Below are positions 1 to 64,000 of a stretch of 64,000 bases of DNA, in pieces (the first letter of the stretch is position 1; every line of letters starts with the position of its first letter). This DNA comes from Desulfosoma sp. Lineage in GTDB: Bacteria > Desulfobacterota > Syntrophobacteria > Syntrophobacterales > DSM-9756. The notes below the pieces were generated by a model. That model was not told the DNA's origin, searched no databases, and worked only from the letters and a program-made list of their open reading frames with translations. The DNA lies in the NCBI GenBank assembly GCA_037481835.1, contig JBBFKW010000004.1:176944-240943 (forward strand). Reading direction: 5' to 3'. A program made the position numbers and the translations under genes.

Positions 1-683
1 AGGGGTTTGTCCTCCGCTTCCAGCTTTTCCAACACCTTGCGCAAATCCCGTCCCGTACCACTCTGGAAACTGGAAATGCGCACATACCCATAGCCCTTCT
101 CCAAAGGACGGGTCCGCACACTCTGGATGGAAATGATGTCCCGGGTCAGTTCGAATTCCAGCGGCTTGCGCTGCCCCTCCCGCATAATGGTCAGTTTCAC
201 CTTGGTCCCCTTGGGCCCACGCATTTTTTGGACGGCCTCCATCAGGCTCATTTCCTGGGTGGGAGCCCCGTCGATCTTGACGATCTGGTCGTTGGCCTGA
301 ATGCCCGCCTTGTCCGCCGGGGTTCCCTCCAGCGGGGCCACCACCGTCAAGACCCCGTTGCGGATGGTGATTTCGATGCCAATCCCGCCGAACTTGCCCT
401 TGGTCTCGATCTCCAACTCCTTGTAGTCTTCGGGGCGCAGAAAGGACGAGTGCGGATCCAGCTCGCGAAGCATCCCGCTGATGGCCCCGTAGATGAGCTT
501 CTGGGAATCGACCTGCTCCACGTAGTGTTCCTGGACCAAGTTCATCACGTCACTGAACAGTTTGAGCTGCTCATAAACCCCTTTTTCGGCCCCCGTCGCC
601 ATGGCCCTCAACCCCATCCATCCGGCAAAGGCCACACACGCGGTCATGATCACCAAACGGGTTTTTCGGCTCCCTTTTCGCAT
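1..683 (-). CDS. ctpA: S41-family carboxyl-terminal processing protease (5' part; runs off the window)
   Basis: Manual minus-strand translation gives LDPHSSFL...GKFGGIGIEITIRNGVLTVVAPLEGTPADKAGIQANDQIVKIDG (PDZ) and GYGYVRISSFQ. ATG at 683 follows AAGGAAAGAAAG. Confidence 0.88.
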   Translation of the reverse strand, partial: MRKGSRKTRLVIMTACVAFAGWMGLRAMATGAEKGVYEQLKLFSDVMNLVQEHYVEQVDSQKLIYGAISGMLRELDPHSSFLRPEDYKELEIETKGKFGGIGIEITIRNGVLTVVAPLEGTPADKAGIQANDQIVKIDGAPTQEMSLMEAVQKMRGPKGTKVKLTIMREGQRKPLEFELTRDIISIQSVRTRPLEKGYGYVRISSFQSGTGRDLRKVLEKLEAEDKP

Positions 684-994
684 CTTTCTTTCCTTTGAGT
701 CTCAGGAAGTTGATCCACGCCACACCTTACGAGGGCCTTGAAGAGCTGAGCCCAATTTCTTTTTTATTATAGAAAAAGCGGGGATCGGAAGAATGATTTT
801 TTCACGACGATTATCCTTCTGATATCGCTAAAAGAACCCGCTTCTCATAAGGGATTGCCCTTTGTGTGTCAAGCGGCTATAAAGGCGACCGGCATGCGTC
901 GCGACCCGGCACGTGTGTCCGAGACCGCGCCGAACTTTGGGCATTCGGCCGGCGAAGACTTGGCGGCGATCCGCGAGGGGAATGAGGAGGCGGT

Positions 995-1558
995 ATGGCC
1001 GAAATCAAGAGCACCTTGGACATCGTCCTGGAAAAGACCAAGCACCTCGTTCTCACTCCCGAAGAACGGCACGCCATGGAACGCCGAGAGCATCTGGAGA
1101 AGGTGCCCGGCATCGTGCAGAGGTTCTTGGACGACGCCTGGACCGTCGACCACATGGCGGAGGCCTGGCAGGCCATCCCCGAAGTTTTTCGAGAAGAGGC
1201 CCGCAGGGAGATCGTCCGGAAACTCCTGGACGCTTTGAGCCCCGAAGAAACCGGGGGAAAGATCGCCACCGCCCTGAAGGCCTTCGCCGCGCCCGCCGAC
1301 ATCCCTTATCTCGAACGTTTGGGCCGTCTCGTCACGCCCGGTCCCCAATCCCAGTCTTCCTGGGAAGGGCGGCGGCAGCGCCTTCTGGACAAACTTGCCG
1401 AAAGAGGCATCGGCGGGGACGCCGTTCATGTGACGCCCGACGTGGATCCCCTCTGGCATGAAACCCGCCAAAGCTTGGCCCGGGACATCGCCGCGTTGAA
1501 AGCCGAGTGGCTCACGGCCCTGGCCGCAGAAAACCCGGCGCGCCCTCACGGGCGCTAG
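995..1558 (+). CDS. Hypothetical helical protein (MAEIKSTLDIVLEKTKHL...)
   Basis: Strong GAGGAGG RBS before the ATG and protein-like composition; no catalytic motif recognised. Confidence 0.75.
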   Translation: MAEIKSTLDIVLEKTKHLVLTPEERHAMERREHLEKVPGIVQRFLDDAWTVDHMAEAWQAIPEVFREEARREIVRKLLDALSPEETGGKIATALKAFAAPADIPYLERLGRLVTPGPQSQSSWEGRRQRLLDKLAERGIGGDAVHVTPDVDPLWHETRQSLARDIAALKAEWLTALAAENPARPHGR

Positions 1559-1581
1559 ACGGCGCAAAGTATCCTGTCTTC

Positions 1582-2250
1582 TCAAACCTGAGGCCCGAAG
1601 AAATACTGGCGGATCAGGTAAAAATTCTCCTTTACCGCACCCCGGCCTTCCAGCATGGGGCCGTGGCCCGGGCACAGCAGCCTGACATCCAGGCCCATGA
1701 GCTTTTCAAGGCTTCGAGCCAGGAGGGCGGCGTTGCCGCCCGGAAGGTCCACACGGCCCACGCTCTGGACGAAAACCACGTCTCCGGAAAAAAGCACCCC
1801 TTCCTTTTCCCAGTAGAAACACACCGATCCCGGAGCGTGCCCCGGCGTTTCCAGCACGCGGAAAACCTCCGGCCCCAATGTCAACCGGCCTTCCTTCACG
1901 AAAAAATCCACGGGGAACTCGGGCATTTTTCGACCGGTCACATGTTCCCATTGCGCGCTGAAGCTCTTGATGAACGTCTGAGCCTCCTCGTGCATGGCGA
2001 TGAGCGCCCCCAGTTCCTTGAGTCTCAGCAACCCTTCGCAATGGTCCGGGTGAGGATGGGTCGATAAAGCCAGTTGCACGTCTTCCAGGGTGAAACCGTC
2101 TTGCGCCATCCGCGCTTCCAGATGATGGAGCAGATGGGCGTGGCCGGGATCGATGAGAGTCTTGACGGGACCGTCGATAAAGTAGCTGTTGCAGTTGTTT
2201 TCCGTGTAGCTTTCCCAAGGGTAGACGTAAAGTCCTTCAGGTAGAGACAT
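1582..2250 (-). CDS. MBL-fold metallo-hydrolase (glyoxalase II-like)
   Basis: THPHPDH, TPGHAPG, FSGD and PGHG motifs. Confidence 0.9.
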   Translation of the reverse strand: MSLPEGLYVYPWESYTENNCNSYFIDGPVKTLIDPGHAHLLHHLEARMAQDGFTLEDVQLALSTHPHPDHCEGLLRLKELGALIAMHEEAQTFIKSFSAQWEHVTGRKMPEFPVDFFVKEGRLTLGPEVFRVLETPGHAPGSVCFYWEKEGVLFSGDVVFVQSVGRVDLPGGNAALLARSLEKLMGLDVRLLCPGHGPMLEGRGAVKENFYLIRQYFFGPQV

Positions 2251-2325
2251 CGTTGTGCGAACCTCCGGGTTTTTCTTCACGGGTGCCCATATCGGACCGC
2301 GGGGGTTTTTAGCGAATCGGCGCTC

Positions 2326-3246
2326 TTACAGTCCCGAGGCATGCCGGCTTTCCTCATGGCCCGGAAACCGTCCCGGCATGGGATGCCATCGGAAGGCATC
2401 ACGCAAACACACGCGGATGTTGCTGTAAATGCCTCTCCGGCTGTTGATGAGATAAAGGCGATGGTTGACGTGAAACAACTCGTGAACCAGCCGATTCACC
2501 TCTATGCTTTCTTCCTTCCCCGATTCGGCCAGAGCCTCTTGGAAAAGGAGGGCGATTTTGTCACGCATGCGCAGTTCCGTATCCACCAAGAAGACAGCCA
2601 CATCCGGCTGCACCTCCCCGAGCCGGTTCAAGAAAGCCTTGACGGCGGGCATCTCCACACCCCTAGGGGGCGAGGATTTCACTTCCACGACCACAAGGCG
2701 GTGATTCACGAGAGCGATCACGTCGTAGTCGCCCCCATGCCGGGTGCGATCGAGCCGAACGTTGAAAATGGCAGGAGCCAGGAATTCACGCTGAAAGATC
2801 TGCCACACGAACCATTCCAGCGTGGGGCCGAAACTGGGCACGGGCCCGCGGACCCACTGCCAGCGCCCCTGGGCCTCCAGGGATATGACGCCAATGTGCT
2901 CAAGTTCCCTGAGATAGCTTCTCACGGTCTTCAGGGAACAGTACCTGGTGAGGGATTCCAGGGAAGGCGCTCCCGAGCTGTGGATCAAATCCCGCACGAA
3001 CAATCGAAAGGAATACCGCCGCAGCAGCTCGTAGAGGCGATCTGCGGCCCACTGGGGCGCCTCGGGCGGCAGCATGACGTGCGTCATGTCTCCGTGAGTC
3101 GCCACGGGGAAGCCCCTTTGGCTCAAGGCGCTCTCCACGGGATGGGCCCAAGCCCCTTGCGAGGCCTTGAGCGCCCACAGCTCCTGCTGCAAGCGGTCGA
3201 GCCGTTCCGAAAGCCGGCGAATGGCCTCCCACTCCTTATCCCCCAT
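2326..3246 (-). CDS. Hypothetical protein with a C-terminal PD-(D/E)XK nuclease-like motif
   Basis: LEWFV...GDYDVIA...VVEVKS. The start is coupled to the upstream stop by a TGATG overlap at 3244-3248. Confidence 0.7.
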   Translation of the reverse strand: MGDKEWEAIRRLSERLDRLQQELWALKASQGAWAHPVESALSQRGFPVATHGDMTHVMLPPEAPQWAADRLYELLRRYSFRLFVRDLIHSSGAPSLESLTRYCSLKTVRSYLRELEHIGVISLEAQGRWQWVRGPVPSFGPTLEWFVWQIFQREFLAPAIFNVRLDRTRHGGDYDVIALVNHRLVVVEVKSSPPRGVEMPAVKAFLNRLGEVQPDVAVFLVDTELRMRDKIALLFQEALAESGKEESIEVNRLVHELFHVNHRLYLINSRRGIYSNIRVCLRDAFRWHPMPGRFPGHEESRHASGL

Positions 3247-5177
3247 CAGGACGAGACCTCGGTCAGGCAAATGTCCACGGGTTTGTCGAAATGGACCCGG
3301 ATTTCGTAGAAGCCTTCCATGAAGGAACTATCCACAAGATAGCCCAGTTTCTGGAATACACCGAAGACTCTTTCGTTCCCCGGGCGGATGTAGGCCCGAA
3401 ATTGGCGGATGCCGTTCTTTATGGCGATTTCGGCGAGATACTGGATCATAAAGGAGGCGATGCCGCGTCGGCCGTAGTCGGGATGGACCGCAAAATCCAC
3501 TTCCGCTCCAACGGATTCTTCGTCGGCGATAAAACGCCCAACGGCGACGACCCGCTCCTCGTCGATATCCCCCACCAATCCCAGCAGGGTCATTTCCTTT
3601 TCGTAATCGATATTCACCAATCGGTTCACGTCCACTTGGGGATATACTTTCATGGTGGACAAAAACCGGATGTAAGCCTCGTCTTTCGGCAGCGCATAGA
3701 AAAACTCCCTGAGAAACCGCTCGTCGGTGGGCTTGGCGGGCCGGAAAAAAACTTCCGTCTCATCGTCGAAAACCTGAGTGACCTCCAGCTCCTCAGGATA
3801 AATGGCCTTGGCGGCTCTGATGGCGAACTGCTCCTTTTTCAGCAACTGGATCCGGTACGCATGACGGGTGAGCTCCTCGCGAAACTCGGGATGGGCGATG
3901 CCGATGAGGGCCTGGGCCCTTTCCCGAAGGCTCTTGCCCTGAAGTTGGGCGATGCCGTATTCCGTCACCACGTACTGGACACCCCCCCGCGTGGTCACCA
4001 CGCCGCCGCCGGGCGTCAGCGTGGGGACGATGCGCGAACGCCCGTCTTCCGTCAAGGACGGCAGGACCGTGATCGTTTTGCCCCCTTTGGAATTGCGGGC
4101 GCCTCGCAGAAAATCCACAGCCCCTCCCACACCGCTGTAGATTTGGTAACCCATGGAATCGGAACACACCTGGCCGGTGAGATCGATCTCCAAAGCGGAA
4201 TTGACGGTGACCATCTTGTCGTTTTGAGAAATGACCAGATAGTTGTTCGTGTATTCTACCGGGAAAAGGGCCACCATGGGATTGTTGTGGACGAAATCGT
4301 AGAGTGCCCGCGTGCCGATGCAGAAACTGGCGACGATCTTTCCTGGATGGAGCGTCTTTTTCGCGTTGGTGATCACCCCCTGTTCCACGAGGTGAAGATA
4401 GGGGTCGGTCAGCATGTCCGTATGGACGCCGATGTCTTTTTTTTCTTCCAAGGCGTAGAGAACGGCGCTGGGAATGGATCCCACGCCGACCCGGATGGTG
4501 GACCCGTCCTCGATGAGCTTGGCCGCTTGGGCGCCGATGGCCGAAGCGACGGGGCCCACCGGGGTCGGTGGCATTTCCAACAAGGGCTCGTCCCAGGCGA
4601 TGATGGTGTCCAATTCGTCGATGTGAATAAAGGAATCCCCAAGGGTTCGAGGCATGTGGCTGTTGATTTGGGCAATGACCGTTTTGGCGCTTTCTGCGGC
4701 CGCCTTGACGATATCCACGGAAATGCCGAGAGAGCAGAATCCGTGGTCATCGGGCGGTGAAACCTGGATCAGGGCCACGTCAATAGGTAGAGCGCCGCTT
4801 CGAAAAAGTCCGGGAACATCCCCCAGGTTAATGGGCGTGTAATCGGCCCGGCCTTCGGCTACCGCCTTGCGGGACGCCGCCGCCACGAAGAAGGATTTCA
4901 AGCGGCACTTGTCATGGTAGCTTTCCTCCAGGAAGGTGTGCGTCCCGAGGCTCAAAATGTGAAGGATTTCAATATCTGCCAGCTTGGGTAGCGTCTCTTC
5001 CAAAGCGCGCACCAGATGCTGGGGTTCCCCGCACCCCGACCCGATGAAGACTCTCTGGCCCCGCTTCAGCGCCTTGAAAGCACGGCGGGTGTCCGTAAGC
5101 TTCTTTTCGAACCGTTCCCGCCATGCATCCACGGCAGGTGGCCCCGTTTCCCGGGAACTGTTTCGGGTTTCGCTCAT
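3246..5177 (-). CDS. Acetyl-CoA hydrolase/CoA-transferase domain fused to a C-terminal GNAT acetyltransferase
   Basis: GRADYTP, DVALIQVSPPDDHGFCSLG, SGVGGAVDF and YVVTEYGIAQL; C-terminal VHPDYGRRGIAS GNAT motif A. ATGA overlap with the lgt stop. Confidence 0.88.
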   Translation of the reverse strand: MSETRNSSRETGPPAVDAWRERFEKKLTDTRRAFKALKRGQRVFIGSGCGEPQHLVRALEETLPKLADIEILHILSLGTHTFLEESYHDKCRLKSFFVAAASRKAVAEGRADYTPINLGDVPGLFRSGALPIDVALIQVSPPDDHGFCSLGISVDIVKAAAESAKTVIAQINSHMPRTLGDSFIHIDELDTIIAWDEPLLEMPPTPVGPVASAIGAQAAKLIEDGSTIRVGVGSIPSAVLYALEEKKDIGVHTDMLTDPYLHLVEQGVITNAKKTLHPGKIVASFCIGTRALYDFVHNNPMVALFPVEYTNNYLVISQNDKMVTVNSALEIDLTGQVCSDSMGYQIYSGVGGAVDFLRGARNSKGGKTITVLPSLTEDGRSRIVPTLTPGGGVVTTRGGVQYVVTEYGIAQLQGKSLRERAQALIGIAHPEFREELTRHAYRIQLLKKEQFAIRAAKAIYPEELEVTQVFDDETEVFFRPAKPTDERFLREFFYALPKDEAYIRFLSTMKVYPQVDVNRLVNIDYEKEMTLLGLVGDIDEERVVAVGRFIADEESVGAEVDFAVHPDYGRRGIASFMIQYLAEIAIKNGIRQFRAYIRPGNERVFGVFQKLGYLVDSSFMEGFYEIRVHFDKPVDICLTEVSS

Positions 5178-5992
5178 GCGCTCCGTTTCCTCATGTTTTC
5201 CGACGGCGCACGGTTTTGGCGTCGCCAAAGATAAAGGATCGCCGCCGCGGCCATCATGGCCGCGCACAGCACCTGTCCCATGGTCCAATGCCCCCAAAGA
5301 AACCCTAGGTTTTCGTCGGGCTCTCGAAAGAACTCGAGGAAAAACCGGATGAAGCCGTAAAAGAAAAGGAAAGCCGTGGCGATCACTCCATGCGGGAGCT
5401 CCTTTCTCGATAGAACCCACAGGATGGCGAAAAGAAGAGCCCCTTCGCCAAAAGCTTCATAGATCTGGGACGGGTGCCGTGGCACCGGGCCGCCGTCGGG
5501 AAAGACCATGGCCCAGGGCACATCGCTGGGCCTGCCGAAAAGTTCCCCGTTGATGAAATTGCCGATCCGTCCCAGGCCCAATCCGATGGGCGCCGTCACG
5601 GCCACGCAGTCCGCTGTGCCCCAAAACGGCAGGCGGGAGCGCCGGCAAAAGAGCCATCCCGCACACAAAGCCCCGAGAAATCCCCCGTGAAACGACATGC
5701 CTCCATGCCACGTGGCAATGATCTCCAGGGGATGGCTCCAGTAGTATGCCCAGTTGTCATACTGATAGAAAAGGAGAAACCCCAGGCGCGCCCCAACGAC
5801 CAAGCCCACGGCCAGATAGAGGATCATGTCCTGCATTCGCTCGGAAGTGAGGCCGATCTCCTTGGCCTTTGGAAGCCTGGGGGCGATAAAATAGGTGGCG
5901 AGAAATCCGAGGACGTACATCAGGCCGTACCATCGAATGCGGATCGGCCCGACGGCGATGATTTCCGGTCGAATCTCAGGATAAGGAATCAT
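5174..5992 (-). CDS. lgt: Prolipoprotein diacylglyceryl transferase
   Basis: RWYGLMY, GGMSFHGG, GRIGNFINGEL and RHPSQIYE signatures. Confidence 0.97.
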   Translation of the reverse strand: MIPYPEIRPEIIAVGPIRIRWYGLMYVLGFLATYFIAPRLPKAKEIGLTSERMQDMILYLAVGLVVGARLGFLLFYQYDNWAYYWSHPLEIIATWHGGMSFHGGFLGALCAGWLFCRRSRLPFWGTADCVAVTAPIGLGLGRIGNFINGELFGRPSDVPWAMVFPDGGPVPRHPSQIYEAFGEGALLFAILWVLSRKELPHGVIATAFLFFYGFIRFFLEFFREPDENLGFLWGHWTMGQVLCAAMMAAAAILYLWRRQNRAPSENMRKRSA

Positions 5993-6083
5993 GCGGTTTC
6001 AACCTCCCGTTCAGGCGCATATAAACACACGCACGCCGAAACCGTCAACGCCGCCGGGAATCCGTTCCCCCGAAGGCCAACCG

Positions 6084-6326
6084 TCAGCATTCTCGGAAGA
6101 CCGGCGGGAGATGGCTCATGAGCATCGACCGCGTAGAAGACATCGTTCGGAGGCTCCTTTCCAGCGAGGCGGCGATCGAGCGATGGGCTTCCAGGCTCAT
6201 GTCCTGGGCCTCGTCCACGACCCCCAGCTGGGAAAACAGGACGTCCCCGTTGCTTTGCAGGACAAAGCGCACCCCCGCAAGATCTCTTCGCGTTCCTTCA
6301 GGCTGTGTTCCTGCGGCTGAACGCAC
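6084..6326 (-). CDS. Small hypothetical protein (80 aa)
   Basis: GGAGG-AATA-GTG start; lies upstream of and co-oriented with lgt; no recognisable motif. Confidence 0.4.
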   Translation of the reverse strand: MRSAAGTQPEGTRRDLAGVRFVLQSNGDVLFSQLGVVDEAQDMSLEAHRSIAASLERSLRTMSSTRSMLMSHLPPVFREC

Positions 6327-6494
6327 TATTCCTCCAACACAGGCCAGACGGCGGCATGCTCAAGCCGATTCAGATGGCCGATGCAAAGGGGTTCAGCCTG
6401 AGGCTGCAGGCATCAGAGCCGGCTTTCCCGAGCACGGCCTGGGAAGGCCCCACGGCGTCCACCGTCCATGAGTGCCGCCTGAAAGGGGAGGCGA

Positions 6495-6525
6495 TTGACC
6501 TTGATGCCATGATGCGATAGCATCA
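6495..6525 (+). promoter_or_regulatory. Sigma70 promoter of vapBC with an overlapping operator palindrome
   Basis: TTGACC(6495-6500)-17bp-TAGCAT(6518-6523). Inverted repeat TGATGC-GATA-GCATCA at 6510-6525, plus an extra TGATGC at 6502-6507. Confidence 0.65.
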
Positions 6526-6605
6526 CAACGTAAAGACGGAAACCGGCGCCCGGGTTGCGGGCCGATAAAGGATGAGACGCTGCCATTCCAAAGGAGGCGA
6601 TCGCC

Positions 6606-6851
6606 ATGCGCACCACACTGGATATTGACGACGATGTATTGGCGGCGGTCAAGGAATTGGCCCGTCGGGAACGCGCGGCCGTGGGACGGGTCCTTTCCAG
6701 ATTGGCACGCCAGGCTCTGATCGGAGAAACGGCCGGAGCCCGGACCGATGATGCCCAGGAGGTCGTGGCCGGCTTCCGACCCTTTCCCCCCCGGGGCGTT
6801 GTCGTCACCAATGAGCTCATCGATCAGCTTCGAGACCGGGAAGGGCTGTAA
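6606..6851 (+). CDS. vapB: VapB-like ribbon-helix-helix antitoxin
   Basis: MRTTLDIDDDVL N-terminus, VVTNELIDQLRD C-terminus and AAGGAGG RBS. TAATG overlap with the PIN gene. Confidence 0.88.
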   Translation: MRTTLDIDDDVLAAVKELARRERAAVGRVLSRLARQALIGETAGARTDDAQEVVAGFRPFPPRGVVVTNELIDQLRDREGL

Positions 6852-7282
6852 TGCGTTCTCTGCTGGATGTGAACGTGCTGATCGCCCTCCTGGATGCCGC
6901 CCATGTCCACCATCGGCGTGCCGTTTCTTGGCTTCAGCAGGAAGTCCGCCACGGCTGGGCATCCTGCCCGATCACCCAGAATGGGTGCATCCGAATCATG
7001 TCCCATCCCGCCTATCCCAATCCCCTGCCTGCCGCGCAAGTGGTGCGCCGGCTTCGGGAAGCCTCGGAAAATCCGGCCCATGAATTTTGGCCGGATGACA
7101 TCAATCTCTTGAGTTCTCCTGTTTTCGACTGGTCGAGGCTCTTCAGTCATCGCCAGATCACCGATACGTATCTTCTGGCCATGGCAGTCCGCCACAAAGG
7201 CAGACTGGTCACGTTTGACCAATGTATTGCGCACGACGCCGTGAAAGGGGCGCGAGAGAGGAATCTCGTGGTCTTAAGGTAA
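6851..7282 (+). CDS. vapC: VapC-family PIN-domain ribonuclease toxin
   Basis: LLDVNVLIAL, QITDTYLLAMA and LVTFD PIN acidic motifs. Confidence 0.92.
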   Translation: MRSLLDVNVLIALLDAAHVHHRRAVSWLQQEVRHGWASCPITQNGCIRIMSHPAYPNPLPAAQVVRRLREASENPAHEFWPDDINLLSSPVFDWSRLFSHRQITDTYLLAMAVRHKGRLVTFDQCIAHDAVKGARERNLVVLR

Positions 7283-7642
7283 TGGGTTCCCGACAAGTCG
7301 GACATCGGACAAAAGGTATCACTTCGCGCGACAATATAACGGAAAGATCTTCGAAGTTGCAGAGATCAAGCTTCCTCTCATTGCCTGAACGGGAGCCAAT
7401 CCAGAACCAGATCAAAGGTCTTTCGAAAATCATAAAGTGCCTTCAAGGGGAACCGCCTCGCCTGCTTTGTCTTCCGCGACGGCCCCATCGGGCGTCGCCA
7501 TGCCGTTTCCCGGCAGCCCGTTGGAAGACAGCCCCAAGTGTTTGATCATCCATGGCGGACCGGGATGCCGCCGTCCCGGCAAAAATCCGCAAAACTCATG
7601 GCACAAACGCCCCTGCCCAATATCCGCCATGGGCTCCATGCG

Positions 7643-7671
7643 TTGACACTGCGGGGGCCCTATGGCATAGT
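7643..7671 (+). promoter_or_regulatory. Sigma70 promoter for ALDH-mobB-mobA-moeA
   Basis: TTGACA-17bp-CATAGT with an extended -10 TG. Confidence 0.55.
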
Positions 7672-7760
7672 CTGAGCCCCGTTGCCGGACCTTTTTTCGA
7701 GGATCCGGCTGTCACGACAATCCTTCGGCTCTCGGACTTTTTCAACACGTGCAGGCGGTA

Positions 7761-9230
7761 ATGAGGAGCGCACTCTTGGGGCACAGCGTGGGAGAAGAAC
7801 CGCCCGGGAAAAGGCTTGGGTGCTGGATCGACGGCACCGAGCGGTTCGCGGAACCGTGGATGGCCGTCTGCGACCCGGCGACCGAGGACCCTCTCGCCCA
7901 TGTTCCCGTCTGTGACGCCTCCTGGGTTCATCGGGCCGTGACCGGGGCCGTCCAAGCCCAAAAGGCGTGGGCGAAAGAACCGCCCCACCGCCGCCGCGAT
8001 GTCCTGCGTTCCTTGGCTTGTCTCGTTCGCACCCGCAAAGACGACCTCTCGGGCCTGCTCAGCCGAGAAACCGGCAAACCCCGGAGCGCGGCCGCCTCCG
8101 AGGTCGACAATACGGCTCAATTGATCGAGTATTTTGCAGAAGAAGCCTATCGCCTCTCGGGCCTGCTGCCTCTCTTGGGGGATCCGGGACGACACACCCT
8201 GGTCGTCCGCGAACCCGTGGGCGTGGTGGCGGCCATCACCCCCTTCAACTATCCGCTGAGCACCCTCATCTGCAAGGCGGCGCCCGCCTTGGCCGTGGGA
8301 TGCGCCGTGGTGGCCAAGCCCGATGAACATACCCCTCTTGCGTCCTTGGCCCTTGCAAAGCTTTCCGCGGAAGCGGGTCTTCCGCCGGGCCTCTTCCAGG
8401 TGGTCACCGGGCCGGGGCCTTTAACCGGCGCCATGCTGGTGGACCACCCCGCCATCCGTTGCATTTCCTTTACGGGCAGCACCGAAGTGGGTAAGGAGAT
8501 CCAGAGGCGGGCCGCCTCGGGCGTCAAGCGCCTCATCCTGGAACTGGGCGGCACCTGCCCCGCCGTGATCTGCGAAGATGCGGATTGGCACTCCCATCTT
8601 CCTTCCATGATCGCCCAGGCCTACAAAAACTCCGGCCAGTATTGCTACCGCATCACGCGCTTCTACGTAGCCCAGTCCCTGTGGGAGGCATTCGTCACGG
8701 AATTCACGAAGCGCGTGATGGACCTCCGCGTGGGTCCCCCGGAGGAACCCGGCGTGGTCCTGGGGCCGCTCAACCACCGGGACATCCTCCGGCGCGTCGA
8801 GGAACAGGTGTCCCGGGCCCGGCAAGCGGGCGCCACGGTCCGCCAACCCCCCTTGCCCGGTCGGCTCACCCGTGGTTTCTACTATCCCCCGACCGTCATC
8901 ACGGATCTCCCGGCCCACTCGCCCCTCCTTGAGGAAGAAATCTTCGGGCCCGTGACCTTTCTCATCCCCTTTGACGGCGAAGAGGAAGCCGTGGCCGAGG
9001 CCAACCGCTCCCCATACGGCCTTGCCGCATACGTCTTTACGCGCGATCTGGGAAAAGGTCTGCGCTTGGCCCACGATCTGGAAGCAGGCAGTGTGTGGAT
9101 CAACGGCATTCACCAGGCCTTGCCGGACGCTCCCTTTGGGGGAATGAAACAAAGCGGCCTCGGCCGCGAAAAGTCCCGCTTCGGCGTCGAAGCCTTCACC
9201 GAGTTGAAGACGATCTACATGGCCTACTGA
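7761..9230 (+). CDS. NAD(P)-dependent aldehyde dehydrogenase family protein
   Basis: ITPFNYP, SFTGSTEVG, LELGG, NSGQYC (catalytic Cys), EEIFGP and PFGGMKQSG. Start is uncertain (7749 GTG or 7761 ATG). Confidence 0.92.
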   Translation: MRSALLGHSVGEEPPGKRLGCWIDGTERFAEPWMAVCDPATEDPLAHVPVCDASWVHRAVTGAVQAQKAWAKEPPHRRRDVLRSLACLVRTRKDDLSGLLSRETGKPRSAAASEVDNTAQLIEYFAEEAYRLSGLLPLLGDPGRHTLVVREPVGVVAAITPFNYPLSTLICKAAPALAVGCAVVAKPDEHTPLASLALAKLSAEAGLPPGLFQVVTGPGPLTGAMLVDHPAIRCISFTGSTEVGKEIQRRAASGVKRLILELGGTCPAVICEDADWHSHLPSMIAQAYKNSGQYCYRITRFYVAQSLWEAFVTEFTKRVMDLRVGPPEEPGVVLGPLNHRDILRRVEEQVSRARQAGATVRQPPLPGRLTRGFYYPPTVITDLPAHSPLLEEEIFGPVTFLIPFDGEEEAVAEANRSPYGLAAYVFTRDLGKGLRLAHDLEAGSVWINGIHQALPDAPFGGMKQSGLGREKSRFGVEAFTELKTIYMAY

Positions 9231-9243
9231 AAGGGGGCGGAAC

Positions 9244-9903
9244 ATGGTTCCCATTGTGTGCATCGTGGGCGCATCTAACGTGGGAAAGACAACCTTTCTC
9301 GAAAAGCTCATTCCCTCCTTGGTGCGCCGGGGCTACCGGGTCGGTACGGTCAAACACGACGTCCACGGCTTTCAAATGGACCGGGAAGGCAAGGACACAT
9401 GGCGCCACGCTCAGGCGGGAGCCCAAACCATCGCCATTTCCTCGCCTGTGCGTGTCGCTTCCATCCGAAGCGTCCCCGTGGAATTGCCCTTGGAAGAGGT
9501 TGTCTCGCGATATTTTTGGGACGAAGATATCGTGCTCGCTGAAGGGTTCAAGAGGTCCGTCTTTCCCAAAATCGAGCTTTTCCGACCGGAAATCGAGCCT
9601 CGGCCTTTGTGCTCGCCCTCGGACAACCTCATCGCCCTGGTCTCCGACGCGGCCGTGGAAACGGAGGTGCCCCGCTTTGCTTTCTCCGATGTGGACGGCC
9701 TGACCGACCTCATCCAATCCCGCTACCTCGAGAGCCGAAAACGGCCCCGCGTGCTGGTCCAGTTGGACGGCAAAAAGCTTCCCATGAAAGACTTTGTGCA
9801 GGATTTTATCGCGGGCGGGGTCCTGGGGATGGTTTCCCAGCTGCGAGGCTGGAAGAGACCGAGGCAACTGCGCGTCACCATCACGCTGGGAGACGAAGCG
9901 TGA
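9244..9903 (+). CDS. mobB: Molybdopterin-guanine dinucleotide biosynthesis protein B with C-terminal extension
   Basis: GASNVGKTT P-loop, VKHDVHGF, GKDTWRH and EGFK. Confidence 0.92.
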   Translation: MVPIVCIVGASNVGKTTFLEKLIPSLVRRGYRVGTVKHDVHGFQMDREGKDTWRHAQAGAQTIAISSPVRVASIRSVPVELPLEEVVSRYFWDEDIVLAEGFKRSVFPKIELFRPEIEPRPLCSPSDNLIALVSDAAVETEVPRFAFSDVDGLTDLIQSRYLESRKRPRVLVQLDGKKLPMKDFVQDFIAGGVLGMVSQLRGWKRPRQLRVTITLGDEA

Positions 9904-10529
9904 TCGCCGGAGCCGTCTTGGCCGGCGGAGAAAGCCGCCGTTTCGGGCGCAACAAGGCTCTGGAAAACCTCAAGGGCGTGCGCCTCATCGATCGCGCCGT
10001 AGCCCACCTTGCCGCCTTGTGCGATCCCGTCATGATTGTGGCTAACGATCTTTCGCCCTACATGGATCTCGACGTTTTGCTCGTGCGCGATGTCGTCCCT
10101 CGGTTCGGGCCTCTCGGCGGCATCTATACCGCTTTGTATTTTTCTCCACATCCCTGGGTGCTCGTGCGGGCCACGGACATGCCTTTTCTGGAACCATCCC
10201 TGGCCCAGGCCCTCATTGCGCTCACCCAGACCCCCCACGTGGATGTGATCGTGCTCAAAAAAGACAACGCCTTCGAACCGCTCATGGCCCTCTACCACGT
10301 GCGATGCCTGCCGTATATCCGTCGTTGCATGGAAGCGGATCGCCGGCAGGTGATCAGTTTCTATCGCAGTGTGAAAGTACACGCCGTCGAAGAATCCCAA
10401 TGGCGCGTGTACGATCCCGAGGGCGTGAGCTTGTGGAACATCAACACGCCCGAGGACTGGCAGCGTATTGTTGAACGGTCTTCTGAGGAAGTTGGCCGCA
10501 CAGGTCCCCCGCACCCCGAGGACGCCTAA
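9900..10529 (+). CDS. mobA: Molybdenum cofactor guanylyltransferase
   Basis: LAGGESRRFGRNKA, GPLGGI, DMPF and NINTPED. GTGA overlap with the mobB stop. Confidence 0.92.
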   Translation: MIAGAVLAGGESRRFGRNKALENLKGVRLIDRAVAHLAALCDPVMIVANDLSPYMDLDVLLVRDVVPRFGPLGGIYTALYFSPHPWVLVRATDMPFLEPSLAQALIALTQTPHVDVIVLKKDNAFEPLMALYHVRCLPYIRRCMEADRRQVISFYRSVKVHAVEESQWRVYDPEGVSLWNINTPEDWQRIVERSSEEVGRTGPPHPEDA

Positions 10530-10530
10530 G

Positions 10531-11775
10531 ATGCCGACGCGGCCGGAGCCCATCTCTCTGGAACAAGCCGCCGCTTTGGCGGCCGGAGCCGTAACCCAGG
10601 CGCCCGTTCGATGGGTTCCCGTGGATGCGGCCCTTCACCGGATTTCGGCCCGGGATCTTGTTTGTCCGTTTCCCATTCCCGCAGAAGCCCGATCCCGCAT
10701 GGACGGGTACGCCGTGCGAGCCCAGGATACGCGCGGGGCGTCTCGGGCCGATCCTCGGATGCTTCGTTGTCTCGACCAAACCCTAGCCGCGGGAACAGTG
10801 CCGGCCGTGCCCCTGGAACGGGGAACGGCATGCCGCATCCTCACAGGAGCCGTTCTGCCCGACGGGGCCGATGCCGTCGTTGCCGATGAGGACGCCGAAC
10901 GCTCTGGGGACACCATCCGTGTTTTTGCGGAGGCGTTTCCAGGCCAATGGATATCCCCTGCGGGCGAAGGCATGGAGCGTGGAGCCGTCGGCGTTCGTGC
11001 CGGAACCCGCCTGACGGCCCCTCGTCTCGCCGCGGCCGTAGCCATGGGCTACGCTCACGTTCCCGTCTTTACCCGCTGCCGCGTGGCCGTCATGAGCACG
11101 GGAAGCGAAATCCTCGAACCGGGCTCAGCGTGGCGCCCGGGGGCTTCCTACGCCGACACACGCTATCTGTTGGCCGGATGGCTGCGTTCCGTGGGAGCCG
11201 TCCCTATCCATCTGGGATGTGCCGCCGACGACCCGTCGGCCATTGCGGCCCTTCTCGACAAAGCCCCGGGGCCGGTGGCGGTGACCACGGGAGGGACGGG
11301 GCGCGGCGACAAGGATTTCGTTTTCCGCGTCTGGGATGATCTGGGAATCACCCCGATTTTTCACGGTGTGGCCATGAAACCCGGTGGCGGCACAGCTCTC
11401 GGCCGCCGGGAAGGCCGTCTTTTTTGGGCCGTTCCAGGAACGCCGTGGGCCGCCACGGTGGTTTTCCACGAACTTTTCCTCCCCATGCTGGAAACCTGGT
11501 ACGGGTCCACGGAACCTTTCATCCGGACCTACACGGCGCATCTCGAACGCGGGCTAACATGGGAAAACCGTGGGGTTCGAGCCGTCCCTGGAAGGCTTTT
11601 CACGCGGGAAAACCAACTCTGGTTCGACCCGCTCCCTCCACACTCGTCCCATTCCGTGTTCGATCTTGCGGAAATCAACGCTTATGCCCTGGTTCCCACC
11701 GGGCGCGGAAGGCTCGATGCGGAATCCCCCATCACGGCCAGACTCCTTACGGGACACGGGATCGCACCCCAATGA
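10531..11775 (+). CDS. moeA: Molybdopterin molybdotransferase MoeA-family (divergent)
   Basis: SRMDGYAV, ILTGAVLPDGADAVV, STGSEI, TTGGTGRGDKD and MKPG. Confidence 0.85.
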   Translation: MPTRPEPISLEQAAALAAGAVTQAPVRWVPVDAALHRISARDLVCPFPIPAEARSRMDGYAVRAQDTRGASRADPRMLRCLDQTLAAGTVPAVPLERGTACRILTGAVLPDGADAVVADEDAERSGDTIRVFAEAFPGQWISPAGEGMERGAVGVRAGTRLTAPRLAAAVAMGYAHVPVFTRCRVAVMSTGSEILEPGSAWRPGASYADTRYLLAGWLRSVGAVPIHLGCAADDPSAIAALLDKAPGPVAVTTGGTGRGDKDFVFRVWDDLGITPIFHGVAMKPGGGTALGRREGRLFWAVPGTPWAATVVFHELFLPMLETWYGSTEPFIRTYTAHLERGLTWENRGVRAVPGRLFTRENQLWFDPLPPHSSHSVFDLAEINAYALVPTGRGRLDAESPITARLLTGHGIAPQ

Positions 11776-11893
11776 TCCCTGAGGCCGCCACAGGTCTGAC
11801 CGAGGCCGGGGAAGGCGATTCTTCGCACGAACCCCTATTCAAGAGAGTGCAGAGTGTGTATAGTGCGGGCTCGACTTTTCAAGCGCACAGAGG

Positions 11894-12580
11894 ATGCTAT
11901 CCATGCTCAAAGGGACATATATCGAAACGCAATATTACAAGGTTTTGCAAACCTATCTCGTTCCGGTGCTCGTCCGGCTGAGACTTCGTCCCAACCACGT
12001 CTCCATTCTCGGCCTTGGGATAAGCGCGGCGGCAGGGCTGGGGTTCCTCTTCCAGCCCCTCTGGGGCGGTATCCTCACCCTGGTGGCAGGCCTCGTGGAT
12101 ACTCTGGACGGCAGTTTGGCTCGAAGCACCGGCCAAGCGCGAAATTCCGGCGCGTTCCTGGATTCCGTCCTGGACCGCTATTCCGAGTTTTTCATCTACC
12201 TCGGCATCTGGGGCTATTTTTATCGAAAGGGCGCCTCGGAACCCGCGCTTTCCGTGATCATCCTGTGCATTCTGTTCGGATCCCTCATGGTGAGTTATAC
12301 CCGGGCGCGCGCCGAGGGGCTGGGGCAAAAATGCATGGTCGGCTTCCTGCAGCGGGGAGAACGCGTGATCTTGTTGGGACTGGGCGGCATCGTCAACCCC
12401 GCCTTCAACAAGCTTTCCCGACTTCCCCTGAGCTCCTCCCCCGAAGATGCCTTCCTCACGGTCATTCTTTTCATTCTGGCCGTTGGCACAAACCTTACGG
12501 CCTTATGGCGCTTTCAGCACGTGCTCAAGAATCTGCACCACGATCGCCCTTCGAAGCCCGCCACCGACACCGAAGGCTGA
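11894..12580 (+). CDS. CDP-alcohol phosphatidyltransferase family protein
   Basis: DTLDGSLAR...GAFLDSVLDRYSE signature and VSYTRARAE. Confidence 0.9.
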   Translation: MLSMLKGTYIETQYYKVLQTYLVPVLVRLRLRPNHVSILGLGISAAAGLGFLFQPLWGGILTLVAGLVDTLDGSLARSTGQARNSGAFLDSVLDRYSEFFIYLGIWGYFYRKGASEPALSVIILCILFGSLMVSYTRARAEGLGQKCMVGFLQRGERVILLGLGGIVNPAFNKLSRLPLSSSPEDAFLTVILFILAVGTNLTALWRFQHVLKNLHHDRPSKPATDTEG

Positions 12581-12608
12581 TCCGCCGCGGGACGCTTCCC
12601 CGTCCTGC

Positions 12609-13106
12609 CTAGAGGATGGGCTCCGGAAGTTTTCGCAAAATGACCCGGTCGTCTTCCCGGTAGATTTCAAAAGAGTCCCCCACGGAAAACCCCAACTGGT
12701 CGATCAAGAGCGCCTTGTTCAGGGTGATGCTGCCGCTTTGACCGATGGTGCGATGATTGGTCGTCTTGATCACCACGGACGGCACCGGCGCCGTCGCCGG
12801 CTTCGGGCGGCGTCGCACAACGACCTTAGAAGCCATTGCCGCCTCGGCCTCCTCCTGCTCTTTGCTGACGACCTGGGGTTGGGACACGACGCGATGGTGC
12901 CGGTGCGGGGTGGGTTCCGCCGCGCGGTGCCGGCCGAAGCCCATCTGGGGAATTTCGCCCAGTTCCATGAGCCCCTTGAGATACAGGTCCTGAACTTCGC
13001 TTTTAAATCGAAGCCCGAACAGCTTTTGGACCGCTTCCAAAGAGCGGCCGTTACGGATTTCGTTGACGATCAGTTTGGGATCAATGTTTTTGTATTCCAC
13101 ATCCAT
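12609..13106 (-). CDS. Hypothetical protein with a C-terminal AbrB/MazE-like swapped-hairpin domain
   Basis: C-terminus RTIGQSGSITLNKALLIDQLGFSVGDSFEIYREDDRVILRK; AAAGGAA RBS before the ATG at 13106. Confidence 0.7.
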   Translation of the reverse strand: MDVEYKNIDPKLIVNEIRNGRSLEAVQKLFGLRFKSEVQDLYLKGLMELGEIPQMGFGRHRAAEPTPHRHHRVVSQPQVVSKEQEEAEAAMASKVVVRRRPKPATAPVPSVVIKTTNHRTIGQSGSITLNKALLIDQLGFSVGDSFEIYREDDRVILRKLPEPIL

Positions 13107-13507
13107 CGTGCGTTCCTTTCGTGTAAACATCCAAGGCACCTCTTCGCAGAAAAATTTTTAGACAAAAGCCTTGTCGTTTGCCGTGACGGTTTGGCCTTGA
13201 CGCACACCTCAGCGGACCGAAAGAAGGGGGACAGGCGATCCGGACTCCCCCGAGCGATGATGCGCTCCACCGTCTGCAACGCCTGAGACGGGGAAAACTT
13301 CACCGGCAGGGGGAACTTGTCCGAGTATGTTGTCGACTCACAAAATTCGGGATTTTTTCGAGATGCGACGACGAAGCCTCAACGGCACTCTTTTCCTAAC
13401 AAAGTCTCATCACAGAATCAACCTTCTTTGCACTCGGAAATTTTTTTGACGAAACCAAGGCTTGCAGCCGCAATGCACCCTTGCGAAAGCCCGCTGCGGC
13501 GGGCGTC

Positions 13508-13536
13508 TTTATAAGGGAGACGTGGGGGCAGGTCAA
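13508..13536 (-). promoter_or_regulatory. Sigma70 promoter about 400 bp upstream of the AbrB-like gene
   Basis: Minus strand TTGACC-17bp-TATAAA. Confidence 0.5.
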
Positions 13537-13612
13537 TGGCAAAAATGCACGGCAAAATCTTTTTTCGCAACGCCTTCTTTTGATCCCTTCCGCGCGGGCT
13601 CACCCCTTTAGC

Positions 13613-14671
13613 TCACGTCCCTCGAAGGATCTCAGAAAGGTCCCGGGTCAAAACGGCGACTCGCTCCGCATGCCGCTCGCTCAAGGTGCCGCAGCCGCAA
13701 CTGGGCGTAAAAAGGCTTTGCGCCAGCACGGCATCCACGGATCTTTCCCCACCCAAGAACCCTCTGACCTGATCGGTCCACCTTTTCGCCAGATCCTCAG
13801 CGGACACGGCATCAATCAAGGCTTCCTCCGCCGTGGGCACCATCCCCCACGCCACTATACCGCCTCGGTCCAAGAACCCCACGCATGGATTTCGATACAA
13901 GGCGAAACGGTCAAAGAATTGGTAAGCATCCAGATTGATAATATCCAGGGGGCATTCGAAAATGAGGCCCCAGTCCGTGTTGGCGCAGACGTGAACGCCC
14001 ACCAAAGCCCCCGCCTTTCTTATGGGCTCGGCCACTTCCCTCAGCAGGGCTTTGACATCCTCGGCGGACACGGTGATAAAGGCCGAAGTCCCGAAGCCGG
14101 CCAAAGCCGGCTCATCGAGAAAGAGGATCACGGGCTTTGCCCATTGGGAGAGCCGGCGAACCTGCCAGAGCGCTTTCATGGCGAGATGCTTGACCACCAC
14201 ATCGCGCATCCTTTCATCGAAAAGGAGCGCGCGCCGCTTTTGATCCGTCAAGCCGCTCAATAGCGTGAACGGCCCGACGATCTGCCCTTTGACGGCGTTC
14301 CAGCGGGCAGGGCGCTCGGCCAACCGATCCAAGAAGAGCCGAAACGTTCGGCCCGACTCTTCGCCCATGGCGAACCGGGACTGATCCAGCAGAGACGGGG
14401 AGCCGTCAACGGCCAGATAATCTTCATAAAAAGACAAGATTTCCTGATCCGCGCCTTCCGTATCCACCCACACGCGCCCGGCGTCCCACCTCACGCCCGG
14501 GAGCCCTTCCAGGTATTGCACCATCATCTGTTCGGCGGGGTATTTGGGCAGCTGGGGCCATACGGGAATGTGGGTCATGATGTCCAAAATGACGGAGACG
14601 GCGCGTTCCGGATCGGTGTGGGGCATGCTGCCCACAAGAGTCGCCTGTCCTGCGGCTTCGAAGAGTCCCAT
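13613..14671 (-). CDS. Core (single-barrel, MetE C-terminal-like) methionine synthase, MesB-like
   Basis: GSMPHTD, WPQLP, KGQIVGPFT and LDEP; Zn ligands HVC and PSCG. About 352 aa, with no N-terminal folate barrel. Confidence 0.75.
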   Translation of the reverse strand: MGLFEAAGQATLVGSMPHTDPERAVSVILDIMTHIPVWPQLPKYPAEQMMVQYLEGLPGVRWDAGRVWVDTEGADQEILSFYEDYLAVDGSPSLLDQSRFAMGEESGRTFRLFLDRLAERPARWNAVKGQIVGPFTLLSGLTDQKRRALLFDERMRDVVVKHLAMKALWQVRRLSQWAKPVILFLDEPALAGFGTSAFITVSAEDVKALLREVAEPIRKAGALVGVHVCANTDWGLIFECPLDIINLDAYQFFDRFALYRNPCVGFLDRGGIVAWGMVPTAEEALIDAVSAEDLAKRWTDQVRGFLGGERSVDAVLAQSLFTPSCGCGTLSERHAERVAVLTRDLSEILRGT

Positions 14672-14867
14672 TGCAAAATCGCTCCAGCAAAGGTATGGTT
14701 TTATGTCACGTATATCTTTAGGGAATTGGGGCTGCGGAAACGTTCGTCCTCGTTCCCCGCACCGTCTATCACAGTGCGGCTGCCTCGTCAAATGGAGCTC
14801 CGGAAGGGACGGTTCGGTTGCGCCGGATCTTCCGATTCGGCCCACATGGTCTTACGTGGAGAGCGGC

Positions 14868-15842
14868 ATGGCGACAAGAGCTCATGGTCCCCGGGACCGC
14901 GACCCCCAAGACAAGAAATTCCTCTATATCCTCTTCGTCGTGCTCCTGCTCCTCACAACGGGCGCTCTTTTCCTTCTCATGAAAACGGGAAAACGGCCTT
15001 TCGCACCGGAAGTCCCGCCGTCTGAAAAGCCGGAAAACCTCGCTAGAGTTCCCAAGGACGTGGGTCCTGAACAAGTTCGAAGGCCCGTTCCCACCCCGGA
15101 ACCGGCGCCGCAGCCCGCACCGCCCCCTTTGGCAGCCTCGCCTCCGCCCTATCCCGACGTTCCGCCCCAGGCGTCCCAGGACCAACGCAAGGAGGCTTTC
15201 GGGCTCAAATCCAGCGTGGATCATGTTGTCCAAAGCCGGGAACCCTTCAACGCCCACGGCCGCCAATGGACTGTGGAGGAGATCCAAAGGCGACTGGCCG
15301 GCCGGGCGGGTCAAGGCCCCTCAAGAACCGCTGAACCGAACACCCTGGGGGACTTTGTCCGAAAGCCTGCTCCAGGCGAATCGACCCAAGGGGAACAGAA
15401 GCGGCCGACGCTCTACTACGGGGTCCGTTCGGTCCGTCCCGGGGAAAACCTCTGGAGAATCCACTACGGTGTGGTGCGGGAATATTTCGCCCGCCGCGGG
15501 ATCGAGCTGCCGAATCGAGCGGACCAGCCCCGAGCCGACGGCCGCAGCAGCGGTGTCGGGCGAATTTTAAAATTCCTGGAAGGCATCGTCTACGTCTACA
15601 ACACGCGGGAAAATCGGCTGGTGGAGGACCTGGATCTCCTCTACCCCAACGATCTCATCGTGTTTTTCAAGATTTCAGAGGTCTTCCAGGCCTTGGACCA
15701 GGTGAATGCCGAAGAATTGGATGCTGTGCGATACCTGGGGCCCACCCTCCAGGTGAAAGCCCCTTCCAAATCTCGTGTTCTTTTGAATCAAAAGGACCTC
15801 AAGGACCAACCACCCCCACCCGTGCCGGAAAAGGGGCGTTGA
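14868..15842 (+). CDS. Membrane-anchored Pro-rich hypothetical protein with a LysM-like segment
   Basis: One TM helix (FLYILFVVLLLLTTGALFLL), a Pro-rich linker, and YYGVRSVRPGENLWRIH...LDLLYPND. GGAG RBS. Confidence 0.65.
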   Translation: MATRAHGPRDRDPQDKKFLYILFVVLLLLTTGALFLLMKTGKRPFAPEVPPSEKPENLARVPKDVGPEQVRRPVPTPEPAPQPAPPPLAASPPPYPDVPPQASQDQRKEAFGLKSSVDHVVQSREPFNAHGRQWTVEEIQRRLAGRAGQGPSRTAEPNTLGDFVRKPAPGESTQGEQKRPTLYYGVRSVRPGENLWRIHYGVVREYFARRGIELPNRADQPRADGRSSGVGRILKFLEGIVYVYNTRENRLVEDLDLLYPNDLIVFFKISEVFQALDQVNAEELDAVRYLGPTLQVKAPSKSRVLLNQKDLKDQPPPPVPEKGR

Positions 15843-15881
15843 CAGCCGGCACGGGGCACGCCCCGGACAAGGAGGAGATGC

Positions 15882-17171
15882 ATGGCGCAGGATCTGAAAA
15901 AGATGTACCGCACGGTCATGGACGACCATTTCCCGGAGGACCTGACGATCCGATTCGGCGATCAAGAACTCGTCTATCGCAAGCGCACATGGAAATTTCC
16001 CGATGAAAAAACAGGCGAACTCATTGAAAAAGGCCTCCGCTACGGGGAAAACCCGGGCCAGGAAGCGGCCCTTTACGAACTGGTTGCGGGAAACCTCACC
16101 CTGGGAGACTGCCGCTTTATCGAACCGGGCCGGGGCTTGGTCAGCGCCGTGTCCGAAGAGGACATGGTTCAGGCGGGCAAACATCCCGGGAAAATCAACC
16201 TCACGGACTTGGACAACGGCCTTAATATCATCAAATATCTTATGGATCGCCCCTGCGCCGTGATCCTCAAGCACAACAACCCCTGCGGGGCCGCCCATGG
16301 GCAGACCCTGGCGGAAGCGTACTTTCGGGCGAACCGGGCGGACCGGATCGCCGCCTTCGGCGGCTGCCTCGTGCTCAACCGCCCTCTGGACAAGGACACG
16401 GCGGAATTGGCCGCCCAAAACTACTTGGAAGTCCTGGCGGCTCCCGACTTTGAAGAAGGCGCATTGGATATCGTCAAAAAAAGAGCGAACCTTCGCATCA
16501 TTCAAGTGCGGCGCATGGACCGACTCTCTGAATACCGCGACCTGCGCTTTGTCGACTTCAAGTCCCTCATGGACGGGGGACTCATCGTGCAGCAATCCGC
16601 CCTCTGCGCCGTGAAAGGGCCTCAGGATCTCAAACTTGCCGAAACGGTCCACGAAGGCAAAACGTATCGGATTCAGAGGGCTCCCACCCAAAAGGAAATG
16701 GAGGATCTCCTTTTCGGCTGGTACGTCGAACAGGGCGTGACGTCCAATTCGGTGCTCTACGTCAAGGACCTGTGCACGGTGGCCATCGGCACCGGCGAAC
16801 AGGACCGGGTCGGGGTGGCGGAATTGGCCGTCTACAAGGCCTACCGCAACTACGGGGACGCGCTGTGCTTCGAAAAGTACGGGTTGTCCTACAAAGAACT
16901 GGAGCGGGCCGTGGAAACGGGCCGGCGGCCCCGGGAAGACCGGGAAGCCATCGATGCGGCCGTGCGGGAAGTGCGCGCCGGCCTGGTGGGCTCCACCATG
17001 GTTTCCGACGCCTTCTTCCCCTTTCGGGATGGCGTGGATGTGGGCATTCGCCAGGGAATCACCGCGGTGGTCCAACCCGGAGGATCCCTCAGGGATTGGG
17101 AAGTCATCGAAGCCTGCAATGAAGCGGGCGTGACCATGGTCTTCACCGGCCAGAGGGCCTTCAAGCACTAG
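15882..17171 (+). CDS. purH: AICAR transformylase (PurH C-terminal domain only)
   Basis: LRYGENPGQEAA, KHNNPCG, SNSV, SDAFFPFRDG, QPGGS and RAFKH; no N-terminal IMPCH/MGS domain. Confidence 0.85.
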   Translation: MAQDLKKMYRTVMDDHFPEDLTIRFGDQELVYRKRTWKFPDEKTGELIEKGLRYGENPGQEAALYELVAGNLTLGDCRFIEPGRGLVSAVSEEDMVQAGKHPGKINLTDLDNGLNIIKYLMDRPCAVILKHNNPCGAAHGQTLAEAYFRANRADRIAAFGGCLVLNRPLDKDTAELAAQNYLEVLAAPDFEEGALDIVKKRANLRIIQVRRMDRLSEYRDLRFVDFKSLMDGGLIVQQSALCAVKGPQDLKLAETVHEGKTYRIQRAPTQKEMEDLLFGWYVEQGVTSNSVLYVKDLCTVAIGTGEQDRVGVAELAVYKAYRNYGDALCFEKYGLSYKELERAVETGRRPREDREAIDAAVREVRAGLVGSTMVSDAFFPFRDGVDVGIRQGITAVVQPGGSLRDWEVIEACNEAGVTMVFTGQRAFKH

Positions 17172-17734
17172 AGCCCGTGCCAGGGTGGTACGAGATCGTG
17201 GGCAATCCCCAGATGATCCAGGATGCGCCCGACGATGAAATCCACGAGATCGTCCACGGTGCGGGGTTGGTGATAGAAGCCGGGAGCCGGCGGCAACACG
17301 ACGGCGCCGGCTTCGGTGAGGGCCAACATGTTTTTCAGATGGACGGCGCTCAGCGGCGTCTCCCGCGGGACCACAATGAGAGGCCGTCGTTCCTTGAGGC
17401 ACACGTCGGCGGCTCGGTGGATGAGGTTATTGGCCAATCCGTTGGCGACAGCCGCCAGTGTGCCCATGGTGCACGGGACGATGACCATGCCGCGAGTGCG
17501 AAAGGAGCCGCTGGCGATGGGGGCGGTGAAGGCGTCTTCGGCGTAAAGAGGGATCCCCGGCGGGAGATCTTCTTCCAGGGTCCTGCCGGTTTCCAGCCGA
17601 TAGACGAGCCGGCCGGCCGATGACACCACCCCGTGGGTGGGAACGCCTCGGTGCGCCAAGAACCGGAAAAGACGCCGCGCGTAAGGCGCGCCGCTGGCCC
17701 CCGTTACGGCGACGATGACCGGGAGAGCATCCAC
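17168..17734 (-). CDS. ubiX: Flavin prenyltransferase UbiX
   Basis: VTGASG, IASGSF, PCTMGTLA, RAADVCLKERR, PRETP and PGFY. Confidence 0.93.
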   Translation of the reverse strand: MDALPVIVAVTGASGAPYARRLFRFLAHRGVPTHGVVSSAGRLVYRLETGRTLEEDLPPGIPLYAEDAFTAPIASGSFRTRGMVIVPCTMGTLAAVANGLANNLIHRAADVCLKERRPLIVVPRETPLSAVHLKNMLALTEAGAVVLPPAPGFYHQPRTVDDLVDFIVGRILDHLGIAHDLVPPWHGL

Positions 17735-18516
17735 GCGTCCCACACCTCCTCCACACTGCGTCCTTCGTGCACCAAGCTGACGATGGCCGAGAGAAAACGA
17801 TCCGGGCATGCGTGCTGAAAGACGTTTCGACCCACGGCCACCCCGGCCAAGCCCGCTTCGAGTCCCATGCGAATCCTTGTGAGGAAAGCCCGCTCATCGG
17901 GTTCTTTGGTCCCGCCGGCCATGACCACCGGCACAGGGACACTTTGCGCAATCCGCTCCACGGTCTCGAGACGCTGAGGCGCGGGAATCTTGATGATATC
18001 CGCACCCAGTTCGGCCGCCACGCGGGCGGCATGTTCCACGAACTCGTCCGTGACGGGCTTGGGCGCATGCACCCCCCGCACGTAGATCATCGCCAACAAA
18101 GGCATATTCCACTGGGCACACGCCTCCCCCACACGGCCCAAATCCACGAGCATCTGCGGCTCGGCCTCATCCCCCAGGTTGACATGCACGGAAACACCAT
18201 CGGCCCCCCGCCGGACGGCTTCCTCCACGGACCCGACCAACACCTTGCGATGAAAAGAGGGCCCGATCTGCGTGCTGGCCGAAAGGTGCATGAAAACCCC
18301 CGGAAGGCGACCCGGAATCCGCTCCACATAGGCCATCATGCCTTTATGCAGCACGAAACCGTCGGCTCCCGCGGCGGCTCCGTATCGAAGGACGGCTTCC
18401 ATCTGTGCAATGCCGTGCACGGGACCGCAACTGACGCCGTGGTCCAAGGGAAAGAGCACCAGGCGTCCATCCCCCCTGAAAAAAAAACGACGCAACCTCA
18501 AGTTCTTGCCGCTCAT
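17704..18516 (-). CDS. Class I DhnA-type aldolase, ADH (2-amino-3,7-dideoxy-heptulosonate) synthase-like
   Basis: PLDHG, VLHKG, HLSAST, GADGVSVHVN, ELGADIIK (Schiff-base Lys), AGG and GRNVFQ. Confidence 0.82.
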   Translation of the reverse strand: MSGKNLRLRRFFFRGDGRLVLFPLDHGVSCGPVHGIAQMEAVLRYGAAAGADGFVLHKGMMAYVERIPGRLPGVFMHLSASTQIGPSFHRKVLVGSVEEAVRRGADGVSVHVNLGDEAEPQMLVDLGRVGEACAQWNMPLLAMIYVRGVHAPKPVTDEFVEHAARVAAELGADIIKIPAPQRLETVERIAQSVPVPVVMAGGTKEPDERAFLTRIRMGLEAGLAGVAVGRNVFQHACPDRFLSAIVSLVHEGRSVEEVWDAWMLSRSSSP

Positions 18517-19397
18517 CTCCCGTTTTCCCCCCCCGAGTGTCCCTTGAGCGCGCCGTCCCTATCGGTTTCGGAATCCGCCCACAGTTCCAACTGCGGGCAC
18601 GCGGCGATGTCCCCGATGACCACCATCTGCCGATAGAACAGGCTCAGCCCTTCAAGGGCTTTCTCATCCAGGTCGAAGCGGAACGTTTGGTAGTAGCGCC
18701 GTAAACCATCCAGATCCAGGATCCCCAAGCGAGCGGCCTCCCGGCACAAGACGTCCAGGTGACGCGCCCCCCACGCCTTGGATTCCCACAGGCAGCGCAC
18801 CACCTCATGGACCCGCAGCGGCTCGTGGGCCGCCACATCCCGGCGCACGACCCATAGGGCAAACACGAAGGGAAGGCCCGTCCACCGATTCCACACTTCC
18901 GCCAAGTCCCACCGGTGAGGATACTCCGGATGGCGTCCCCACACCAAGGCCTCATCACCGATGGCGAGAAACGCCGTCGGGGAGGATCCGTTGGCAAGGG
19001 CCGTGCTGAGAGCCCCTCGGTGATAGCGCACCCCTTGCACGCGCCAGTACCGCTCCATCAGGACCTTCAGGAGCACCACAGAAGTGTCCGAATGGCTCGT
19101 GAGGAGGATGTCCTCCCCTTCGAGCGCCTCCATGGGTTTTTTGCTCAAAAGCAACACACTGTGCACCGGCCCGGCGCATGCGATGGCCAATCCGGGAACG
19201 ATTTTGAAGAGCTGCGGGTACCGTGCGTACATCACCGAAGAAACGGCGCTGATGTCCAAATCCCCGCGGCACACCATGGCGTTCAATTCCGATGGGCATC
19301 GAGCCGTGATGCGACACGGATTGCCCGTGAAACCGTGTTCCATGGCATAGTAGACAGGCCACACATTGAGGTAGTCGATTTTGCCGAGCTTCAGCAT
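18513..19397 (-). CDS. mqnA: Chorismate dehydratase (futalosine pathway)
   Basis: GKIDYLNVWP, SDTSVVLL, IGDEAL and WTGLPFVFALW. Confidence 0.9.
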   Translation of the reverse strand: MLKLGKIDYLNVWPVYYAMEHGFTGNPCRITARCPSELNAMVCRGDLDISAVSSVMYARYPQLFKIVPGLAIACAGPVHSVLLLSKKPMEALEGEDILLTSHSDTSVVLLKVLMERYWRVQGVRYHRGALSTALANGSSPTAFLAIGDEALVWGRHPEYPHRWDLAEVWNRWTGLPFVFALWVVRRDVAAHEPLRVHEVVRCLWESKAWGARHLDVLCREAARLGILDLDGLRRYYQTFRFDLDEKALEGLSLFYRQMVVIGDIAACPQLELWADSETDRDGALKGHSGGENGR

Positions 19398-20620
19398 GAC
19401 GTTTCTCCACGGATCCATGTCCCACGGCCCAAAGAGGCCTCTTGGATGATCGCTTCCGCCAGATCGTTTTCCGACGCCGGATGTCCTGAAACAGGGACGG
19501 CCAAGAAGGGCGTCCCGGCCCCGGGTCCCAGGACCCCCCAGGATCCTTCCAAACCGAGGGCGCGCGCGCCGCCAAGCGTCATCATGCGGAGCACCACCGC
19601 AGGTTCCAGCCCCGGGTACGCGTCCAAAACGGCGGCCGCTTCCCGAAAAAGATTCAGGTCTTCATTGCTGGCACGGCTGTCCGTGCCCAAGGCGCAGGGG
19701 ATCTTCCTGCGAATGGCCTCTTCTATCTTGGGCAAAGTCCCCTCAATCCACAGGTTGCTTCGAGGGCAAAAACACACGCAGGCGCCCCGCCGCGCCGTGA
19801 TGTCCCAATCTTCGGAATCGACGTGGACCATGTGGACGAGTAGGGTCTGAGGGTCGAGAACCCCTAAAGCCTCCAGAGTCCGGACGGGGGAAGTTCCGGA
19901 AGGGCGCCATGCATCGTCCCATCGGCCGAGAAAGGCCAGAAGGTCGCGGCAGAAACCCGTGCCGTCTCGCACGAATGTCGTTTCTTCTCGGTGTTCGGCC
20001 GCATGGATGGAAAAGGGCAAACCGCGGGTCCGTGTCCATTCCTTGGCCTGACGGATCACGTCCCACGATGTCCCGTAGAGCGAGTGGGCGGCAAGAGGCC
20101 AGGACATCGTCTCCACATCGTGGGCCGCAGGCAGAACCTCCTGGAGACTCTTGGCGCAAAATCCCAAAACCTCCACAAAGCGCCGCTCGTACGGAATACC
20201 GCGGGCCTCCTCCACTCCGTCCAGCGGCGCATTGATGACGTCGCCCAGCCAGATCGTTCCCGTTGCGGCGGCTTCGGCACGGCCCTTGCCGCGCGCGTCC
20301 CTGCGCTCAGCGGGGCTCTGGCCCCCCTTGGCCTCAAAAACCGAGAAAACCCAACGAGCGAAACCCGGCGGCTCCCCCGGCCTCGGAAAGGAAAGGCCGC
20401 TGAAATCCAAATGGATATGCGCGTTGATTGCTGCAGGTAAAAGGGCCGTTGCCTCGTGGTCCCAAAGGCGTGTCGCGCCGCCGCCGTAACGACTCACGAG
20501 GTCTGGGGCTTTCCCCACATCCACAATGTGATCCCCGCGCACCGCTACGGCACCGTCGGCAATGGCCGGGCCGATTCCGGGAAACACCCAAGGCGCCCGG
20601 TGGATGTGAACCGGTTCCAT
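19391..20620 (-). CDS. Amidohydrolase, probable aminodeoxyfutalosine deaminase
   Basis: NAHIHLD, HSLY, IHAAEH, LVHMVH, CPRSN and LGTDS; located between mqnC and mqnA. Confidence 0.8.
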   Translation of the reverse strand: MEPVHIHRAPWVFPGIGPAIADGAVAVRGDHIVDVGKAPDLVSRYGGGATRLWDHEATALLPAAINAHIHLDFSGLSFPRPGEPPGFARWVFSVFEAKGGQSPAERRDARGKGRAEAAATGTIWLGDVINAPLDGVEEARGIPYERRFVEVLGFCAKSLQEVLPAAHDVETMSWPLAAHSLYGTSWDVIRQAKEWTRTRGLPFSIHAAEHREETTFVRDGTGFCRDLLAFLGRWDDAWRPSGTSPVRTLEALGVLDPQTLLVHMVHVDSEDWDITARRGACVCFCPRSNLWIEGTLPKIEEAIRRKIPCALGTDSRASNEDLNLFREAAAVLDAYPGLEPAVVLRMMTLGGARALGLEGSWGVLGPGAGTPFLAVPVSGHPASENDLAEAIIQEASLGRGTWIRGETSC

Positions 20621-20630
20621 GGGGCCTGCT

Positions 20631-21704
20631 CTAAGAGCCTTCGATCCATTCATAGGCCATGGTCCGCTGCTTGGGCACGAACCCCGCGTCCTCGATGATT
20701 CGGCGAATTTCTTCCAGAGACAGCCGAAAATGCACCCCCGCCGCCGCCACCACGTTTTCTTCAATCATGGTGGACCCGAAATCGTTGGCGCCGAAAAAGA
20801 GGGCCGCCTGGGCCACCTTGGGGCCCATGGTGACCCAAGACGCTTGGATGTTGTCGAAATTGTCCAAGACGAGACGAGAGAGGGCCAGAAGGCGGAGGTA
20901 CCCCACGGCCGTTTCCGGACGTCTCTCAAGGGCCGTATGCCCCGGCTGGAAGGTCCACGGGATAAAGGCCGTAAAGCCGCCCGTTCGGTCCTGCAGGTCG
21001 CGCAACGCGAAAAGATGCGCCAGCCGGTCGTCCAAGGACTCTTCGTGGCCGAACATCATGGTGGCCGTCGTGCGCAGTCCCTGGCGATGCGCTTCTTCCA
21101 TGACACCGAGCCATTCGGCGGCCGAACACTTGTTGGGGGATACTTTGCGGCGGACCGCATCCACGAGGATTTCAGCCCCGCCACCGGGAATGGAATCCAA
21201 GCCGGCTTCCTTCAGGCGGGCGATGACCGCGGCCGTATCAAGCCTTTCGCGCCTGGCGAAGAAAACGATTTCCGGCGGGGAAAAGGCATGGATGTGCACG
21301 GGATAGCGATCCTTGATGAAGCGCAGCATGTCCTCGTAAAAACTCAAGGGGAGATCCGGGTGATGGCCTCCCTGAAGGAGGATTTGCGTGCCGCCCAGTA
21401 CCAGGGTTTCTTCGATTTTGCGGGCCAGGGCGCTTCTTTCGAGAACGTAGCCTTCGGGATGACCGGGAGGCCGATAAAAGGCGCAAAACCGACACCCACA
21501 AACACAGATGTTGGAATAGTTGATATTGCGGTCCACCACATAGGTGACCACGTCGTCCGGATGCTTTCTGCGCCGGATCGTATGGGCGGCGTATCCCAGC
21601 CAGTGGAAGTCGGCCTCGCGATAAATCCTTCGCGCCTCATCCCAGCTCACACGCCGTCCCTCGTTGAGGACCTCGTTGAAAAAGATCTCCTTCCCTTTTT
21701 CCAT
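20631..21704 (-). CDS. mqnC: Cyclic dehypoxanthinyl futalosine synthase (radical SAM)
   Basis: DRNINYSNICVCGCRFC, QILLQGG, PGGGAEIL, NIQASWVT and GSTMIEENVV. Confidence 0.93.
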   Translation of the reverse strand: MEKGKEIFFNEVLNEGRRVSWDEARRIYREADFHWLGYAAHTIRRRKHPDDVVTYVVDRNINYSNICVCGCRFCAFYRPPGHPEGYVLERSALARKIEETLVLGGTQILLQGGHHPDLPLSFYEDMLRFIKDRYPVHIHAFSPPEIVFFARRERLDTAAVIARLKEAGLDSIPGGGAEILVDAVRRKVSPNKCSAAEWLGVMEEAHRQGLRTTATMMFGHEESLDDRLAHLFALRDLQDRTGGFTAFIPWTFQPGHTALERRPETAVGYLRLLALSRLVLDNFDNIQASWVTMGPKVAQAALFFGANDFGSTMIEENVVAAAGVHFRLSLEEIRRIIEDAGFVPKQRTMAYEWIEGS

Positions 21705-21783
21705 CGTTTTCCTCTGAGCCATCCACGCCGTCCCGCCGATCCTCTTCTCCTCCTCGGCCGGATCGACCCGAAGGCTCTCTTTT

Positions 21784-22896
21784 TCAGCCCGCTTGGACCG
21801 ATGCCTGAGCGGCTTCGAAAAAGCAGTTTCGTTCCACGGGATGGAATCCCGCTTCCCGAATGAGATTTTCCAAGGCCTCCCGGGTGAGAAAATCTTCCGA
21901 TTCGGCTCCTGCCATGTGCCCGATCTTTTCTTCCACCACGGTGCCGTCCAGATCGTCTGCGCCGAAATGGAGCGCCACCTGGGCCAGTTTGACCCCAAGC
22001 ATGACCCAGTAGGCCTTGATGTGCGGGATGTTATCCAGCATGAGGCGCGAGACGGCGATGGTCTTCAGGATGTCGACACCGCTCGGCCCACGGGCGCCGT
22101 CCACTTCCGTGTTCAGCGGCTGGAACGGCAGCGGGATGAAACACACGAACCCTCCCGTTTCATCCTGAAGGCGGCGCAAAGCGTCCAGGTGCTCCAGTCG
22201 TTCCTCCAGGGTTTCCCTGTGGCCGAAAAGCATGGTGGCGTTGCTCTTGATTCCCAGTTCGTGGGCTTCCCGCATCACGCGCAGCCAGCCCTCGCCGTCC
22301 AACTTGTTCGGGCAAAGGAGCCGCCTCACCCGAGGACTGAAGACTTCCGCCCCCCCGCCGGGCAACATCTCCAAGCCCGCCGCCCGAAGCCTCAGGAGCA
22401 CCTCGCGGGTGGGGAGTCCCTCCAGGTGTGCGAAATGGGCGATTTCCACCGCCGTGAAGGCCTTGAGGTGCACCTGGGGCCGAACCCGCCGGATCGCCCG
22501 AAGCATCGCCTCAAAGGTTTCCAGGCGCAGCTCAGGGTGACAGCCTCCCACAATGTGAATTTCCGTGATGGGATCCTGAAAGCGTTCCTGGACCTTGGCC
22601 ACGACGTCCGAAACGGTGAGCTCGAACGATCCGGGTTCTCCCTTGCGGCGTCGAAAGGCACAAAAGAGGCACCCGTTCACGCACACGTTGGAATAGTTGA
22701 TGTGCTGGTTGACGACGTAAAAGGTCGTGCGCCCGTGCCGACGGAGCCGCACCTGATGGGCCAAAGCCCCCACGGCGACGAGATCCCGACACTGAAAAAG
22801 ACGCAGCCCGTCCTCCACGTCCAGGCGGTCCCCGGCAATGACCTTGTGGAAGATCCCATCAAGACCCAGGGACTTGTAAACCGCAGCCGGAATCAT
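21784..22896 (-). CDS. mqnE: Aminofutalosine synthase (radical SAM)
   Basis: HINYSNVCVNGCLFC, EIHIVGG, KAFTAVEI, HIKAYW and DGTVVEEKI. Confidence 0.93.
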   Translation of the reverse strand: MIPAAVYKSLGLDGIFHKVIAGDRLDVEDGLRLFQCRDLVAVGALAHQVRLRRHGRTTFYVVNQHINYSNVCVNGCLFCAFRRRKGEPGSFELTVSDVVAKVQERFQDPITEIHIVGGCHPELRLETFEAMLRAIRRVRPQVHLKAFTAVEIAHFAHLEGLPTREVLLRLRAAGLEMLPGGGAEVFSPRVRRLLCPNKLDGEGWLRVMREAHELGIKSNATMLFGHRETLEERLEHLDALRRLQDETGGFVCFIPLPFQPLNTEVDGARGPSGVDILKTIAVSRLMLDNIPHIKAYWVMLGVKLAQVALHFGADDLDGTVVEEKIGHMAGAESEDFLTREALENLIREAGFHPVERNCFFEAAQASVQAG

Positions 22897-23578
22897 CCTG
22901 TGCCCTTTCTGTTCGTTGGCTTTCGGCATGCCCAACGCTGTCGCCGGCCAATCCATTGTGCAAGACTTTGACAAATTCCCCTATCAGACGGTCCGTCACT
23001 TGGGGACTCCCTTCGTACAGGCCGGTGCCTCCATCCAGGAAGGAGACACAATGGGCCTGAAGGAATCGATCCATGACGGCGTCCAGGAAAAAGACAACGA
23101 AATCGGGATCCAGGTCCGAACGCACCTCGCCCCGGGCCATCCCCTTGAGCACCATGGGGCGCAGGTATTCGGCGGAAAAGAAACGCACCCGCTGGAGGAG
23201 TTCGGTCCTCAGGGGAAAATCTTCCTGAAAGAGCATCTTGAGATAAATGCGGTAGACGCGGGGATGCCGCCGGATGAAATCCACACCCGCCGCAAGGCTG
23301 CGGCGGATTTTTTCGTAAAAATCCTTTTCCGCCGTCTCTTCCTTGACCTGGGCCAAGCGCTTTCGCACCAAGGCGACGGCATGGTCGAAAATGAAAAGAA
23401 AGAGGCCTTCCTTGTTGCCGAAATACTGAAAGAGCGAGCCTTTGGAAATGCCCAGGGTTTGGGCCAAACGGTTGAGGCTCGCCTGCCGAAACCCATAGCG
23501 GGAAAATTCTTCCACGGCGCCTTCCAAAATCTTTTCCCGCTTGGGCTCCCTGAGCCTCATAAAGCGATCGATCCCCAT
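22859..23578 (-). CDS. TetR/AcrR-family transcriptional regulator
   Basis: ILEGAVEEFSRYGF...LGISKGSLFQYFGNKEGL HTH. Confidence 0.92.
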   Translation of the reverse strand: MGIDRFMRLREPKREKILEGAVEEFSRYGFRQASLNRLAQTLGISKGSLFQYFGNKEGLFLFIFDHAVALVRKRLAQVKEETAEKDFYEKIRRSLAAGVDFIRRHPRVYRIYLKMLFQEDFPLRTELLQRVRFFSAEYLRPMVLKGMARGEVRSDLDPDFVVFFLDAVMDRFLQAHCVSFLDGGTGLYEGSPQVTDRLIGEFVKVLHNGLAGDSVGHAESQRTERAQDDSGCGLQVPGS

Positions 23579-23610
23579 GGGTCCCTTTTCCTTCAATGGC
23601 CGGGCTATCG

Positions 23611-23656
23611 AAATGACCAGGTGGTCATTTTTATCGAACCCCCTGAACCTTGTCAA
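23611..23656 (-). promoter_or_regulatory. Promoter of the tetR-mqn operon with a palindromic operator
   Basis: AAATGACC-AGGT-GGTCATTT palindrome (23611-23630) overlapping the -10 of minus-strand TTGACA(23656-23651)-17bp-TAAAAA. Confidence 0.7.
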
Positions 23657-23724
23657 CCGATCCCTTGATGGCACACCCAGCTGCGGGTATAGAACGGGGA
23701 AAACGCCAACCGAGGAGGCACGGC

Positions 23725-25050
23725 ATGCGTCGACCCGTCATTCACGGGCCTCTTCCCGGCCCCAAGGCCCGGGAACTCACAGCCAAGGACCACCGGTACG
23801 TGTCCCCGTCCTACACGCGCGTCTATCCGCTGGTGGCGGAAAAGGGTCAAGGGGTGTGGGTGGAAGACGTGGACGGCAACGAATTCCTGGATTTTACGGC
23901 GGGCATCGCCGTGTGCGCCACGGGGCACTGTCATCCCCGGGTGGTGCGGGCCGTGCAGGATCAGGCGGAGCGGCTGCTGCACATGTCCGGAACGGATTTT
24001 TACTACACACCGCAGATCCGGTTGGCGGAAAAGCTCTCGTCCCTCGTCCCCGGAGACGACATCTACAAGGTCTATTTCGGCAATTCGGGGGCGGAGGCCG
24101 TGGAGGCGGCTTTTAAGCTCGCGCGCTGGCACACCCGACGGGAACTGAACATCGCCTTTTTCGGGGCTTTTCACGGCCGCACCATGGGCGCCCTGTCCCT
24201 GACGGCCAGCAAGACCATCCAAAAACGCCATTACAACCCCTTCGTACCCGGCATTACCCACATTCCGTACGCGTATTGCTACCGATGCCCCTACAATCTG
24301 GCCTACCCGTCCTGCGACGTGGAATGCGCCCGCTGGGTCGAAGAAACCCTGTTCCGCACCACTGTGCCGCCCGACGAAGTGGCGGCCATCTTCGTGGAAC
24401 CCATCCAAGGGGAAGGGGGCTACATCGTGCCGCCGCCGGAATTCCACAAGCGCCTCCAGGGCATCGCCCGAAAGTACGGCATTCTCTACGTGGCCGACGA
24501 GGTTCAGACGGGGATCGGCCGCACGGGAAAGATGTTCGCCATGGAGCATTTCGGCGTCGTACCGGACATCATCGCCTTGGCCAAAGGCATCGCTTCGGGG
24601 CTGCCCCTCGGGGCCATGATGGCCCCGGCCCGCATCATGGACTGGGAAGCGGGCTCCCACGCCTCCACCTTCGGCGGGAACCCCCTGTCCTGCCAAGCGG
24701 CCTTGGAAACCCTGGCCTTGGTGGAATCCGAGCTTATGGTCAACGCGGCCGCCATGGGGGATCGGCTCCTTGCGGGGCTACGGCGGCTCCAGCAGGAATG
24801 GGAATGCATGGGCGATGTGCGCGGCCTCGGCCTCATGGTCGGCGTGGAACTGGTCAGGGACCGGCACACCAAGGAACGGGCCACCGAGTGGCGAAACGCC
24901 CTCATCCAGGAGGCGTTTCAGCGGGGATTGCTGCTCCTCGGGTGCGGCGAAAACACCGTGCGGTTTTGTCCGGCCCTGAGCGTCAGCGCCGAGGAAGTGG
25001 ACTGCTGTTTGGACATCTTTTCCCAGGCCCTGGCCGCCCTGTTCCGGTAA
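23725..25050 (+). CDS. Class III PLP aminotransferase (4-aminobutyrate/acetylornithine-like)
   Basis: SGAEAVE, FHGRT, EPIQGEGG, DEVQTG and LAKGIASG; GAGGAGG RBS. Confidence 0.92.
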   Translation: MRRPVIHGPLPGPKARELTAKDHRYVSPSYTRVYPLVAEKGQGVWVEDVDGNEFLDFTAGIAVCATGHCHPRVVRAVQDQAERLLHMSGTDFYYTPQIRLAEKLSSLVPGDDIYKVYFGNSGAEAVEAAFKLARWHTRRELNIAFFGAFHGRTMGALSLTASKTIQKRHYNPFVPGITHIPYAYCYRCPYNLAYPSCDVECARWVEETLFRTTVPPDEVAAIFVEPIQGEGGYIVPPPEFHKRLQGIARKYGILYVADEVQTGIGRTGKMFAMEHFGVVPDIIALAKGIASGLPLGAMMAPARIMDWEAGSHASTFGGNPLSCQAALETLALVESELMVNAAAMGDRLLAGLRRLQQEWECMGDVRGLGLMVGVELVRDRHTKERATEWRNALIQEAFQRGLLLLGCGENTVRFCPALSVSAEEVDCCLDIFSQALAALFR

Positions 25051-25121
25051 AAGGCCGGATGAAGGCTCCGGTCACTTCGCGCCTTCTTTCACATCCCTGG
25101 GGGACCCGGCTTTGAAAAGGC

Positions 25122-25151
25122 TTGACCCTGGGAAAAGGCCGTTTCTATAAT
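25122..25151 (+). promoter_or_regulatory. Upstream sigma70 promoter of the dsr operon
   Basis: TTGACC-18bp-TATAAT. Confidence 0.5.
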
Positions 25152-25243
25152 CGCTCTGAGCCCTTGCGTCGCTGGATTTCAGATGTCCCTGGAGCGGGGT
25201 GAAGAGGGCGGCGCAAAAGCCTTTTGCTTTGGCTCTCAAAGGC

Positions 25244-25286
25244 TTGACACGTTTTTTTTGGCCATCTATAGTGAGATACTTCACAA
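25244..25286 (+). promoter_or_regulatory. Sigma70 promoter with an overlapping Rex operator
   Basis: TTGACA(25244-49)-17bp-TATAGT(25267-72). TAGTGAGATACTTCACAA (25269-25286) compares with the Rex consensus TTGTGAAnnnnTTCACAA. Confidence 0.78.
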
Positions 25287-25370
25287 GATAAGCGCCGACG
25301 CCCTCCTTTGTCCTTTTGACAGGGCGGGGTGGATGTCGGCCGAACCGGCCTCGGGCACAACGGTGAGATC

Positions 25371-25910
25371 ATGAGCCTCACGGAATACCTGCAGCGCAAC
25401 CAAAAACCGATCCTCAAAGAATGGTTCCAGGCGGTGGTGGAAACCTACCCGGAAGAAACCGCCAAGTTTCTCAAGAAAGAAAAAGACCCTTTCGCCAATC
25501 CCGTGGGCAGCTCCATCCTGGAAGGCATACAGGGCATTTACGCGCAGATCCTGGGGGGATTGGCGTCCGATGACGTCATGCCTTTTCTGGATCGCATCGT
25601 GCGGGTTCGGGCCGTTCAGGACTTCACCCCAGCCCAAGCGGTGTCTTTCATGTTTTCATTAAAAGACGTCGTGCGGTCCCAGATGGAAAAGGACGGTCTG
25701 TTGAGCCGCTACGCGGCCGATTTGGCGGGTTTTGACCGGACGGTGGATCGTGCGGCCTTGATGGCTTTCAACATTTACATGGAATGCCGCGAAAAAATCT
25801 ATCAACTGCGCGTCGACGAAATCAAGAACCGAACCGGGCGACTCCTGGAACGGGCCAATGCCATATGGGAGAGCCGCCGTGCGGAGGACGGCTCCCGGGA
25901 GGAATCATAA
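25371..25910 (+). CDS. RsbRD N-terminal domain protein (dsrM-associated)
   Basis: ILKEWF...YPEET...DPFANPVG...RVRAVQDFTPAQA; this is the typical gene directly upstream of dsrM in sulfate reducers. Confidence 0.8.
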   Translation: MSLTEYLQRNQKPILKEWFQAVVETYPEETAKFLKKEKDPFANPVGSSILEGIQGIYAQILGGLASDDVMPFLDRIVRVRAVQDFTPAQAVSFMFSLKDVVRSQMEKDGLLSRYAADLAGFDRTVDRAALMAFNIYMECREKIYQLRVDEIKNRTGRLLERANAIWESRRAEDGSREES

Positions 25911-25943
25911 AACTTTTATTAACCAAAACGAGGTGGGGTGGTT

Positions 25944-26948
25944 ATGAATGCATCACAATCCATGGTTTTTTCCCTTGTCGCCGTCGGGATCCTCGTGTGC
26001 CTCCCACTGATCGGCGTGACGGCCGGGATGACGTCCCTTTTCGGCGTGATCATCCCCTATGCGGCCGTCGTCGTGTTCTTCGTGGGGGTTGTGGCACGGG
26101 TGGTGCGATGGGCCCGGTCTCCGGTGCCGTTCCGCATCCCGACCACCTGCGGGCAGCAGAAGAGCTTTCCGTGGATCAAGGCGGACAATCTGGACAACCC
26201 CTCGGACACCAAAGGAGTGGCCCTGCGCATGATCCTCGAAGTGTTGCTCTTCCGGTCCCTCTTTCGCAACACGCGCCTGGAATTCTACGACGGCCCCAAG
26301 ATCCGTTACGCCTCCGCCAAGTGGTTGTGGCTCGGGGCCATCGTCTTTCATTACAGCTTCCTCGTCGTGTTCCTGAGGCACCTGCGCTTTTTCACCGAAC
26401 CGGTCACGCCTCTGGTCACCCTCTTGGAAAGCGTGGACGGCTTTCTCGAAGTGGGCCTGCCGAGGCTCTACATTTCCGGACTGGCCTTGCTGGCCGGCGT
26501 GACGTATCTTTTCCTTCGCCGGGTGACCATCCCGCAGCTCAAGTATATTTCCCTGCCGTCGGACTATTTCCCTCTGTTTCTCATCTTCGCCATCGCCGCC
26601 ACGGGCCTTCTCATGCGCTACATCTTCAAAGTGGACATCGTAGGCGTGAAAGAGCTCACCTTCGGCCTGGCCACCTTCCACCCCGTGGTTCCGGAAGGGA
26701 TCGGCGTCCTCTTTTATATCCACCTCTTCCTGGTCAGCGTGCTGTTCGCCTATTTCCCGTTCAGCAAGCTGGTGCACATGGCGGGAGTGTTCCTGAGCCC
26801 CACGCGGAATCTGCCCAACAACAGCCGCATGGTGCGTCACATCAATCCGTGGAACTACCCCGTCAAGGTTCATACCTACGAAGAATATGAAGACGAATTC
26901 AGGGAAAAGATGATCGAAGCTGGTCTCCCAGTGGAAAAGAAGGAGTAG
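25944..26948 (+). CDS. dsrM: DsrM membrane b-type cytochrome
   Basis: PFRIPTTCGQQKS, FHYSF, RHLRFF, YFPFSKLVH and NPWN. Confidence 0.96.
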   Translation: MNASQSMVFSLVAVGILVCLPLIGVTAGMTSLFGVIIPYAAVVVFFVGVVARVVRWARSPVPFRIPTTCGQQKSFPWIKADNLDNPSDTKGVALRMILEVLLFRSLFRNTRLEFYDGPKIRYASAKWLWLGAIVFHYSFLVVFLRHLRFFTEPVTPLVTLLESVDGFLEVGLPRLYISGLALLAGVTYLFLRRVTIPQLKYISLPSDYFPLFLIFAIAATGLLMRYIFKVDIVGVKELTFGLATFHPVVPEGIGVLFYIHLFLVSVLFAYFPFSKLVHMAGVFLSPTRNLPNNSRMVRHINPWNYPVKVHTYEEYEDEFREKMIEAGLPVEKKE

Positions 26949-26950
26949 AC

Positions 26951-28576
26951 ATGGCTACCGTCCCGAAACCCAGCGAACTTGGAAAGGTGGACCATCGGCC
27001 GCCGCAGAGGCCGTGGACCGAAACGACCCCCGAGTTTCGGCCCGGCACGTTCTGCTACGGTGCCAAGCCGAAGAACCTGGAGGTTGTGGGGCTGCCCAAC
27101 CCGCGCGAATGGAACCCCGCGGACGAAGATTGGAAGCTGCCCGATGACTGGAAAGACATCACCCTTAAGGGTATGGAGGACCGGCTCAACAAGTTCCGCT
27201 CTTTCAAACTCTTCATGGATATTTGCGTCCGATGCGGGGCCTGCGCCGACAAATGCCATTACTTCATCGGCTCGGGGGATCCGAAAAACATGCCCGTGTT
27301 GCGGGCGGAATTGATCCGATCCATCTACCGCAAGTACTTTACCGGAAGCGGCAAGATTTTCAGCAAGTACGCCGGCGCCCGGGCTTTGACCGAACAGATC
27401 ATCAAAGAATGGTTCTACTACTACTATCAATGCACCGAATGTCGGCGCTGCTCGGTGTTTTGCCCTTACGGCATTGACACGGCCGAAATCACCATGATGG
27501 GCCGTGAACTGTTGAACGAGCTGGGCTGCGGCATCGACTGGATCATGGGACCCGTGGCCAATTGCTACATGAACGGCAACCACCTGGGCATCCAGCCTCA
27601 CGCCTTCAAAGACATGATCATGTTCTTCGTGGACGAGATCGAGGCGGTGACGGGGGTTAGGGTGGAACCCACTTTCAACCGCAAGGGCGCCGAAGTGCTT
27701 TTCATCACGCCGTCGGGGGACGTGTTCGCCGATCCCGGCACCTACACCCTCATGGGCTACATGATGCTCTTCCACGAAATCGGCCTGGACTACACGTGGA
27801 GCACGTACGCTTCGGAAGGCGGCAATTTCGGACTCTTCACGTCCCACGAAATGATGAAGCGCCTCAACGCCAAGATGTACGCCGAGGCCAAGCGCCTCAA
27901 AGTGAAATGGATCCTGGGCGGCGAATGCGGCCACATGTGGCGCGTCATCAACCAGTACATGGACACGATGAACGGCCCGGCGGATTTCCTGGAAGTGCCC
28001 AAGTCGCCCATCACCGGCACCGTGTTCGAGAATGCCAAGAGCACCAAAATGGTGCACATCGCCGAATTCACGGCAGACCTCATCCGACACGGCAAGCTCA
28101 ATCTGGACCCCAGCCGAAACGACAACAAGATCGTGACCTTCCACGATTCGTGCAACCCTGCCCGGGCCATGGGTTTGTTCGAAGAACCGCGATACGTCCT
28201 CAAGGCCGTCTGCAACCACTTCTACGACATGCCGGAAAACACCATCCGGGAAAAGACGTTCTGCTGCGGGTCGGGATCGGGCCTGAACACCGACGAATTC
28301 ATGGAAATGCGCATGCGCGGCGGGCTGCCTCGAGCCAACGCCGTCCGCTACGTCCATGAAAAGTACGGCGTCAACATGCTCGCGTGCATCTGCGCCATCG
28401 ACCGCGCCGTTCTGCCGCCCCTCATGAAGTACTGGGTCCCCGGCGTCGATGTCACCGGACTTCACGAATTGGTCGCCAACGCTCTTGTCATGAAAGGCGA
28501 AAAGAAACGCACCACCGACCTCCGTTATGAACCCCTGCCGGGTATGGAAGAAGAGGAGGAGGCTGACGATGTATGA
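26951..28576 (+). CDS. dsrK: DsrK (HdrD-like Fe-S protein)
   Basis: CVRCGACADKC, CTECRRCSVFCP, GECGH, HDSCN, CCG and CAID. Confidence 0.97.
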   Translation: MATVPKPSELGKVDHRPPQRPWTETTPEFRPGTFCYGAKPKNLEVVGLPNPREWNPADEDWKLPDDWKDITLKGMEDRLNKFRSFKLFMDICVRCGACADKCHYFIGSGDPKNMPVLRAELIRSIYRKYFTGSGKIFSKYAGARALTEQIIKEWFYYYYQCTECRRCSVFCPYGIDTAEITMMGRELLNELGCGIDWIMGPVANCYMNGNHLGIQPHAFKDMIMFFVDEIEAVTGVRVEPTFNRKGAEVLFITPSGDVFADPGTYTLMGYMMLFHEIGLDYTWSTYASEGGNFGLFTSHEMMKRLNAKMYAEAKRLKVKWILGGECGHMWRVINQYMDTMNGPADFLEVPKSPITGTVFENAKSTKMVHIAEFTADLIRHGKLNLDPSRNDNKIVTFHDSCNPARAMGLFEEPRYVLKAVCNHFYDMPENTIREKTFCCGSGSGLNTDEFMEMRMRGGLPRANAVRYVHEKYGVNMLACICAIDRAVLPPLMKYWVPGVDVTGLHELVANALVMKGEKKRTTDLRYEPLPGMEEEEEADDV

Positions 28577-28946
28577 CGCCAAGAAGATCGTCCCGGGAAT
28601 CATCATCTTTGTCGTCCTGTTCACCTTTCCCCTGTGGTCCAACATGGGAAAGGCGGCGCCGGCGCCCAAGCCCGAGCTGCCCAAGACCGAAAAGGTCTGT
28701 GTGATGGACACGGCGTATATGAAAACCGAGCACATGGTGCTCCTGAACCAATGGCGGGATCTGGTGGTGCGGGACGCCAACAGGCTGTGGGTGGGACCCG
28801 ACGGCAAGGAACACCTCATGAGCCTCCAGAATTCCTGCATGAAATGCCATTCCAGCAAGGTCAAATTCTGCGACCAGTGCCACAACTACGCCGGGGTAAA
28901 GCCTTATTGCTGGCAGTGTCATCTCGAGCCTAAGGAGAACATGTGA
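28569..28946 (+). CDS. dsrJ: DsrJ triheme cytochrome c
   Basis: N-terminal TM helix; CMKCH, CDQCH and CWQCH. Confidence 0.95.
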   Translation: MYDAKKIVPGIIIFVVLFTFPLWSNMGKAAPAPKPELPKTEKVCVMDTAYMKTEHMVLLNQWRDLVVRDANRLWVGPDGKEHLMSLQNSCMKCHSSKVKFCDQCHNYAGVKPYCWQCHLEPKENM

Positions 28947-29737
28947 TGGAAAAGGATCGCCGTGAATTCCTGAAGATAGGCGGAATATCCGTCTTGGGGC
29001 TGAGTGCTCTGCCTGTCTTCGAGGTGCTCGCCCAAGAAAAGGGTCCCCGATATAAACCCGACCCCAAGGCCCTGAAAGGCACGCAGTGGGCCATGATCGT
29101 GGACATGAAAAAATGCTGGGAGCAGCAGGACAAGCGGCAGTGCAAGGACTGCATCCTGGCGTGCCACAAGATCCACAACGTGCCGGACATCCCGGACGTG
29201 AAGCGGGAAATCAAGTGGATCTGGATGGAAGAATACAAGCATGCCTTTCCGGACCAAGCCCACGAGTATGCCCCGGAGAAGGTCAAAGAAAATCCCTTTA
29301 TGCTGCTGTGCAACCACTGCACGAACCCGCCGTGCGTGCGGGTCTGCCCCACCAAGGCGACCTTCAAGCGCACGCAGGACGGCATCGTCATGATGGACTT
29401 CCACCGCTGCATCGGGTGCCGCTACTGCATGGCCGGCTGTCCTTACGGGGCGAGAAGTTTCAACTGGGGGGATCCTCGGCCCTACCTCAAGCCGGAAGAC
29501 ATCAACATGACCTACCCGACGCGGCGCAAGGGTGTGGTGGAAAAGTGCACCTTCTGCTACGAGCGCATCGACGAAGGCCTGCAGCCGGCCTGTGTGGAAG
29601 CCTGCAAGGTCAAGGCCCTCATTTTCGGCGACGTGACCGATCCCAAGTCCGAGGTGCGACGCATTCTGTCCGGCCAATACAGTTTGCGCCGGAAGATCGA
29701 ACTCGGCACAGGGCCAAACGTCTACTACCTGATTTAG
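28946..29737 (+). CDS. dsrO: DsrO periplasmic ferredoxin
   Basis: Tat motif RREFLK; CNHCTNPPC, CIGCRYC and CTFC. Confidence 0.95.
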   Translation: MEKDRREFLKIGGISVLGLSALPVFEVLAQEKGPRYKPDPKALKGTQWAMIVDMKKCWEQQDKRQCKDCILACHKIHNVPDIPDVKREIKWIWMEEYKHAFPDQAHEYAPEKVKENPFMLLCNHCTNPPCVRVCPTKATFKRTQDGIVMMDFHRCIGCRYCMAGCPYGARSFNWGDPRPYLKPEDINMTYPTRRKGVVEKCTFCYERIDEGLQPACVEACKVKALIFGDVTDPKSEVRRILSGQYSLRRKIELGTGPNVYYLI

Positions 29738-29749
29738 CGAGGGGATGAC

Positions 29750-30907
29750 ATGCTGGAAAAGGCATTCAAAGGCGGTCAGAAGTACTGGAGCCTTCTGCTG
29801 GGCTTGCTTGTCCTTTCGGGGATCGGCTTCGCCTGCTTCATGCTCCAGCTCAATCAAGGATTGAAGATCACCGGCATGAGCCGCGACGTGTCCTGGGGCT
29901 TTTACATCGCCCAGTTCACCTTCCTCGTCGGGGTCGCCGCATCGGCCGTGATGGTCGTCCTTCCCTATTATCTCCATCACGTCAAGGAATTCGGCCGCAT
30001 CACCATCCTGGGCGAGTTCCTCGCGGTCAGCGCCGTGACCATGTGCTTGTTGTTCATCGTCGTCGATCTCGGCCAGCCCATGCGGCTCCTGAACGTCTTG
30101 CTCCACCCGACGCCCAACTCCATTCTCTTCTGGGACATGGTCGTCCTCAACGGCTATCTTTTCCTGAACGCCGTCATCGGGTGGACGGTGCTCAGCGCGG
30201 AACGCAAGGAAATGCCGCCGCCCAAGTGGGTCAAGCCGCTCATTTACGTCTCCATCCCCTGGGCAGTGAGCATTCACACGGTAACGGCGTTTCTCTACGC
30301 CGGTCTTCCGGGCCGCCATTTCTGGCTCACCGCCATCATGGCCGCCCGCTTTCTCGCTTCGGCCTTCGCCTCCGGTCCGTCCTTGCTCATCCTCCTGTGC
30401 TTCCTCATCCGCAAGCGGACCCATTTCGATCCCGGGCAATCGGCCATCGACAAGTTGTCCAAGATCGTCACCTACGCCATGATCACCAGCGTCTTTTTCC
30501 TGCTCCTGGAAGTCTTCACGGCCTTCTACAGCAAGATTCCGGGGCACATGCACGGATTCATTTATCAGTTCGCCGGCTATGAAGGCCATGCCGAACTGGT
30601 GCCGTTCATGTGGCTGTCGGTGATTCTTTCGGTGACGGCCTTGATCCTCCTGATCCCGCCTCAGTTCCGGAGCAACGAAAAGCTCTTGAAGATCGCCTGC
30701 ATCACCGTCTTCTTCGGGCTTTATCTCGAAAAAGGCGTGGGGCTGGTCGTTACCGGCTTTATTCCCAACGTGTTCGACAAGGTGACCCCCTACGTGCCCA
30801 CGGTTCCCGAACTGGCCATCACTCTGGGCGTGTGGGCCACCGGCTTCCTGATCATGGCGGTGCTCTACAAGGTGGCCATCGGCGTCAAGGAGGAAATCCG
30901 CGCCTAG
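29750..30907 (+). CDS. dsrP: DsrP NrfD-family membrane protein
   Basis: TGMSRDVSWG, FLVGVAAS, WAVSIHTVTAF and ARFLASAF. Confidence 0.96.
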   Translation: MLEKAFKGGQKYWSLLLGLLVLSGIGFACFMLQLNQGLKITGMSRDVSWGFYIAQFTFLVGVAASAVMVVLPYYLHHVKEFGRITILGEFLAVSAVTMCLLFIVVDLGQPMRLLNVLLHPTPNSILFWDMVVLNGYLFLNAVIGWTVLSAERKEMPPPKWVKPLIYVSIPWAVSIHTVTAFLYAGLPGRHFWLTAIMAARFLASAFASGPSLLILLCFLIRKRTHFDPGQSAIDKLSKIVTYAMITSVFFLLLEVFTAFYSKIPGHMHGFIYQFAGYEGHAELVPFMWLSVILSVTALILLIPPQFRSNEKLLKIACITVFFGLYLEKGVGLVVTGFIPNVFDKVTPYVPTVPELAITLGVWATGFLIMAVLYKVAIGVKEEIRA

Positions 30908-30957
30908 GCTCCGGCTAAAAAGTTTTCTTCTGTCGGCCTATTGGCTATGATCTGTAA

Positions 30958-30988
30958 GGGCGCGGCTTGCCGCGCCCTTGCTGTCTTT
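30958..30988 (+). terminator. GC hairpin after dsrP (possible terminator)
   Basis: GGGCGCGG-CTTG-CCGCGCCC followed by TTGCTGTCTTT. Confidence 0.4.
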
Positions 30989-31004
30989 CGCGACAGGAAA
31001 AACC

Positions 31005-31712
31005 ATGGCCCGCTCATGCCGCCTCGTGGACTTGGGCTTAATCGATTACGGCCGCGCCTTGGCCGTGCAGCACCGCTGCGTCGACGGTCGGCGTCAGGGC
31101 CTTTTGGACCGGGACGTTTTTTTCCTCGTTGAGCATTTTCCCGTGTTCACCTACGGGCGGCGCAGCGGGGCCGAACATCTGCGCGTGCCCCTGGAATTTT
31201 TGGAAGCCCGCGGGATCGCCGTCTTCGCCGTGGAAAGGGGCGGATCGGTCACCTACCACGGGCCAGGTCAACTTGTGGTCTATCCCGTGGTCCACCTGCC
31301 GTCGGCCGGCTGGAAGGCCGTGGATTGGGTAAATGCCTTGGAAGAGGTCATGCTCCGAACAGCTCGCCGCTTCGGCGTCGCCGCCTGCCGGCAGCCGCGA
31401 GGCCGCGGCGTCTGGGTGGGCCAAAAGAAGCTGGGAAGTCTCGGCATCGCCGTCCGCCACGGCATCAGTTTCCACGGCGTGGCCCTCAATGTGAACAACT
31501 CCTTGGAACCCTTTCAATGGATCCGCCCCTGCGGCCTTTCCGACGTCACCATGACGTCTCTCGCCTTGGAAACCCAATCCGTGTTATCCATGACCGAGGT
31601 GAAAAGGGTGTTCCTTGAATGTGCGGAAGCCGTCCTCGGGGTTCACTTCGACCCCATGGATCCGCAGGACCTTGTCCTGGAAAACCACGGGAGAGCCCAT
31701 GCCCAACCATGA
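31005..31712 (+). CDS. lipB: Octanoyltransferase
   Basis: EHFPVFT, RGGSVTYHGPGQ, KLGSLG, HGVALN and PCGL. Confidence 0.95.
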   Translation: MARSCRLVDLGLIDYGRALAVQHRCVDGRRQGLLDRDVFFLVEHFPVFTYGRRSGAEHLRVPLEFLEARGIAVFAVERGGSVTYHGPGQLVVYPVVHLPSAGWKAVDWVNALEEVMLRTARRFGVAACRQPRGRGVWVGQKKLGSLGIAVRHGISFHGVALNVNNSLEPFQWIRPCGLSDVTMTSLALETQSVLSMTEVKRVFLECAEAVLGVHFDPMDPQDLVLENHGRAHAQP

Positions 31713-32583
31713 TCCCGCAGCCCCCCCTCCGAGGGACCAGAAACCGGCGTGGCTCCGAAAGCGCCTCGCCACTACGGGGCCCTACAAGGAAGTCCGGGCC
31801 CTTCTTCATCATGCGGGGGTTCATACCGTGTGCCAAGAAGCCCGGTGTCCCAATCACTGGGAATGTTTTTCTCAGAAAACGGCCACTTTTCTCATTCTCG
31901 GCGACCAGTGCACGCGCCGATGCGGATTCTGCGCCGTGGGGCACGGCCGTCCGGCTCCGCAGGATCCCGACGAGCCGGATCGCATCGCCCGGGCGGTGTG
32001 TGCTCTGGGGCTTCGCTACGTGGTGGTAACCTCGGTGACGCGGGACGACCTTCCTGACGGGGGCGCCTCGGTCTTTGCACAAACCATCCAAGCCGTCCGC
32101 ATGGCGGCGCCTGGCGCCCAGGTGGAGGTTCTCATCCCGGACTTTCGCGGCAGGGCGTCTTCCCTGGAAACGGTGCTCCGGGCCGGCCCTGATGTGCTCA
32201 ACCACAACGTGGAAACCGTCCCTCGGCTTTACGACAGAGTGCGTCCAGGAGCCGATTATCGGCGGTCCTTGGCCTTGCTTCGATCGGCTTTCGAGGGGGC
32301 GCCGCAGATCCCCGTCAAATCGGGCATCATGTTGGGCCTTGGGGAAACCGACGACGAAATTTGGCAAACCCTTGAAGACCTTCGGGCATCGGGATGCACC
32401 ATGCTCACCCTGGGCCAATACTTGCGCCCTGCAGCCCATCTCCTCCCCGTGGTCCGTTACGTCCCGCCCGAAGAATTCCATGCATGGCGCGAGAAGGCCC
32501 TGGCTCTGGGGTTTCGCAGTGTGGCCTCCGGCCCCTGGGTGCGCAGTTCGTACCATGCCCGTGAGCTCTACTGGAATCCCTGA
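31699..32583 (+). CDS. lipA: Lipoyl synthase
   Basis: CQEARCPNHWEC, CTRRCGFC, NHNVETV and VRSSY. Confidence 0.96.
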   Translation: MPNHDPAAPPPRDQKPAWLRKRLATTGPYKEVRALLHHAGVHTVCQEARCPNHWECFSQKTATFLILGDQCTRRCGFCAVGHGRPAPQDPDEPDRIARAVCALGLRYVVVTSVTRDDLPDGGASVFAQTIQAVRMAAPGAQVEVLIPDFRGRASSLETVLRAGPDVLNHNVETVPRLYDRVRPGADYRRSLALLRSAFEGAPQIPVKSGIMLGLGETDDEIWQTLEDLRASGCTMLTLGQYLRPAAHLLPVVRYVPPEEFHAWREKALALGFRSVASGPWVRSSYHARELYWNP

Positions 32584-32626
32584 AGCCGGCATCCATCCGA
32601 TACCCTGCCACAAGGAGCGGACGTCC

Positions 32627-33739
32627 ATGATCATCGGCATTCTCAAAGAAATCAAAGCGGAAGAAAACCGGGTGGCCATGACACCGACCGGGGTGGAAGT
32701 GGCCGTCCATCACGGCCACACGGTGCTCGTGGAAAGCCAAGCGGGCGCCGGCAGCGGCTTTTCCGACGACGCCTACCGCCGTGCGGGAGCGCACATCGTG
32801 GAGACTCCGCGCGAAATTTACGAACGCGCCGACATGGTCATGCACGTTAAAGAGCCGCTGCCCCCGGAGTACGAGTTCATTCGGCCCGATCAGATCATTT
32901 TCACGTATCTCCATCTGGCTGCCGACGAGGCGCTGACCCGGGTCCTCATGGAGCGCCGGTCGGTGAACATCGCCTACGAAACGATCCAAAAGGCCGACGG
33001 CTCCTTGCCGCTCCTCACCCCCATGAGTGAAGTGGCTGGGCGGATGGCCGTGCAGCAGGCCGCCAAGTACTTGGAAATGTCTTCCGGCGGCCAAGGCATT
33101 CTCCTGGCCGGTGTCCCTGGAGTGGAACCCGCCACCGTGGTCATTATCGGAGGTGGCGTCGTGGGAACCAATGCCGCCAAGATGGCCTGCGGCCTGGGCG
33201 CAAAGGTTTATGTCCTGGACAAGAATCTGGAGCGGTTGCGTTATCTCAGCGACGTCATGCCCCCCAACTGCTTCCTTCTGGCCTCGTCGCCCGCAGCCAT
33301 CCGCGAAGTGGTGAAAAAAGCGGACGTGGTCATCGGAGCGGTGCTCATCCCGGGAGCCAAAGCGCCCAAGCTCGTCACCCGGGACATGCTCCCCACCATG
33401 AGGGAAGGCGCCGTTTTGGTGGATGTGGCCATCGACCAAGGGGGCTGCTTCGAAACGTCCCGGCCGACGACGCACAGGGACCCCATCTACACCGTGGACG
33501 GGGTTGTCCATTATTGCGTCGCCAACATGCCGGGAGCCGTCCCCAAGACGTCAACCATGGCCCTGACCAACGCCACCCTGCCCTATGCGTTGGAAATCGC
33601 CGACAAGGGATGGCAGCGGGCCATGAAGGAAAACCCGGAAATCGCCAAAGGGGCCAACGTGGTCCGGGGCGCCGTCACCCATCCCGGCGTTGCCGAGGCC
33701 TTCGGGCTGGAATACGTCCCCGTGGATGCGCTTTTCTGA
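32627..33739 (+). CDS. ald: Alanine dehydrogenase
   Basis: KEIKAEENRV, YLHLA, PMSEVAGR, GGGVVG, VAIDQGG and YCVANMPG. Confidence 0.96.
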   Translation: MIIGILKEIKAEENRVAMTPTGVEVAVHHGHTVLVESQAGAGSGFSDDAYRRAGAHIVETPREIYERADMVMHVKEPLPPEYEFIRPDQIIFTYLHLAADEALTRVLMERRSVNIAYETIQKADGSLPLLTPMSEVAGRMAVQQAAKYLEMSSGGQGILLAGVPGVEPATVVIIGGGVVGTNAAKMACGLGAKVYVLDKNLERLRYLSDVMPPNCFLLASSPAAIREVVKKADVVIGAVLIPGAKAPKLVTRDMLPTMREGAVLVDVAIDQGGCFETSRPTTHRDPIYTVDGVVHYCVANMPGAVPKTSTMALTNATLPYALEIADKGWQRAMKENPEIAKGANVVRGAVTHPGVAEAFGLEYVPVDALF

Positions 33740-33769
33740 GGCCCCGGGGCGCCGCGCCGCGGCGATTCC

Positions 33770-36700
33770 TTACAGGGCGGGCTTTTCAAAAGCGCCGCGG
33801 CGGCTCAGGAAATACAGGATGGGTACGGCCATGCGAGAGAGCAGCAAGGAGGCCACCTCGCCGGACATCAAGGCCAGGGCGAGCCCCTGAAAAATCGGGT
33901 CTAGAAGCATGGGCGCGGCGCCCACAATCAATGAAGCCGCCGTAAGGACCATGGGGCGGAAGCGCACCGCTCCGGCGTCCACCACGGCGTCTTCCAAGGG
34001 CATGCCTTCCTTGAGGCGCAGTTCCACGAAGTCGACCAAGATGATGGAATTGCGCACGACGATGCCCGCCCCGGCGATGAAGCCGATCATGGAGGTGGCT
34101 GTAAAAAAGATGCCGAAAAGCCCATGGGCGGGGATGATGCCCACGAGGGAAAAGGGGATGGCGGCCATGATGGTCAGCGGGGTGACGAAGGATTCGAACC
34201 AGCCCACCACCAGGATGTAGATGAGGACGAGCACCGCCGCAAAGGCAATCCCCAAATCTCGGAAAACTTCGTAGGTGATGTGCCATTCCCCATCCCACTT
34301 CATGGCGTAGCGCTCCGTCGAAGGCGGCAGGCTCGCCACGTAGCGTTCCAGTCGATACCCTTCGGGCAGCACAAGAGCCTCCAGCGCCTTGTTCATCTTC
34401 AGGATGGCATACACCGGGCTTTCTTCGGTCCCCGCCACATCCCCCGTCACATAGACCACGGGCATGAGGTTCTTGTGATACAGGCTCTTGTCTTCAATCG
34501 TCTCTCGCACGCGTACCAGCTCGGAAAGCGGCACCCCATTTCCCGCTGGTCCCTGCACCGTGACGGCTTTGAGGTCTTCCAAGCGGGCACGCCCTTCCAG
34601 CGGCAGTTGCACCCAGATGGGCACATCTTCCTTCTCTTCGGGCAGATGGGCCAAGCCGACCCCTTGGCCGCCCACCAAGGCCGCCACGGTCTGAACGATC
34701 CGGCTTGTGGGGATGCCGTTTAAAGCGGCCTTTTCCTTGTCCACCGTCAGCAGCACCTTGGGCTGGTCGTCTTCCACGTACCAGTCCACATCCACCACGC
34801 CCTCGGTTTTCTCGAAGATCTCCATAACCCGGCGCGCCACCGCAAGACGCCCGGCCTCTTCGGGCCCGTAAATTTCCGCCACCAGGGTCTGCAAAACCGG
34901 GGGGCCCGGCGGAATTTCGCTCACCTTCACTCTGGCCCCGTAAAGCCGGGCCACTTCCTGGATGGCCGGCCGAAGCCTCTTGGCGATGTCGTGGCTTTGA
35001 GCCGATCGGTCCCCTTTGGGGACCAGGTTCACTTGAATGTCGGCCACGTTGGCACCGCGCCTCAGAAAATAATGGCGCACCAAGCCGTTGAAGTTGTGCG
35101 GCGCCGCCGTGCCGATATAGAGCTGATAATGGGTGGTTTCGGGCGCTTGGGCAATCACGCGGGCCATGTGCCGGGTCGCCGCCGCGGTCTCTTCCAAGCT
35201 GCTTCCTTCCGGCATGTCGATGATGACCTGGAACTCGCTCTTGTTGTCGAAAGGAAGCATTTTCACCCGAACCGCCTTGAACGCAATGAGGCTCATCGCT
35301 CCCAGCAGCAAAACCACCACGAAGGCAAGGAACCCGTAGCGCCACAGAGGATTATGGATCAAAGGGCGCATGACCCGCCGATACGCCCGTGTCGTCCAGC
35401 CTTCCTCTTCGTGCTTTTCTTCGGCTTCCCGGTGGATGAACCTCACACTGGCCCACGGCGTGACCACAAAAGCCACCATGAGCGAAAACAGCATGGCGGC
35501 CGTCGCTCCCACGGGAATGGGCCGCATGTAAGGCCCCATCAGGCCGCGCACGAAGGCCATGGGAAGAATGGCCGCGATCACGGCAAAGGTGGCCAATATG
35601 GTGGGGTTTCCCACTTCGGCCGTGGCTTCCACGGCCACGTTAAAAGCGTTGCGGCCGCGATTGTGCGGCATCCGGTAATGGCGCACCACGTTTTCCACAA
35701 CCACGATGGCATCGTCGACCAAAATCCCGATGGAGAAAATGAGAGCGAAAAGGGTCACGCGGTTCAGAGTGTAGCCGCTCAAATAGAAAACGGCCAGGGT
35801 CAGAGCCAAAGTCACCGGGATGGCGATGGCCACGATGCCTGATTCCCGAACGCCCAGGGTGACCAGGATGAGCAGTGTCACGGAAACCACCGCAATGGCC
35901 ATGTGCCACAGGAGTTCATCGGACTTTTCCCGGGCGGTCTCCCCGTAGTCCCGCGTCACCGTGACATGGACATTGTCGGGAATGAGACGGCCCTTGAGGC
36001 TCTCGATTTTGCCGAGCACGGCGTGGGCCACGTCGATGGCGTTTGTCCCTTTCCTCTTGGCCACGGAAAGGGTCACCGCAGGGCACAAATCCCGAGGGGT
36101 CTCGCCACCGAAAGCCGGACCCGCCCCGAAGAAGACATAGTCGGCCGGCTCCTCGGGTCCGTCCACGACGAGGGCCACGTCCCGAACGAAGACGGGACGG
36201 CCGTTGTGGACGGAAAGGACCACGGATCCCACGTCTTCCGCCGATCGAAGGAATTCCCCCGTTTCCACGACGACTTCGCGATTCTCGGAAACCATCCGCC
36301 CCGAACGAAGGGCCTGGTTCGCTTGGGTCAGCATTTGCAGGAGTCCGTCGGCCGAGACGCCGTGAGCGGCCATTTTGGCGGGATCGGGAAGCACCCGGAT
36401 CTGGCGGCGCTGCCCGCCGATGAGGTGGACTTCCGAGACGTTGGGAACCTGTTTGACATGGTCGTGAAGTTGGGCGGCAAGCCGCCGCAGGGCGAAATGA
36501 TCCAGCGTGTCGCTCCAGAGGGTCACCGCCAAAACGGGAACGTCGTCGATGGATCGCGGCTTGATGAGAGGCGGGCTCGCGCCGGGAGGAATGAGGTCGA
36601 AATTGGCGAACATCTTCTGGTTGAGCCGGACGATGCTTTTCTCCTCGTCCTCTCCCACCTTGAAACGCACCACCACGAAGGACCTCTCGGGAGAAGACGT

Positions 36701-36970
36701 GGAATAGATGTATTCCACCCCGGGGATTTCCCACAGGAGCTTTTCCATGGGCTTGGTGATGCGCTCTTCCACTTCTCTGGCTGACGCCCCGGGAAGGCTC
36801 ACGAAAATATCCAGCATGGGGACAATGATCTGGGGTTCTTCTTCTCGGGGAAGGAGGAGCACGGAGCCGAAGCCGAGCAGCAAGGACGCCAAAATGACCA
36901 GGGGGGTCAGTTTGGAGTCGATAAAGGCCTTGGCGACTCGACCGGCAAGTCCCAAATGAGGCGTCGTCAT
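33770..36970 (-). CDS. RND efflux transporter permease subunit
   Basis: 1066 aa; [21 protein letters not shown] and RFRPM. Confidence 0.93.
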
Positions 36971-36980
36971 GGAAAGTCTC

Positions 36981-38234
36981 TCACTCAGCGGTGATGGGGG
37001 TTCCGTCGCTCAGCTCGGGAACGATCCTGGCCACAATGCGTTCCCCGTCCCGAAGCCCGGAAAGGATCTCCACGCGATCGCCCGCGGTTTGGCCCGTTCG
37101 GACCAAGCGCCATCGGCAGACCTGGTTTTCGTCCACGACGAAGAGCCCGGTGAGCTGGCCCCGGCGGGCTACGGCCTCGGCGGGAACACGCAGGGTATTG
37201 CGAAATCCGGTGGCAAACCGCGCCCGCCCGAAGGCGCCGGAACGCCACCGAACCGCGCCGGCCTCATGAGTTTCGGAAGAGGGAAGGCCGATCTTGACGA
37301 GGCCCGTCCGGGTCGCCGCGTCCAACGACGGTAGGATCTCCACCACCCGCCCCCCAATCTCCGCGAGGGTTCCCTCGATGCGCACCGGCACCGTGTCCCC
37401 GAGTCGGACTTCCGTGAGCACCGCTTCGGGAACGGACACCTCCAGTCGATAGTCCGAAGGGTCTTCCACCGTGAGGATAGGAAGCCCCGGGGTGGCCATC
37501 TGCCCCACTTCGGCGTGCTTGGCCGTCACCAAGGCGTCCATGGGGGCCGTTACATCGGCGTAGGCCCGAAGCGCCCGGGCCGCTTCCAGGGACGATTCCG
37601 CAGCGTGCAGAGCCGCCAGAGCTTGTTCCCTTTTTGCTCGCAAGGCCTGTATGGACAAACGGGCCCGATCCGCATCGGCCGATGCCGATTCCCACCGGGC
37701 CTTGACTTCGTCGAATTCCTGACGACTGACGGACTCACGCTCCACAAGGGCCTGGAATCTCCGGTACGTGGCCGCAGCCACACGGCTCCTGGCCTCGGCC
37801 GCTCGGAGTTCCGCCTGGGCCATGCCCAAAGCCTTTTCCGTCTCTTCCAGGCTGAAGCGGGCCTGCCTTACGGCCGCCTCGGCCTGGGCCACCCCGGCAT
37901 TGGCTTCCCGATCGTCGATGCGGGCCAGCACCTCCCCTCGGCGTACCCGATCCCCTTCCCGCACGGAAATGGCCGTAATGCGCCCTGGGATTTTGGACGA
38001 AAGCACACTGATCGCCACCGCTCGAACGGTCCCGGAAAGTTCCACGGTTTCTTGGGTCTTTTCGGCATGCACCGGGATTACGGGAGCGGAAACGGCGGCC
38101 CCGGCCGACGGTTTTCGGGGCGATTTGTCCCGGCAGCCGGCGAAGACCATGAAAAGAGCGGCAAGGATCCCCAGCAGGGCCGGAAAATACCGAAGAAACC
38201 AGGCACGATAGCGGCTGAAGAAAAAGGCGCTCAT
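36981..38234 (-). CDS. RND periplasmic adaptor (MFP)
   Basis: [17 protein letters not shown] lipoyl half-motif, a coiled coil, and [11 protein letters not shown]. Confidence 0.92.
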
Positions 38235-38240
38235 GGGCCG

Positions 38241-39653
38241 TCATCCTTGAAAGGGGCTGATGTCTTCCAGTCGTCCCACCCGGAACAACAGTTCAGCGTA
38301 GCGAATCACGTGGTCGAACCGCGCACCCAGCTCCATCCATTGGGTTCGGCGATAGGCCGTCTCGGCACGCAAAACTTCGGTAATCGTGGTGAGCCCTTCA
38401 CCGTAGCGGTCTTTGACGATGCGCAGGGCTTCCCGAGCCTGTTCCACGGCTTTTTTGGCCATCTCCAGACGGGCTCGAGCCGCCAGAAAGCCTTCGTAAG
38501 CCTGGGTCACTTGGAGACGCACCTGATCTTCCGCTTCCCGGAGCTGGGCTTCCGCCGCCGCCAAGAGCGCCCGCGCCTGGTCGATGCCGGGGTTTCTGCG
38601 CCCGTCGTAGAGATCCCAACTGAGGGACAGGCCCAGAGTGTAATCAGAGCTGCCGGTTTCCCAATCCCTCCCGCTCAGCCCGTAGCTGGAAAACGCGTCC
38701 AATCTCGGCAAGTACCGCGCCTGGGCCTCTCGAGCCCGCATTCGCGCAATGTCCACGTCCTCGTGCACCATGGCGAGGTCGGGTCGATGGGCGAAAGCGT
38801 CGGTGATCCAGGAATCCACGGGAGCCGGCGACACCGCGAGCTCAGGGATGACGCCGGACGGTTCGGGATAAGGAGGACTGGGGCGGCCGAGCGCAATCTG
38901 AAACGCCTCGAGGGCCGTGTGATAATCCCCTTGGGCCATGACGAGCTGCTGGGCGAATTCCGACCGTTGCACTTCCGCCGCCAGAAGGTCCGATCGGACC
39001 ACTTGGCCCTTTTCGTAATAATTCCGAATGCGGCGAACCTGGGCCTCCGTTTCCTCGACGGCGTCCCGGGCGACGCCGACCTTTTCTCGGGCCACGATCA
39101 CCCCGTAGTAGCTTTGAAGCACCCCAAAGACGACTTCCTGCCTGATCCAGTCTTCCATGAGGCGGGCTTTTTTCTGAGCCCCTTTGCCCTCCGCAACCCT
39201 CGTGGCCGTGAAGCGTTGATCGAACAAAGGCATGGACACGACGGCATCGGTCCGGATATTGGTCATGGCATCGGGTGCGTTCAAGAAGGTGGGGTCGAAG
39301 TGCTGCGGGCCGAAGCGGGCTTGTTCCAGCAAGGATCCGAAGACGAAAACGGGGTTGTTGCTGCGCAGGACCTTCTGGGAAAGGCCGATTTTGGGAAGGT
39401 AACCCGCTCGAGCCGCCTCATAGCCGGCATCGGCGCCCCTTGCGCCGGCACGGGAAAAGGAAACCTTCGGATGATGGGCCAAGGCGGTTTGCACGGCGCC
39501 CGCAAGGCCCCCGGCAAGGGCGGCCCCCGGGGGATCGCTGGAAGCGGCCGCGGTCTGCCTTTCCCAAGGGCCGGCCGAACCGGGAAAGGTCCACAAGAGC
39601 AAGAACAACGCTCCGAAAAAGCCTGCTCGTCCCCGCAGTGGTTTCATGCCCAT
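38241..39653 (-). CDS. TolC-family outer membrane protein
   Basis: Signal peptide and two OEP repeats (YLPKIGL, YLPRLD, RYGEGL). Confidence 0.9.
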   Translation of the reverse strand: MGMKPLRGRAGFFGALFLLLWTFPGSAGPWERQTAAASSDPPGAALAGGLAGAVQTALAHHPKVSFSRAGARGADAGYEAARAGYLPKIGLSQKVLRSNNPVFVFGSLLEQARFGPQHFDPTFLNAPDAMTNIRTDAVVSMPLFDQRFTATRVAEGKGAQKKARLMEDWIRQEVVFGVLQSYYGVIVAREKVGVARDAVEETEAQVRRIRNYYEKGQVVRSDLLAAEVQRSEFAQQLVMAQGDYHTALEAFQIALGRPSPPYPEPSGVIPELAVSPAPVDSWITDAFAHRPDLAMVHEDVDIARMRAREAQARYLPRLDAFSSYGLSGRDWETGSSDYTLGLSLSWDLYDGRRNPGIDQARALLAAAEAQLREAEDQVRLQVTQAYEGFLAARARLEMAKKAVEQAREALRIVKDRYGEGLTTITEVLRAETAYRRTQWMELGARFDHVIRYAELLFRVGRLEDISPFQG

Positions 39654-39766
39654 CGCCTTTCACCGCTGCCCGCGCCCGGATCTGTAGCTGTCGGAAACGC
39701 CCCTCATGAGATCGAGCCTTCGCTTATGACTTTACTGATACAGGATAGGTGGTCACAATGTAAAGA

Positions 39767-40543
39767 ATGACGAAGAAAACGCTGACAGCACGGCACATGC
39801 GCGGGGTTCGGACACCGTTGAACGAAAACACGTCGGCCGAAAGTTCCTTGGTGCCCATCGTCTCCGAGCACGAGGATTTCCTCCTCGTGCACAAGCCGCC
39901 GGATTGGGCCGTCACACGCGATGGACAAGACGAAGGGCTCGTAGCGCGGCTCCGCCGACAGACCGGTTGCGCCGCCTTGATCCCGGTGCACCGCTTGGAT
40001 AAAGTCACTTCCGGGTTGTGGCTCCTGGCCAAAGATGCGCGGACGGCTGCGGCACTTTCCGCCGTCTTTCGCCTGAGGCACGTCCGCAAGTGCTACGTGG
40101 CCCTTTCGGATCGCAAACCCCATAAGAAGCAAGGGGTCATCATCGGGGACATGGTCCGATCCCGAAACGGTCAGTGGAAGATGTGCCTTTCCCGAAGCGC
40201 TCCGGCCGTCACCCGTTTCATCAGCCGGTCGGTTGCGCCGGGGCTTCGGCTTTTTGCGCTTTTCCCCGAAACGGGAAAAACGCACCAAATCCGCGTGGCC
40301 ATGAAGTGCCTGGGAGCGCCCGTTCTCGGCGATCCCCTCTACGGGTCGGCTATACGCGGTTCCATGGTTCCGGATCGGACGTATCTCCATGCCTATGCGT
40401 TGGCCTTCGAGTTTCAGGGAATCCGGTACTTCTTCAAAGAGCCGCCCCGACACGGCCGGCTTTTCCTGAGCGAGCCCTTTGCCCGGGGCGTGGAATCCTT
40501 CGAGGCCCTTGAGCGGGAATTGGCGGCATGGAGGCGGCCATGA
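39767..40543 (+). CDS. RluA-family pseudouridine synthase
   Basis: HKP, HRLDKVTSG (catalytic Asp), TGKTHQIRV, GDPLYG and YLHA. Start is uncertain. Confidence 0.9.
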   Translation: MTKKTLTARHMRGVRTPLNENTSAESSLVPIVSEHEDFLLVHKPPDWAVTRDGQDEGLVARLRRQTGCAALIPVHRLDKVTSGLWLLAKDARTAAALSAVFRLRHVRKCYVALSDRKPHKKQGVIIGDMVRSRNGQWKMCLSRSAPAVTRFISRSVAPGLRLFALFPETGKTHQIRVAMKCLGAPVLGDPLYGSAIRGSMVPDRTYLHAYALAFEFQGIRYFFKEPPRHGRLFLSEPFARGVESFEALERELAAWRRP

Positions 40544-41490
40544 GACATTGGGGCACCGTCGCCCTATTGTGCGTCGTCCTTCTCTTTCCAGCCCATTCCC
40601 AAGGGGACAGCGCCGTGTTCGTGGATTTTTCCCTCCGCGGCCCTCCCCCCGCCCCCCGCAGCTCCCCTTCCGACCACACCCTTCGCGTCGCCGTGGGAGC
40701 CATGACGTCGCCCCAGGACACATTCCGCCATTATCGAGAACTCTTGGACTACGTCGGCCGGCGCATGGACCGAAAGGTCGTCCTGATCCAAAAGAAGACC
40801 TACGAGGCCCTGAGCCGCCTTTTCCAAATCGGGGCCGTGGATTGCGCCTTTGTGTGTTCCGGATCCTACGTGCTCCATCGGCGGGACGCCCACTGGATCC
40901 TCTTGGCGGCACCTCAGGTTATGGGGGAGACGACCTATCGGTCATACTTGATCGTGAACAAGGATTCCCCTTACCAAACCTTGGCGGATCTGCGCGGAAA
41001 GACCTTCGCTTTCACGGACCCTCATTCCAACACGGGCCGGCTGGTCCCGACCGCCTGGGTCCTTGCGGCCGGAGCCCCTCCGGAACGGTTCTTCTCAAAT
41101 GTCATTTACACTTACAGTCACGACAATTCCATTTTGGCCGTAGCCAAAGGCCTGGTGGACGGCGCCGCCGTGGACAGCTTGATCTGGGACTCTTACCAAG
41201 CGAGGGATCCAACCTGGACGGCCAAAACCAAAGTCATCCGACGGTCTGAACCCTTCGGGATTCCGCCGGTGGTCGTCGCTCCGTCCGTTTCGGCCCAGGA
41301 CAGAGAAAGGCTCCGCACGGTTTTCCTCACCATGCATGAAGAGCCCGAAGGGCGGGCCATTCTCGAGAGGCTTCGGGTCGAGCGCTTCGTGGTCCCCCAA
41401 GAGCAGTGGTACGAGGGGATCGAAGCGCTCCTGCGTGTTTTGAAGGACCATGGGATTTTCGACGATGCGGTGGAATCGGCTGAGCACTAA
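40540..41490 (+). CDS. PhnD/AioX/ArrX-like periplasmic oxyanion-binding protein
   Basis: Signal peptide; QKKTY, AFVCSGSY, YRSYLIV, FTDPHSNTG, YSHDNSI, GAAVDS and PPVVV. ATGA overlap with the upstream gene. Confidence 0.8.
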   Translation: MRHWGTVALLCVVLLFPAHSQGDSAVFVDFSLRGPPPAPRSSPSDHTLRVAVGAMTSPQDTFRHYRELLDYVGRRMDRKVVLIQKKTYEALSRLFQIGAVDCAFVCSGSYVLHRRDAHWILLAAPQVMGETTYRSYLIVNKDSPYQTLADLRGKTFAFTDPHSNTGRLVPTAWVLAAGAPPERFFSNVIYTYSHDNSILAVAKGLVDGAAVDSLIWDSYQARDPTWTAKTKVIRRSEPFGIPPVVVAPSVSAQDRERLRTVFLTMHEEPEGRAILERLRVERFVVPQEQWYEGIEALLRVLKDHGIFDDAVESAEH

Positions 41491-43660
41491 ACTGCTGTGC
41501 GGCGCCATTGCCGTGGTCGTCGTCAGCGCTTTCGGCGTCGCCGCGCTGGCCACCTATCGCTACAGCCAGACTCTGACGGAATCCCTCAGGCACCATTCCA
41601 TCCTCCTGGGCCAATCCCTGGCGGCCGAGGCCACAGAACTGATCCTGACCCACGACGTGGTGGCCTTGCAGAAAATGGCCCAGCATCAAACCATCCTCCA
41701 CCCGGACTTGGTCTATCTTTTTGTGGAAAAAGACGGTGCGGTGACCGCCCATTCTTTCAACGACGGATTCCCCCAAAATCTTCTGAGGGTGCATGCAGCC
41801 GCACCCCCTTCGCAGATCGCGGTGGCCGAGGTGGTTTCCGAAAAAGGGGAGCGATTTTTGGACATTGCCGTGCCCATTCTCGAAGGCCAAGCCGGGCGGC
41901 TGCGCCTGGGCTTTTCCGAACAGGCCCTAAGGGGGCGCATCCGCACTCTCTGGGCGAACATCGCCCTTATCACCCTGTTGATTCTGCTGACCACCATTGT
42001 GGCCATTTCCCTTCTCGTGCGCACTCTCATCCGCCCCCTGGCACGACTGACCCAAGCCGTGGACTGCGCCAGCCTGGGAGAGCTCAGCGTCAGAGTGGAA
42101 GAACAGGGCGACGAGGAAGTCGTCACCCTGGCGCGCTCGTTTAACAGGATGATGGATCGCCTGGAGGAGCACACCCGGAATTTGCAAAAGCAGGCCCAAG
42201 ACCTTTTCGTAGCCCAGCAGCAAGCGCGAGCCTTCTGCGATATCGTCCAAAACGTGGGGGCGCTCCCGTCCCTCCAAGACATTGGGACCTTCCTCATCCG
42301 ACGATTTCGGGACGTGCTGCAGTTCGAGACCGCCGCCCTGCTCCTGTTCGACGACGCCAGGGAAATCCTTCTCGTCATGGACGAAGAGACCCTGAAAACT
42401 TCCGAGGATCCGTCCCTGCTGCGGTGGTTTTCGCGCTTTCTGGAAACCCTGGATCGGCCCGGGACGCGCACGTTGACCACTCCGCCCGGCACGGACGGTT
42501 TTTTCAAAAAGCTGTGCCCGACGGGCACCCCCTGCGGGGTCGTCCCCATTCATGCCGAAGACCCTTTCCCCTTTGGCATACTCATGGTCCGGTGCGACGG
42601 GCCATGTCATTGCCCGCCGGCTTCATTGGACCTCATCGCCGCCATGCTTCGTGAAGCTTCCAGAGTCCTGCGCCGCGCCGTCGTCCATGAAATGGAAATG
42701 CGCTTCGTCAAGCGCCTTGCCAGTCCCGACGCCGCCTTCTGCGGCATTGTGGGCCGAGATCCCGGCATGCAGAACGTCTTTCGACTCATCGAGAACGTTG
42801 CTGCATCGGACGCTACGGTTCTCATCCAAGGCGAGAGCGGCACGGGAAAGGAGCTGGTCGCCCATGCCATCCACCAAATGAGCCCTCGAAGCGCGCATCC
42901 CTTCGTGGTCATCAACTGCGCCGCCTATCCCCCAACCCTCATCGAAACCGAGCTCTTCGGCCATGAAAAAGGCGCGTTTACCGGTGCGGACCGCGCGCGC
43001 CAAGGCCGCTTCGAACAAGCTCGGGGCGGAACGGTTTTTCTCGATGAAGTGGGAGAAATCCCCGCCCCGGTCCAGGTGAAGCTCCTTCGAGTCCTGCAGA
43101 CCCATGAGTTCGAAAGGGTCGGGGGCGAAAAGACCCTCGCGGCGGACGTGCGGGTGGTTGCGGCCACCCACCGCACTCTCTTGGATGAGGTGAAAAACGG
43201 CCGGTTTCGTGAGGATCTTTTCTACCGACTGAACGTCATTCCCCTTTTAATCCCGCCGCTTCGGCGCCGTCCTGCGGACATTCCTCTGCTGGCGCGCCAT
43301 TTTCTCCAAAAGTTTCGAACCATACACAAGAAAGACGTGAAGGAATTTCATCGCGATGTGCTTCGGCTTTTTATGAACTACGACTGGCCCGGAAACGTCC
43401 GGGAGCTGGAGAACACCGTGGAGCATGCCGTGTTGCTGTCTAAAAACGACGTCATCCAAGTCTGGGATCTCCCATCCGCGCTGGCACGACGGGTCTCGGT
43501 TTCCACCGAAAACCTCGCCACTATGGAAGAAAGGGAGAGAAAAGCCATCATGGAGGCTTTGGAAGCCTCCCGGGGGAATAAGAAAAAAGCGGCCCAGAAG
43601 CTGGGCATCAGCCGAAGCGCCCTCTACAACAAGTTGAAAAAATACGGCCTGGATTCCTGA
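41465..43660 (+). CDS. Membrane-anchored sigma54-dependent activator (TM-periplasmic-TM-HAMP-GAF-like-AAA+-HTH)
   Basis: Two TM helices; HAMP (RPLARL...DEEVVTLARSFNRM); GESGTGKE, GAFTGA, FLDE, WPGNVREL and a Fis-type HTH. Confidence 0.92.
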   Translation: MRWNRLSTKLLCGAIAVVVVSAFGVAALATYRYSQTLTESLRHHSILLGQSLAAEATELILTHDVVALQKMAQHQTILHPDLVYLFVEKDGAVTAHSFNDGFPQNLLRVHAAAPPSQIAVAEVVSEKGERFLDIAVPILEGQAGRLRLGFSEQALRGRIRTLWANIALITLLILLTTIVAISLLVRTLIRPLARLTQAVDCASLGELSVRVEEQGDEEVVTLARSFNRMMDRLEEHTRNLQKQAQDLFVAQQQARAFCDIVQNVGALPSLQDIGTFLIRRFRDVLQFETAALLLFDDAREILLVMDEETLKTSEDPSLLRWFSRFLETLDRPGTRTLTTPPGTDGFFKKLCPTGTPCGVVPIHAEDPFPFGILMVRCDGPCHCPPASLDLIAAMLREASRVLRRAVVHEMEMRFVKRLASPDAAFCGIVGRDPGMQNVFRLIENVAASDATVLIQGESGTGKELVAHAIHQMSPRSAHPFVVINCAAYPPTLIETELFGHEKGAFTGADRARQGRFEQARGGTVFLDEVGEIPAPVQVKLLRVLQTHEFERVGGEKTLAADVRVVAATHRTLLDEVKNGRFREDLFYRLNVIPLLIPPLRRRPADIPLLARHFLQKFRTIHKKDVKEFHRDVLRLFMNYDWPGNVRELENTVEHAVLLSKNDVIQVWDLPSALARRVSVSTENLATMEERERKAIMEALEASRGNKKKAAQKLGISRSALYNKLKKYGLDS

Positions 43661-43777
43661 CCCCCCAAAGGACACTTCGCAAGGACCGCCCTTTCGTGTC
43701 CACATGATGGACACACCATGTTTTCGAAATTCAAAGTAAAAAAATATCCATGGGGCCCGTGTTTCAAAGTTGGACGT
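43657..43777. promoter_or_regulatory. Putative upstream activator sequences for the sigma54 promoter
   Basis: Perfect GTGTCCA-CATGA-TGGACAC at 43696-43714; degenerate copies at 43657-43675 and 43759-43777, with an AT-rich tract in between. Confidence 0.6.
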
Positions 43778-43874
43778 TTTTTCAGGGCCCGTGGGGCTTC
43801 TTTCGGATCCCCAGGGCAGGCTTTTCTCAAGGGTAACGGCGGGGAGGCTTTCTTCGACGGCTCGTCGCCCTTGT

Positions 43875-43890
43875 CGGCACATCCTTTGCT
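43875..43890 (+). promoter_or_regulatory. Sigma54 (-24/-12) promoter
   Basis: CGGCACATCCTTTGCT, with GG-N10-GC spacing. Confidence 0.75.
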
Positions 43891-43966
43891 CCCAAGGGAA
43901 AGGGCAAGAACCTCTGCTCCTTGGATCGGAGAACCATACCCATGGAATGAACGGCCGGAAAGGGCG

Positions 43967-44320
43967 ATGAAGGACCTATTCCTTCTCTGTGAAGACCAGG
44001 ATCTCGTGAAGACTGTGGCGCATGCGGCCGAGCGCATGGGCTATCAGACGCGCTCTTTTTCCACCATGGATCATCTCTCAGAAGCCGCAGCCCAATTCAA
44101 CCCGACGATCATCCTTCTCGATCTGGACAATGCCTCCGTCCGCTCCGAATTGATCCAGTGCGCCGCCCAGTCCGCGCCTCGCACGCCCATCATCGCCCTT
44201 TCCGGCCGTTCATTTCACCCGGAACTCGCCGATGCCTTTGCGCAGCACATCCGGGTGTGCTTGCGAAAGCCCCTGGATATAGAGGAGCTGTCTTTTTGGC
44301 TTCGATCGTTCAGCCGATGA
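43967..44320 (+). CDS. Stand-alone receiver (REC)-like protein
   Basis: LLCED, IILLDLD (phospho-Asp position), IIALSG and LRKP. Confidence 0.72.
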   Translation: MKDLFLLCEDQDLVKTVAHAAERMGYQTRSFSTMDHLSEAAAQFNPTIILLDLDNASVRSELIQCAAQSAPRTPIIALSGRSFHPELADAFAQHIRVCLRKPLDIEELSFWLRSFSR

Positions 44321-44390
44321 GCGGGCATGGTCTTCAGCAGGGGCGTGGGATCCTCCCGCACAGGCGTTCTAACAGAAAGGAGAAAGGGTT

Positions 44391-45143
44391 ATGGGAAAAG
44401 TGCTCCCGTCTGAAGACGTCCTCATCCGCATGCAGCGGGACGTCAAGAGGGCGCTTCAGAGAAACGCCAAGGATGTTCGATGGACCATGGTCATCGACCT
44501 CGGCAAGTGTACGGGGTGTCATTCCTGCACCCTGGGCTGCGTGTCCGAAAACAAACTCCCGCCGGGCGTTGTCTACCGGTTGGTGATCGAAGAAGAAGTC
44601 GGTCGCTACCCGTCCGTTCGGCGGCGTTTTCTGCCTCGGCCCTGCATGCACTGCCAGAATCCGCCGTGCACGAAGGTGTGTCCGGTCACGGCCACCTATG
44701 CCAATGCTCAAGGGGTCGTCGTGGTGGACTACAACCGATGCATCGGCTGCCGCTACTGCTTGGTGGCGTGCCCTTACTCCGCACGCACCTCCGATTTCGG
44801 CGAATGGTACACGCGGGGAACGCCTGAAGCTCCCAAGGTCCTCGTGGGAAAAACAGCGGCGGCGCAAGCTTACGAGGCGACCCCTTCCACGGAATACGGG
44901 AAAAAATGGCCCGTTCGAGGCAACGGCTCTCCCATCGGCAACGCCCGCAAGTGCCACTTCTGCCTACACCGTCTCGCCGTGGGTATGCTCCCCGCCTGTG
45001 TGACCACATGCACGGCTCGGGCGACCTTTTTCGGGGATCGAAACGATCCCCAGAGTCTTGTTTACGAACTGTTGGGGTCCCCCAGGCTGTTTCAGCTTAA
45101 GCCTGAATTGGGCACGCATCCCGCCGTCTATTACCTCAGATGA
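44391..45143 (+). CDS. 4Fe-4S subunit of a Ttr/Srd-like molybdoenzyme (TtrB-like)
   Basis: CTGCHSC, CMHCQNPPC, CIGCRYC and CHFC; AAGGAG RBS. Confidence 0.92.
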   Translation: MGKVLPSEDVLIRMQRDVKRALQRNAKDVRWTMVIDLGKCTGCHSCTLGCVSENKLPPGVVYRLVIEEEVGRYPSVRRRFLPRPCMHCQNPPCTKVCPVTATYANAQGVVVVDYNRCIGCRYCLVACPYSARTSDFGEWYTRGTPEAPKVLVGKTAAAQAYEATPSTEYGKKWPVRGNGSPIGNARKCHFCLHRLAVGMLPACVTTCTARATFFGDRNDPQSLVYELLGSPRLFQLKPELGTHPAVYYLR

Positions 45144-45158
45144 GAGAAAGGAGCCGGA

Positions 45159-46391
45159 ATGCAACGCACAGCTTTTTCTTTGCTCATCGGTGTCGCAGTG
45201 CTGGGCCTCATTGCGGGCAGTTGGGGCATGGTCCAACGGCTCCTTTACGGCTTGAACCCCGTAGCGTTCGGCTCTTACGTCCCCTGGGGGCTCTGGGTTG
45301 CCTTCTACCTTTACTTTCTCGGCCTTTCCGCCGGGGCTTTTCTTGTCACCATGATGGCCTATGTTTTCGAAATGGAACGATTCCACCGCTTGGGTCGCCT
45401 GGCTGCCTACACCGTACTTATCGCCCTTTTGTGTGAGGTGCTTTTCATCACCTTGGACCTGGGGCGCATGAGCCGAATCTATCGGTTTCTCATCACCCCT
45501 AGCTTCAGTTCGCTGATGACCTGGATGTTCGTTCTCTTTAACGCCATGCTCATCATTTACGCCTTGAAGACATTCTTTCTCATTCGTGGAGACCTTGTGG
45601 CTTGGTCCAAGGCCCCCGATCGCAAAGGTCGGACCCTGTATCGGCTCTTGGCCCTGGGCAAGAGCGAGTACTCGGAAAGGGATCGCCAAAGGGACCATAA
45701 AATCGTGCATGGACTGTCCCTTGTGAGCCTTCCTGTGGGTCTTCTGTTTTACGGCACCAATGGCGCTTTCTTCGCCATCCTCATGAATCGCCCCATCTGG
45801 AACAGCGCGCTCACTCCTCTGCTTTTCATCATCGCAGCCATCCTTTCCGGCGGTGCCCTCATCACGGTTCTGACCCACGTTTTCATGCGGGACGACCACC
45901 TGGTCCGATCCCTCGGACGGGCCACCCTTTTCGCGCTCGTGGCCTTTCTGTTCCTGGAGATGCTGCAGTTCTTCGTGGGCTACCAGGCCAACGTCCCGTG
46001 GGCCGTCGCGGCACTCAACCTTATCGCCTTCGGGGATTACTGGTGGACCTTCTGGATCGTCCATTTGATTTTGGGCGGCCTCATCCCCCTCCTGCTCCTC
46101 CTGGCAGGCAAAGAGAACGCCACGACCGTCGCCTGGGCCTGCGCCCTCATCGTCCTCACCTTCGTCGCCGTCCGCTTCAACTTCATTATCCCCGACCTGG
46201 CGGTCTATAAACTGGAAGGGCTCGAACACACCTTCTACCACGCCCGTTTGCGCACCCACTACACGCCCAACATGAACGAATGGCTGGTCAGCATCTGGGT
46301 AGTCTCCTTGGGACTCCTAGCGTTTCTCTTGGGCGCTCGCTGGCTGCCGGTAACATCTTCGGACCGAGGAGGGATGGAACATGCGCATTGA
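45159..46391 (+). CDS. NrfD/PsrC-family membrane anchor (TtrC-like)
   Basis: VPWGLWVAFYLYFLGLSAG and LDLGR; multiple TM helices. Confidence 0.92.
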   Translation: MQRTAFSLLIGVAVLGLIAGSWGMVQRLLYGLNPVAFGSYVPWGLWVAFYLYFLGLSAGAFLVTMMAYVFEMERFHRLGRLAAYTVLIALLCEVLFITLDLGRMSRIYRFLITPSFSSLMTWMFVLFNAMLIIYALKTFFLIRGDLVAWSKAPDRKGRTLYRLLALGKSEYSERDRQRDHKIVHGLSLVSLPVGLLFYGTNGAFFAILMNRPIWNSALTPLLFIIAAILSGGALITVLTHVFMRDDHLVRSLGRATLFALVAFLFLEMLQFFVGYQANVPWAVAALNLIAFGDYWWTFWIVHLILGGLIPLLLLLAGKENATTVAWACALIVLTFVAVRFNFIIPDLAVYKLEGLEHTFYHARLRTHYTPNMNEWLVSIWVVSLGLLAFLLGARWLPVTSSDRGGMEHAH

Positions 46392-49300
46392 CGCTCGATC
46401 GATCAAGGAAAACGGCACTCTGGACATGGAAAGGCGCCGGTTCTTGAAGTGCTCGGCTTTGCTCGGCGGTTCTGCGGCCGCCTCGGCTTTCCTCGGCCGG
46501 TGGATCCCCGGCATCAAAGAGGCGGAGGCCTCTGCGGCCTCTGGCGCCGCCGGGATCGAAGGCAACGCCTACCAGCATCATCTGCCCGAAAATCAAATCT
46601 ATTCCGTCTGTCAGCAGTGCAACACCAACTGCGGCATCAAGGTGAAATTCGTGGACGGCAAGGTGGCCAAAATCGACGGGAATCCCTACAACCCGTGGAC
46701 CATGACCCCGCACATTCCCTACGAAACACCCATAGGAGAAGCAGCCACTGTGGAAGGGGGCATTTGTCCCAAGGGCCAGGCGGGAATTCAAACCCTTTAT
46801 GATCCATACCGCATCGTGAAAGTCTTGAAACGCGCTGGAAAGCGGGGCGAAAATAAATGGAAGACTATCCCCTTCGAGCAGGCCCTGGATGAAATCATCA
46901 ACGGCGGGGATTTGTTCGGCGAAGGCCATGTGGACGGCCTCAAGGACATCTGCACCCTTCGGGATCCCAAGATCTCCAAGGCTTTGGCGCAAGACGCCGA
47001 GCTGGTCGCCGCAAAGAAAATGAGCCTGGAGGAATTCAAGGCAAAACATGCGGCCAACCTCCACCACCTCATCGACCCGGACCATCCCGACCTGGGCCCG
47101 AAGAACAATCAGTTCTGCCTCAACTGGGGCCGACTCAAAGCCGGCCGCAGCGACCTCCTCAAGCGTTTCGTCAACAAAGCTTTGGGGTCCGTCAACACCC
47201 ACGGCCATACCACCGTGTGTCAAGGATCGCTCTATTTTACGTGCAAGGCCATGAGCGACCAGTTTGAAGAAGGGAAATGGGGCGGCGGGAAAAAGTTCTA
47301 CTGGCAGGCGGACACGGGCAACGCGGAGTTCATCATTTTCGTCGGCGCCAATCCTTACGAAGCCAATTACGGGCCGCCCTTGAGGGCCCAAAAGATCAGC
47401 GAAGGCCTCATCGACGGTCGGCTGAAAATTGCTGTCGTAGATCCACGATGCTCAAAGACGGCCGCACGGGCATGGAAATGGATCCCCGTGCAGCCCAACG
47501 GCGTCGGGGCCTTGGGCATGGCCATGATCCATTGGATGCTGGAAAACAATCGTTTCGACGCCCGCTACTTGGCCAACGCCAACAAAGGCGCCGCGGTCGA
47601 GGATGGCGAGCCCACATGGACCCAAGCCCCGTGGCTCGTCAAAATCGGCCCCGACGGCACGCCCGGAAAATTTCTGCGCGGCTCCGACATTGGCATTCCC
47701 TCGGAAAAGCGTCCCAAAAAAGACGGTTCCGGCGATTGGGAGCTGGATCCTTTTCTCGTCATGCGCGACGGGGCTCTCATTCCCTTCGATCCCAATGACG
47801 CCAAAACCCCCGTGGAAGGAGACCTCTTCGTCAACACAGAGGCCAACGGCATCCCGATCAAGAGCGTGCTTCAGATCCTGAGGGAAGCGGCCGCGCGATT
47901 TTCCCTATCCCAGTGGGCCGAAATGGCCGGCGTTGCGGAAAAGGATATCGTGGAGCTGGCCCGGGAATTCACGAGTCACGGAAAGCGTGCCGCGGTCGAT
48001 TGCCACCGCGGTGTATCCCAGCACACGTCCGGCTTCTATAACGTGCTCACCTGGATGACGGTCAACACCCTCATCGGCAACCACGACTACATGGGAGGGC
48101 TTTCCAAAGCCACCACCTATGACATCACAGGGGAAAAGCCGGGCAAACCTTTCAATTTGACCTTTCATGAGGGAAGCCTCAAGGAATGGGGGATCTCCAT
48201 CATCCGCCACGAAAAGGTCTACGATAAGACGACCCTCTTCCAGGGCTTTCCCTCCAAGAGGGTTTGGTATCCTTTTTCCAGCGACATTTACCAGGAGGTC
48301 ATCCCCAGCATGGGAGACGCCTATCCTTATCCCATCAAGGCTCTGTTCCTATACATGGGCTCGCCCGTCTACGCCCTTCCCGCGGGAAATAAGCTGGTGG
48401 AAATTCTTTCGGATCCCAAGAAAATCCCGCTCTTTTTCGTCTCCGACATCGTCGTTGGGGAAACATCCATGTATGCGGACTACATCTTCCCGGATCTCAC
48501 TTACTTGGAACGGTGGGAATTTTCGGGCTCGCACCCCTCCGTCACACCCAAAGTGGCCCCCTTCCGGCAGCCGGCTTCGGCGCCCCTCACGGAGACGGTC
48601 ACCGTCTTCGGCGAAAAAATGCCGCTTTCCCTGGAATCCCTCGTCCTGGGAATCGCCGAAAAACTGCGGTTGCCCGGCTTTGGGGAAAACGCCTTCGGTC
48701 CCGGTTTACACCTGAAACGTGACGAAGATCTGTATGTACGCATGGTCGCCAACATCGCCTTCGGGGACAAACCCGACGGGTCTGAACGCGTGCCCGCCGC
48801 CGATGCCGAGGAAATGCGGATTTTTGAACAATCCCGTCGGCATTTGCCGGAAACCGTCTTCAAGATCGATCGATGGAAAACTCTGGTCGGGCCCGAACTG
48901 TGGCCCCATGTGGTCTACGTGCTGAACCGCGGCGGGCGTTTCCAAAGCTACCACGACGCCTATAAAGACGGAAAGCTCACCAACAAGTACGGCAACATGG
49001 TGGGCCTCTACTTTGAAAAACTGGCCACGACCCGGCATTCCATGACCGGCGAAACCTACATTCCCCACGCAGCATTCGTCGAGGGCCCGCGGGATTGCCG
49101 CGGAAACCTTCTCGACGATGCGGCCCAGGGGTTTGACTTGACCTTGATCACTTACAAGACCATTACTCAGACCAAATCGCGAACGTCCGGCAACTACTGG
49201 CTGCAGGCCGTCTATGCGGAAAACGCCGTCGATATTTCCACGACGGACGCCCGACGGCTGGGCCTGCGCCCGGGAGACCGGGTGCGGATCGTTTGTCCCA

Positions 49301-49611
49301 CCAACCCAGACGGAGAATGGGATCTCGGGCATGGGTTCAAGAAGCCCATGATCGGACGCGTGCGCATCATCGAAGGCATCCGTCCCGGCGTCATCGCCTT
49401 TTCTTTGGGCCACGGCCACTGGGCCTACGGATCCTCGGACACGGTCATCGACGGCACGAGGATCCCTGCGGATCCCCGGCGGGCCACGGGCTTTCACGGA
49501 AACGCCGGCATGCGGGTCGACCCCGTGTTGCAAAACACGGGGCTTGTGGATACAGTGGGCGGAAGTGCGGTCTTTTACCAAAGCCAAGTGAAGCTCGTCA
49601 AAGTGACCTAG
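46381..49611 (+). CDS. DMSO-reductase-family Mo/W-bisPGD catalytic subunit, tetrathionate/selenate reductase (TtrA/SrdA)-like
   Basis: Tat motif RRRFLK; CQQCNTNC...ICPKG Fe-S motif, DGNPYNP, LGPKNNQ, HTTVC, ETSMYADYIFPD.TYLE and GHGHWAYG. 1076 aa; B-C-A gene order. Confidence 0.88.
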   Translation: MRIDARSIKENGTLDMERRRFLKCSALLGGSAAASAFLGRWIPGIKEAEASAASGAAGIEGNAYQHHLPENQIYSVCQQCNTNCGIKVKFVDGKVAKIDGNPYNPWTMTPHIPYETPIGEAATVEGGICPKGQAGIQTLYDPYRIVKVLKRAGKRGENKWKTIPFEQALDEIINGGDLFGEGHVDGLKDICTLRDPKISKALAQDAELVAAKKMSLEEFKAKHAANLHHLIDPDHPDLGPKNNQFCLNWGRLKAGRSDLLKRFVNKALGSVNTHGHTTVCQGSLYFTCKAMSDQFEEGKWGGGKKFYWQADTGNAEFIIFVGANPYEANYGPPLRAQKISEGLIDGRLKIAVVDPRCSKTAARAWKWIPVQPNGVGALGMAMIHWMLENNRFDARYLANANKGAAVEDGEPTWTQAPWLVKIGPDGTPGKFLRGSDIGIPSEKRPKKDGSGDWELDPFLVMRDGALIPFDPNDAKTPVEGDLFVNTEANGIPIKSVLQILREAAARFSLSQWAEMAGVAEKDIVELAREFTSHGKRAAVDCHRGVSQHTSGFYNVLTWMTVNTLIGNHDYMGGLSKATTYDITGEKPGKPFNLTFHEGSLKEWGISIIRHEKVYDKTTLFQGFPSKRVWYPFSSDIYQEVIPSMGDAYPYPIKALFLYMGSPVYALPAGNKLVEILSDPKKIPLFFVSDIVVGETSMYADYIFPDLTYLERWEFSGSHPSVTPKVAPFRQPASAPLTETVTVFGEKMPLSLESLVLGIAEKLRLPGFGENAFGPGLHLKRDEDLYVRMVANIAFGDKPDGSERVPAADAEEMRIFEQSRRHLPETVFKIDRWKTLVGPELWPHVVYVLNRGGRFQSYHDAYKDGKLTNKYGNMVGLYFEKLATTRHSMTGETYIPHAAFVEGPRDCRGNLLDDAAQGFDLTLITYKTITQTKSRTSGNYWLQAVYAENAVDISTTDARRLGLRPGDRVRIVCPTNPDGEWDLGHGFKKPMIGRVRIIEGIRPGVIAFSLGHGHWAYGSSDTVIDGTRIPADPRRATGFHGNAGMRVDPVLQNTGLVDTVGGSAVFYQSQVKLVKVT

Positions 49612-49621
49612 AGCGCGCGCC

Positions 49622-50278
49622 ATGCAAGATTTTGAATCGCTCCTCGCCTCGTCTGCCGAAGCCCACGGCCATCTGTGCCCCGGTCAGGTGATCGGGGTGC
49701 GCATGGCCATGTTGGGATGCGCTTTGGTGGGCTTGGACAATCCGCAGAGTCTTCCGCAACTCAAGAAGCTCATTGTTTATGTGGAAATGGACCGTTGTGC
49801 CGCCGATGCCGTCGCCCACGTCACAGGCGTCAAACTGGGTCGCCGAAGCCTGAAATTCATGGATTACGGCATCATGGCGGCCACCTTCGTCAATCTGGAA
49901 ACCGGGCGCGCCTTCCGGGTGCTTTCGACGGAAGAGTCGCGGGATTTGGCGGCGGTCTACGCCCCGGAAGTCGTCGGCAAATCCGCGCAGCAGCTCGAGG
50001 CTTACCGGCGCATGCCCGATGAGCTCCTGTTCCGGGTCCAGGAAGTGACCGTGGCCATCGATCCCCTGGACCTTCCCGGACCTACCCGGCGCAAGACGGC
50101 CTGCACCCGATGCGGCCAGATCGTGCGAGACGGCAAGGAAGTGATCACGCCAGAGGGGCCTCTGTGTGTTCCCTGCGGCCGCGGGGCTTATTTTACATGC
50201 GTGCGGGAAGTGCCGCTGAACGAAGCCCTGAAGAGCGAACCTTCAACGATTCTCGCCACAACAGCACACCAAGCGTAA
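49622..50278 (+). CDS. FmdE-family protein with a C-terminal zinc finger
   Basis: HGHLCPG, EMDRCAADA and CTRC...CVPC. Confidence 0.88.
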   Translation: MQDFESLLASSAEAHGHLCPGQVIGVRMAMLGCALVGLDNPQSLPQLKKLIVYVEMDRCAADAVAHVTGVKLGRRSLKFMDYGIMAATFVNLETGRAFRVLSTEESRDLAAVYAPEVVGKSAQQLEAYRRMPDELLFRVQEVTVAIDPLDLPGPTRRKTACTRCGQIVRDGKEVITPEGPLCVPCGRGAYFTCVREVPLNEALKSEPSTILATTAHQA

Positions 50279-50288
50279 GAGGGGTCCG

Positions 50289-51323
50289 ATGAAGCTCAAA
50301 ACCATTCCCGTAGAAAAAGCCGTCGGCCTGACTTTAGCCCACGACATTACGGAAATCCGGCCGGGCGTCTTCAAAGGGGCGGCTTATCGGCGAGGCCACA
50401 CGGTCTGCGAGCAGGATATCTGTCACTTGCAAAAGCTCGGCAAGAATCGCCTCTACGTCATCGAACTGGAATCGGACGAAATCCACGAAGACGAGGCGGC
50501 GGCCCTTCTGGCCGACGCTCTGGCAGGCGAAAACGTTCTATGGGATGAAGGCCCCCGCGAGGGAAAAATCAAGCTTAAGGCCGCCGTGGACGGATTGCTG
50601 TGCGTCAATGTCCCGGCTCTGGCCGCCTTCAACATGGTCGAGGAGGTCATGTGCGCCACGCTGCATACGGGCACTTTGGTGCGCCGAGGGGATTTGGTGG
50701 CCGCCACCCGGGCCATTCCTCTGGTCATGAAAAGGGCACCCGTGGAAAGGGCCGCGGCCATCGCCAAAGCCCAGGGGGGAATCGTTTCGGTTAGGGTTCT
50801 GAGGCGAGCCAAGGCCGGGATCATCATCACGGGAAACGAAGTTTACCACGGTCTCATCGAGGACCGGTTCGCACCGATCTTAGCCCAAAAGCTTGAAGCA
50901 TTAGGTTCAGCAATTCACATCCTTCGCTATGCTCCGGACGATATGGGGGCCATCCGAGAGGCCATCGCCGAAGCGCTTCGCCAGGACTGCGATCTTCTCT
51001 TGGTAACCGGGGGCATGAGCGTGGACCCCGATGACGTGACGCGGGCCGGGATTGCCGCCGCCGGCGGCCGGTCGATCCATTACGGGTCGGCGGTGCTTCC
51101 CGGGGCGATGATCCTTACGGGCTTTATCGGCTCCGTCCCGATCCTGGGCGTTCCCGCCTGCGCCCTGCACCACAGGGTGACGGTCTTCGATCTCATCCTG
51201 CCGAGAATCCTGGCAGGGGAAGAAATCGGCAAGACCCAACTCGCCCTCATGGGCCACGGGGGCCTGTGCCGGGACTGCCCCCAATGCACCTACCCCCATT
51301 GCCCCTTCGGCAAGGGCGCATGA
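50289..51323 (+). CDS. MoeA/MoaB-like molybdopterin-binding protein with a C-terminal Cys cluster
   Basis: LAHDITEI, TGNEV, TGGMSVDPDD, VLPGAM and CRDCPQCTYPHCPFGK. Confidence 0.85.
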   Translation: MKLKTIPVEKAVGLTLAHDITEIRPGVFKGAAYRRGHTVCEQDICHLQKLGKNRLYVIELESDEIHEDEAAALLADALAGENVLWDEGPREGKIKLKAAVDGLLCVNVPALAAFNMVEEVMCATLHTGTLVRRGDLVAATRAIPLVMKRAPVERAAAIAKAQGGIVSVRVLRRAKAGIIITGNEVYHGLIEDRFAPILAQKLEALGSAIHILRYAPDDMGAIREAIAEALRQDCDLLLVTGGMSVDPDDVTRAGIAAAGGRSIHYGSAVLPGAMILTGFIGSVPILGVPACALHHRVTVFDLILPRILAGEEIGKTQLALMGHGGLCRDCPQCTYPHCPFGKGA

Positions 51324-51435
51324 GCCTCCAAAAGGTCAACATTCCTTGATAAGGAATGAGGGCATCACAGGACGAAGGTCGGGCAATCAACAGTCAGGGC
51401 CTTGATGGCGGCCCCCCGCGCAGGGCATTTGTTCC

Positions 51436-51813
51436 CTACTCGTTTTTCTTGTCCGCCATCAAGCCCGCCAGTCCCGCAAAGGGATTGTGCCGGAAGCCGT
51501 CCCGTGAAGTTTCCCGAACCGGTTCGGCCTCATAGGCATCGGCAACCCGATCGCGGGCGTGTTCATTTTCATGGCAGTAGAGGCACAGGAGCTCCCAGTT
51601 GCTTCCGTCGGGCGGGTTGTTGTCATGATTGTGGTCCTTATGATGCACGGTAAGCTCCCTCAAACGCTTTCCGCTGAACTCCCTGCCGCACCGCGCGCAC
51701 ACGTGAGGCAGAATTTTCAAGGCGCGTTCCCGGTAGCTTTTTTCCCTTTCTTTGCGAACGCGAAGCCCCTCTTCAAAGGCGCTTTTCTGACCGCCGCTCC
51801 TTGACGAAGGCAC
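51436..51813 (-). CDS. yajD: YajD-family HNH nuclease
   Basis: YRERALKILP.VCARCGREF and HHKDHNHDNNPPDGSNWELLCLYCHENEH. Confidence 0.88.
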   Translation of the reverse strand: MPSSRSGGQKSAFEEGLRVRKEREKSYRERALKILPHVCARCGREFSGKRLRELTVHHKDHNHDNNPPDGSNWELLCLYCHENEHARDRVADAYEAEPVRETSRDGFRHNPFAGLAGLMADKKNE

Positions 51814-51909
51814 GTCTCATCCTTTCCTCTTCCTCGTTCATCTCCATTCCGACGTCTCGGAAATCCTTTCTTTAAGGGAATCGGCCGGCTTACCCCCTCG
51901 TCTCGGGGA

Positions 51910-52392
51910 TCATTTTCCCTTTAAGGGAATGGGCGTGTCTCGAGGGACGGCGACGGCCGTGATGCTGTTTTTCGGGCTGCCTTCGATGAGCCGGTCCGAA
52001 TAGGTCAGATAGACAAGGACGTTTCGGGCGGAATCCACCATGCGCACCACCTGGACCCGTTTGAAAATGAGGGAAGCGCGTTCGGAAAAGACTTCCTCTT
52101 TTTCCGGCACTTCCGAGCGAAAGCGGATGGGCCCCGTCTGCCGACACGAAATGGAGGCATCGGAGGGATCCTCCGCCACCCCCACGGCCCCCTTGATTCC
52201 GCCCGTTTTCGCTCGGGAGACATAACAGGAAACCCCTTCCACCCGCGGATCGTCGAAGACCTCCACAACAATTTTGTGATCCGGCCCGATGAGTTTCCAC
52301 ACTGTGGACACTTCCCCGATTTTCTCTCCATACACCGGCCCTTGGGTGAGCATCAAAACCAGTGCCGGTAAAATCCACCGTGATCGTTTCAT
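51910..52392 (-). CDS. creA: CreA family protein
   Basis: [34 protein letters not shown] and GSPKNSI. Confidence 0.92.
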
Positions 52393-52488
52393 CCTCTCCC
52401 TTTCCCCCGGGGATGGGCCTTCGGTCCGCGACCTCGCCCCTCAGAGACTCCAAAAGAGGCGCTCGGCCCATGGCGCCCTAAGCGTTCC

Positions 52489-52525
52489 AAAAGAAAAGCC
52501 GCAATCCCCAAGAAGGAATTACGGC
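52489..52525 (-). terminator. Rho-independent terminator after tRNA-Leu
   Basis: Minus strand GCCGTAATTCC-loop-GGGATTGCGGC followed by TTTTCTTT. Confidence 0.7.
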
Positions 52526-52543
52526 CTCGATGAAAGCTCTTTA

Positions 52544-52629
52544 TGGTGCCGAAGGCCGGACTCGAACCGGCACGGGTCTCCCCACCACCCCCTCAAGATG
52601 GCGTGTCTACCAAATTCCACCACTTCGGC
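52544..52629 (-). tRNA. tRNA-Leu(GAG)
   Basis: GCCGAAGTGGTGGAATTTGGTAGACACGCCATCTTGAGGGGGTGG...GGTTCGAGTCC...CTTCGGCACCA; long variable arm; usual position downstream of secG. Confidence 0.96.
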
Positions 52630-52650
52630 ACGCCTTCATGGCGATCGTGC

Positions 52651-52678
52651 ATTATAGCGGCTTTTCGAGCCGATGCAA
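52651..52678 (-). promoter_or_regulatory. Sigma70 promoter of tRNA-Leu
   Basis: TTGCAT-16bp-TATAAT. Confidence 0.6.
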
Positions 52679-52681
52679 GCC

Positions 52682-53149
52682 CTATTGTGCGGGCTTGCCT
52701 TGCGGCGTGGCGCCGCTCGGCTGCGACTGCGGCGCCGCAGTTCCGCCCGAAGCAGCGGGCGCGGGTTCCGCCTTTTTCGGAGCGGTTTCCTGTCCCTGAG
52801 GCGCCGGAGCCACCGGCTTGGTTTCCACGGTGATCGGTGCCGGCGCCGTCTGAACGGGCTTGGCTTCCGGCAACACGGGCTGTTCCTTGACCGGAGCCTT
52901 ATCCATGATGGACTTGGTGTGCACCTGGCCGGACATGTACGTCAGCCCCAGGCAGGTGAGCATGAACACCACGGCGGCCAGGGTGGTCAGTTTCCCCAGG
53001 AAAGTCGTCCCCCCCGTGCTCCCGAAAAGGGTCTGAGAACTTCCGCCGAAAACGGCCCCGATCTCCGCACCTCGGCCTGTCTGCAACAGAACAATGAAGA
53101 TCAACGCCAAACACGCAAGAATGTGAAAGGTGATCAGGATGGCTTGCAT
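52682..53149 (-). CDS. secG: Preprotein translocase SecG with a Pro/Ala-rich tail
   Basis: LIFIVLLQTGRGAEIGAVFGGSSQTLFGSTG...FLGKLT. Confidence 0.95.
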   Translation of the reverse strand: MQAILITFHILACLALIFIVLLQTGRGAEIGAVFGGSSQTLFGSTGGTTFLGKLTTLAAVVFMLTCLGLTYMSGQVHTKSIMDKAPVKEQPVLPEAKPVQTAPAPITVETKPVAPAPQGQETAPKKAEPAPAASGGTAAPQSQPSGATPQGKPAQ

Positions 53150-53931
53150 CAGGGACTCTTCCCACTCCTTCCATATTGGACGATCCGCGCAAAGGACGCC
53201 ACCTCGAGGCTGGCTCCACCCACCAAAGCGCCGTCGATATCCGGCTGGGCCATGAGATCGTCCACGTTGTCCGGTTTCACGGAGCCTCCATACAATATCC
53301 GAATGCCCATTGCAACCGCTTTGTCGAACCGGTCCCCAAGCCACTGGCGAACAAACGCGTGGGCTTCCTGAGCCAGATCCGGGGTGGCCGTTCGGCCGGT
53401 TCCGATGGCCCACACCGGCTCGTAGGCAATGACCAATTTTTCCGGTGAGTCCAACGATATCCCTTCCAGGCCCGCCGCCAGCTGGCGGCGCAACACCTGC
53501 TCCGTCAAGCCCGCCTCGCGTTCCTCGATCTTTTCCCCAATACACACGATGGGGACCACCCCGCGGGAGAGGGCGGCCGCCGTTTTGCGGCCGATCCATG
53601 CGTCCGATTCCCCGAAGATGTGGCGTCTTTCCGAGTGGCCCACGATGACGTAGCGGCAGCCCGTTTCCGCAATCATGGCCAAGGACACTTCCCCCGTGTA
53701 GGCTCCTTGGGCTTCCCAATGGCAGTTCTGGGCGGCGAGCGAAAAACCCGCCGCCGCCATGGGCTCACGCAGCGGCCACAGGTGCGTAAAGGGCGGAGCG
53801 ATCAGGACTTCGCGATCGGGGGGATTTCCCACGATCTCATGGAGTTTGGCGATAAAAGAAACGCCTTCCGCAATGCTCAGATGCATCTTCCAATTGGCCG
53901 CCATAAGGGGCCTGCGCACGTTGGTCGACAT
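53149..53931 (-). CDS. tpiA: Triosephosphate isomerase
   Basis: ANWKM, GHSERR, AYEPVWAIGTG and LVGGASL. Confidence 0.98.
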   Translation of the reverse strand: MSTNVRRPLMAANWKMHLSIAEGVSFIAKLHEIVGNPPDREVLIAPPFTHLWPLREPMAAAGFSLAAQNCHWEAQGAYTGEVSLAMIAETGCRYVIVGHSERRHIFGESDAWIGRKTAAALSRGVVPIVCIGEKIEEREAGLTEQVLRRQLAAGLEGISLDSPEKLVIAYEPVWAIGTGRTATPDLAQEAHAFVRQWLGDRFDKAVAMGIRILYGGSVKPDNVDDLMAQPDIDGALVGGASLEVASFARIVQYGRSGKSP

Positions 53932-53933
53932 GG

Positions 53934-55130
53934 CTACTCCTTGCCCATGCAGGCTTCCAGAGCTTCGATGCCGGGAAGAACTTTGCCTTCCATCATCTCC
54001 AAGAAAGCCCCTCCTCCCGTCGAAACGTAGCTCACCTTATGATGCACGCCGGCCTTCTTCACCGCACTGGCCGAATCCCCCCCGCCGATGACCGTGAGCG
54101 CCTTGGACGAGCCCAAGAATTGGGCCAAGGCAAACGTCGCTTTTTCGAAAGGCGGCGTTTCAAAGGCCCCTAAGGGGCCGTTCCACACAATGGTGGAACA
54201 CCCGCGCAAGGCCTCCTTGACGGCCTCAACGGTTCGGTCTCCCACGTCGAAAATCGCGGCGTCCTCCGGAACGGCCGTCACGTCCACCACACGGGCTTGG
54301 GCCCCCGATTCCATGTCGGGCGCCACGACCACGTCCACAGGCAGCAGCACGCGCACGTTGCGGCCTTCGGCCAGCTTGAGGAGTTCCAGGGCCTTGGGCA
54401 TGAAGTCGTCTTCCACCATGGATCTTCCCACGGGCCGGCCCTGGGCCTTGAGAAACGTGTTGGCCATAGCCCCACCGATGATCAGGACATCCACCTTGGG
54501 GATCAGGTTTTCCAAAACGCCGATCTTCGTGGACACCTTGGCCCCGCCGATCACCACCGCCAGGGGACGCTCGGGGTTTTCCACCGATTTCCTGAAATAC
54601 TCCACTTCCTTCGCCAGCTGATAGCCCGCGGCGCACACGGGGACGAACTGGGTGATCCCATGGACGGAGGCGTGAGCCCGATGGGACACGGCAAAGGCGT
54701 CGTTGACGTAAACGTCGGCCAGGGAAGCCAGTGCCTTGGAAAAGTCGGGATCGTTCTTTTCCTCTTCCGGATGAAAACGCAGGTTTTCCAACAAGATCAC
54801 CCCGCCTTCCGCGAGGGCATCCACCATGGATCGCACCCCATCGCCGATGCAATCGGGCGCCAGCGGCACGTCCCTTCCCAAGACGCCGGCAAGATGACGG
54901 GCCACGGGCGCCAAGCTCATCTCCGGCACGACCTTTCCCTTGGGTCGGCCCAAATGGGACGCCAGAACGGCTTTACCGCCCGAGTCCATGACCTTGCGAA
55001 GGGTGGGCAAAATGGCCTGAATTCGAGCGTCGTCGGCCACCCGGCCGTCCTTCTTGTCCAAGGGAACGTTGAAATCCACGCGGATAAAGACCCGTTTGCC
55101 CGAAACGTTCACATGATCCAGCGTTTTCAT
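53934..55130 (-). CDS. pgk: Phosphoglycerate kinase
   Basis: RVDFNVP, SHLGRP, LENLRF, WNGPLG and STGGGA. Confidence 0.98.
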   Translation of the reverse strand: MKTLDHVNVSGKRVFIRVDFNVPLDKKDGRVADDARIQAILPTLRKVMDSGGKAVLASHLGRPKGKVVPEMSLAPVARHLAGVLGRDVPLAPDCIGDGVRSMVDALAEGGVILLENLRFHPEEEKNDPDFSKALASLADVYVNDAFAVSHRAHASVHGITQFVPVCAAGYQLAKEVEYFRKSVENPERPLAVVIGGAKVSTKIGVLENLIPKVDVLIIGGAMANTFLKAQGRPVGRSMVEDDFMPKALELLKLAEGRNVRVLLPVDVVVAPDMESGAQARVVDVTAVPEDAAIFDVGDRTVEAVKEALRGCSTIVWNGPLGAFETPPFEKATFALAQFLGSSKALTVIGGGDSASAVKKAGVHHKVSYVSTGGGAFLEMMEGKVLPGIEALEACMGKE

Positions 55131-55207
55131 GGCTCGCCCCTCCTGTGTTGTCCGAATCCGGCGGAAACCTTCCCGGGTGCGAAACCGGTCGCCGCGCCGA
55201 TCGTCTT

Positions 55208-56215
55208 CTAGAGTTGCTTGCCCATGTGCACTGCCAGATCCACCAAGCGGTTGGAATAGCCGTATTCGTTGTCGTACCAGCTGAGCACCTTGACCATGCG
55301 CTTTTCGATAACCTTGGTGAGCGGCGCATCGACGCACGACGAGTACGTGCTGTGGTTGAAATCCACCGAGACGAGCTCTTCGTCCACGTAGCGCAGGATG
55401 CCTTTCATGTGCCCTTCGGCGGCTTCCTTCAGCGCCCCGTTTACGGTTTCCACCGTGGCCTCCGTTTCCACTCGGCAGACCACATCCACAATGGAAACGT
55501 TAGGCGTAGGAACCCGGATGGCCATGCCGTCCAGCTTGCCTTTGAGTTCCGGGATGACTTCCGCCACCGCCGTCGCCGCTCCGGTCGTCGTGGGCACCAT
55601 GGAAAGGGCCGCAGCCCGAGCCCGCCGCAAATCCTTGTGCAGAGCGTCCAGGAGCCTTTGGTCCATGGTGTAGGAATGGATGGTCGTCATCAGGCCGTGC
55701 TCGATGCCGAAACGGTCGTGGAGCACGCGGACGATGGGCGCCAAACAGTTGGTGGTGCATGAGGCGTTGGAGACGATATGGTGTTTCATGGGATCGTACT
55801 GGTCGTCGTTGACGCCCATGACAAAGGTGGCGTCCATGCCCTTGCCGGGAGCCCCCACGATGACCTTGCGAGCCCCGGAATCCAGGTGCTTGAGGCAGCT
55901 CGCCTTGTCCCGAAACCGACCGCTGGTTTCCAGCACGATGTCCACGCCCAGGTCCCTCCACGGCGCCTGGCTCGGATCGCCGACCTTGAGGCACTTGTAG
56001 GCCTTGCCGTCCACATGGATCTGTTGGTCGTCCGCCGAAATGTCCCGGTTCCATGTGCCGTGGACGGAATCGTAGCGCAGCAGATAGGCCAGCTCGGCCG
56101 GGCTTCCCAAATCGTTCAAGGCGACGATTTCCAAAGGATTTCCCCGATCCACGTTCGCTCGAAACACCATCCGCCCGATGCGACCGAAACCGTTGATAGC
56201 GACTCTGATGGCCAT
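55208..56215 (-). CDS. gap: Type I glyceraldehyde-3-phosphate dehydrogenase
   Basis: INGFGRIGR, NASCTTNCL and WYDNE. Confidence 0.97.
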   Translation of the reverse strand: MAIRVAINGFGRIGRMVFRANVDRGNPLEIVALNDLGSPAELAYLLRYDSVHGTWNRDISADDQQIHVDGKAYKCLKVGDPSQAPWRDLGVDIVLETSGRFRDKASCLKHLDSGARKVIVGAPGKGMDATFVMGVNDDQYDPMKHHIVSNASCTTNCLAPIVRVLHDRFGIEHGLMTTIHSYTMDQRLLDALHKDLRRARAAALSMVPTTTGAATAVAEVIPELKGKLDGMAIRVPTPNVSIVDVVCRVETEATVETVNGALKEAAEGHMKGILRYVDEELVSVDFNHSTYSSCVDAPLTKVIEKRMVKVLSWYDNEYGYSNRLVDLAVHMGKQL

Positions 56216-56238
56216 GTCCTTCTCCTTTGTCCCCGCAG

Positions 56239-57564
56239 TTAGCGCAGCATCTTGGCAATACTGACCGTACGGTCCCCCAACATGTTCGTGTAGCTCCCCA
56301 ACTCATTGTCGTACCAGCCGTAGATCACCGCTTGCGTCACCGGAATTTGGATGATCCTCGCCTTTTGCTCCTCACCCAACGCCTTGTCCGCATTCTTGAG
56401 CGCCGCGTCCACATCGAACGGAGGCCCTTGTTCAGAAGAAAGGGCCGCACAGACGTTGAGCACATGGTTCAGGTCGAAGCGCACCGCCGCCGTGCGGGTA
56501 TGGGTCTCGTGACCTTCGATGACCGCGGCCGCCCGGGGCAGCCCGATGATGTCCGACGAGACGTTCTGTTCGTCCGTGTAGAGGAGGTAGCCGTCGGGAA
56601 AGTGGGCCTGGGCCTTGCGGTAGATGTCGTTGATGAGGTTGCGGTTGATGGGATTTTTCATGCTTTCATCTTGGATGAGAACCACCAAGATGATCAAGGA
56701 TCCCGTGGTCACGGGCACCCGGACCGATTCGGCGATGAACCCGATTTCCTTCATTTCCGGGATGACCAGCCCCAACGCTTTGGCGGCTCCCGTGGTGGTC
56801 AAAATGATGTTGTTGAAAACGGAGCGGGTCTTCCGCAAATCGTCCGCTTTGGCTTTGGGAGCCCGGTCCAGGACCTGCTGGGACGGCGTCGCGGCGTGGA
56901 CCGTGGCCATGGACGCCGAAAGAATCCGCATGGGACCGAAATAGTCCAGAAGGGGCTTGACCATGTAGGCCAGGCACGTGGTGGTGCAGGACGCGTGGGA
57001 CACGATCACGTGGCGCTTGGGATCGAAATCCGCATCGTTGATCCCCATGACGGTGGTCACCGCATCCGGCGGCATGTCCTTGGATTTGTCTTTGATTTTA
57101 AAGGGTGCCGAAACGATGACCTTGCGAGCCCCGGCCACAAGATGCCCTCGAACCGATCCTTTGGGATCTTCGGCAGGGACCGTGGGATCCAAGAAGGCGC
57201 CCGTCGCGTCCACGACGATTTCCACGCCGAGGTCCTTCCACCCGATATCGGCCGGATTGCGGTGTTTTCTCAGAAAGGTCGCCTTCACACCGTTGATGCG
57301 CATGGAGCCTTCTTTGTCGTTGATTTCTTCAATGACGCGTGAGGCGCGACAGCCGTAGAGGAAATGGTGGAGTCGCCCGTAGGTGGAATCCTTTTCGATG
57401 AAAAGAGCGATGTCTTCCAGACTTTGCCCCACCTCCCGACCGATGTTGACCACCAGTTCTGAAAAATACCGACGTTCCACATGATGCCAAATGCTCAATT
57501 TGGCAATCCGTCCCAAACCGTTGATGCCAAGCTTTTGAGGGACCATGGTTTCGTGTTCCATCAT
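56239..57564 (-). CDS. Divergent GAPDH-family protein with insertions
   Basis: GINGLGRIAK, DSTYG, HASCTTTCL, TTTGAAKA and GWYDNE; about 441 aa. Confidence 0.85.
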   Translation of the reverse strand: MMEHETMVPQKLGINGLGRIAKLSIWHHVERRYFSELVVNIGREVGQSLEDIALFIEKDSTYGRLHHFLYGCRASRVIEEINDKEGSMRINGVKATFLRKHRNPADIGWKDLGVEIVVDATGAFLDPTVPAEDPKGSVRGHLVAGARKVIVSAPFKIKDKSKDMPPDAVTTVMGINDADFDPKRHVIVSHASCTTTCLAYMVKPLLDYFGPMRILSASMATVHAATPSQQVLDRAPKAKADDLRKTRSVFNNIILTTTGAAKALGLVIPEMKEIGFIAESVRVPVTTGSLIILVVLIQDESMKNPINRNLINDIYRKAQAHFPDGYLLYTDEQNVSSDIIGLPRAAAVIEGHETHTRTAAVRFDLNHVLNVCAALSSEQGPPFDVDAALKNADKALGEEQKARIIQIPVTQAVIYGWYDNELGSYTNMLGDRTVSIAKMLR

Positions 57565-57607
57565 CGCCTCCTCCTTATGTCGATCCATGCCAAGCCCTTT
57601 TGCGCGC

Positions 57608-60600
57608 TCAGGGAGCCGGGACTTCCTCTGGTTTTTCCGTCTCGTGGAAGCCGACGTAGATGGCCCCGCTGCGCCCGTCGATACCGATCACATCCCCCGT
57701 CCTCAGGAACCGGCCCCCGATGAGGCATCGGCCGTCCCGCTCCCAGACCCTCATTTTGGAACAGCCCACAACGCAGGTCTTGCCCAAACGATGGGCCACG
57801 ATCGCCGCATGGGAGGTGGCTCCGCCCTTGCCCGTCAAAAGGCCGTCGGCGATGGAAATTTCATGGATATCATCGGGCACGGTGTCGGAACGGATGAGGA
57901 TGATGGATTCTCCGGGATAGTCCTTCTTCAGCCGCACGATGTCGTTCAATTCAAACGCCGCACGCCCGCACAGCGCCCCTCCGCTCACCCCGATGCCGCT
58001 GCCAAGGTAACTCTTTTCCAGATCCTCTGTCACTTTGAAACACGGGTAGCGGCGGCTCGTGCGCGGCGCCATGTTGCGGGACTGCAGGATGTAAAGCCCA
58101 TCGCCGTCCCCGCCCTGAAACGTGAATTCGATTTCCTGAGGCCCCCATTTTTGCTTGTAGATGAGTTCCTTGGCAATATCCGTCAGGCGTTCAAATACCC
58201 GAGGAAACATGGACTCCAGGGAGTGCTCCTTGCGTTCGGTTGCCGCCAGGCGCTGCTTTTCCGAAAGGGGCAAAGTTTCCACCAAGCCTCCCACCACGTC
58301 TTCACCCTGGTTGCCCAAAGTGAAATCGCCCCTGGGGTCGATTTCGTCTTCCGATGTCCAGGGGTTGTGGGTGAACATGACGCCGGAACCCGATTCCAAG
58401 TCCAGGTTTCCGAAAATCATGGTCTGAATGGTCACCGCCGTGCCCCAGTTTTCCGAAAGCCCCATGATCTGCCGATAAGTGATGGCCTTGGGGAAAAACC
58501 ACGATTCCATGACCTGACGGATGGCCGTAAACAGTTGTTCCACCGGATCGTCGGAGATGTCGATCTTGGACTGGCGGGTGTAGTCCCGGTAGGCGAGCGC
58601 CACGTCACGCATTTCTTCAGGGGTGAACTCCCTCTTGAACACCCGCCCGTATTTCTTTTTGTAAAACCTCATGATGGCGTCGTAATGGTCCCGGTCCAAA
58701 CCAAAAGACATTCCCCACGACTGGACGAAGCGCCGATAATTGTCCCAGGCGAACCACGGCTGCCCGCTCTGGCGGATAAGCCCTTCGACGATCTGTTCAT
58801 TGATGCCCACATTGAGAAACGTGTTCATCATGCCGGGCATGGACACGGCCGATCCGCTGCGCACGGACAACAAGAGAGGATCGCGCGGATCCCCGAACCG
58901 CCGCCCGGATTTTTCTTCCAAGTCCGCGATGTGAGCCAGCACCCGCGCTTTGAAATCCTCCTTGGACTGCTGGAGGCTTTCAATCACATCCTGGCACCGG
59001 AAATACTCCGTGGTGATGATGAAGCCGGGCGGCACCCGGATGCCGAGCGAATGGAGCTGAGTGAGATTATAGCCCTTGTTGCCAAGGTGAATCAAATCAT
59101 AGGTGGCTTCGTCGGGAGCGTAAATGCGGGATATGGTCTTTTCCGGATCGTAACTCAGCAAGAGATCCAGCTTTTCCGTGCTCAGTTCTTCCTTCTGGGT
59201 GGAAAGCGTCGTGAGAATACTGCTGATGAAGTGGTCGAAGTACTGCAGACCGAACGTGCGCGCCACGAGATCGCGCAAGAAGGTTTCCGAAATGCGGTGC
59301 ACCCGCTCCTCGGCCCGTTCCCCCATGGCGTGGCGCCGATAACGCGGCAAAAGGTCCCCCGACTGATTCAACTGCCGAATGATGACCGCCAGATTCTCCT
59401 CGTGGACCGCATTGTAAAACGTCTGGATGATCTGCTTGATGGCTTCCGAAAAGCCTCGAAAGATATCCATGTACTGCGAATGGGAAAACCTGCGAATCTG
59501 CAGGGCCCGCTGAAAGAGTTCCTCCTGACGATCCAAGCGCCGGGACGTGATCCCGTCGAGGGCCAAAGCCTTGATGAAAAGAGGCAGAATGCGGCCGATG
59601 CGGAAAAAGGTGGCCCGGGTGATGAAGCTCAAGTTGAACGACAGAATGATCTCTTCAAAAAGGACGTTCGCCAGGTTCTCCAGCCGGAAAGTCAACCCGA
59701 GAGCGTCGAATTTCCGCTCGCTATAGGAACCGTACATGGAAGGAATATCCACGGCGATGTGCCGCTTGAGATAGATATTTTCCACATAGGTCATTTCTTC
59801 TTCGGTGAGAATGATCTCCTTGAGCTGCTCCAAGTAGTCCAGAATGGCTTCCAGCTTGGCAAGGGAGTCTCCGTGCCGTAACGCCTCTTCCAGCGGCCGG
59901 GGATCGGGAAGGCCCAACTGAACGGCCCGTCGCAGATGGATCTGAATGTCCTTGAAACTCAGCGCGTACTTTTCATGGAGGAGCTGATAGAAACGAATCA
60001 TCAAAAAGGCGCGCTGTTTTTCTCGGGCTGAGACGCCGTCCATGCCCTCGATCTTCTCTCGGACTTTGTCTTCCGGAAGATCCAACAGGTCCTTCACATG
60101 GTGGATGCCGTCCTCGCCGGAAAAGATCCGGCAAAAGAGGCGGTGCATCTCATCCACAAAGGGCCCGGATTCGGTGATGTCCCGAAAAACTTCGGGCGGG
60201 ACGAATTTCTTGAGCGGTTCTTTGTCCAGGGTATGCCAGAAGTGAAAGATGGCCTCGATGAAAAGCACGATGAGGTTGTTGCTTTCCACGTGGCTCTGCT
60301 TGCGCAGAAAGTGAATGAGCGGGTCCCCCCGTTGGGTGATCTCGTCCACATCCGTGGATACCGCCCGGAGCAGCCCTTCCGCTCCCACCTCGTTGAAATA
60401 CACGGGAAAAAGCTTGGTCAGCTGTTTGACCAAGTTATAGAGAGGCGCGATGGGCGCGTGCAGGAGCAGGCTGACGTCCTTTTGAAAGAGGTCCGTGTCC
60501 CGGACATAGATGCCGCCGAGAAACAGATTGACGATGAGGGCGGAAAGCAGGGTTCGAGTGCGGCGCGGACTCTTGCGGATGAGCTCCAGCCACACGCGGA

Positions 60601-61837
60601 TGTTGGTCAGATGCGCCGGGTTAACCTGCACTTGCCAGTACTGGGACACCCCCTTCAGCTTCGGCGTCTGAAACCCCAGCCAAATCACGTGCCGGACAAA
60701 GAACTCGATGAGCTCCCGATCGTCCGTCCCGAGGATTTCCAAGCCGACGGTGCGCACGCAGTGCAGGGCCGCTTCCGGGTAATTGTTGAGGCAGCCTCTG
60801 AGCACCTGGAGGAACCGGGTGAGTCGAGGCCGCAGGATTTCCTGGGATTCCTCGCGGATCCAGCGCCCCACGTCCATGTTCATGGCCCGCAGGGTCTCTT
60901 CGTGGATGGGTTCCAGCCCCTTGGTTTCCATGATCCGCAAGCGCAGCAGCATGCTCACATGGCCCGCCTGCTCCGGCGGGACGGCTCGGCCCACCTTGTC
61001 CGCAAGCTGTTGGTAGGCCCGCACCACGTCTCGAAAATCAGGAAGATCGCACAACCGTTCCACCGCCCGGCGCGGGTCCTTTTCGGCGGCGATGTTCCTG
61101 ACACGCCGCAGAGCCCATTGGTGGTCCGCCTTAAGAAGCGGCGAAAACAGAGGACGCCACGCCTCCACGTTTTCGTCCTCTTGGAGCTGCCGGCTGAGCC
61201 AGGCCAGAGGGTCTTCCCGCTCGGCCCAAAAGGTGTGAGTGACCGTGAGAACGCGTTCCAGGAGGCGGCGCCCTTCCACGAAGGATTCAGGGAAAGTCCA
61301 CAGGGCAAGGCATCGGGCCAGGAGCTTCTTGGGCTGGTAGAAACTTCGAACGACCCACTCGAAAGCCGACGGCTCCAGATCAGACAATCTGGCGAAGCAC
61401 CACCGCAGGAGCCCTCCATGGGCCGCCCCGTGCGGCAGCGGGTCCTCGTCCCCGAAGCTCGGCGCCTCACGGGAAACCTCCCGACACAACTCGGGCGCTT
61501 CCTCGGCGATCTTGAGCCACAAGGCAATGAGATGATCCGCGGCCGCCGCCTGGGTCTTGGGATTTCCCGCATCGGAGAGGGCATGGAGGAAAATTCGGCA
61601 CAACAGAACCACCACACCCGCGCTGTCCCGGTGATCCCGGTACAAGCGGAGGTTTCCTGTGGCGTAACGCCATGCTTCCTGAAGCACGTACGTCCAGTTG
61701 CGGTAACGGTGGTGGTATTCCAGGAGAAGATCCCGGGCTTGTTTCTCCTTTCCAGCGTAGCCCCGTACGGCGTCCACCAGCACCTCATGGCCGGGGTCCA
61801 CCGTCACCGGGACGTTGGTCACCATGAGGTTCTTCAT
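57608..61837 (-). CDS. Large PPDK-like dikinase: ~900-aa unknown N-terminus, ATP-grasp and phospho-His domains, no pyruvate-binding barrel
   Basis: LGNKGYNL, SVRSGSAVSMPGMM, QGEDVV, EIEFT, LQSR and GGATSHAAIVA; the protein ends shortly after IDGRSGAIY. Start is uncertain. Confidence 0.85.
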   Translation of the reverse strand: MKNLMVTNVPVTVDPGHEVLVDAVRGYAGKEKQARDLLLEYHHRYRNWTYVLQEAWRYATGNLRLYRDHRDSAGVVVLLCRIFLHALSDAGNPKTQAAAADHLIALWLKIAEEAPELCREVSREAPSFGDEDPLPHGAAHGGLLRWCFARLSDLEPSAFEWVVRSFYQPKKLLARCLALWTFPESFVEGRRLLERVLTVTHTFWAEREDPLAWLSRQLQEDENVEAWRPLFSPLLKADHQWALRRVRNIAAEKDPRRAVERLCDLPDFRDVVRAYQQLADKVGRAVPPEQAGHVSMLLRLRIMETKGLEPIHEETLRAMNMDVGRWIREESQEILRPRLTRFLQVLRGCLNNYPEAALHCVRTVGLEILGTDDRELIEFFVRHVIWLGFQTPKLKGVSQYWQVQVNPAHLTNIRVWLELIRKSPRRTRTLLSALIVNLFLGGIYVRDTDLFQKDVSLLLHAPIAPLYNLVKQLTKLFPVYFNEVGAEGLLRAVSTDVDEITQRGDPLIHFLRKQSHVESNNLIVLFIEAIFHFWHTLDKEPLKKFVPPEVFRDITESGPFVDEMHRLFCRIFSGEDGIHHVKDLLDLPEDKVREKIEGMDGVSAREKQRAFLMIRFYQLLHEKYALSFKDIQIHLRRAVQLGLPDPRPLEEALRHGDSLAKLEAILDYLEQLKEIILTEEEMTYVENIYLKRHIAVDIPSMYGSYSERKFDALGLTFRLENLANVLFEEIILSFNLSFITRATFFRIGRILPLFIKALALDGITSRRLDRQEELFQRALQIRRFSHSQYMDIFRGFSEAIKQIIQTFYNAVHEENLAVIIRQLNQSGDLLPRYRRHAMGERAEERVHRISETFLRDLVARTFGLQYFDHFISSILTTLSTQKEELSTEKLDLLLSYDPEKTISRIYAPDEATYDLIHLGNKGYNLTQLHSLGIRVPPGFIITTEYFRCQDVIESLQQSKEDFKARVLAHIADLEEKSGRRFGDPRDPLLLSVRSGSAVSMPGMMNTFLNVGINEQIVEGLIRQSGQPWFAWDNYRRFVQSWGMSFGLDRDHYDAIMRFYKKKYGRVFKREFTPEEMRDVALAYRDYTRQSKIDISDDPVEQLFTAIRQVMESWFFPKAITYRQIMGLSENWGTAVTIQTMIFGNLDLESGSGVMFTHNPWTSEDEIDPRGDFTLGNQGEDVVGGLVETLPLSEKQRLAATERKEHSLESMFPRVFERLTDIAKELIYKQKWGPQEIEFTFQGGDGDGLYILQSRNMAPRTSRRYPCFKVTEDLEKSYLGSGIGVSGGALCGRAAFELNDIVRLKKDYPGESIILIRSDTVPDDIHEISIADGLLTGKGGATSHAAIVAHRLGKTCVVGCSKMRVWERDGRCLIGGRFLRTGDVIGIDGRSGAIYVGFHETEKPEEVPAP

Positions 61838-61878
61838 GAGCGCTTCGGATTGCACGCTCGGGCTTTTCGGGCTCTGTA

Positions 61879-62406
61879 TCAACACGACCTCTCTCCATCC
61901 ATGAAGCCGGCTTCCGAAATCAGCCAGCGGGACCTCCACCCACGGTCCATTTCCAGTTCCATGAGCACCGCCGGTTCCCTGATCCCTTCGTAATAATCGG
62001 GCCTCAGCCCCGACGGCCGAAACCCGACGCTTTGGTAGAGTTGCTGGGCCGCGTGGTTGCTGCGCCGCACTTCCAAAAAGGCCACCCGGGCGTTTCTCGT
62101 GCAGGCTTTGTGCAAGGCCGCCAGGAGCAGTCGTCGTCCCACCCCGCGCCGTCTCATGGCGGGGTCGACGGCAAGATTAAAAATCTGCACTTCGTCCGCC
62201 ACAAGCCAGACGCAGATGTAGCCCACGATCCGGCGTCCACCGTCCGCCACGCGCGCCACCAAATTGAGGGCCTGGGGCCGTGTCAGTTCCTCCACGAAAA
62301 AGGATTCCCTCCAGGGATCCACATGGCTGGCCCTTTCGATGTCCAGGACGGCCGGGATGTCTTCAGGCTGCATGGGCTCAATGAGAAGGGGCAGATGAGC
62401 GCTCAT
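61879..62406 (-). CDS. rimI: Ribosomal protein alanine N-acetyltransferase RimI
   Basis: NLAVDP..RRRGVG, FLEVRRSNHAAQQLY and RPDYY. Confidence 0.88.
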   Translation of the reverse strand: MSAHLPLLIEPMQPEDIPAVLDIERASHVDPWRESFFVEELTRPQALNLVARVADGGRRIVGYICVWLVADEVQIFNLAVDPAMRRRGVGRRLLLAALHKACTRNARVAFLEVRRSNHAAQQLYQSVGFRPSGLRPDYYEGIREPAVLMELEMDRGWRSRWLISEAGFMDGERSC

Positions 62407-62836
62407 GGTCCGACTCCCGTCCCTTGACCTCGGCTTTAGAAGCCAAGATCTCGCTGGCCAAAGAGATATGGCGACGCCCATAGTCCCTCAACACCTCGGC
62501 GGCTTCCCGGACAGGCAGGGAGTTTCGGATTTCCGCGAACTTGATCAGCATGGGAAGGTTGAAGCCGCTCAAAACCTCCACACGGGAACCCGCAAAGGAA
62601 AGGGCCACGTTGGACGGGGTGCCGCCGAAAAGGTCCGTGACGACGATCACCCCGTGTCCGCCGTCCACCTCCTTGAGGGCATCGGAGAGCTCGCGCACCA
62701 TTTCTTCCACCGGAGTGTGTGGATCCATGGAAACGGCCCGCACGGCTTCCAGCGGACCCAAGATGAGCTCGGCCGCCTTGACCATTTCTTGGGCCACATG
62801 GCAATGGGCGGCAACGACCAATCCGATTCTCGACAT
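62378..62836 (-). CDS. PTS mannose/fructose-type EIIA component
   Basis: IGLVVAAH (phospho-His), TDLFGGTPSN and GFNLPML. Confidence 0.92.
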   Translation of the reverse strand: MSRIGLVVAAHCHVAQEMVKAAELILGPLEAVRAVSMDPHTPVEEMVRELSDALKEVDGGHGVIVVTDLFGGTPSNVALSFAGSRVEVLSGFNLPMLIKFAEIRNSLPVREAAEVLRDYGRRHISLASEILASKAEVKGRESDHERSSAPSH

Positions 62837-62884
62837 CTTCGGTCCTGTCTCCTGCTTTTCGGGCGCAGCCCGGCACCAACCGCC

Positions 62885-63763
62885 TCAGCCATCCAGGTGC
62901 ACGTCGCGATGAAATAACACGGTATAATAACCGGCCGCGCGCACTCTGTCAGCAAGGCGTTCTGCAATCACCACCGATCGGTGTTTTCCTCCTGTGCAGC
63001 CCACGGCCACGGTGAGATAGCGCTTGCCTTCCTGCACGTATTGAGGGAGCAGCTTGAGCAAAAGCGACGCATAATCGTCCACGAACTGCACAGCCTCGGG
63101 ATGGCTCAGCACCCAGTCTCGCACCGGAGCCTCACACCCGCTCAAAGGCCTCAACGCGTCCACAAAGAACGGATTCGGCAAAAACCGCACGTCCACCACC
63201 AAGTCGGCTTCAAAGGGAAGGCCGTATTTGAAGCCGAAAGACAAAACCTGCACACTCATCCTTTCCCGATCGCTCACCAAGGAATACGAACGAGTGATGA
63301 GGGCCTTGAGCTGGTGCACGGAAAAGTCACTGGTGTCCACAATGCGGGTGGATCGAGCCCGCAAGGAGGCCAATTCTTCCCTTTCCTTCTGAATCGCCGC
63401 GAGCAACGATGACTCGTGGGCGCTGATGGGATGGAGGCGCCGCGTTTGGCTGAAACGCCTTTGGAGCACTTCCGTGGCGGCTTCGAAAAAGAGGATTTCC
63501 AAGGCGTAGCCGGCCGATTCCACCTGCTGCAGGAGTCGATCGCAGTCGTGGAGGAAGCTTCGGCCGCGAATGTCGATCCCAAGGGCCACTTTCTTGAGAT
63601 CGGGTCTGTCCTGTTCGCACAATTCCACGAAATGGGGAAGCAGCGGTACCGGCAAATTATCGATACAAAAATAGCCGATGTCTTCAAAGGCCTTGATGGC
63701 GGTGCTCTTGCCCGACCCCGAAAGCCCTGTGACGATCACTAGATGAATGTCCTTCTTCGGCAT
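62885..63763 (-). CDS. rapZ: RNase adapter RapZ (P-loop)
   Basis: TGLSGSGKS, CIDNLP, SFGFKYG, DVRFLPNP and GCTGGKHRS. Confidence 0.95.
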   Translation of the reverse strand: MPKKDIHLVIVTGLSGSGKSTAIKAFEDIGYFCIDNLPVPLLPHFVELCEQDRPDLKKVALGIDIRGRSFLHDCDRLLQQVESAGYALEILFFEAATEVLQRRFSQTRRLHPISAHESSLLAAIQKEREELASLRARSTRIVDTSDFSVHQLKALITRSYSLVSDRERMSVQVLSFGFKYGLPFEADLVVDVRFLPNPFFVDALRPLSGCEAPVRDWVLSHPEAVQFVDDYASLLLKLLPQYVQEGKRYLTVAVGCTGGKHRSVVIAERLADRVRAAGYYTVLFHRDVHLDG

Positions 63764-64000
63764 GTTCTCCCCGCCTGCGGCTTCCACGCCGCCCTGAGCG
63801 CCCCGGTCCGTCCTTTGGAGGCTTCCTCCATGCCGGAAAACGGACGGGACCCGTGCCTTCCCTTTTTTCGGCGATAAAAGCTTTTCGGTTCAGGTCACGT
63901 GCGGTGCCGGAATTTTCGGAATGCCGTTGTTTTCAGCCGATGCGAGAAATCGAGTAGGGTGAGACCGGATAATGAATCCGATCTCATCCCTCTCACAGAA

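Follow-up and report, generated by a model that had tools for sequence, protein, structure and literature searches.

A kinase-less, membrane-integral sigma-54 activator encoded between an ArrX/AioX-type binding protein and a stand-alone receiver in Desulfosoma sp.

The locus and its target operon

The window analyzed here is a 64,000-nt stretch of a Desulfosoma sp. contig (JBBFKW010000004.1), and it contains a set of three genes followed by a ttrBCA-like molybdoenzyme operon. Every element that the first-pass annotation had placed at this locus was found (Table 1). The longest ORF of the binding protein spans 40528–41490, with a likely start at 40540 that is preceded by GGAGG. The regulator ORF spans 41450–43660 and overlaps the binding-protein gene by 26–41 nt; the database copy (P0004) is the 731-aa form starting at 41465. 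A 200-aa reading of the receiver ORF from 43718 passes through the promoter and was set aside, and the 117-aa form from 43967 is used throughout.

Table 1. Features of the three-gene cassette, its control region and the operon downstream
Feature	Position	Strand	Basis
Predicted ArrX/AioX-subfamily exported periplasmic oxyanion-binding protein, "X" component	40540..41490	+	Pfam Phosphonate-bd 3.4e-66
Membrane-integral sigma-54 enhancer-binding protein, 731 aa (736 aa if start 41450)	41465..43660	+	Pfam, hydropathy, AF2, motifs
TM1	41492..41554	+	hydropathy
Periplasmic sCache_3_2-like sensor domain, between TM1 and TM2	41555..41944	+	hydropathy, AF2, Pfam
TM2	41951..42025	+	hydropathy
HAMP domain	42011..42169	+	Pfam HAMP 7.4e-11; PDB HAMP matches
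GAF-fold domain	42272..42721	+	AF2 secondary structure, Foldseek, weak profile matches to GAF chains
CDGPCHC (CX3CXC triad), end of last GAF strand	42593..42613	+	conserved cysteines
AAA+ sigma-54 interaction domain	42746..43246	+	Pfam Sigma54_activat 6.1e-72
Walker A	42830..42853	+	motif location
GAFTGA	42971..42988	+	motif location
Walker B	43037..43057	+	motif location
Fis-type HTH_8 DNA-binding domain	43520..43645	+	Pfam 5.3e-16
Perfect palindrome GTGTCCACATGATGGACAC, predicted enhancer (UAS) for the regulator	43696..43714	.	180 nt upstream of promoter
Sigma-54 -24/-12 promoter GGCAC-N5-TTGC	43876..43889	+	pattern match
Stand-alone receiver-fold protein, 117 aa, first gene of sigma-54 operon	43967..44320	+	fold, profile, alignment
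TtrB-like 4Fe-4S subunit	44391..45143	+	Pfam Fer4_11
NrfD/TtrC-like membrane quinol subunit	45159..46391	+	Pfam NrfD 2.6e-37
TtrA-like molybdopterin catalytic subunit, 1076 aa, twin-arginine motif RRRFLK	46381..49611	+	Pfam
FmdE-domain protein	49622..50278	+	Pfam 6.6e-30
MoCF_biosynth (MoeA/CinA-like) protein	50289..51323	+	Pfam 7.2e-24

In 72 of 73 related loci the regulator gene is directly preceded by a binding-protein gene of the same strand, whose ORF ends about -46 to +22 nt relative to the regulator start, and the receiver gene lies downstream of the regulator gene in 62 of 66. As the three-gene arrangement is repeated in nearly every related locus, it goes beyond chance. HAMP and Sigma54_activat occur together in all 35 full-length database relatives of the regulator. 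The literature searched yielded no description of this architecture, and we regard the combination of a binding protein, a kinase-less membrane sigma-54 activator and a detached receiver as a conserved, unstudied cassette. Across the loci, the genes behind it encode TtrA-like, ArrA-like and PhsA-like enzymes and also multihaem cytochromes; ArrA-like enzymes are preceded by the cassette in 5 of 80 loci.

The operon in the window shares with Salmonella ttrBCA the B-C-A order, a large TtrA-like catalytic subunit and a sensing module of the PhnD superfamily. In Salmonella, TtrS joins the binding domain and the kinase in one protein and TtrR is of the LuxR type, whereas here we find a free binding protein, no kinase and a sigma-54 output. 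The subunits also score far below the Ttr equivalog cut-offs of NCBIfam: 502.7 bits for TtrA (cut-off 1750), 27.9 for TtrC (cut-off 314) and 170.4 for TtrB (cut-off 416), the last protein scoring 171 for ArrB and 180 for DsrO, likewise below cut-off. The molybdoenzyme is well under every NCBIfam equivalog cut-off. The FmdE gene stands behind reductase genes in at least nine loci, and the MoCF_biosynth gene co-occurs in relatives. Homologues of TtrA have been reported as As(V) reductases (PMC11462812; PMC13490349).

Binding protein and membrane-integral regulator

The binding protein, which carries a signal-like hydrophobic segment at its N-terminus, had been called PhnD-like in the first-pass annotation. 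This holds for the Phosphonate-bd superfamily but not for PhnD in the transporter sense: the closest structures are ArrX (6x6b, E 3.6e-54) and AioX (2e-39), the family profile matches ArrX at 3.5e-80 (272.7 bits) against 2.8e-22 (82.5 bits) for PhnD, and the score for the NCBIfam PhnD equivalog is 133, under the cut-off of 261. The view that the protein is not part of an importer is upheld, as no ABC importer partner is found nearby in the window or adjoining the cassette in nine annotated relatives, and the true phnD of this genome is located elsewhere, in a phnC-phnD-phnGHIJ operon. In the family alignment Y92, C110, Y137, S167 and H198 are invariant columns and D211 is near-invariant, and these were paired by eye with the AioX pocket residues Tyr88, Cys106, Tyr131, Ser161, Ser163, His192 and Asp210 (PMC5908839). 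According to the same source, specificity is not set by the ArrX-like residues of the pocket, and ArrX/AioX is the one subfamily of periplasmic binding proteins (PBPs) known to sense for a kinase rather than to serve in transport.

The regulator is composed, in order, of a TM segment, an sCache-like periplasmic domain, a second TM segment, HAMP, GAF, AAA+ with an intact GAFTGA, and HTH. Pfam, hydropathy, AF2 and motifs thus agree with the two-TM sensor, HAMP, GAF-like region, intact AAA+ and HTH described earlier, and the "periplasmic sensor" of that description is indeed present between the hydrophobic segments (about residues 10–30 and 163–187), specified here as sCache_3_2-like. AAA_lid_14 (Pfam), an arginine-finger region and sensor II are also found. 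The periplasmic domain scores 24.9 bits against Pfam sCache_3_2, under the cut-off of 28.4, and its AF2 model consists of a long helix and then a 5-stranded sheet. Its relatives number 1857 at E<=1e-3; they are mostly kinases, many do match sCache_3_2, and the carriers also include chemoreceptors, GGDEF-EAL and SpoIIE proteins. Most of 43 other carriers that were scanned are histidine kinases.

As sCache domains usually recognize small ligands on their own, the binding protein is perhaps not the input: the periplasmic domain itself could bind the inducer, with the binding protein in an auxiliary role as scavenger, buffer or specificity filter. The very large sensor family to which the domain belongs speaks for this, as do D64, Y84, H96, F98, P103, D133, G144 and R147, which are invariant in 70 sequences and could form a ligand pocket. 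We nevertheless consider it unlikely, as the binding-protein gene is adjacent to the regulator gene, usually overlapping it, at all but one of the loci, its product belongs to the kinase-sensor subfamily (PMC5908839), and the binding protein is the better conserved of the two, with a mean column identity of 61% vs 54% for the regulator's sensor half.

The middle region of the regulator has no Pfam match. Its AF2 fold is a GAF domain (mean pLDDT 87.7) with many GAF matches in Foldseek, among them 3k2n, which is the GAF domain from a sigma-54 regulator (TM 0.62 on target). A GAF ahead of AAA+ and HTH_8 is also found in NifA, FhlA and NorR, which are soluble cytoplasmic enhancer-binding proteins that sense their ligand in the GAF; unlike in these, the GAF here is preceded by HAMP and by a periplasmic domain flanked by two TM helices, and it carries CX3CXC. 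C377 is found in 67, C381 in 62 and C383 in 69 of 70 sequences; 61 have the complete triad, and 58 have another cysteine at column 287. Binding of As(III) by three thiolates is well established for ArsR-type repressors. The sigma-54 activator OrpR is described as sensing through a cysteine-bound Fe-S center (PMC8359166). The decisive signal could thus be cytoplasmic, with the cysteines binding As(III) or a metal or carrying an Fe-S or redox center, and the periplasmic part mainly anchoring or tuning the protein. This would leave unexplained why an exported binding protein of the sensor type is linked in almost every locus and why the periplasmic domain and HAMP are so strongly conserved, and in the clade of the window the fourth cysteine is missing, with F at column 287, so we regard it as rather improbable.

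ToxR and CadC are membrane-anchored one-component regulators too, but these are sigma-70-type winged-helix activators, whereas the protein described here is an AAA+ sigma-54 activator. In the enhancer-binding proteins studied so far, membrane association keeps the activator inactive, as in RedR2-BtdS and PspF-PspA (PMC10084136), which also speaks against direct activation of a membrane-integral form. The membrane form could accordingly be inactive here, and signal-triggered proteolysis could free a soluble GAF-AAA+-HTH activator. We find this very improbable, as a conserved protease gene is absent from the nine annotated neighborhoods and HAMP, a conformational transmitter, is kept in 35 of 35 full-length relatives.

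Promoter, enhancer and detached receiver

Of 65 loci, 51 have the motif NGGYAY-N5-TTGC in the 200 nt ahead of the receiver gene, with 0.0045 matches expected per 200 nt, and the genome encodes rpoN. The predicted enhancer follows the palindromic consensus GTGTCC-N7-GGACAC, and the copy ahead of the operon is the sole match without mismatch within the window. When up to two mismatches are allowed, 55 of 65 loci have the palindrome ahead of the promoter, and 34 of the 41 copies with at most one mismatch in 1.23 Mb of loci are located there.

The receiver scores 28.1 bits against Pfam REC, under the cut-off of 30.2. Its (beta-alpha)5 fold is predicted with confidence (pLDDT 94.4; TM 0.84–0.88 to the Spo0F and KdpE receivers), and with the conserved sigma-54 promoter directly ahead we can confirm the claim of a stand-alone receiver as first gene of the target operon. 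The closest solved sequences are the receivers of NtrC1 (8.4e-7) and NtrC4 (1.6e-6), which together with that of DctD share its fold. In NtrC1, NtrC4 and DctD the receiver domain exerts negative control of AAA+ assembly; unlike these, the receiver here is a separate protein, its family has an S-x4-H-P-E-L motif of its own where beta4 meets alpha4, and the acidic pocket is degenerate in most relatives. The receiver of the window retains all phospho-acceptor residues (E9-D10, D52, S79, K101), and input from a distant kinase is therefore possible. Among 57 relatives D52 is kept in 52, S79 in 57 and K101 in 50, so that phosphorylation by such a kinase or by acetyl phosphate is possible in the family as well, but only one retains the canonical acidic pair and 16 have no acidic residue at positions 8–10.

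The earlier statement that no histidine kinase is present agrees with our domain scan. Pfam detects no HisKA, HATPase_c or REC in the regulator at E<=0.01, no kinase or receiver families occur in its 35 full-length database relatives, and none of the 54 HATPase_c matches of the genome lies on the contig of the window. No kinase adjoins the cassette in nine annotated relatives, with the exception of a PAS kinase 9 kb distant in one (L056). A hidden phosphorelay could still operate, in which a remote kinase or acetyl phosphate phosphorylates D52 and the regulator depends on this form of the receiver for its activation or release. The canonical fold and the retained residues are consistent with this, and since the genome holds 54 HATPase_c matches, orphan kinases are available. 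Besides the degenerate acidic pocket and the lack of a linked kinase, the receiver gene sits behind the very promoter that its product would need to activate, and the receiver is wholly missing from three otherwise intact cassettes. We therefore take the receiver to be a modulator rather than an obligatory relay, and the phosphorelay to be improbable.

Relation to AioXSR-type sensing and proposed activation route

In the arsenic-sensing systems AioXSR, ArxXSR and ArrXSR, a binding protein (X) acts with a sensor kinase (S) and a sigma-54 response regulator (R). The cassette has an X of the same subfamily, with pocket residues, cysteine included, conserved, and the same output of a sigma-54 AAA+ activator, an RpoN promoter and a molybdoenzyme operon behind it. 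The N-terminal half of the regulator is collinear with NT-26 AioS (columns 60–243 vs 66–258; hhalign E 5.3e-5, probability 67%, from a single template sequence), and the gene order, X first and the transducer next, is that of the NT-26 Aio system. Unlike in the XSR systems, HisKA and HATPase_c are absent and the AAA+ domain carries no fused receiver, a single polypeptide combines the sensor half, GAF and output half, the target promoter is followed by a gene for a separate protein that consists of a receiver alone, and the target in the window is TtrA-like rather than Aio, Arx or Arr. TorT-TorS and LuxP-LuxQ also pair a free periplasmic binding protein with a membrane sensor kinase to which it signals; the cassette shares the free binding protein and membrane transducer with both, but not the kinase.

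On balance we favor the reading that the ligand-loaded binding protein directly activates the membrane-integral enhancer-binding protein, with the receiver as a modulator. We likewise think it fairly likely that the system is a phosphotransfer-free version of AioXSR/ArrXSR oxyanion sensing, as a collapsed XSR system fits the kinase-free regulator and contig, the sensor-type X, the AioS-collinear half, the lack of an importer and the sigma-54 promoter. The first-pass annotation had proposed a collapsed one-component route from binding protein to activator; the kinase-less architecture, X subfamily and AioS collinearity sustain this, while the phospho-acceptor residues of the receiver qualify its exclusion of phosphorelay. 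In sulfate-reducer relatives the cassette probably switches on respiratory reductase operons without phosphotransfer.

The route that we suggest builds on the observed domain architecture, the absence of a kinase and the conservation of cassette, promoter and enhancer. The ArrX/AioX-type protein would capture a periplasmic oxyanion, with arsenate or a chemically close compound as the foremost candidate, and would then dock on the sCache-like domain of the regulator. The signal may reach the GAF domain by way of TM2, HAMP and a long helix, and the GAF domain would then free the AAA+ domain to oligomerize. The HTH is predicted to bind at the GTGTCC-N7-GGACAC site, and sigma-54 RNA polymerase would be remodeled 180 nt downstream. 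From the gene order, the transcript would begin with the receiver gene and continue into the periplasmic, quinol-linked TtrBCA-like operon. The receiver, apparently derived from an NtrC-type receiver, may act in trans as a feedback modulator of the regulator, mostly without phosphorylation. More speculatively, the CX3CXC triad of the GAF domain could add a cytoplasmic input, in the form of As(III) bound by the thiols or else of a signal from redox state or a metal.

The cassette and its conservation

Enhancer-binding proteins are regarded as soluble proteins that are controlled by phosphorylation, by a ligand or by an anti-activator. The cassette considered here encodes, next to a periplasmic binding protein, a sigma-54 activator that is predicted to span the membrane twice, and we consider it probable that the loaded binding protein directly activates this membrane-integral enhancer-binding protein in the absence of any kinase. 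In the literature searched we found no sigma-54 activator that carries HAMP or spans the membrane and has a binding protein as its partner; a Geobacter paper among the results lists just HAMP kinases. If a widespread enhancer-binding family acts as its own transmembrane receptor, this would add a new connection between the periplasm and sigma-54, and it raises the mechanistic question of how a ring ATPase with two transmembrane helices per subunit assembles at an enhancer. New in the present analysis are furthermore the conserved receiver partner with its degenerate pocket, the statistics of the enhancer palindrome and promoter, the cysteine triad and the range of target operons.

Features of the cassette and its surroundings
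Feature	Position	Strand	Remarks
RND efflux operon		opposite to cassette	upstream of the cassette
Pseudouridine synthase gene	39767-40543		precedes the cassette
Exported substrate-binding protein gene	ORF 40528-41490, ATG 40540 behind GGAGG	+	Pfam Phosphonate-bd, 3.4e-66
Regulator gene	41450 or 41465 to 43660	+	731-736 aa; 26-41 nt overlap with the binding-protein gene
Spacer from regulator to receiver gene			306 nt
Palindrome GTGTCC-N7-GGACAC	43696-43714		perfect copy, 180 nt ahead of the promoter
Sigma-54-type promoter GGCAC-N5-TTGC	43876-43889		in the spacer before the receiver gene
Receiver-like gene	43967-44320	+	117 aa
Fer4_11, NrfD, 1076-aa molybdopterin subunit, FmdE and MoCF_biosynth genes	44391-51323	+	downstream of the receiver gene
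Small HNH-endonuclease ORF	51436-51813	-	directly behind the operon

The cassette is present as a single copy in the genome. Scanning one genome per species yielded 469 pattern matches, of which 172 encode a relative; the best 80 of these 172 loci were kept, and partners were counted by tblastn with the window's proteins. Nearly all of the 80 are from Desulfobacterota. Cultured carriers are Desulfacinum infernum DSM 9756 (L002) and Desulfosoma caldarium. The first-pass annotation had proposed a search for HAMP plus Sigma54_activat proteins beside Phosphonate-bd and molybdopterin genes, and this arrangement recurs among the best 80 of 172 loci. Of the 73 loci in which 900 nt or more of upstream sequence is available, 72 have a binding-protein gene as the immediate upstream neighbour in the same orientation, its ORF ending about -46 to +22 nt from the regulator start. 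A molybdopterin subunit is found downstream in 41 of the 49 loci that extend for 9 kb or more. A receiver gene follows in 62/66 loci with enough sequence, the misses being L024, L031, L038 and L054.

L024, a Nitrospirota MAG, is the sole copy from outside Desulfobacterota among the best 80 of 172 loci and also the one miss in the binding-protein count. Its regulator ORF (9992-11668) is cut inside the AAA+ domain (558 aa), the locus has a masked run of N, and neither a binding protein nor a receiver was found nearby. We treat this locus as a remnant.

A sensor-type binding protein and a transmembrane activator

The closest described systems are AioXSR and ArrXSR, in which X, S and R are the binding protein, sensor kinase and response regulator. 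In strain NT-26, aioX is followed by aioS (489 aa, with HAMP, HisKA and HATPase_c), aioR (REC, AAA+ and HTH) and then the oxidase genes. The cassette shares with these systems a binding protein of the X subfamily, pocket cysteine included. Unlike them, it has no neighbouring kinase with HisKA and HATPase_c, neither in the window nor in nine annotated relative loci; of the 54 HATPase_c matches in the genome, not one lies on the window's contig. Also unlike the R protein, the AAA+ and HTH domains of the regulator follow TM, sCache, HAMP and GAF segments, and the receiver is a separate gene.

Among PDB sequences the window binding protein matches Chrysiogenes arsenatis ArrX at E 3.6e-54 (187 bits) and AioX at 2e-39 (139 bits), and a profile built from 68 family members gave 272.7 bits with ArrX, 215.9 with AioX and 82.5 with E. 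coli PhnD. The protein had been described as PhnD-like, which holds for its membership of the Phosphonate-bd family and fails for the PhnD transporter type, as the score against the PhnD equivalog TIGR03431 of NCBIfam (133.3 bits) is under the cut-off of 261.1. The AioX paper assigns the subfamily a role in sensing instead of transport, and lists Tyr88, Cys106, Tyr131, Ser161, Ser163, His192 and Asp210 as the pocket, the cysteine being missing in PhnD (PMC5908839). We paired family residues with this pocket by eye on the printed alignment of the window protein with the PDB sequence: Y92, C110, Y137, S167 and H198 are invariant in the binding-protein alignment and D211 is nearly so. A role in an ABC importer, which the first-pass annotation had named among the findings that would speak against its proposal, is not what the surroundings suggest, since no ABC permease or ATPase genes were found near the cassette in the window or adjoining it in the nine annotated relatives. 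The only other PhnD-family gene of the genome is inside a phnC-phnD-phnGHIJ operon on another contig (C2). Taken by its sequence, the window protein is a sensor of the AioX/ArxX/ArrX subfamily and not part of a transporter.

The regulator has the features that define an enhancer-binding protein, namely an AAA+ domain with Walker A and B, GAFTGA and arginine fingers together with a DNA-binding HTH. Pfam reports Sigma54_activat (241 bits), HTH_8 (58.5 bits), HAMP and AAA_lid_14, and Walker A, GAFTGA, Walker B, the arginine-finger region and sensor II are all intact. Hydrophobic segments at about residues 10-30 and 163-187 flank a stretch of ~130 residues. Residues 1-425, modelled with AlphaFold2 on an alignment of 70 homologues (mean pLDDT 87.7), form, in order, a long helix, a sheet of five strands, a long helix into HAMP, another long helix and an alpha/beta domain at 270-419. 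Foldseek sets the whole N-terminal arrangement beside a WalK model (1.7e-10), and the 270-419 domain groups with GAF structures, among them 3k2n (the GAF of a Chlorobium sigma-54 regulator), 3ci6 and 3trc. Pfam gave no GAF match in the regulator, and a profile search of PDB sequences returned HAMP matches and weak GAF matches; by its modelled structure, the alpha/beta domain is a GAF. The order of two TM segments, HAMP, GAF-like region, AAA+ and HTH noted at first sight was thus correct, and so was the expected lack of a kinase core, as Pfam found no HisKA, HATPase_c or REC in the regulator at E<=0.01. All 35 full-length relatives in a set of 5.8 billion proteins likewise have HAMP and Sigma54_activat and no kinase or receiver family. 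Public names of family members (P0010, P0011 and others) read "response regulator HydG" or "NtrC family, contains REC" for proteins that are free of a receiver, so that these labels stand to be corrected.

When the N-terminal alignment of the regulator was compared with AioS by hhalign, columns 60-243 aligned with residues 66-258 (E 5.3e-5, probability 67%), a span that takes in the periplasmic domain, TM2 and HAMP. The simplest description of the regulator would be the sensor half of S joined through a GAF domain to the output half of R, minus the kinase core and the fused receiver. A weak paralogue of the regulator N-terminus on contig C11 proved to be an ordinary HAMP kinase beside a REC-AAA+ regulator and without a binding protein, its likeness being confined to TM and HAMP.

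The periplasmic segment scores 24.9 bits against Pfam sCache_3_2 (PF17203), for which the cut-off is 28.4. Within the domain, D64, Y84, H96 and R147 are invariant. Run against 1.84 billion representatives, a profile of the segment matched 1857 proteins at E<=1e-3. In 43 of the listed matches from outside the family that we scanned, histidine kinases make up the majority of carriers, together with two chemoreceptors, two GGDEF-EAL proteins, one SpoIIE phosphatase and one LuxR-type regulator, and many of the 43 match sCache_3_2. A domain of this kind could sense the ligand directly, leaving the binding protein aside. When the periplasmic domain (33-160) and the mature binding protein (48-320) were modelled with their own alignments, the complex score was 0.01 against a mark of 0.32, in runs made without controls, which speaks neither for nor against contact. 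The binding-protein gene is a near-constant neighbour of the regulator, and we regard direct sensing by the sCache domain as unlikely.

One protein with the same periplasmic domain, P0096 (809 aa), continues with HAMP, PAS, GAF, PAS and a LuxR-type GerE HTH and has no kinase. It is another candidate for a one-component regulator that sits in the membrane and uses this sensor module.

The GAF domain carries the motif CDGPCHC, whose cysteines are found in 67/70 (C377), 62/70 (C381) and 69/70 (C383) of the sequences, with the full triad in 61/70. A further cysteine is present in 58/70, and the window regulator has F at this position. Such conservation is what a cytoplasmic signal dominating at the triad could look like; it would leave the near-constant linkage to an exported binding protein unexplained, and we think a dominant cytoplasmic signal quite unlikely.

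A point against direct activation is that in RedR2-BtdS and PspF-PspA, the cases that have been studied, association with the membrane inhibits the enhancer-binding protein (PMC10084136). Activation could then follow when the regulator is freed from the membrane by proteolysis. The nine annotated neighbourhoods share no protease gene, HAMP domains transmit signals by conformation, and this alternative seems to us very unlikely. We favor direct activation by the loaded binding protein.

The receiver, the promoter and the enhancer

The stand-alone REC-like gene is indeed, as first annotated, the first gene of the target operon. Because it sits behind the promoter, we suggest that the receiver is a feedback element. 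The best solved-sequence matches of the receiver-family profile are receivers of the sigma-54 activators NtrC1 (8.4e-7) and NtrC4; in a comparison with the AioR receiver, hhalign found generic similarity (probability 4%), and a special relation to AioR was dropped. Among 57 members Pfam matches REC in 49, FleQ in 8 and VpsR in 5, and the window protein itself scores 28.1 bits, under the REC cut-off of 30.2. Its AlphaFold2 model has a (beta-alpha)5 fold (pLDDT 94.4) that superposes on the receivers of Spo0F and KdpE with TM 0.84-0.88 (Foldseek).

The acceptor positions of the family are D52 at the end of beta3 (52/57), S79 at the end of beta4 (57/57) and K101 after beta5 (50/57). The canonical acidic pair for Mg2+ at the end of beta1 is present in a single member of the 57, which is the window's own (E9-D10); 23 have D8/D10, 17 a single acidic residue and 16 none. 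A family-specific H84-P85-E86-L87 motif marks the start of alpha4. We read the receiver as an NtrC-type receiver that may have become a separate and mostly phosphorylation-independent partner. The window receiver keeps its phospho-acceptor residues, with D52, S79 and K101 at the canonical positions of the fold, and this is a point against direct, kinase-free activation. A hidden phosphorelay running through the receiver would make use of these residues, and the genome offers many kinases. With the acidic pocket degenerate in most relatives, we hold such a relay to be improbable.

With all filters off, the receiver profile found nothing in L031, L038 and L054 (171 bits in L036 as positive control), so that some lineages can do without the receiver. 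In L036 the receiver is followed by two tandem TtrBCA-like sets (12458-21236). L031 has a nearly identical binding protein and lacks the receiver and the first TtrBCA-like set, a difference that suggests a recent deletion or duplication in the target region of the cassette.

The genome contains rpoN, and as in AioXSR-type systems an RpoN promoter stands ahead of the molybdoenzyme genes. In 51/65 loci the 200 nt ahead of the receiver gene contain the pattern NGGYAY-N5-TTGC (median distance 85 nt), where the background rate is 0.0045 for a stretch of this length. On the upstream side of the promoter, GGACAC is an over-represented hexamer (32/51 against a background of 8%), and it resolves to the palindrome GTGTCC-N7-GGACAC, which is found in 55/65 loci at no more than two mismatches and in 34 at no more than one; the whole 1.23 Mb of loci holds 41 matches at this latter stringency. 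The copy in the spacer is the sole perfect match in the 64-kb window, where 6 matches at up to two mismatches compare with 3.2 expected, and the significance of the palindrome comes from its conservation across loci and not from the window alone. A copy with one mismatch at 52293-52311, inside a coding region 1 kb further downstream of the operon, is probably due to chance. A/T-rich words are enriched between the palindrome and the promoter, which would suit DNA bending. We point out that binding protein, regulator, 19-bp enhancer and sigma-54 promoter make up a compact set of parts for an oxyanion biosensor.

Target operons and the signal

The window operon matches the B-C-A gene order of tetrathionate reductase, and its products score 502.7 (TtrA), 170.4 (TtrB) and 27.9 bits (TtrC) against NCBIfam cut-offs of 1750, 416 and 314. 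The enzyme is accordingly classed by its sequence as TtrA-like and below the equivalog level for TtrBCA. NCBIfam classes 32 complete catalytic subunits, all below the respective cut-offs, as 21 TtrA-like (432-546 bits), four ArrA-like from end to end (1288-1324 bits against a cut-off of 1600) and seven PhsA/DmsA-like. By tblastn, 34 of the best 80 loci are TtrA-like (13 with at least 65% identity to the window enzyme, 18 at 43-58% and three of a 935-aa type), five are ArrA-like, eight combine a PhsA-like enzyme with multihaem cytochromes, 13 show multihaem cytochromes alone, and 20 have none of these targets, mostly through lack of sequence.

A quick IQ-TREE version of the binding-protein tree tracks host taxonomy and not enzyme class (four changes in four rows for the ArrA label, six in six for PhsA-like). 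The tree is therefore of no use for ligand assignment, and it follows that the cassette has been re-attached to different reductase operons while the pocket stayed unchanged. Pocket residues are also insufficient to fix specificity, according to the AioX paper, which puts the binding of ArrX at about 1 uM for arsenate and about 150 uM for phosphate (PMC5908839). In Anaeromyxobacter PSR-1 and Geobacter OR-1, As(V) is reported to induce TtrA homologues, for which As(V) reductase activity is reported as well (PMC11462812), and another source gives tetrathionate or arsenate as the sole substrates shown to be reduced by TtrBCA homologues (PMC13490349). As these homologues are linked to As(V) reduction, an arsenate-type signal is a reasonable guess by analogy for the window system. 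The TtrA-like reductases of sulfate reducers and syntrophs are candidates for respiration of arsenate or related oxyanions, which would bear on arsenic mobilisation in soils and sediments (PMC11462812).

More tentatively, we speculate on a whole route from the periplasm to sigma-54 RNA polymerase without phosphotransfer. An arsenic-type sensor would switch on an AAA+ activator that assembles and works in the membrane, a second, cytoplasmic input (one possibility being As(III), which the induced enzyme would form) would enter through the three-cysteine site of the GAF domain, a self-induced pseudo-receiver would tune the system in trans, and the cassette would have moved before at least four kinds of respiratory module. 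This full scheme is a possible reading and less than an even bet; if true, the TtrA-like and PhsA-like enzymes and the multihaem cytochromes of sulfate-reducer relatives would be oxyanion-inducible, possibly arsenate-inducible, reductases.

In 13 loci (L037, L049, L078 and ten more) the cassette and receiver are followed by a ~430-aa multihaem cytochrome c (Cytochrome_C554/C552-like) and a cytochrome b561, with no molybdoenzyme. Elsewhere in the window, 9609-11775 and 18513-22974 hold MobA-like and MoeA molybdenum-cofactor genes and a futalosine-type menaquinone cluster (VitK2_biosynth and two radical-SAM CofH/MqnC-like genes), both of which would serve a quinol-linked molybdoenzyme like the regulated one.
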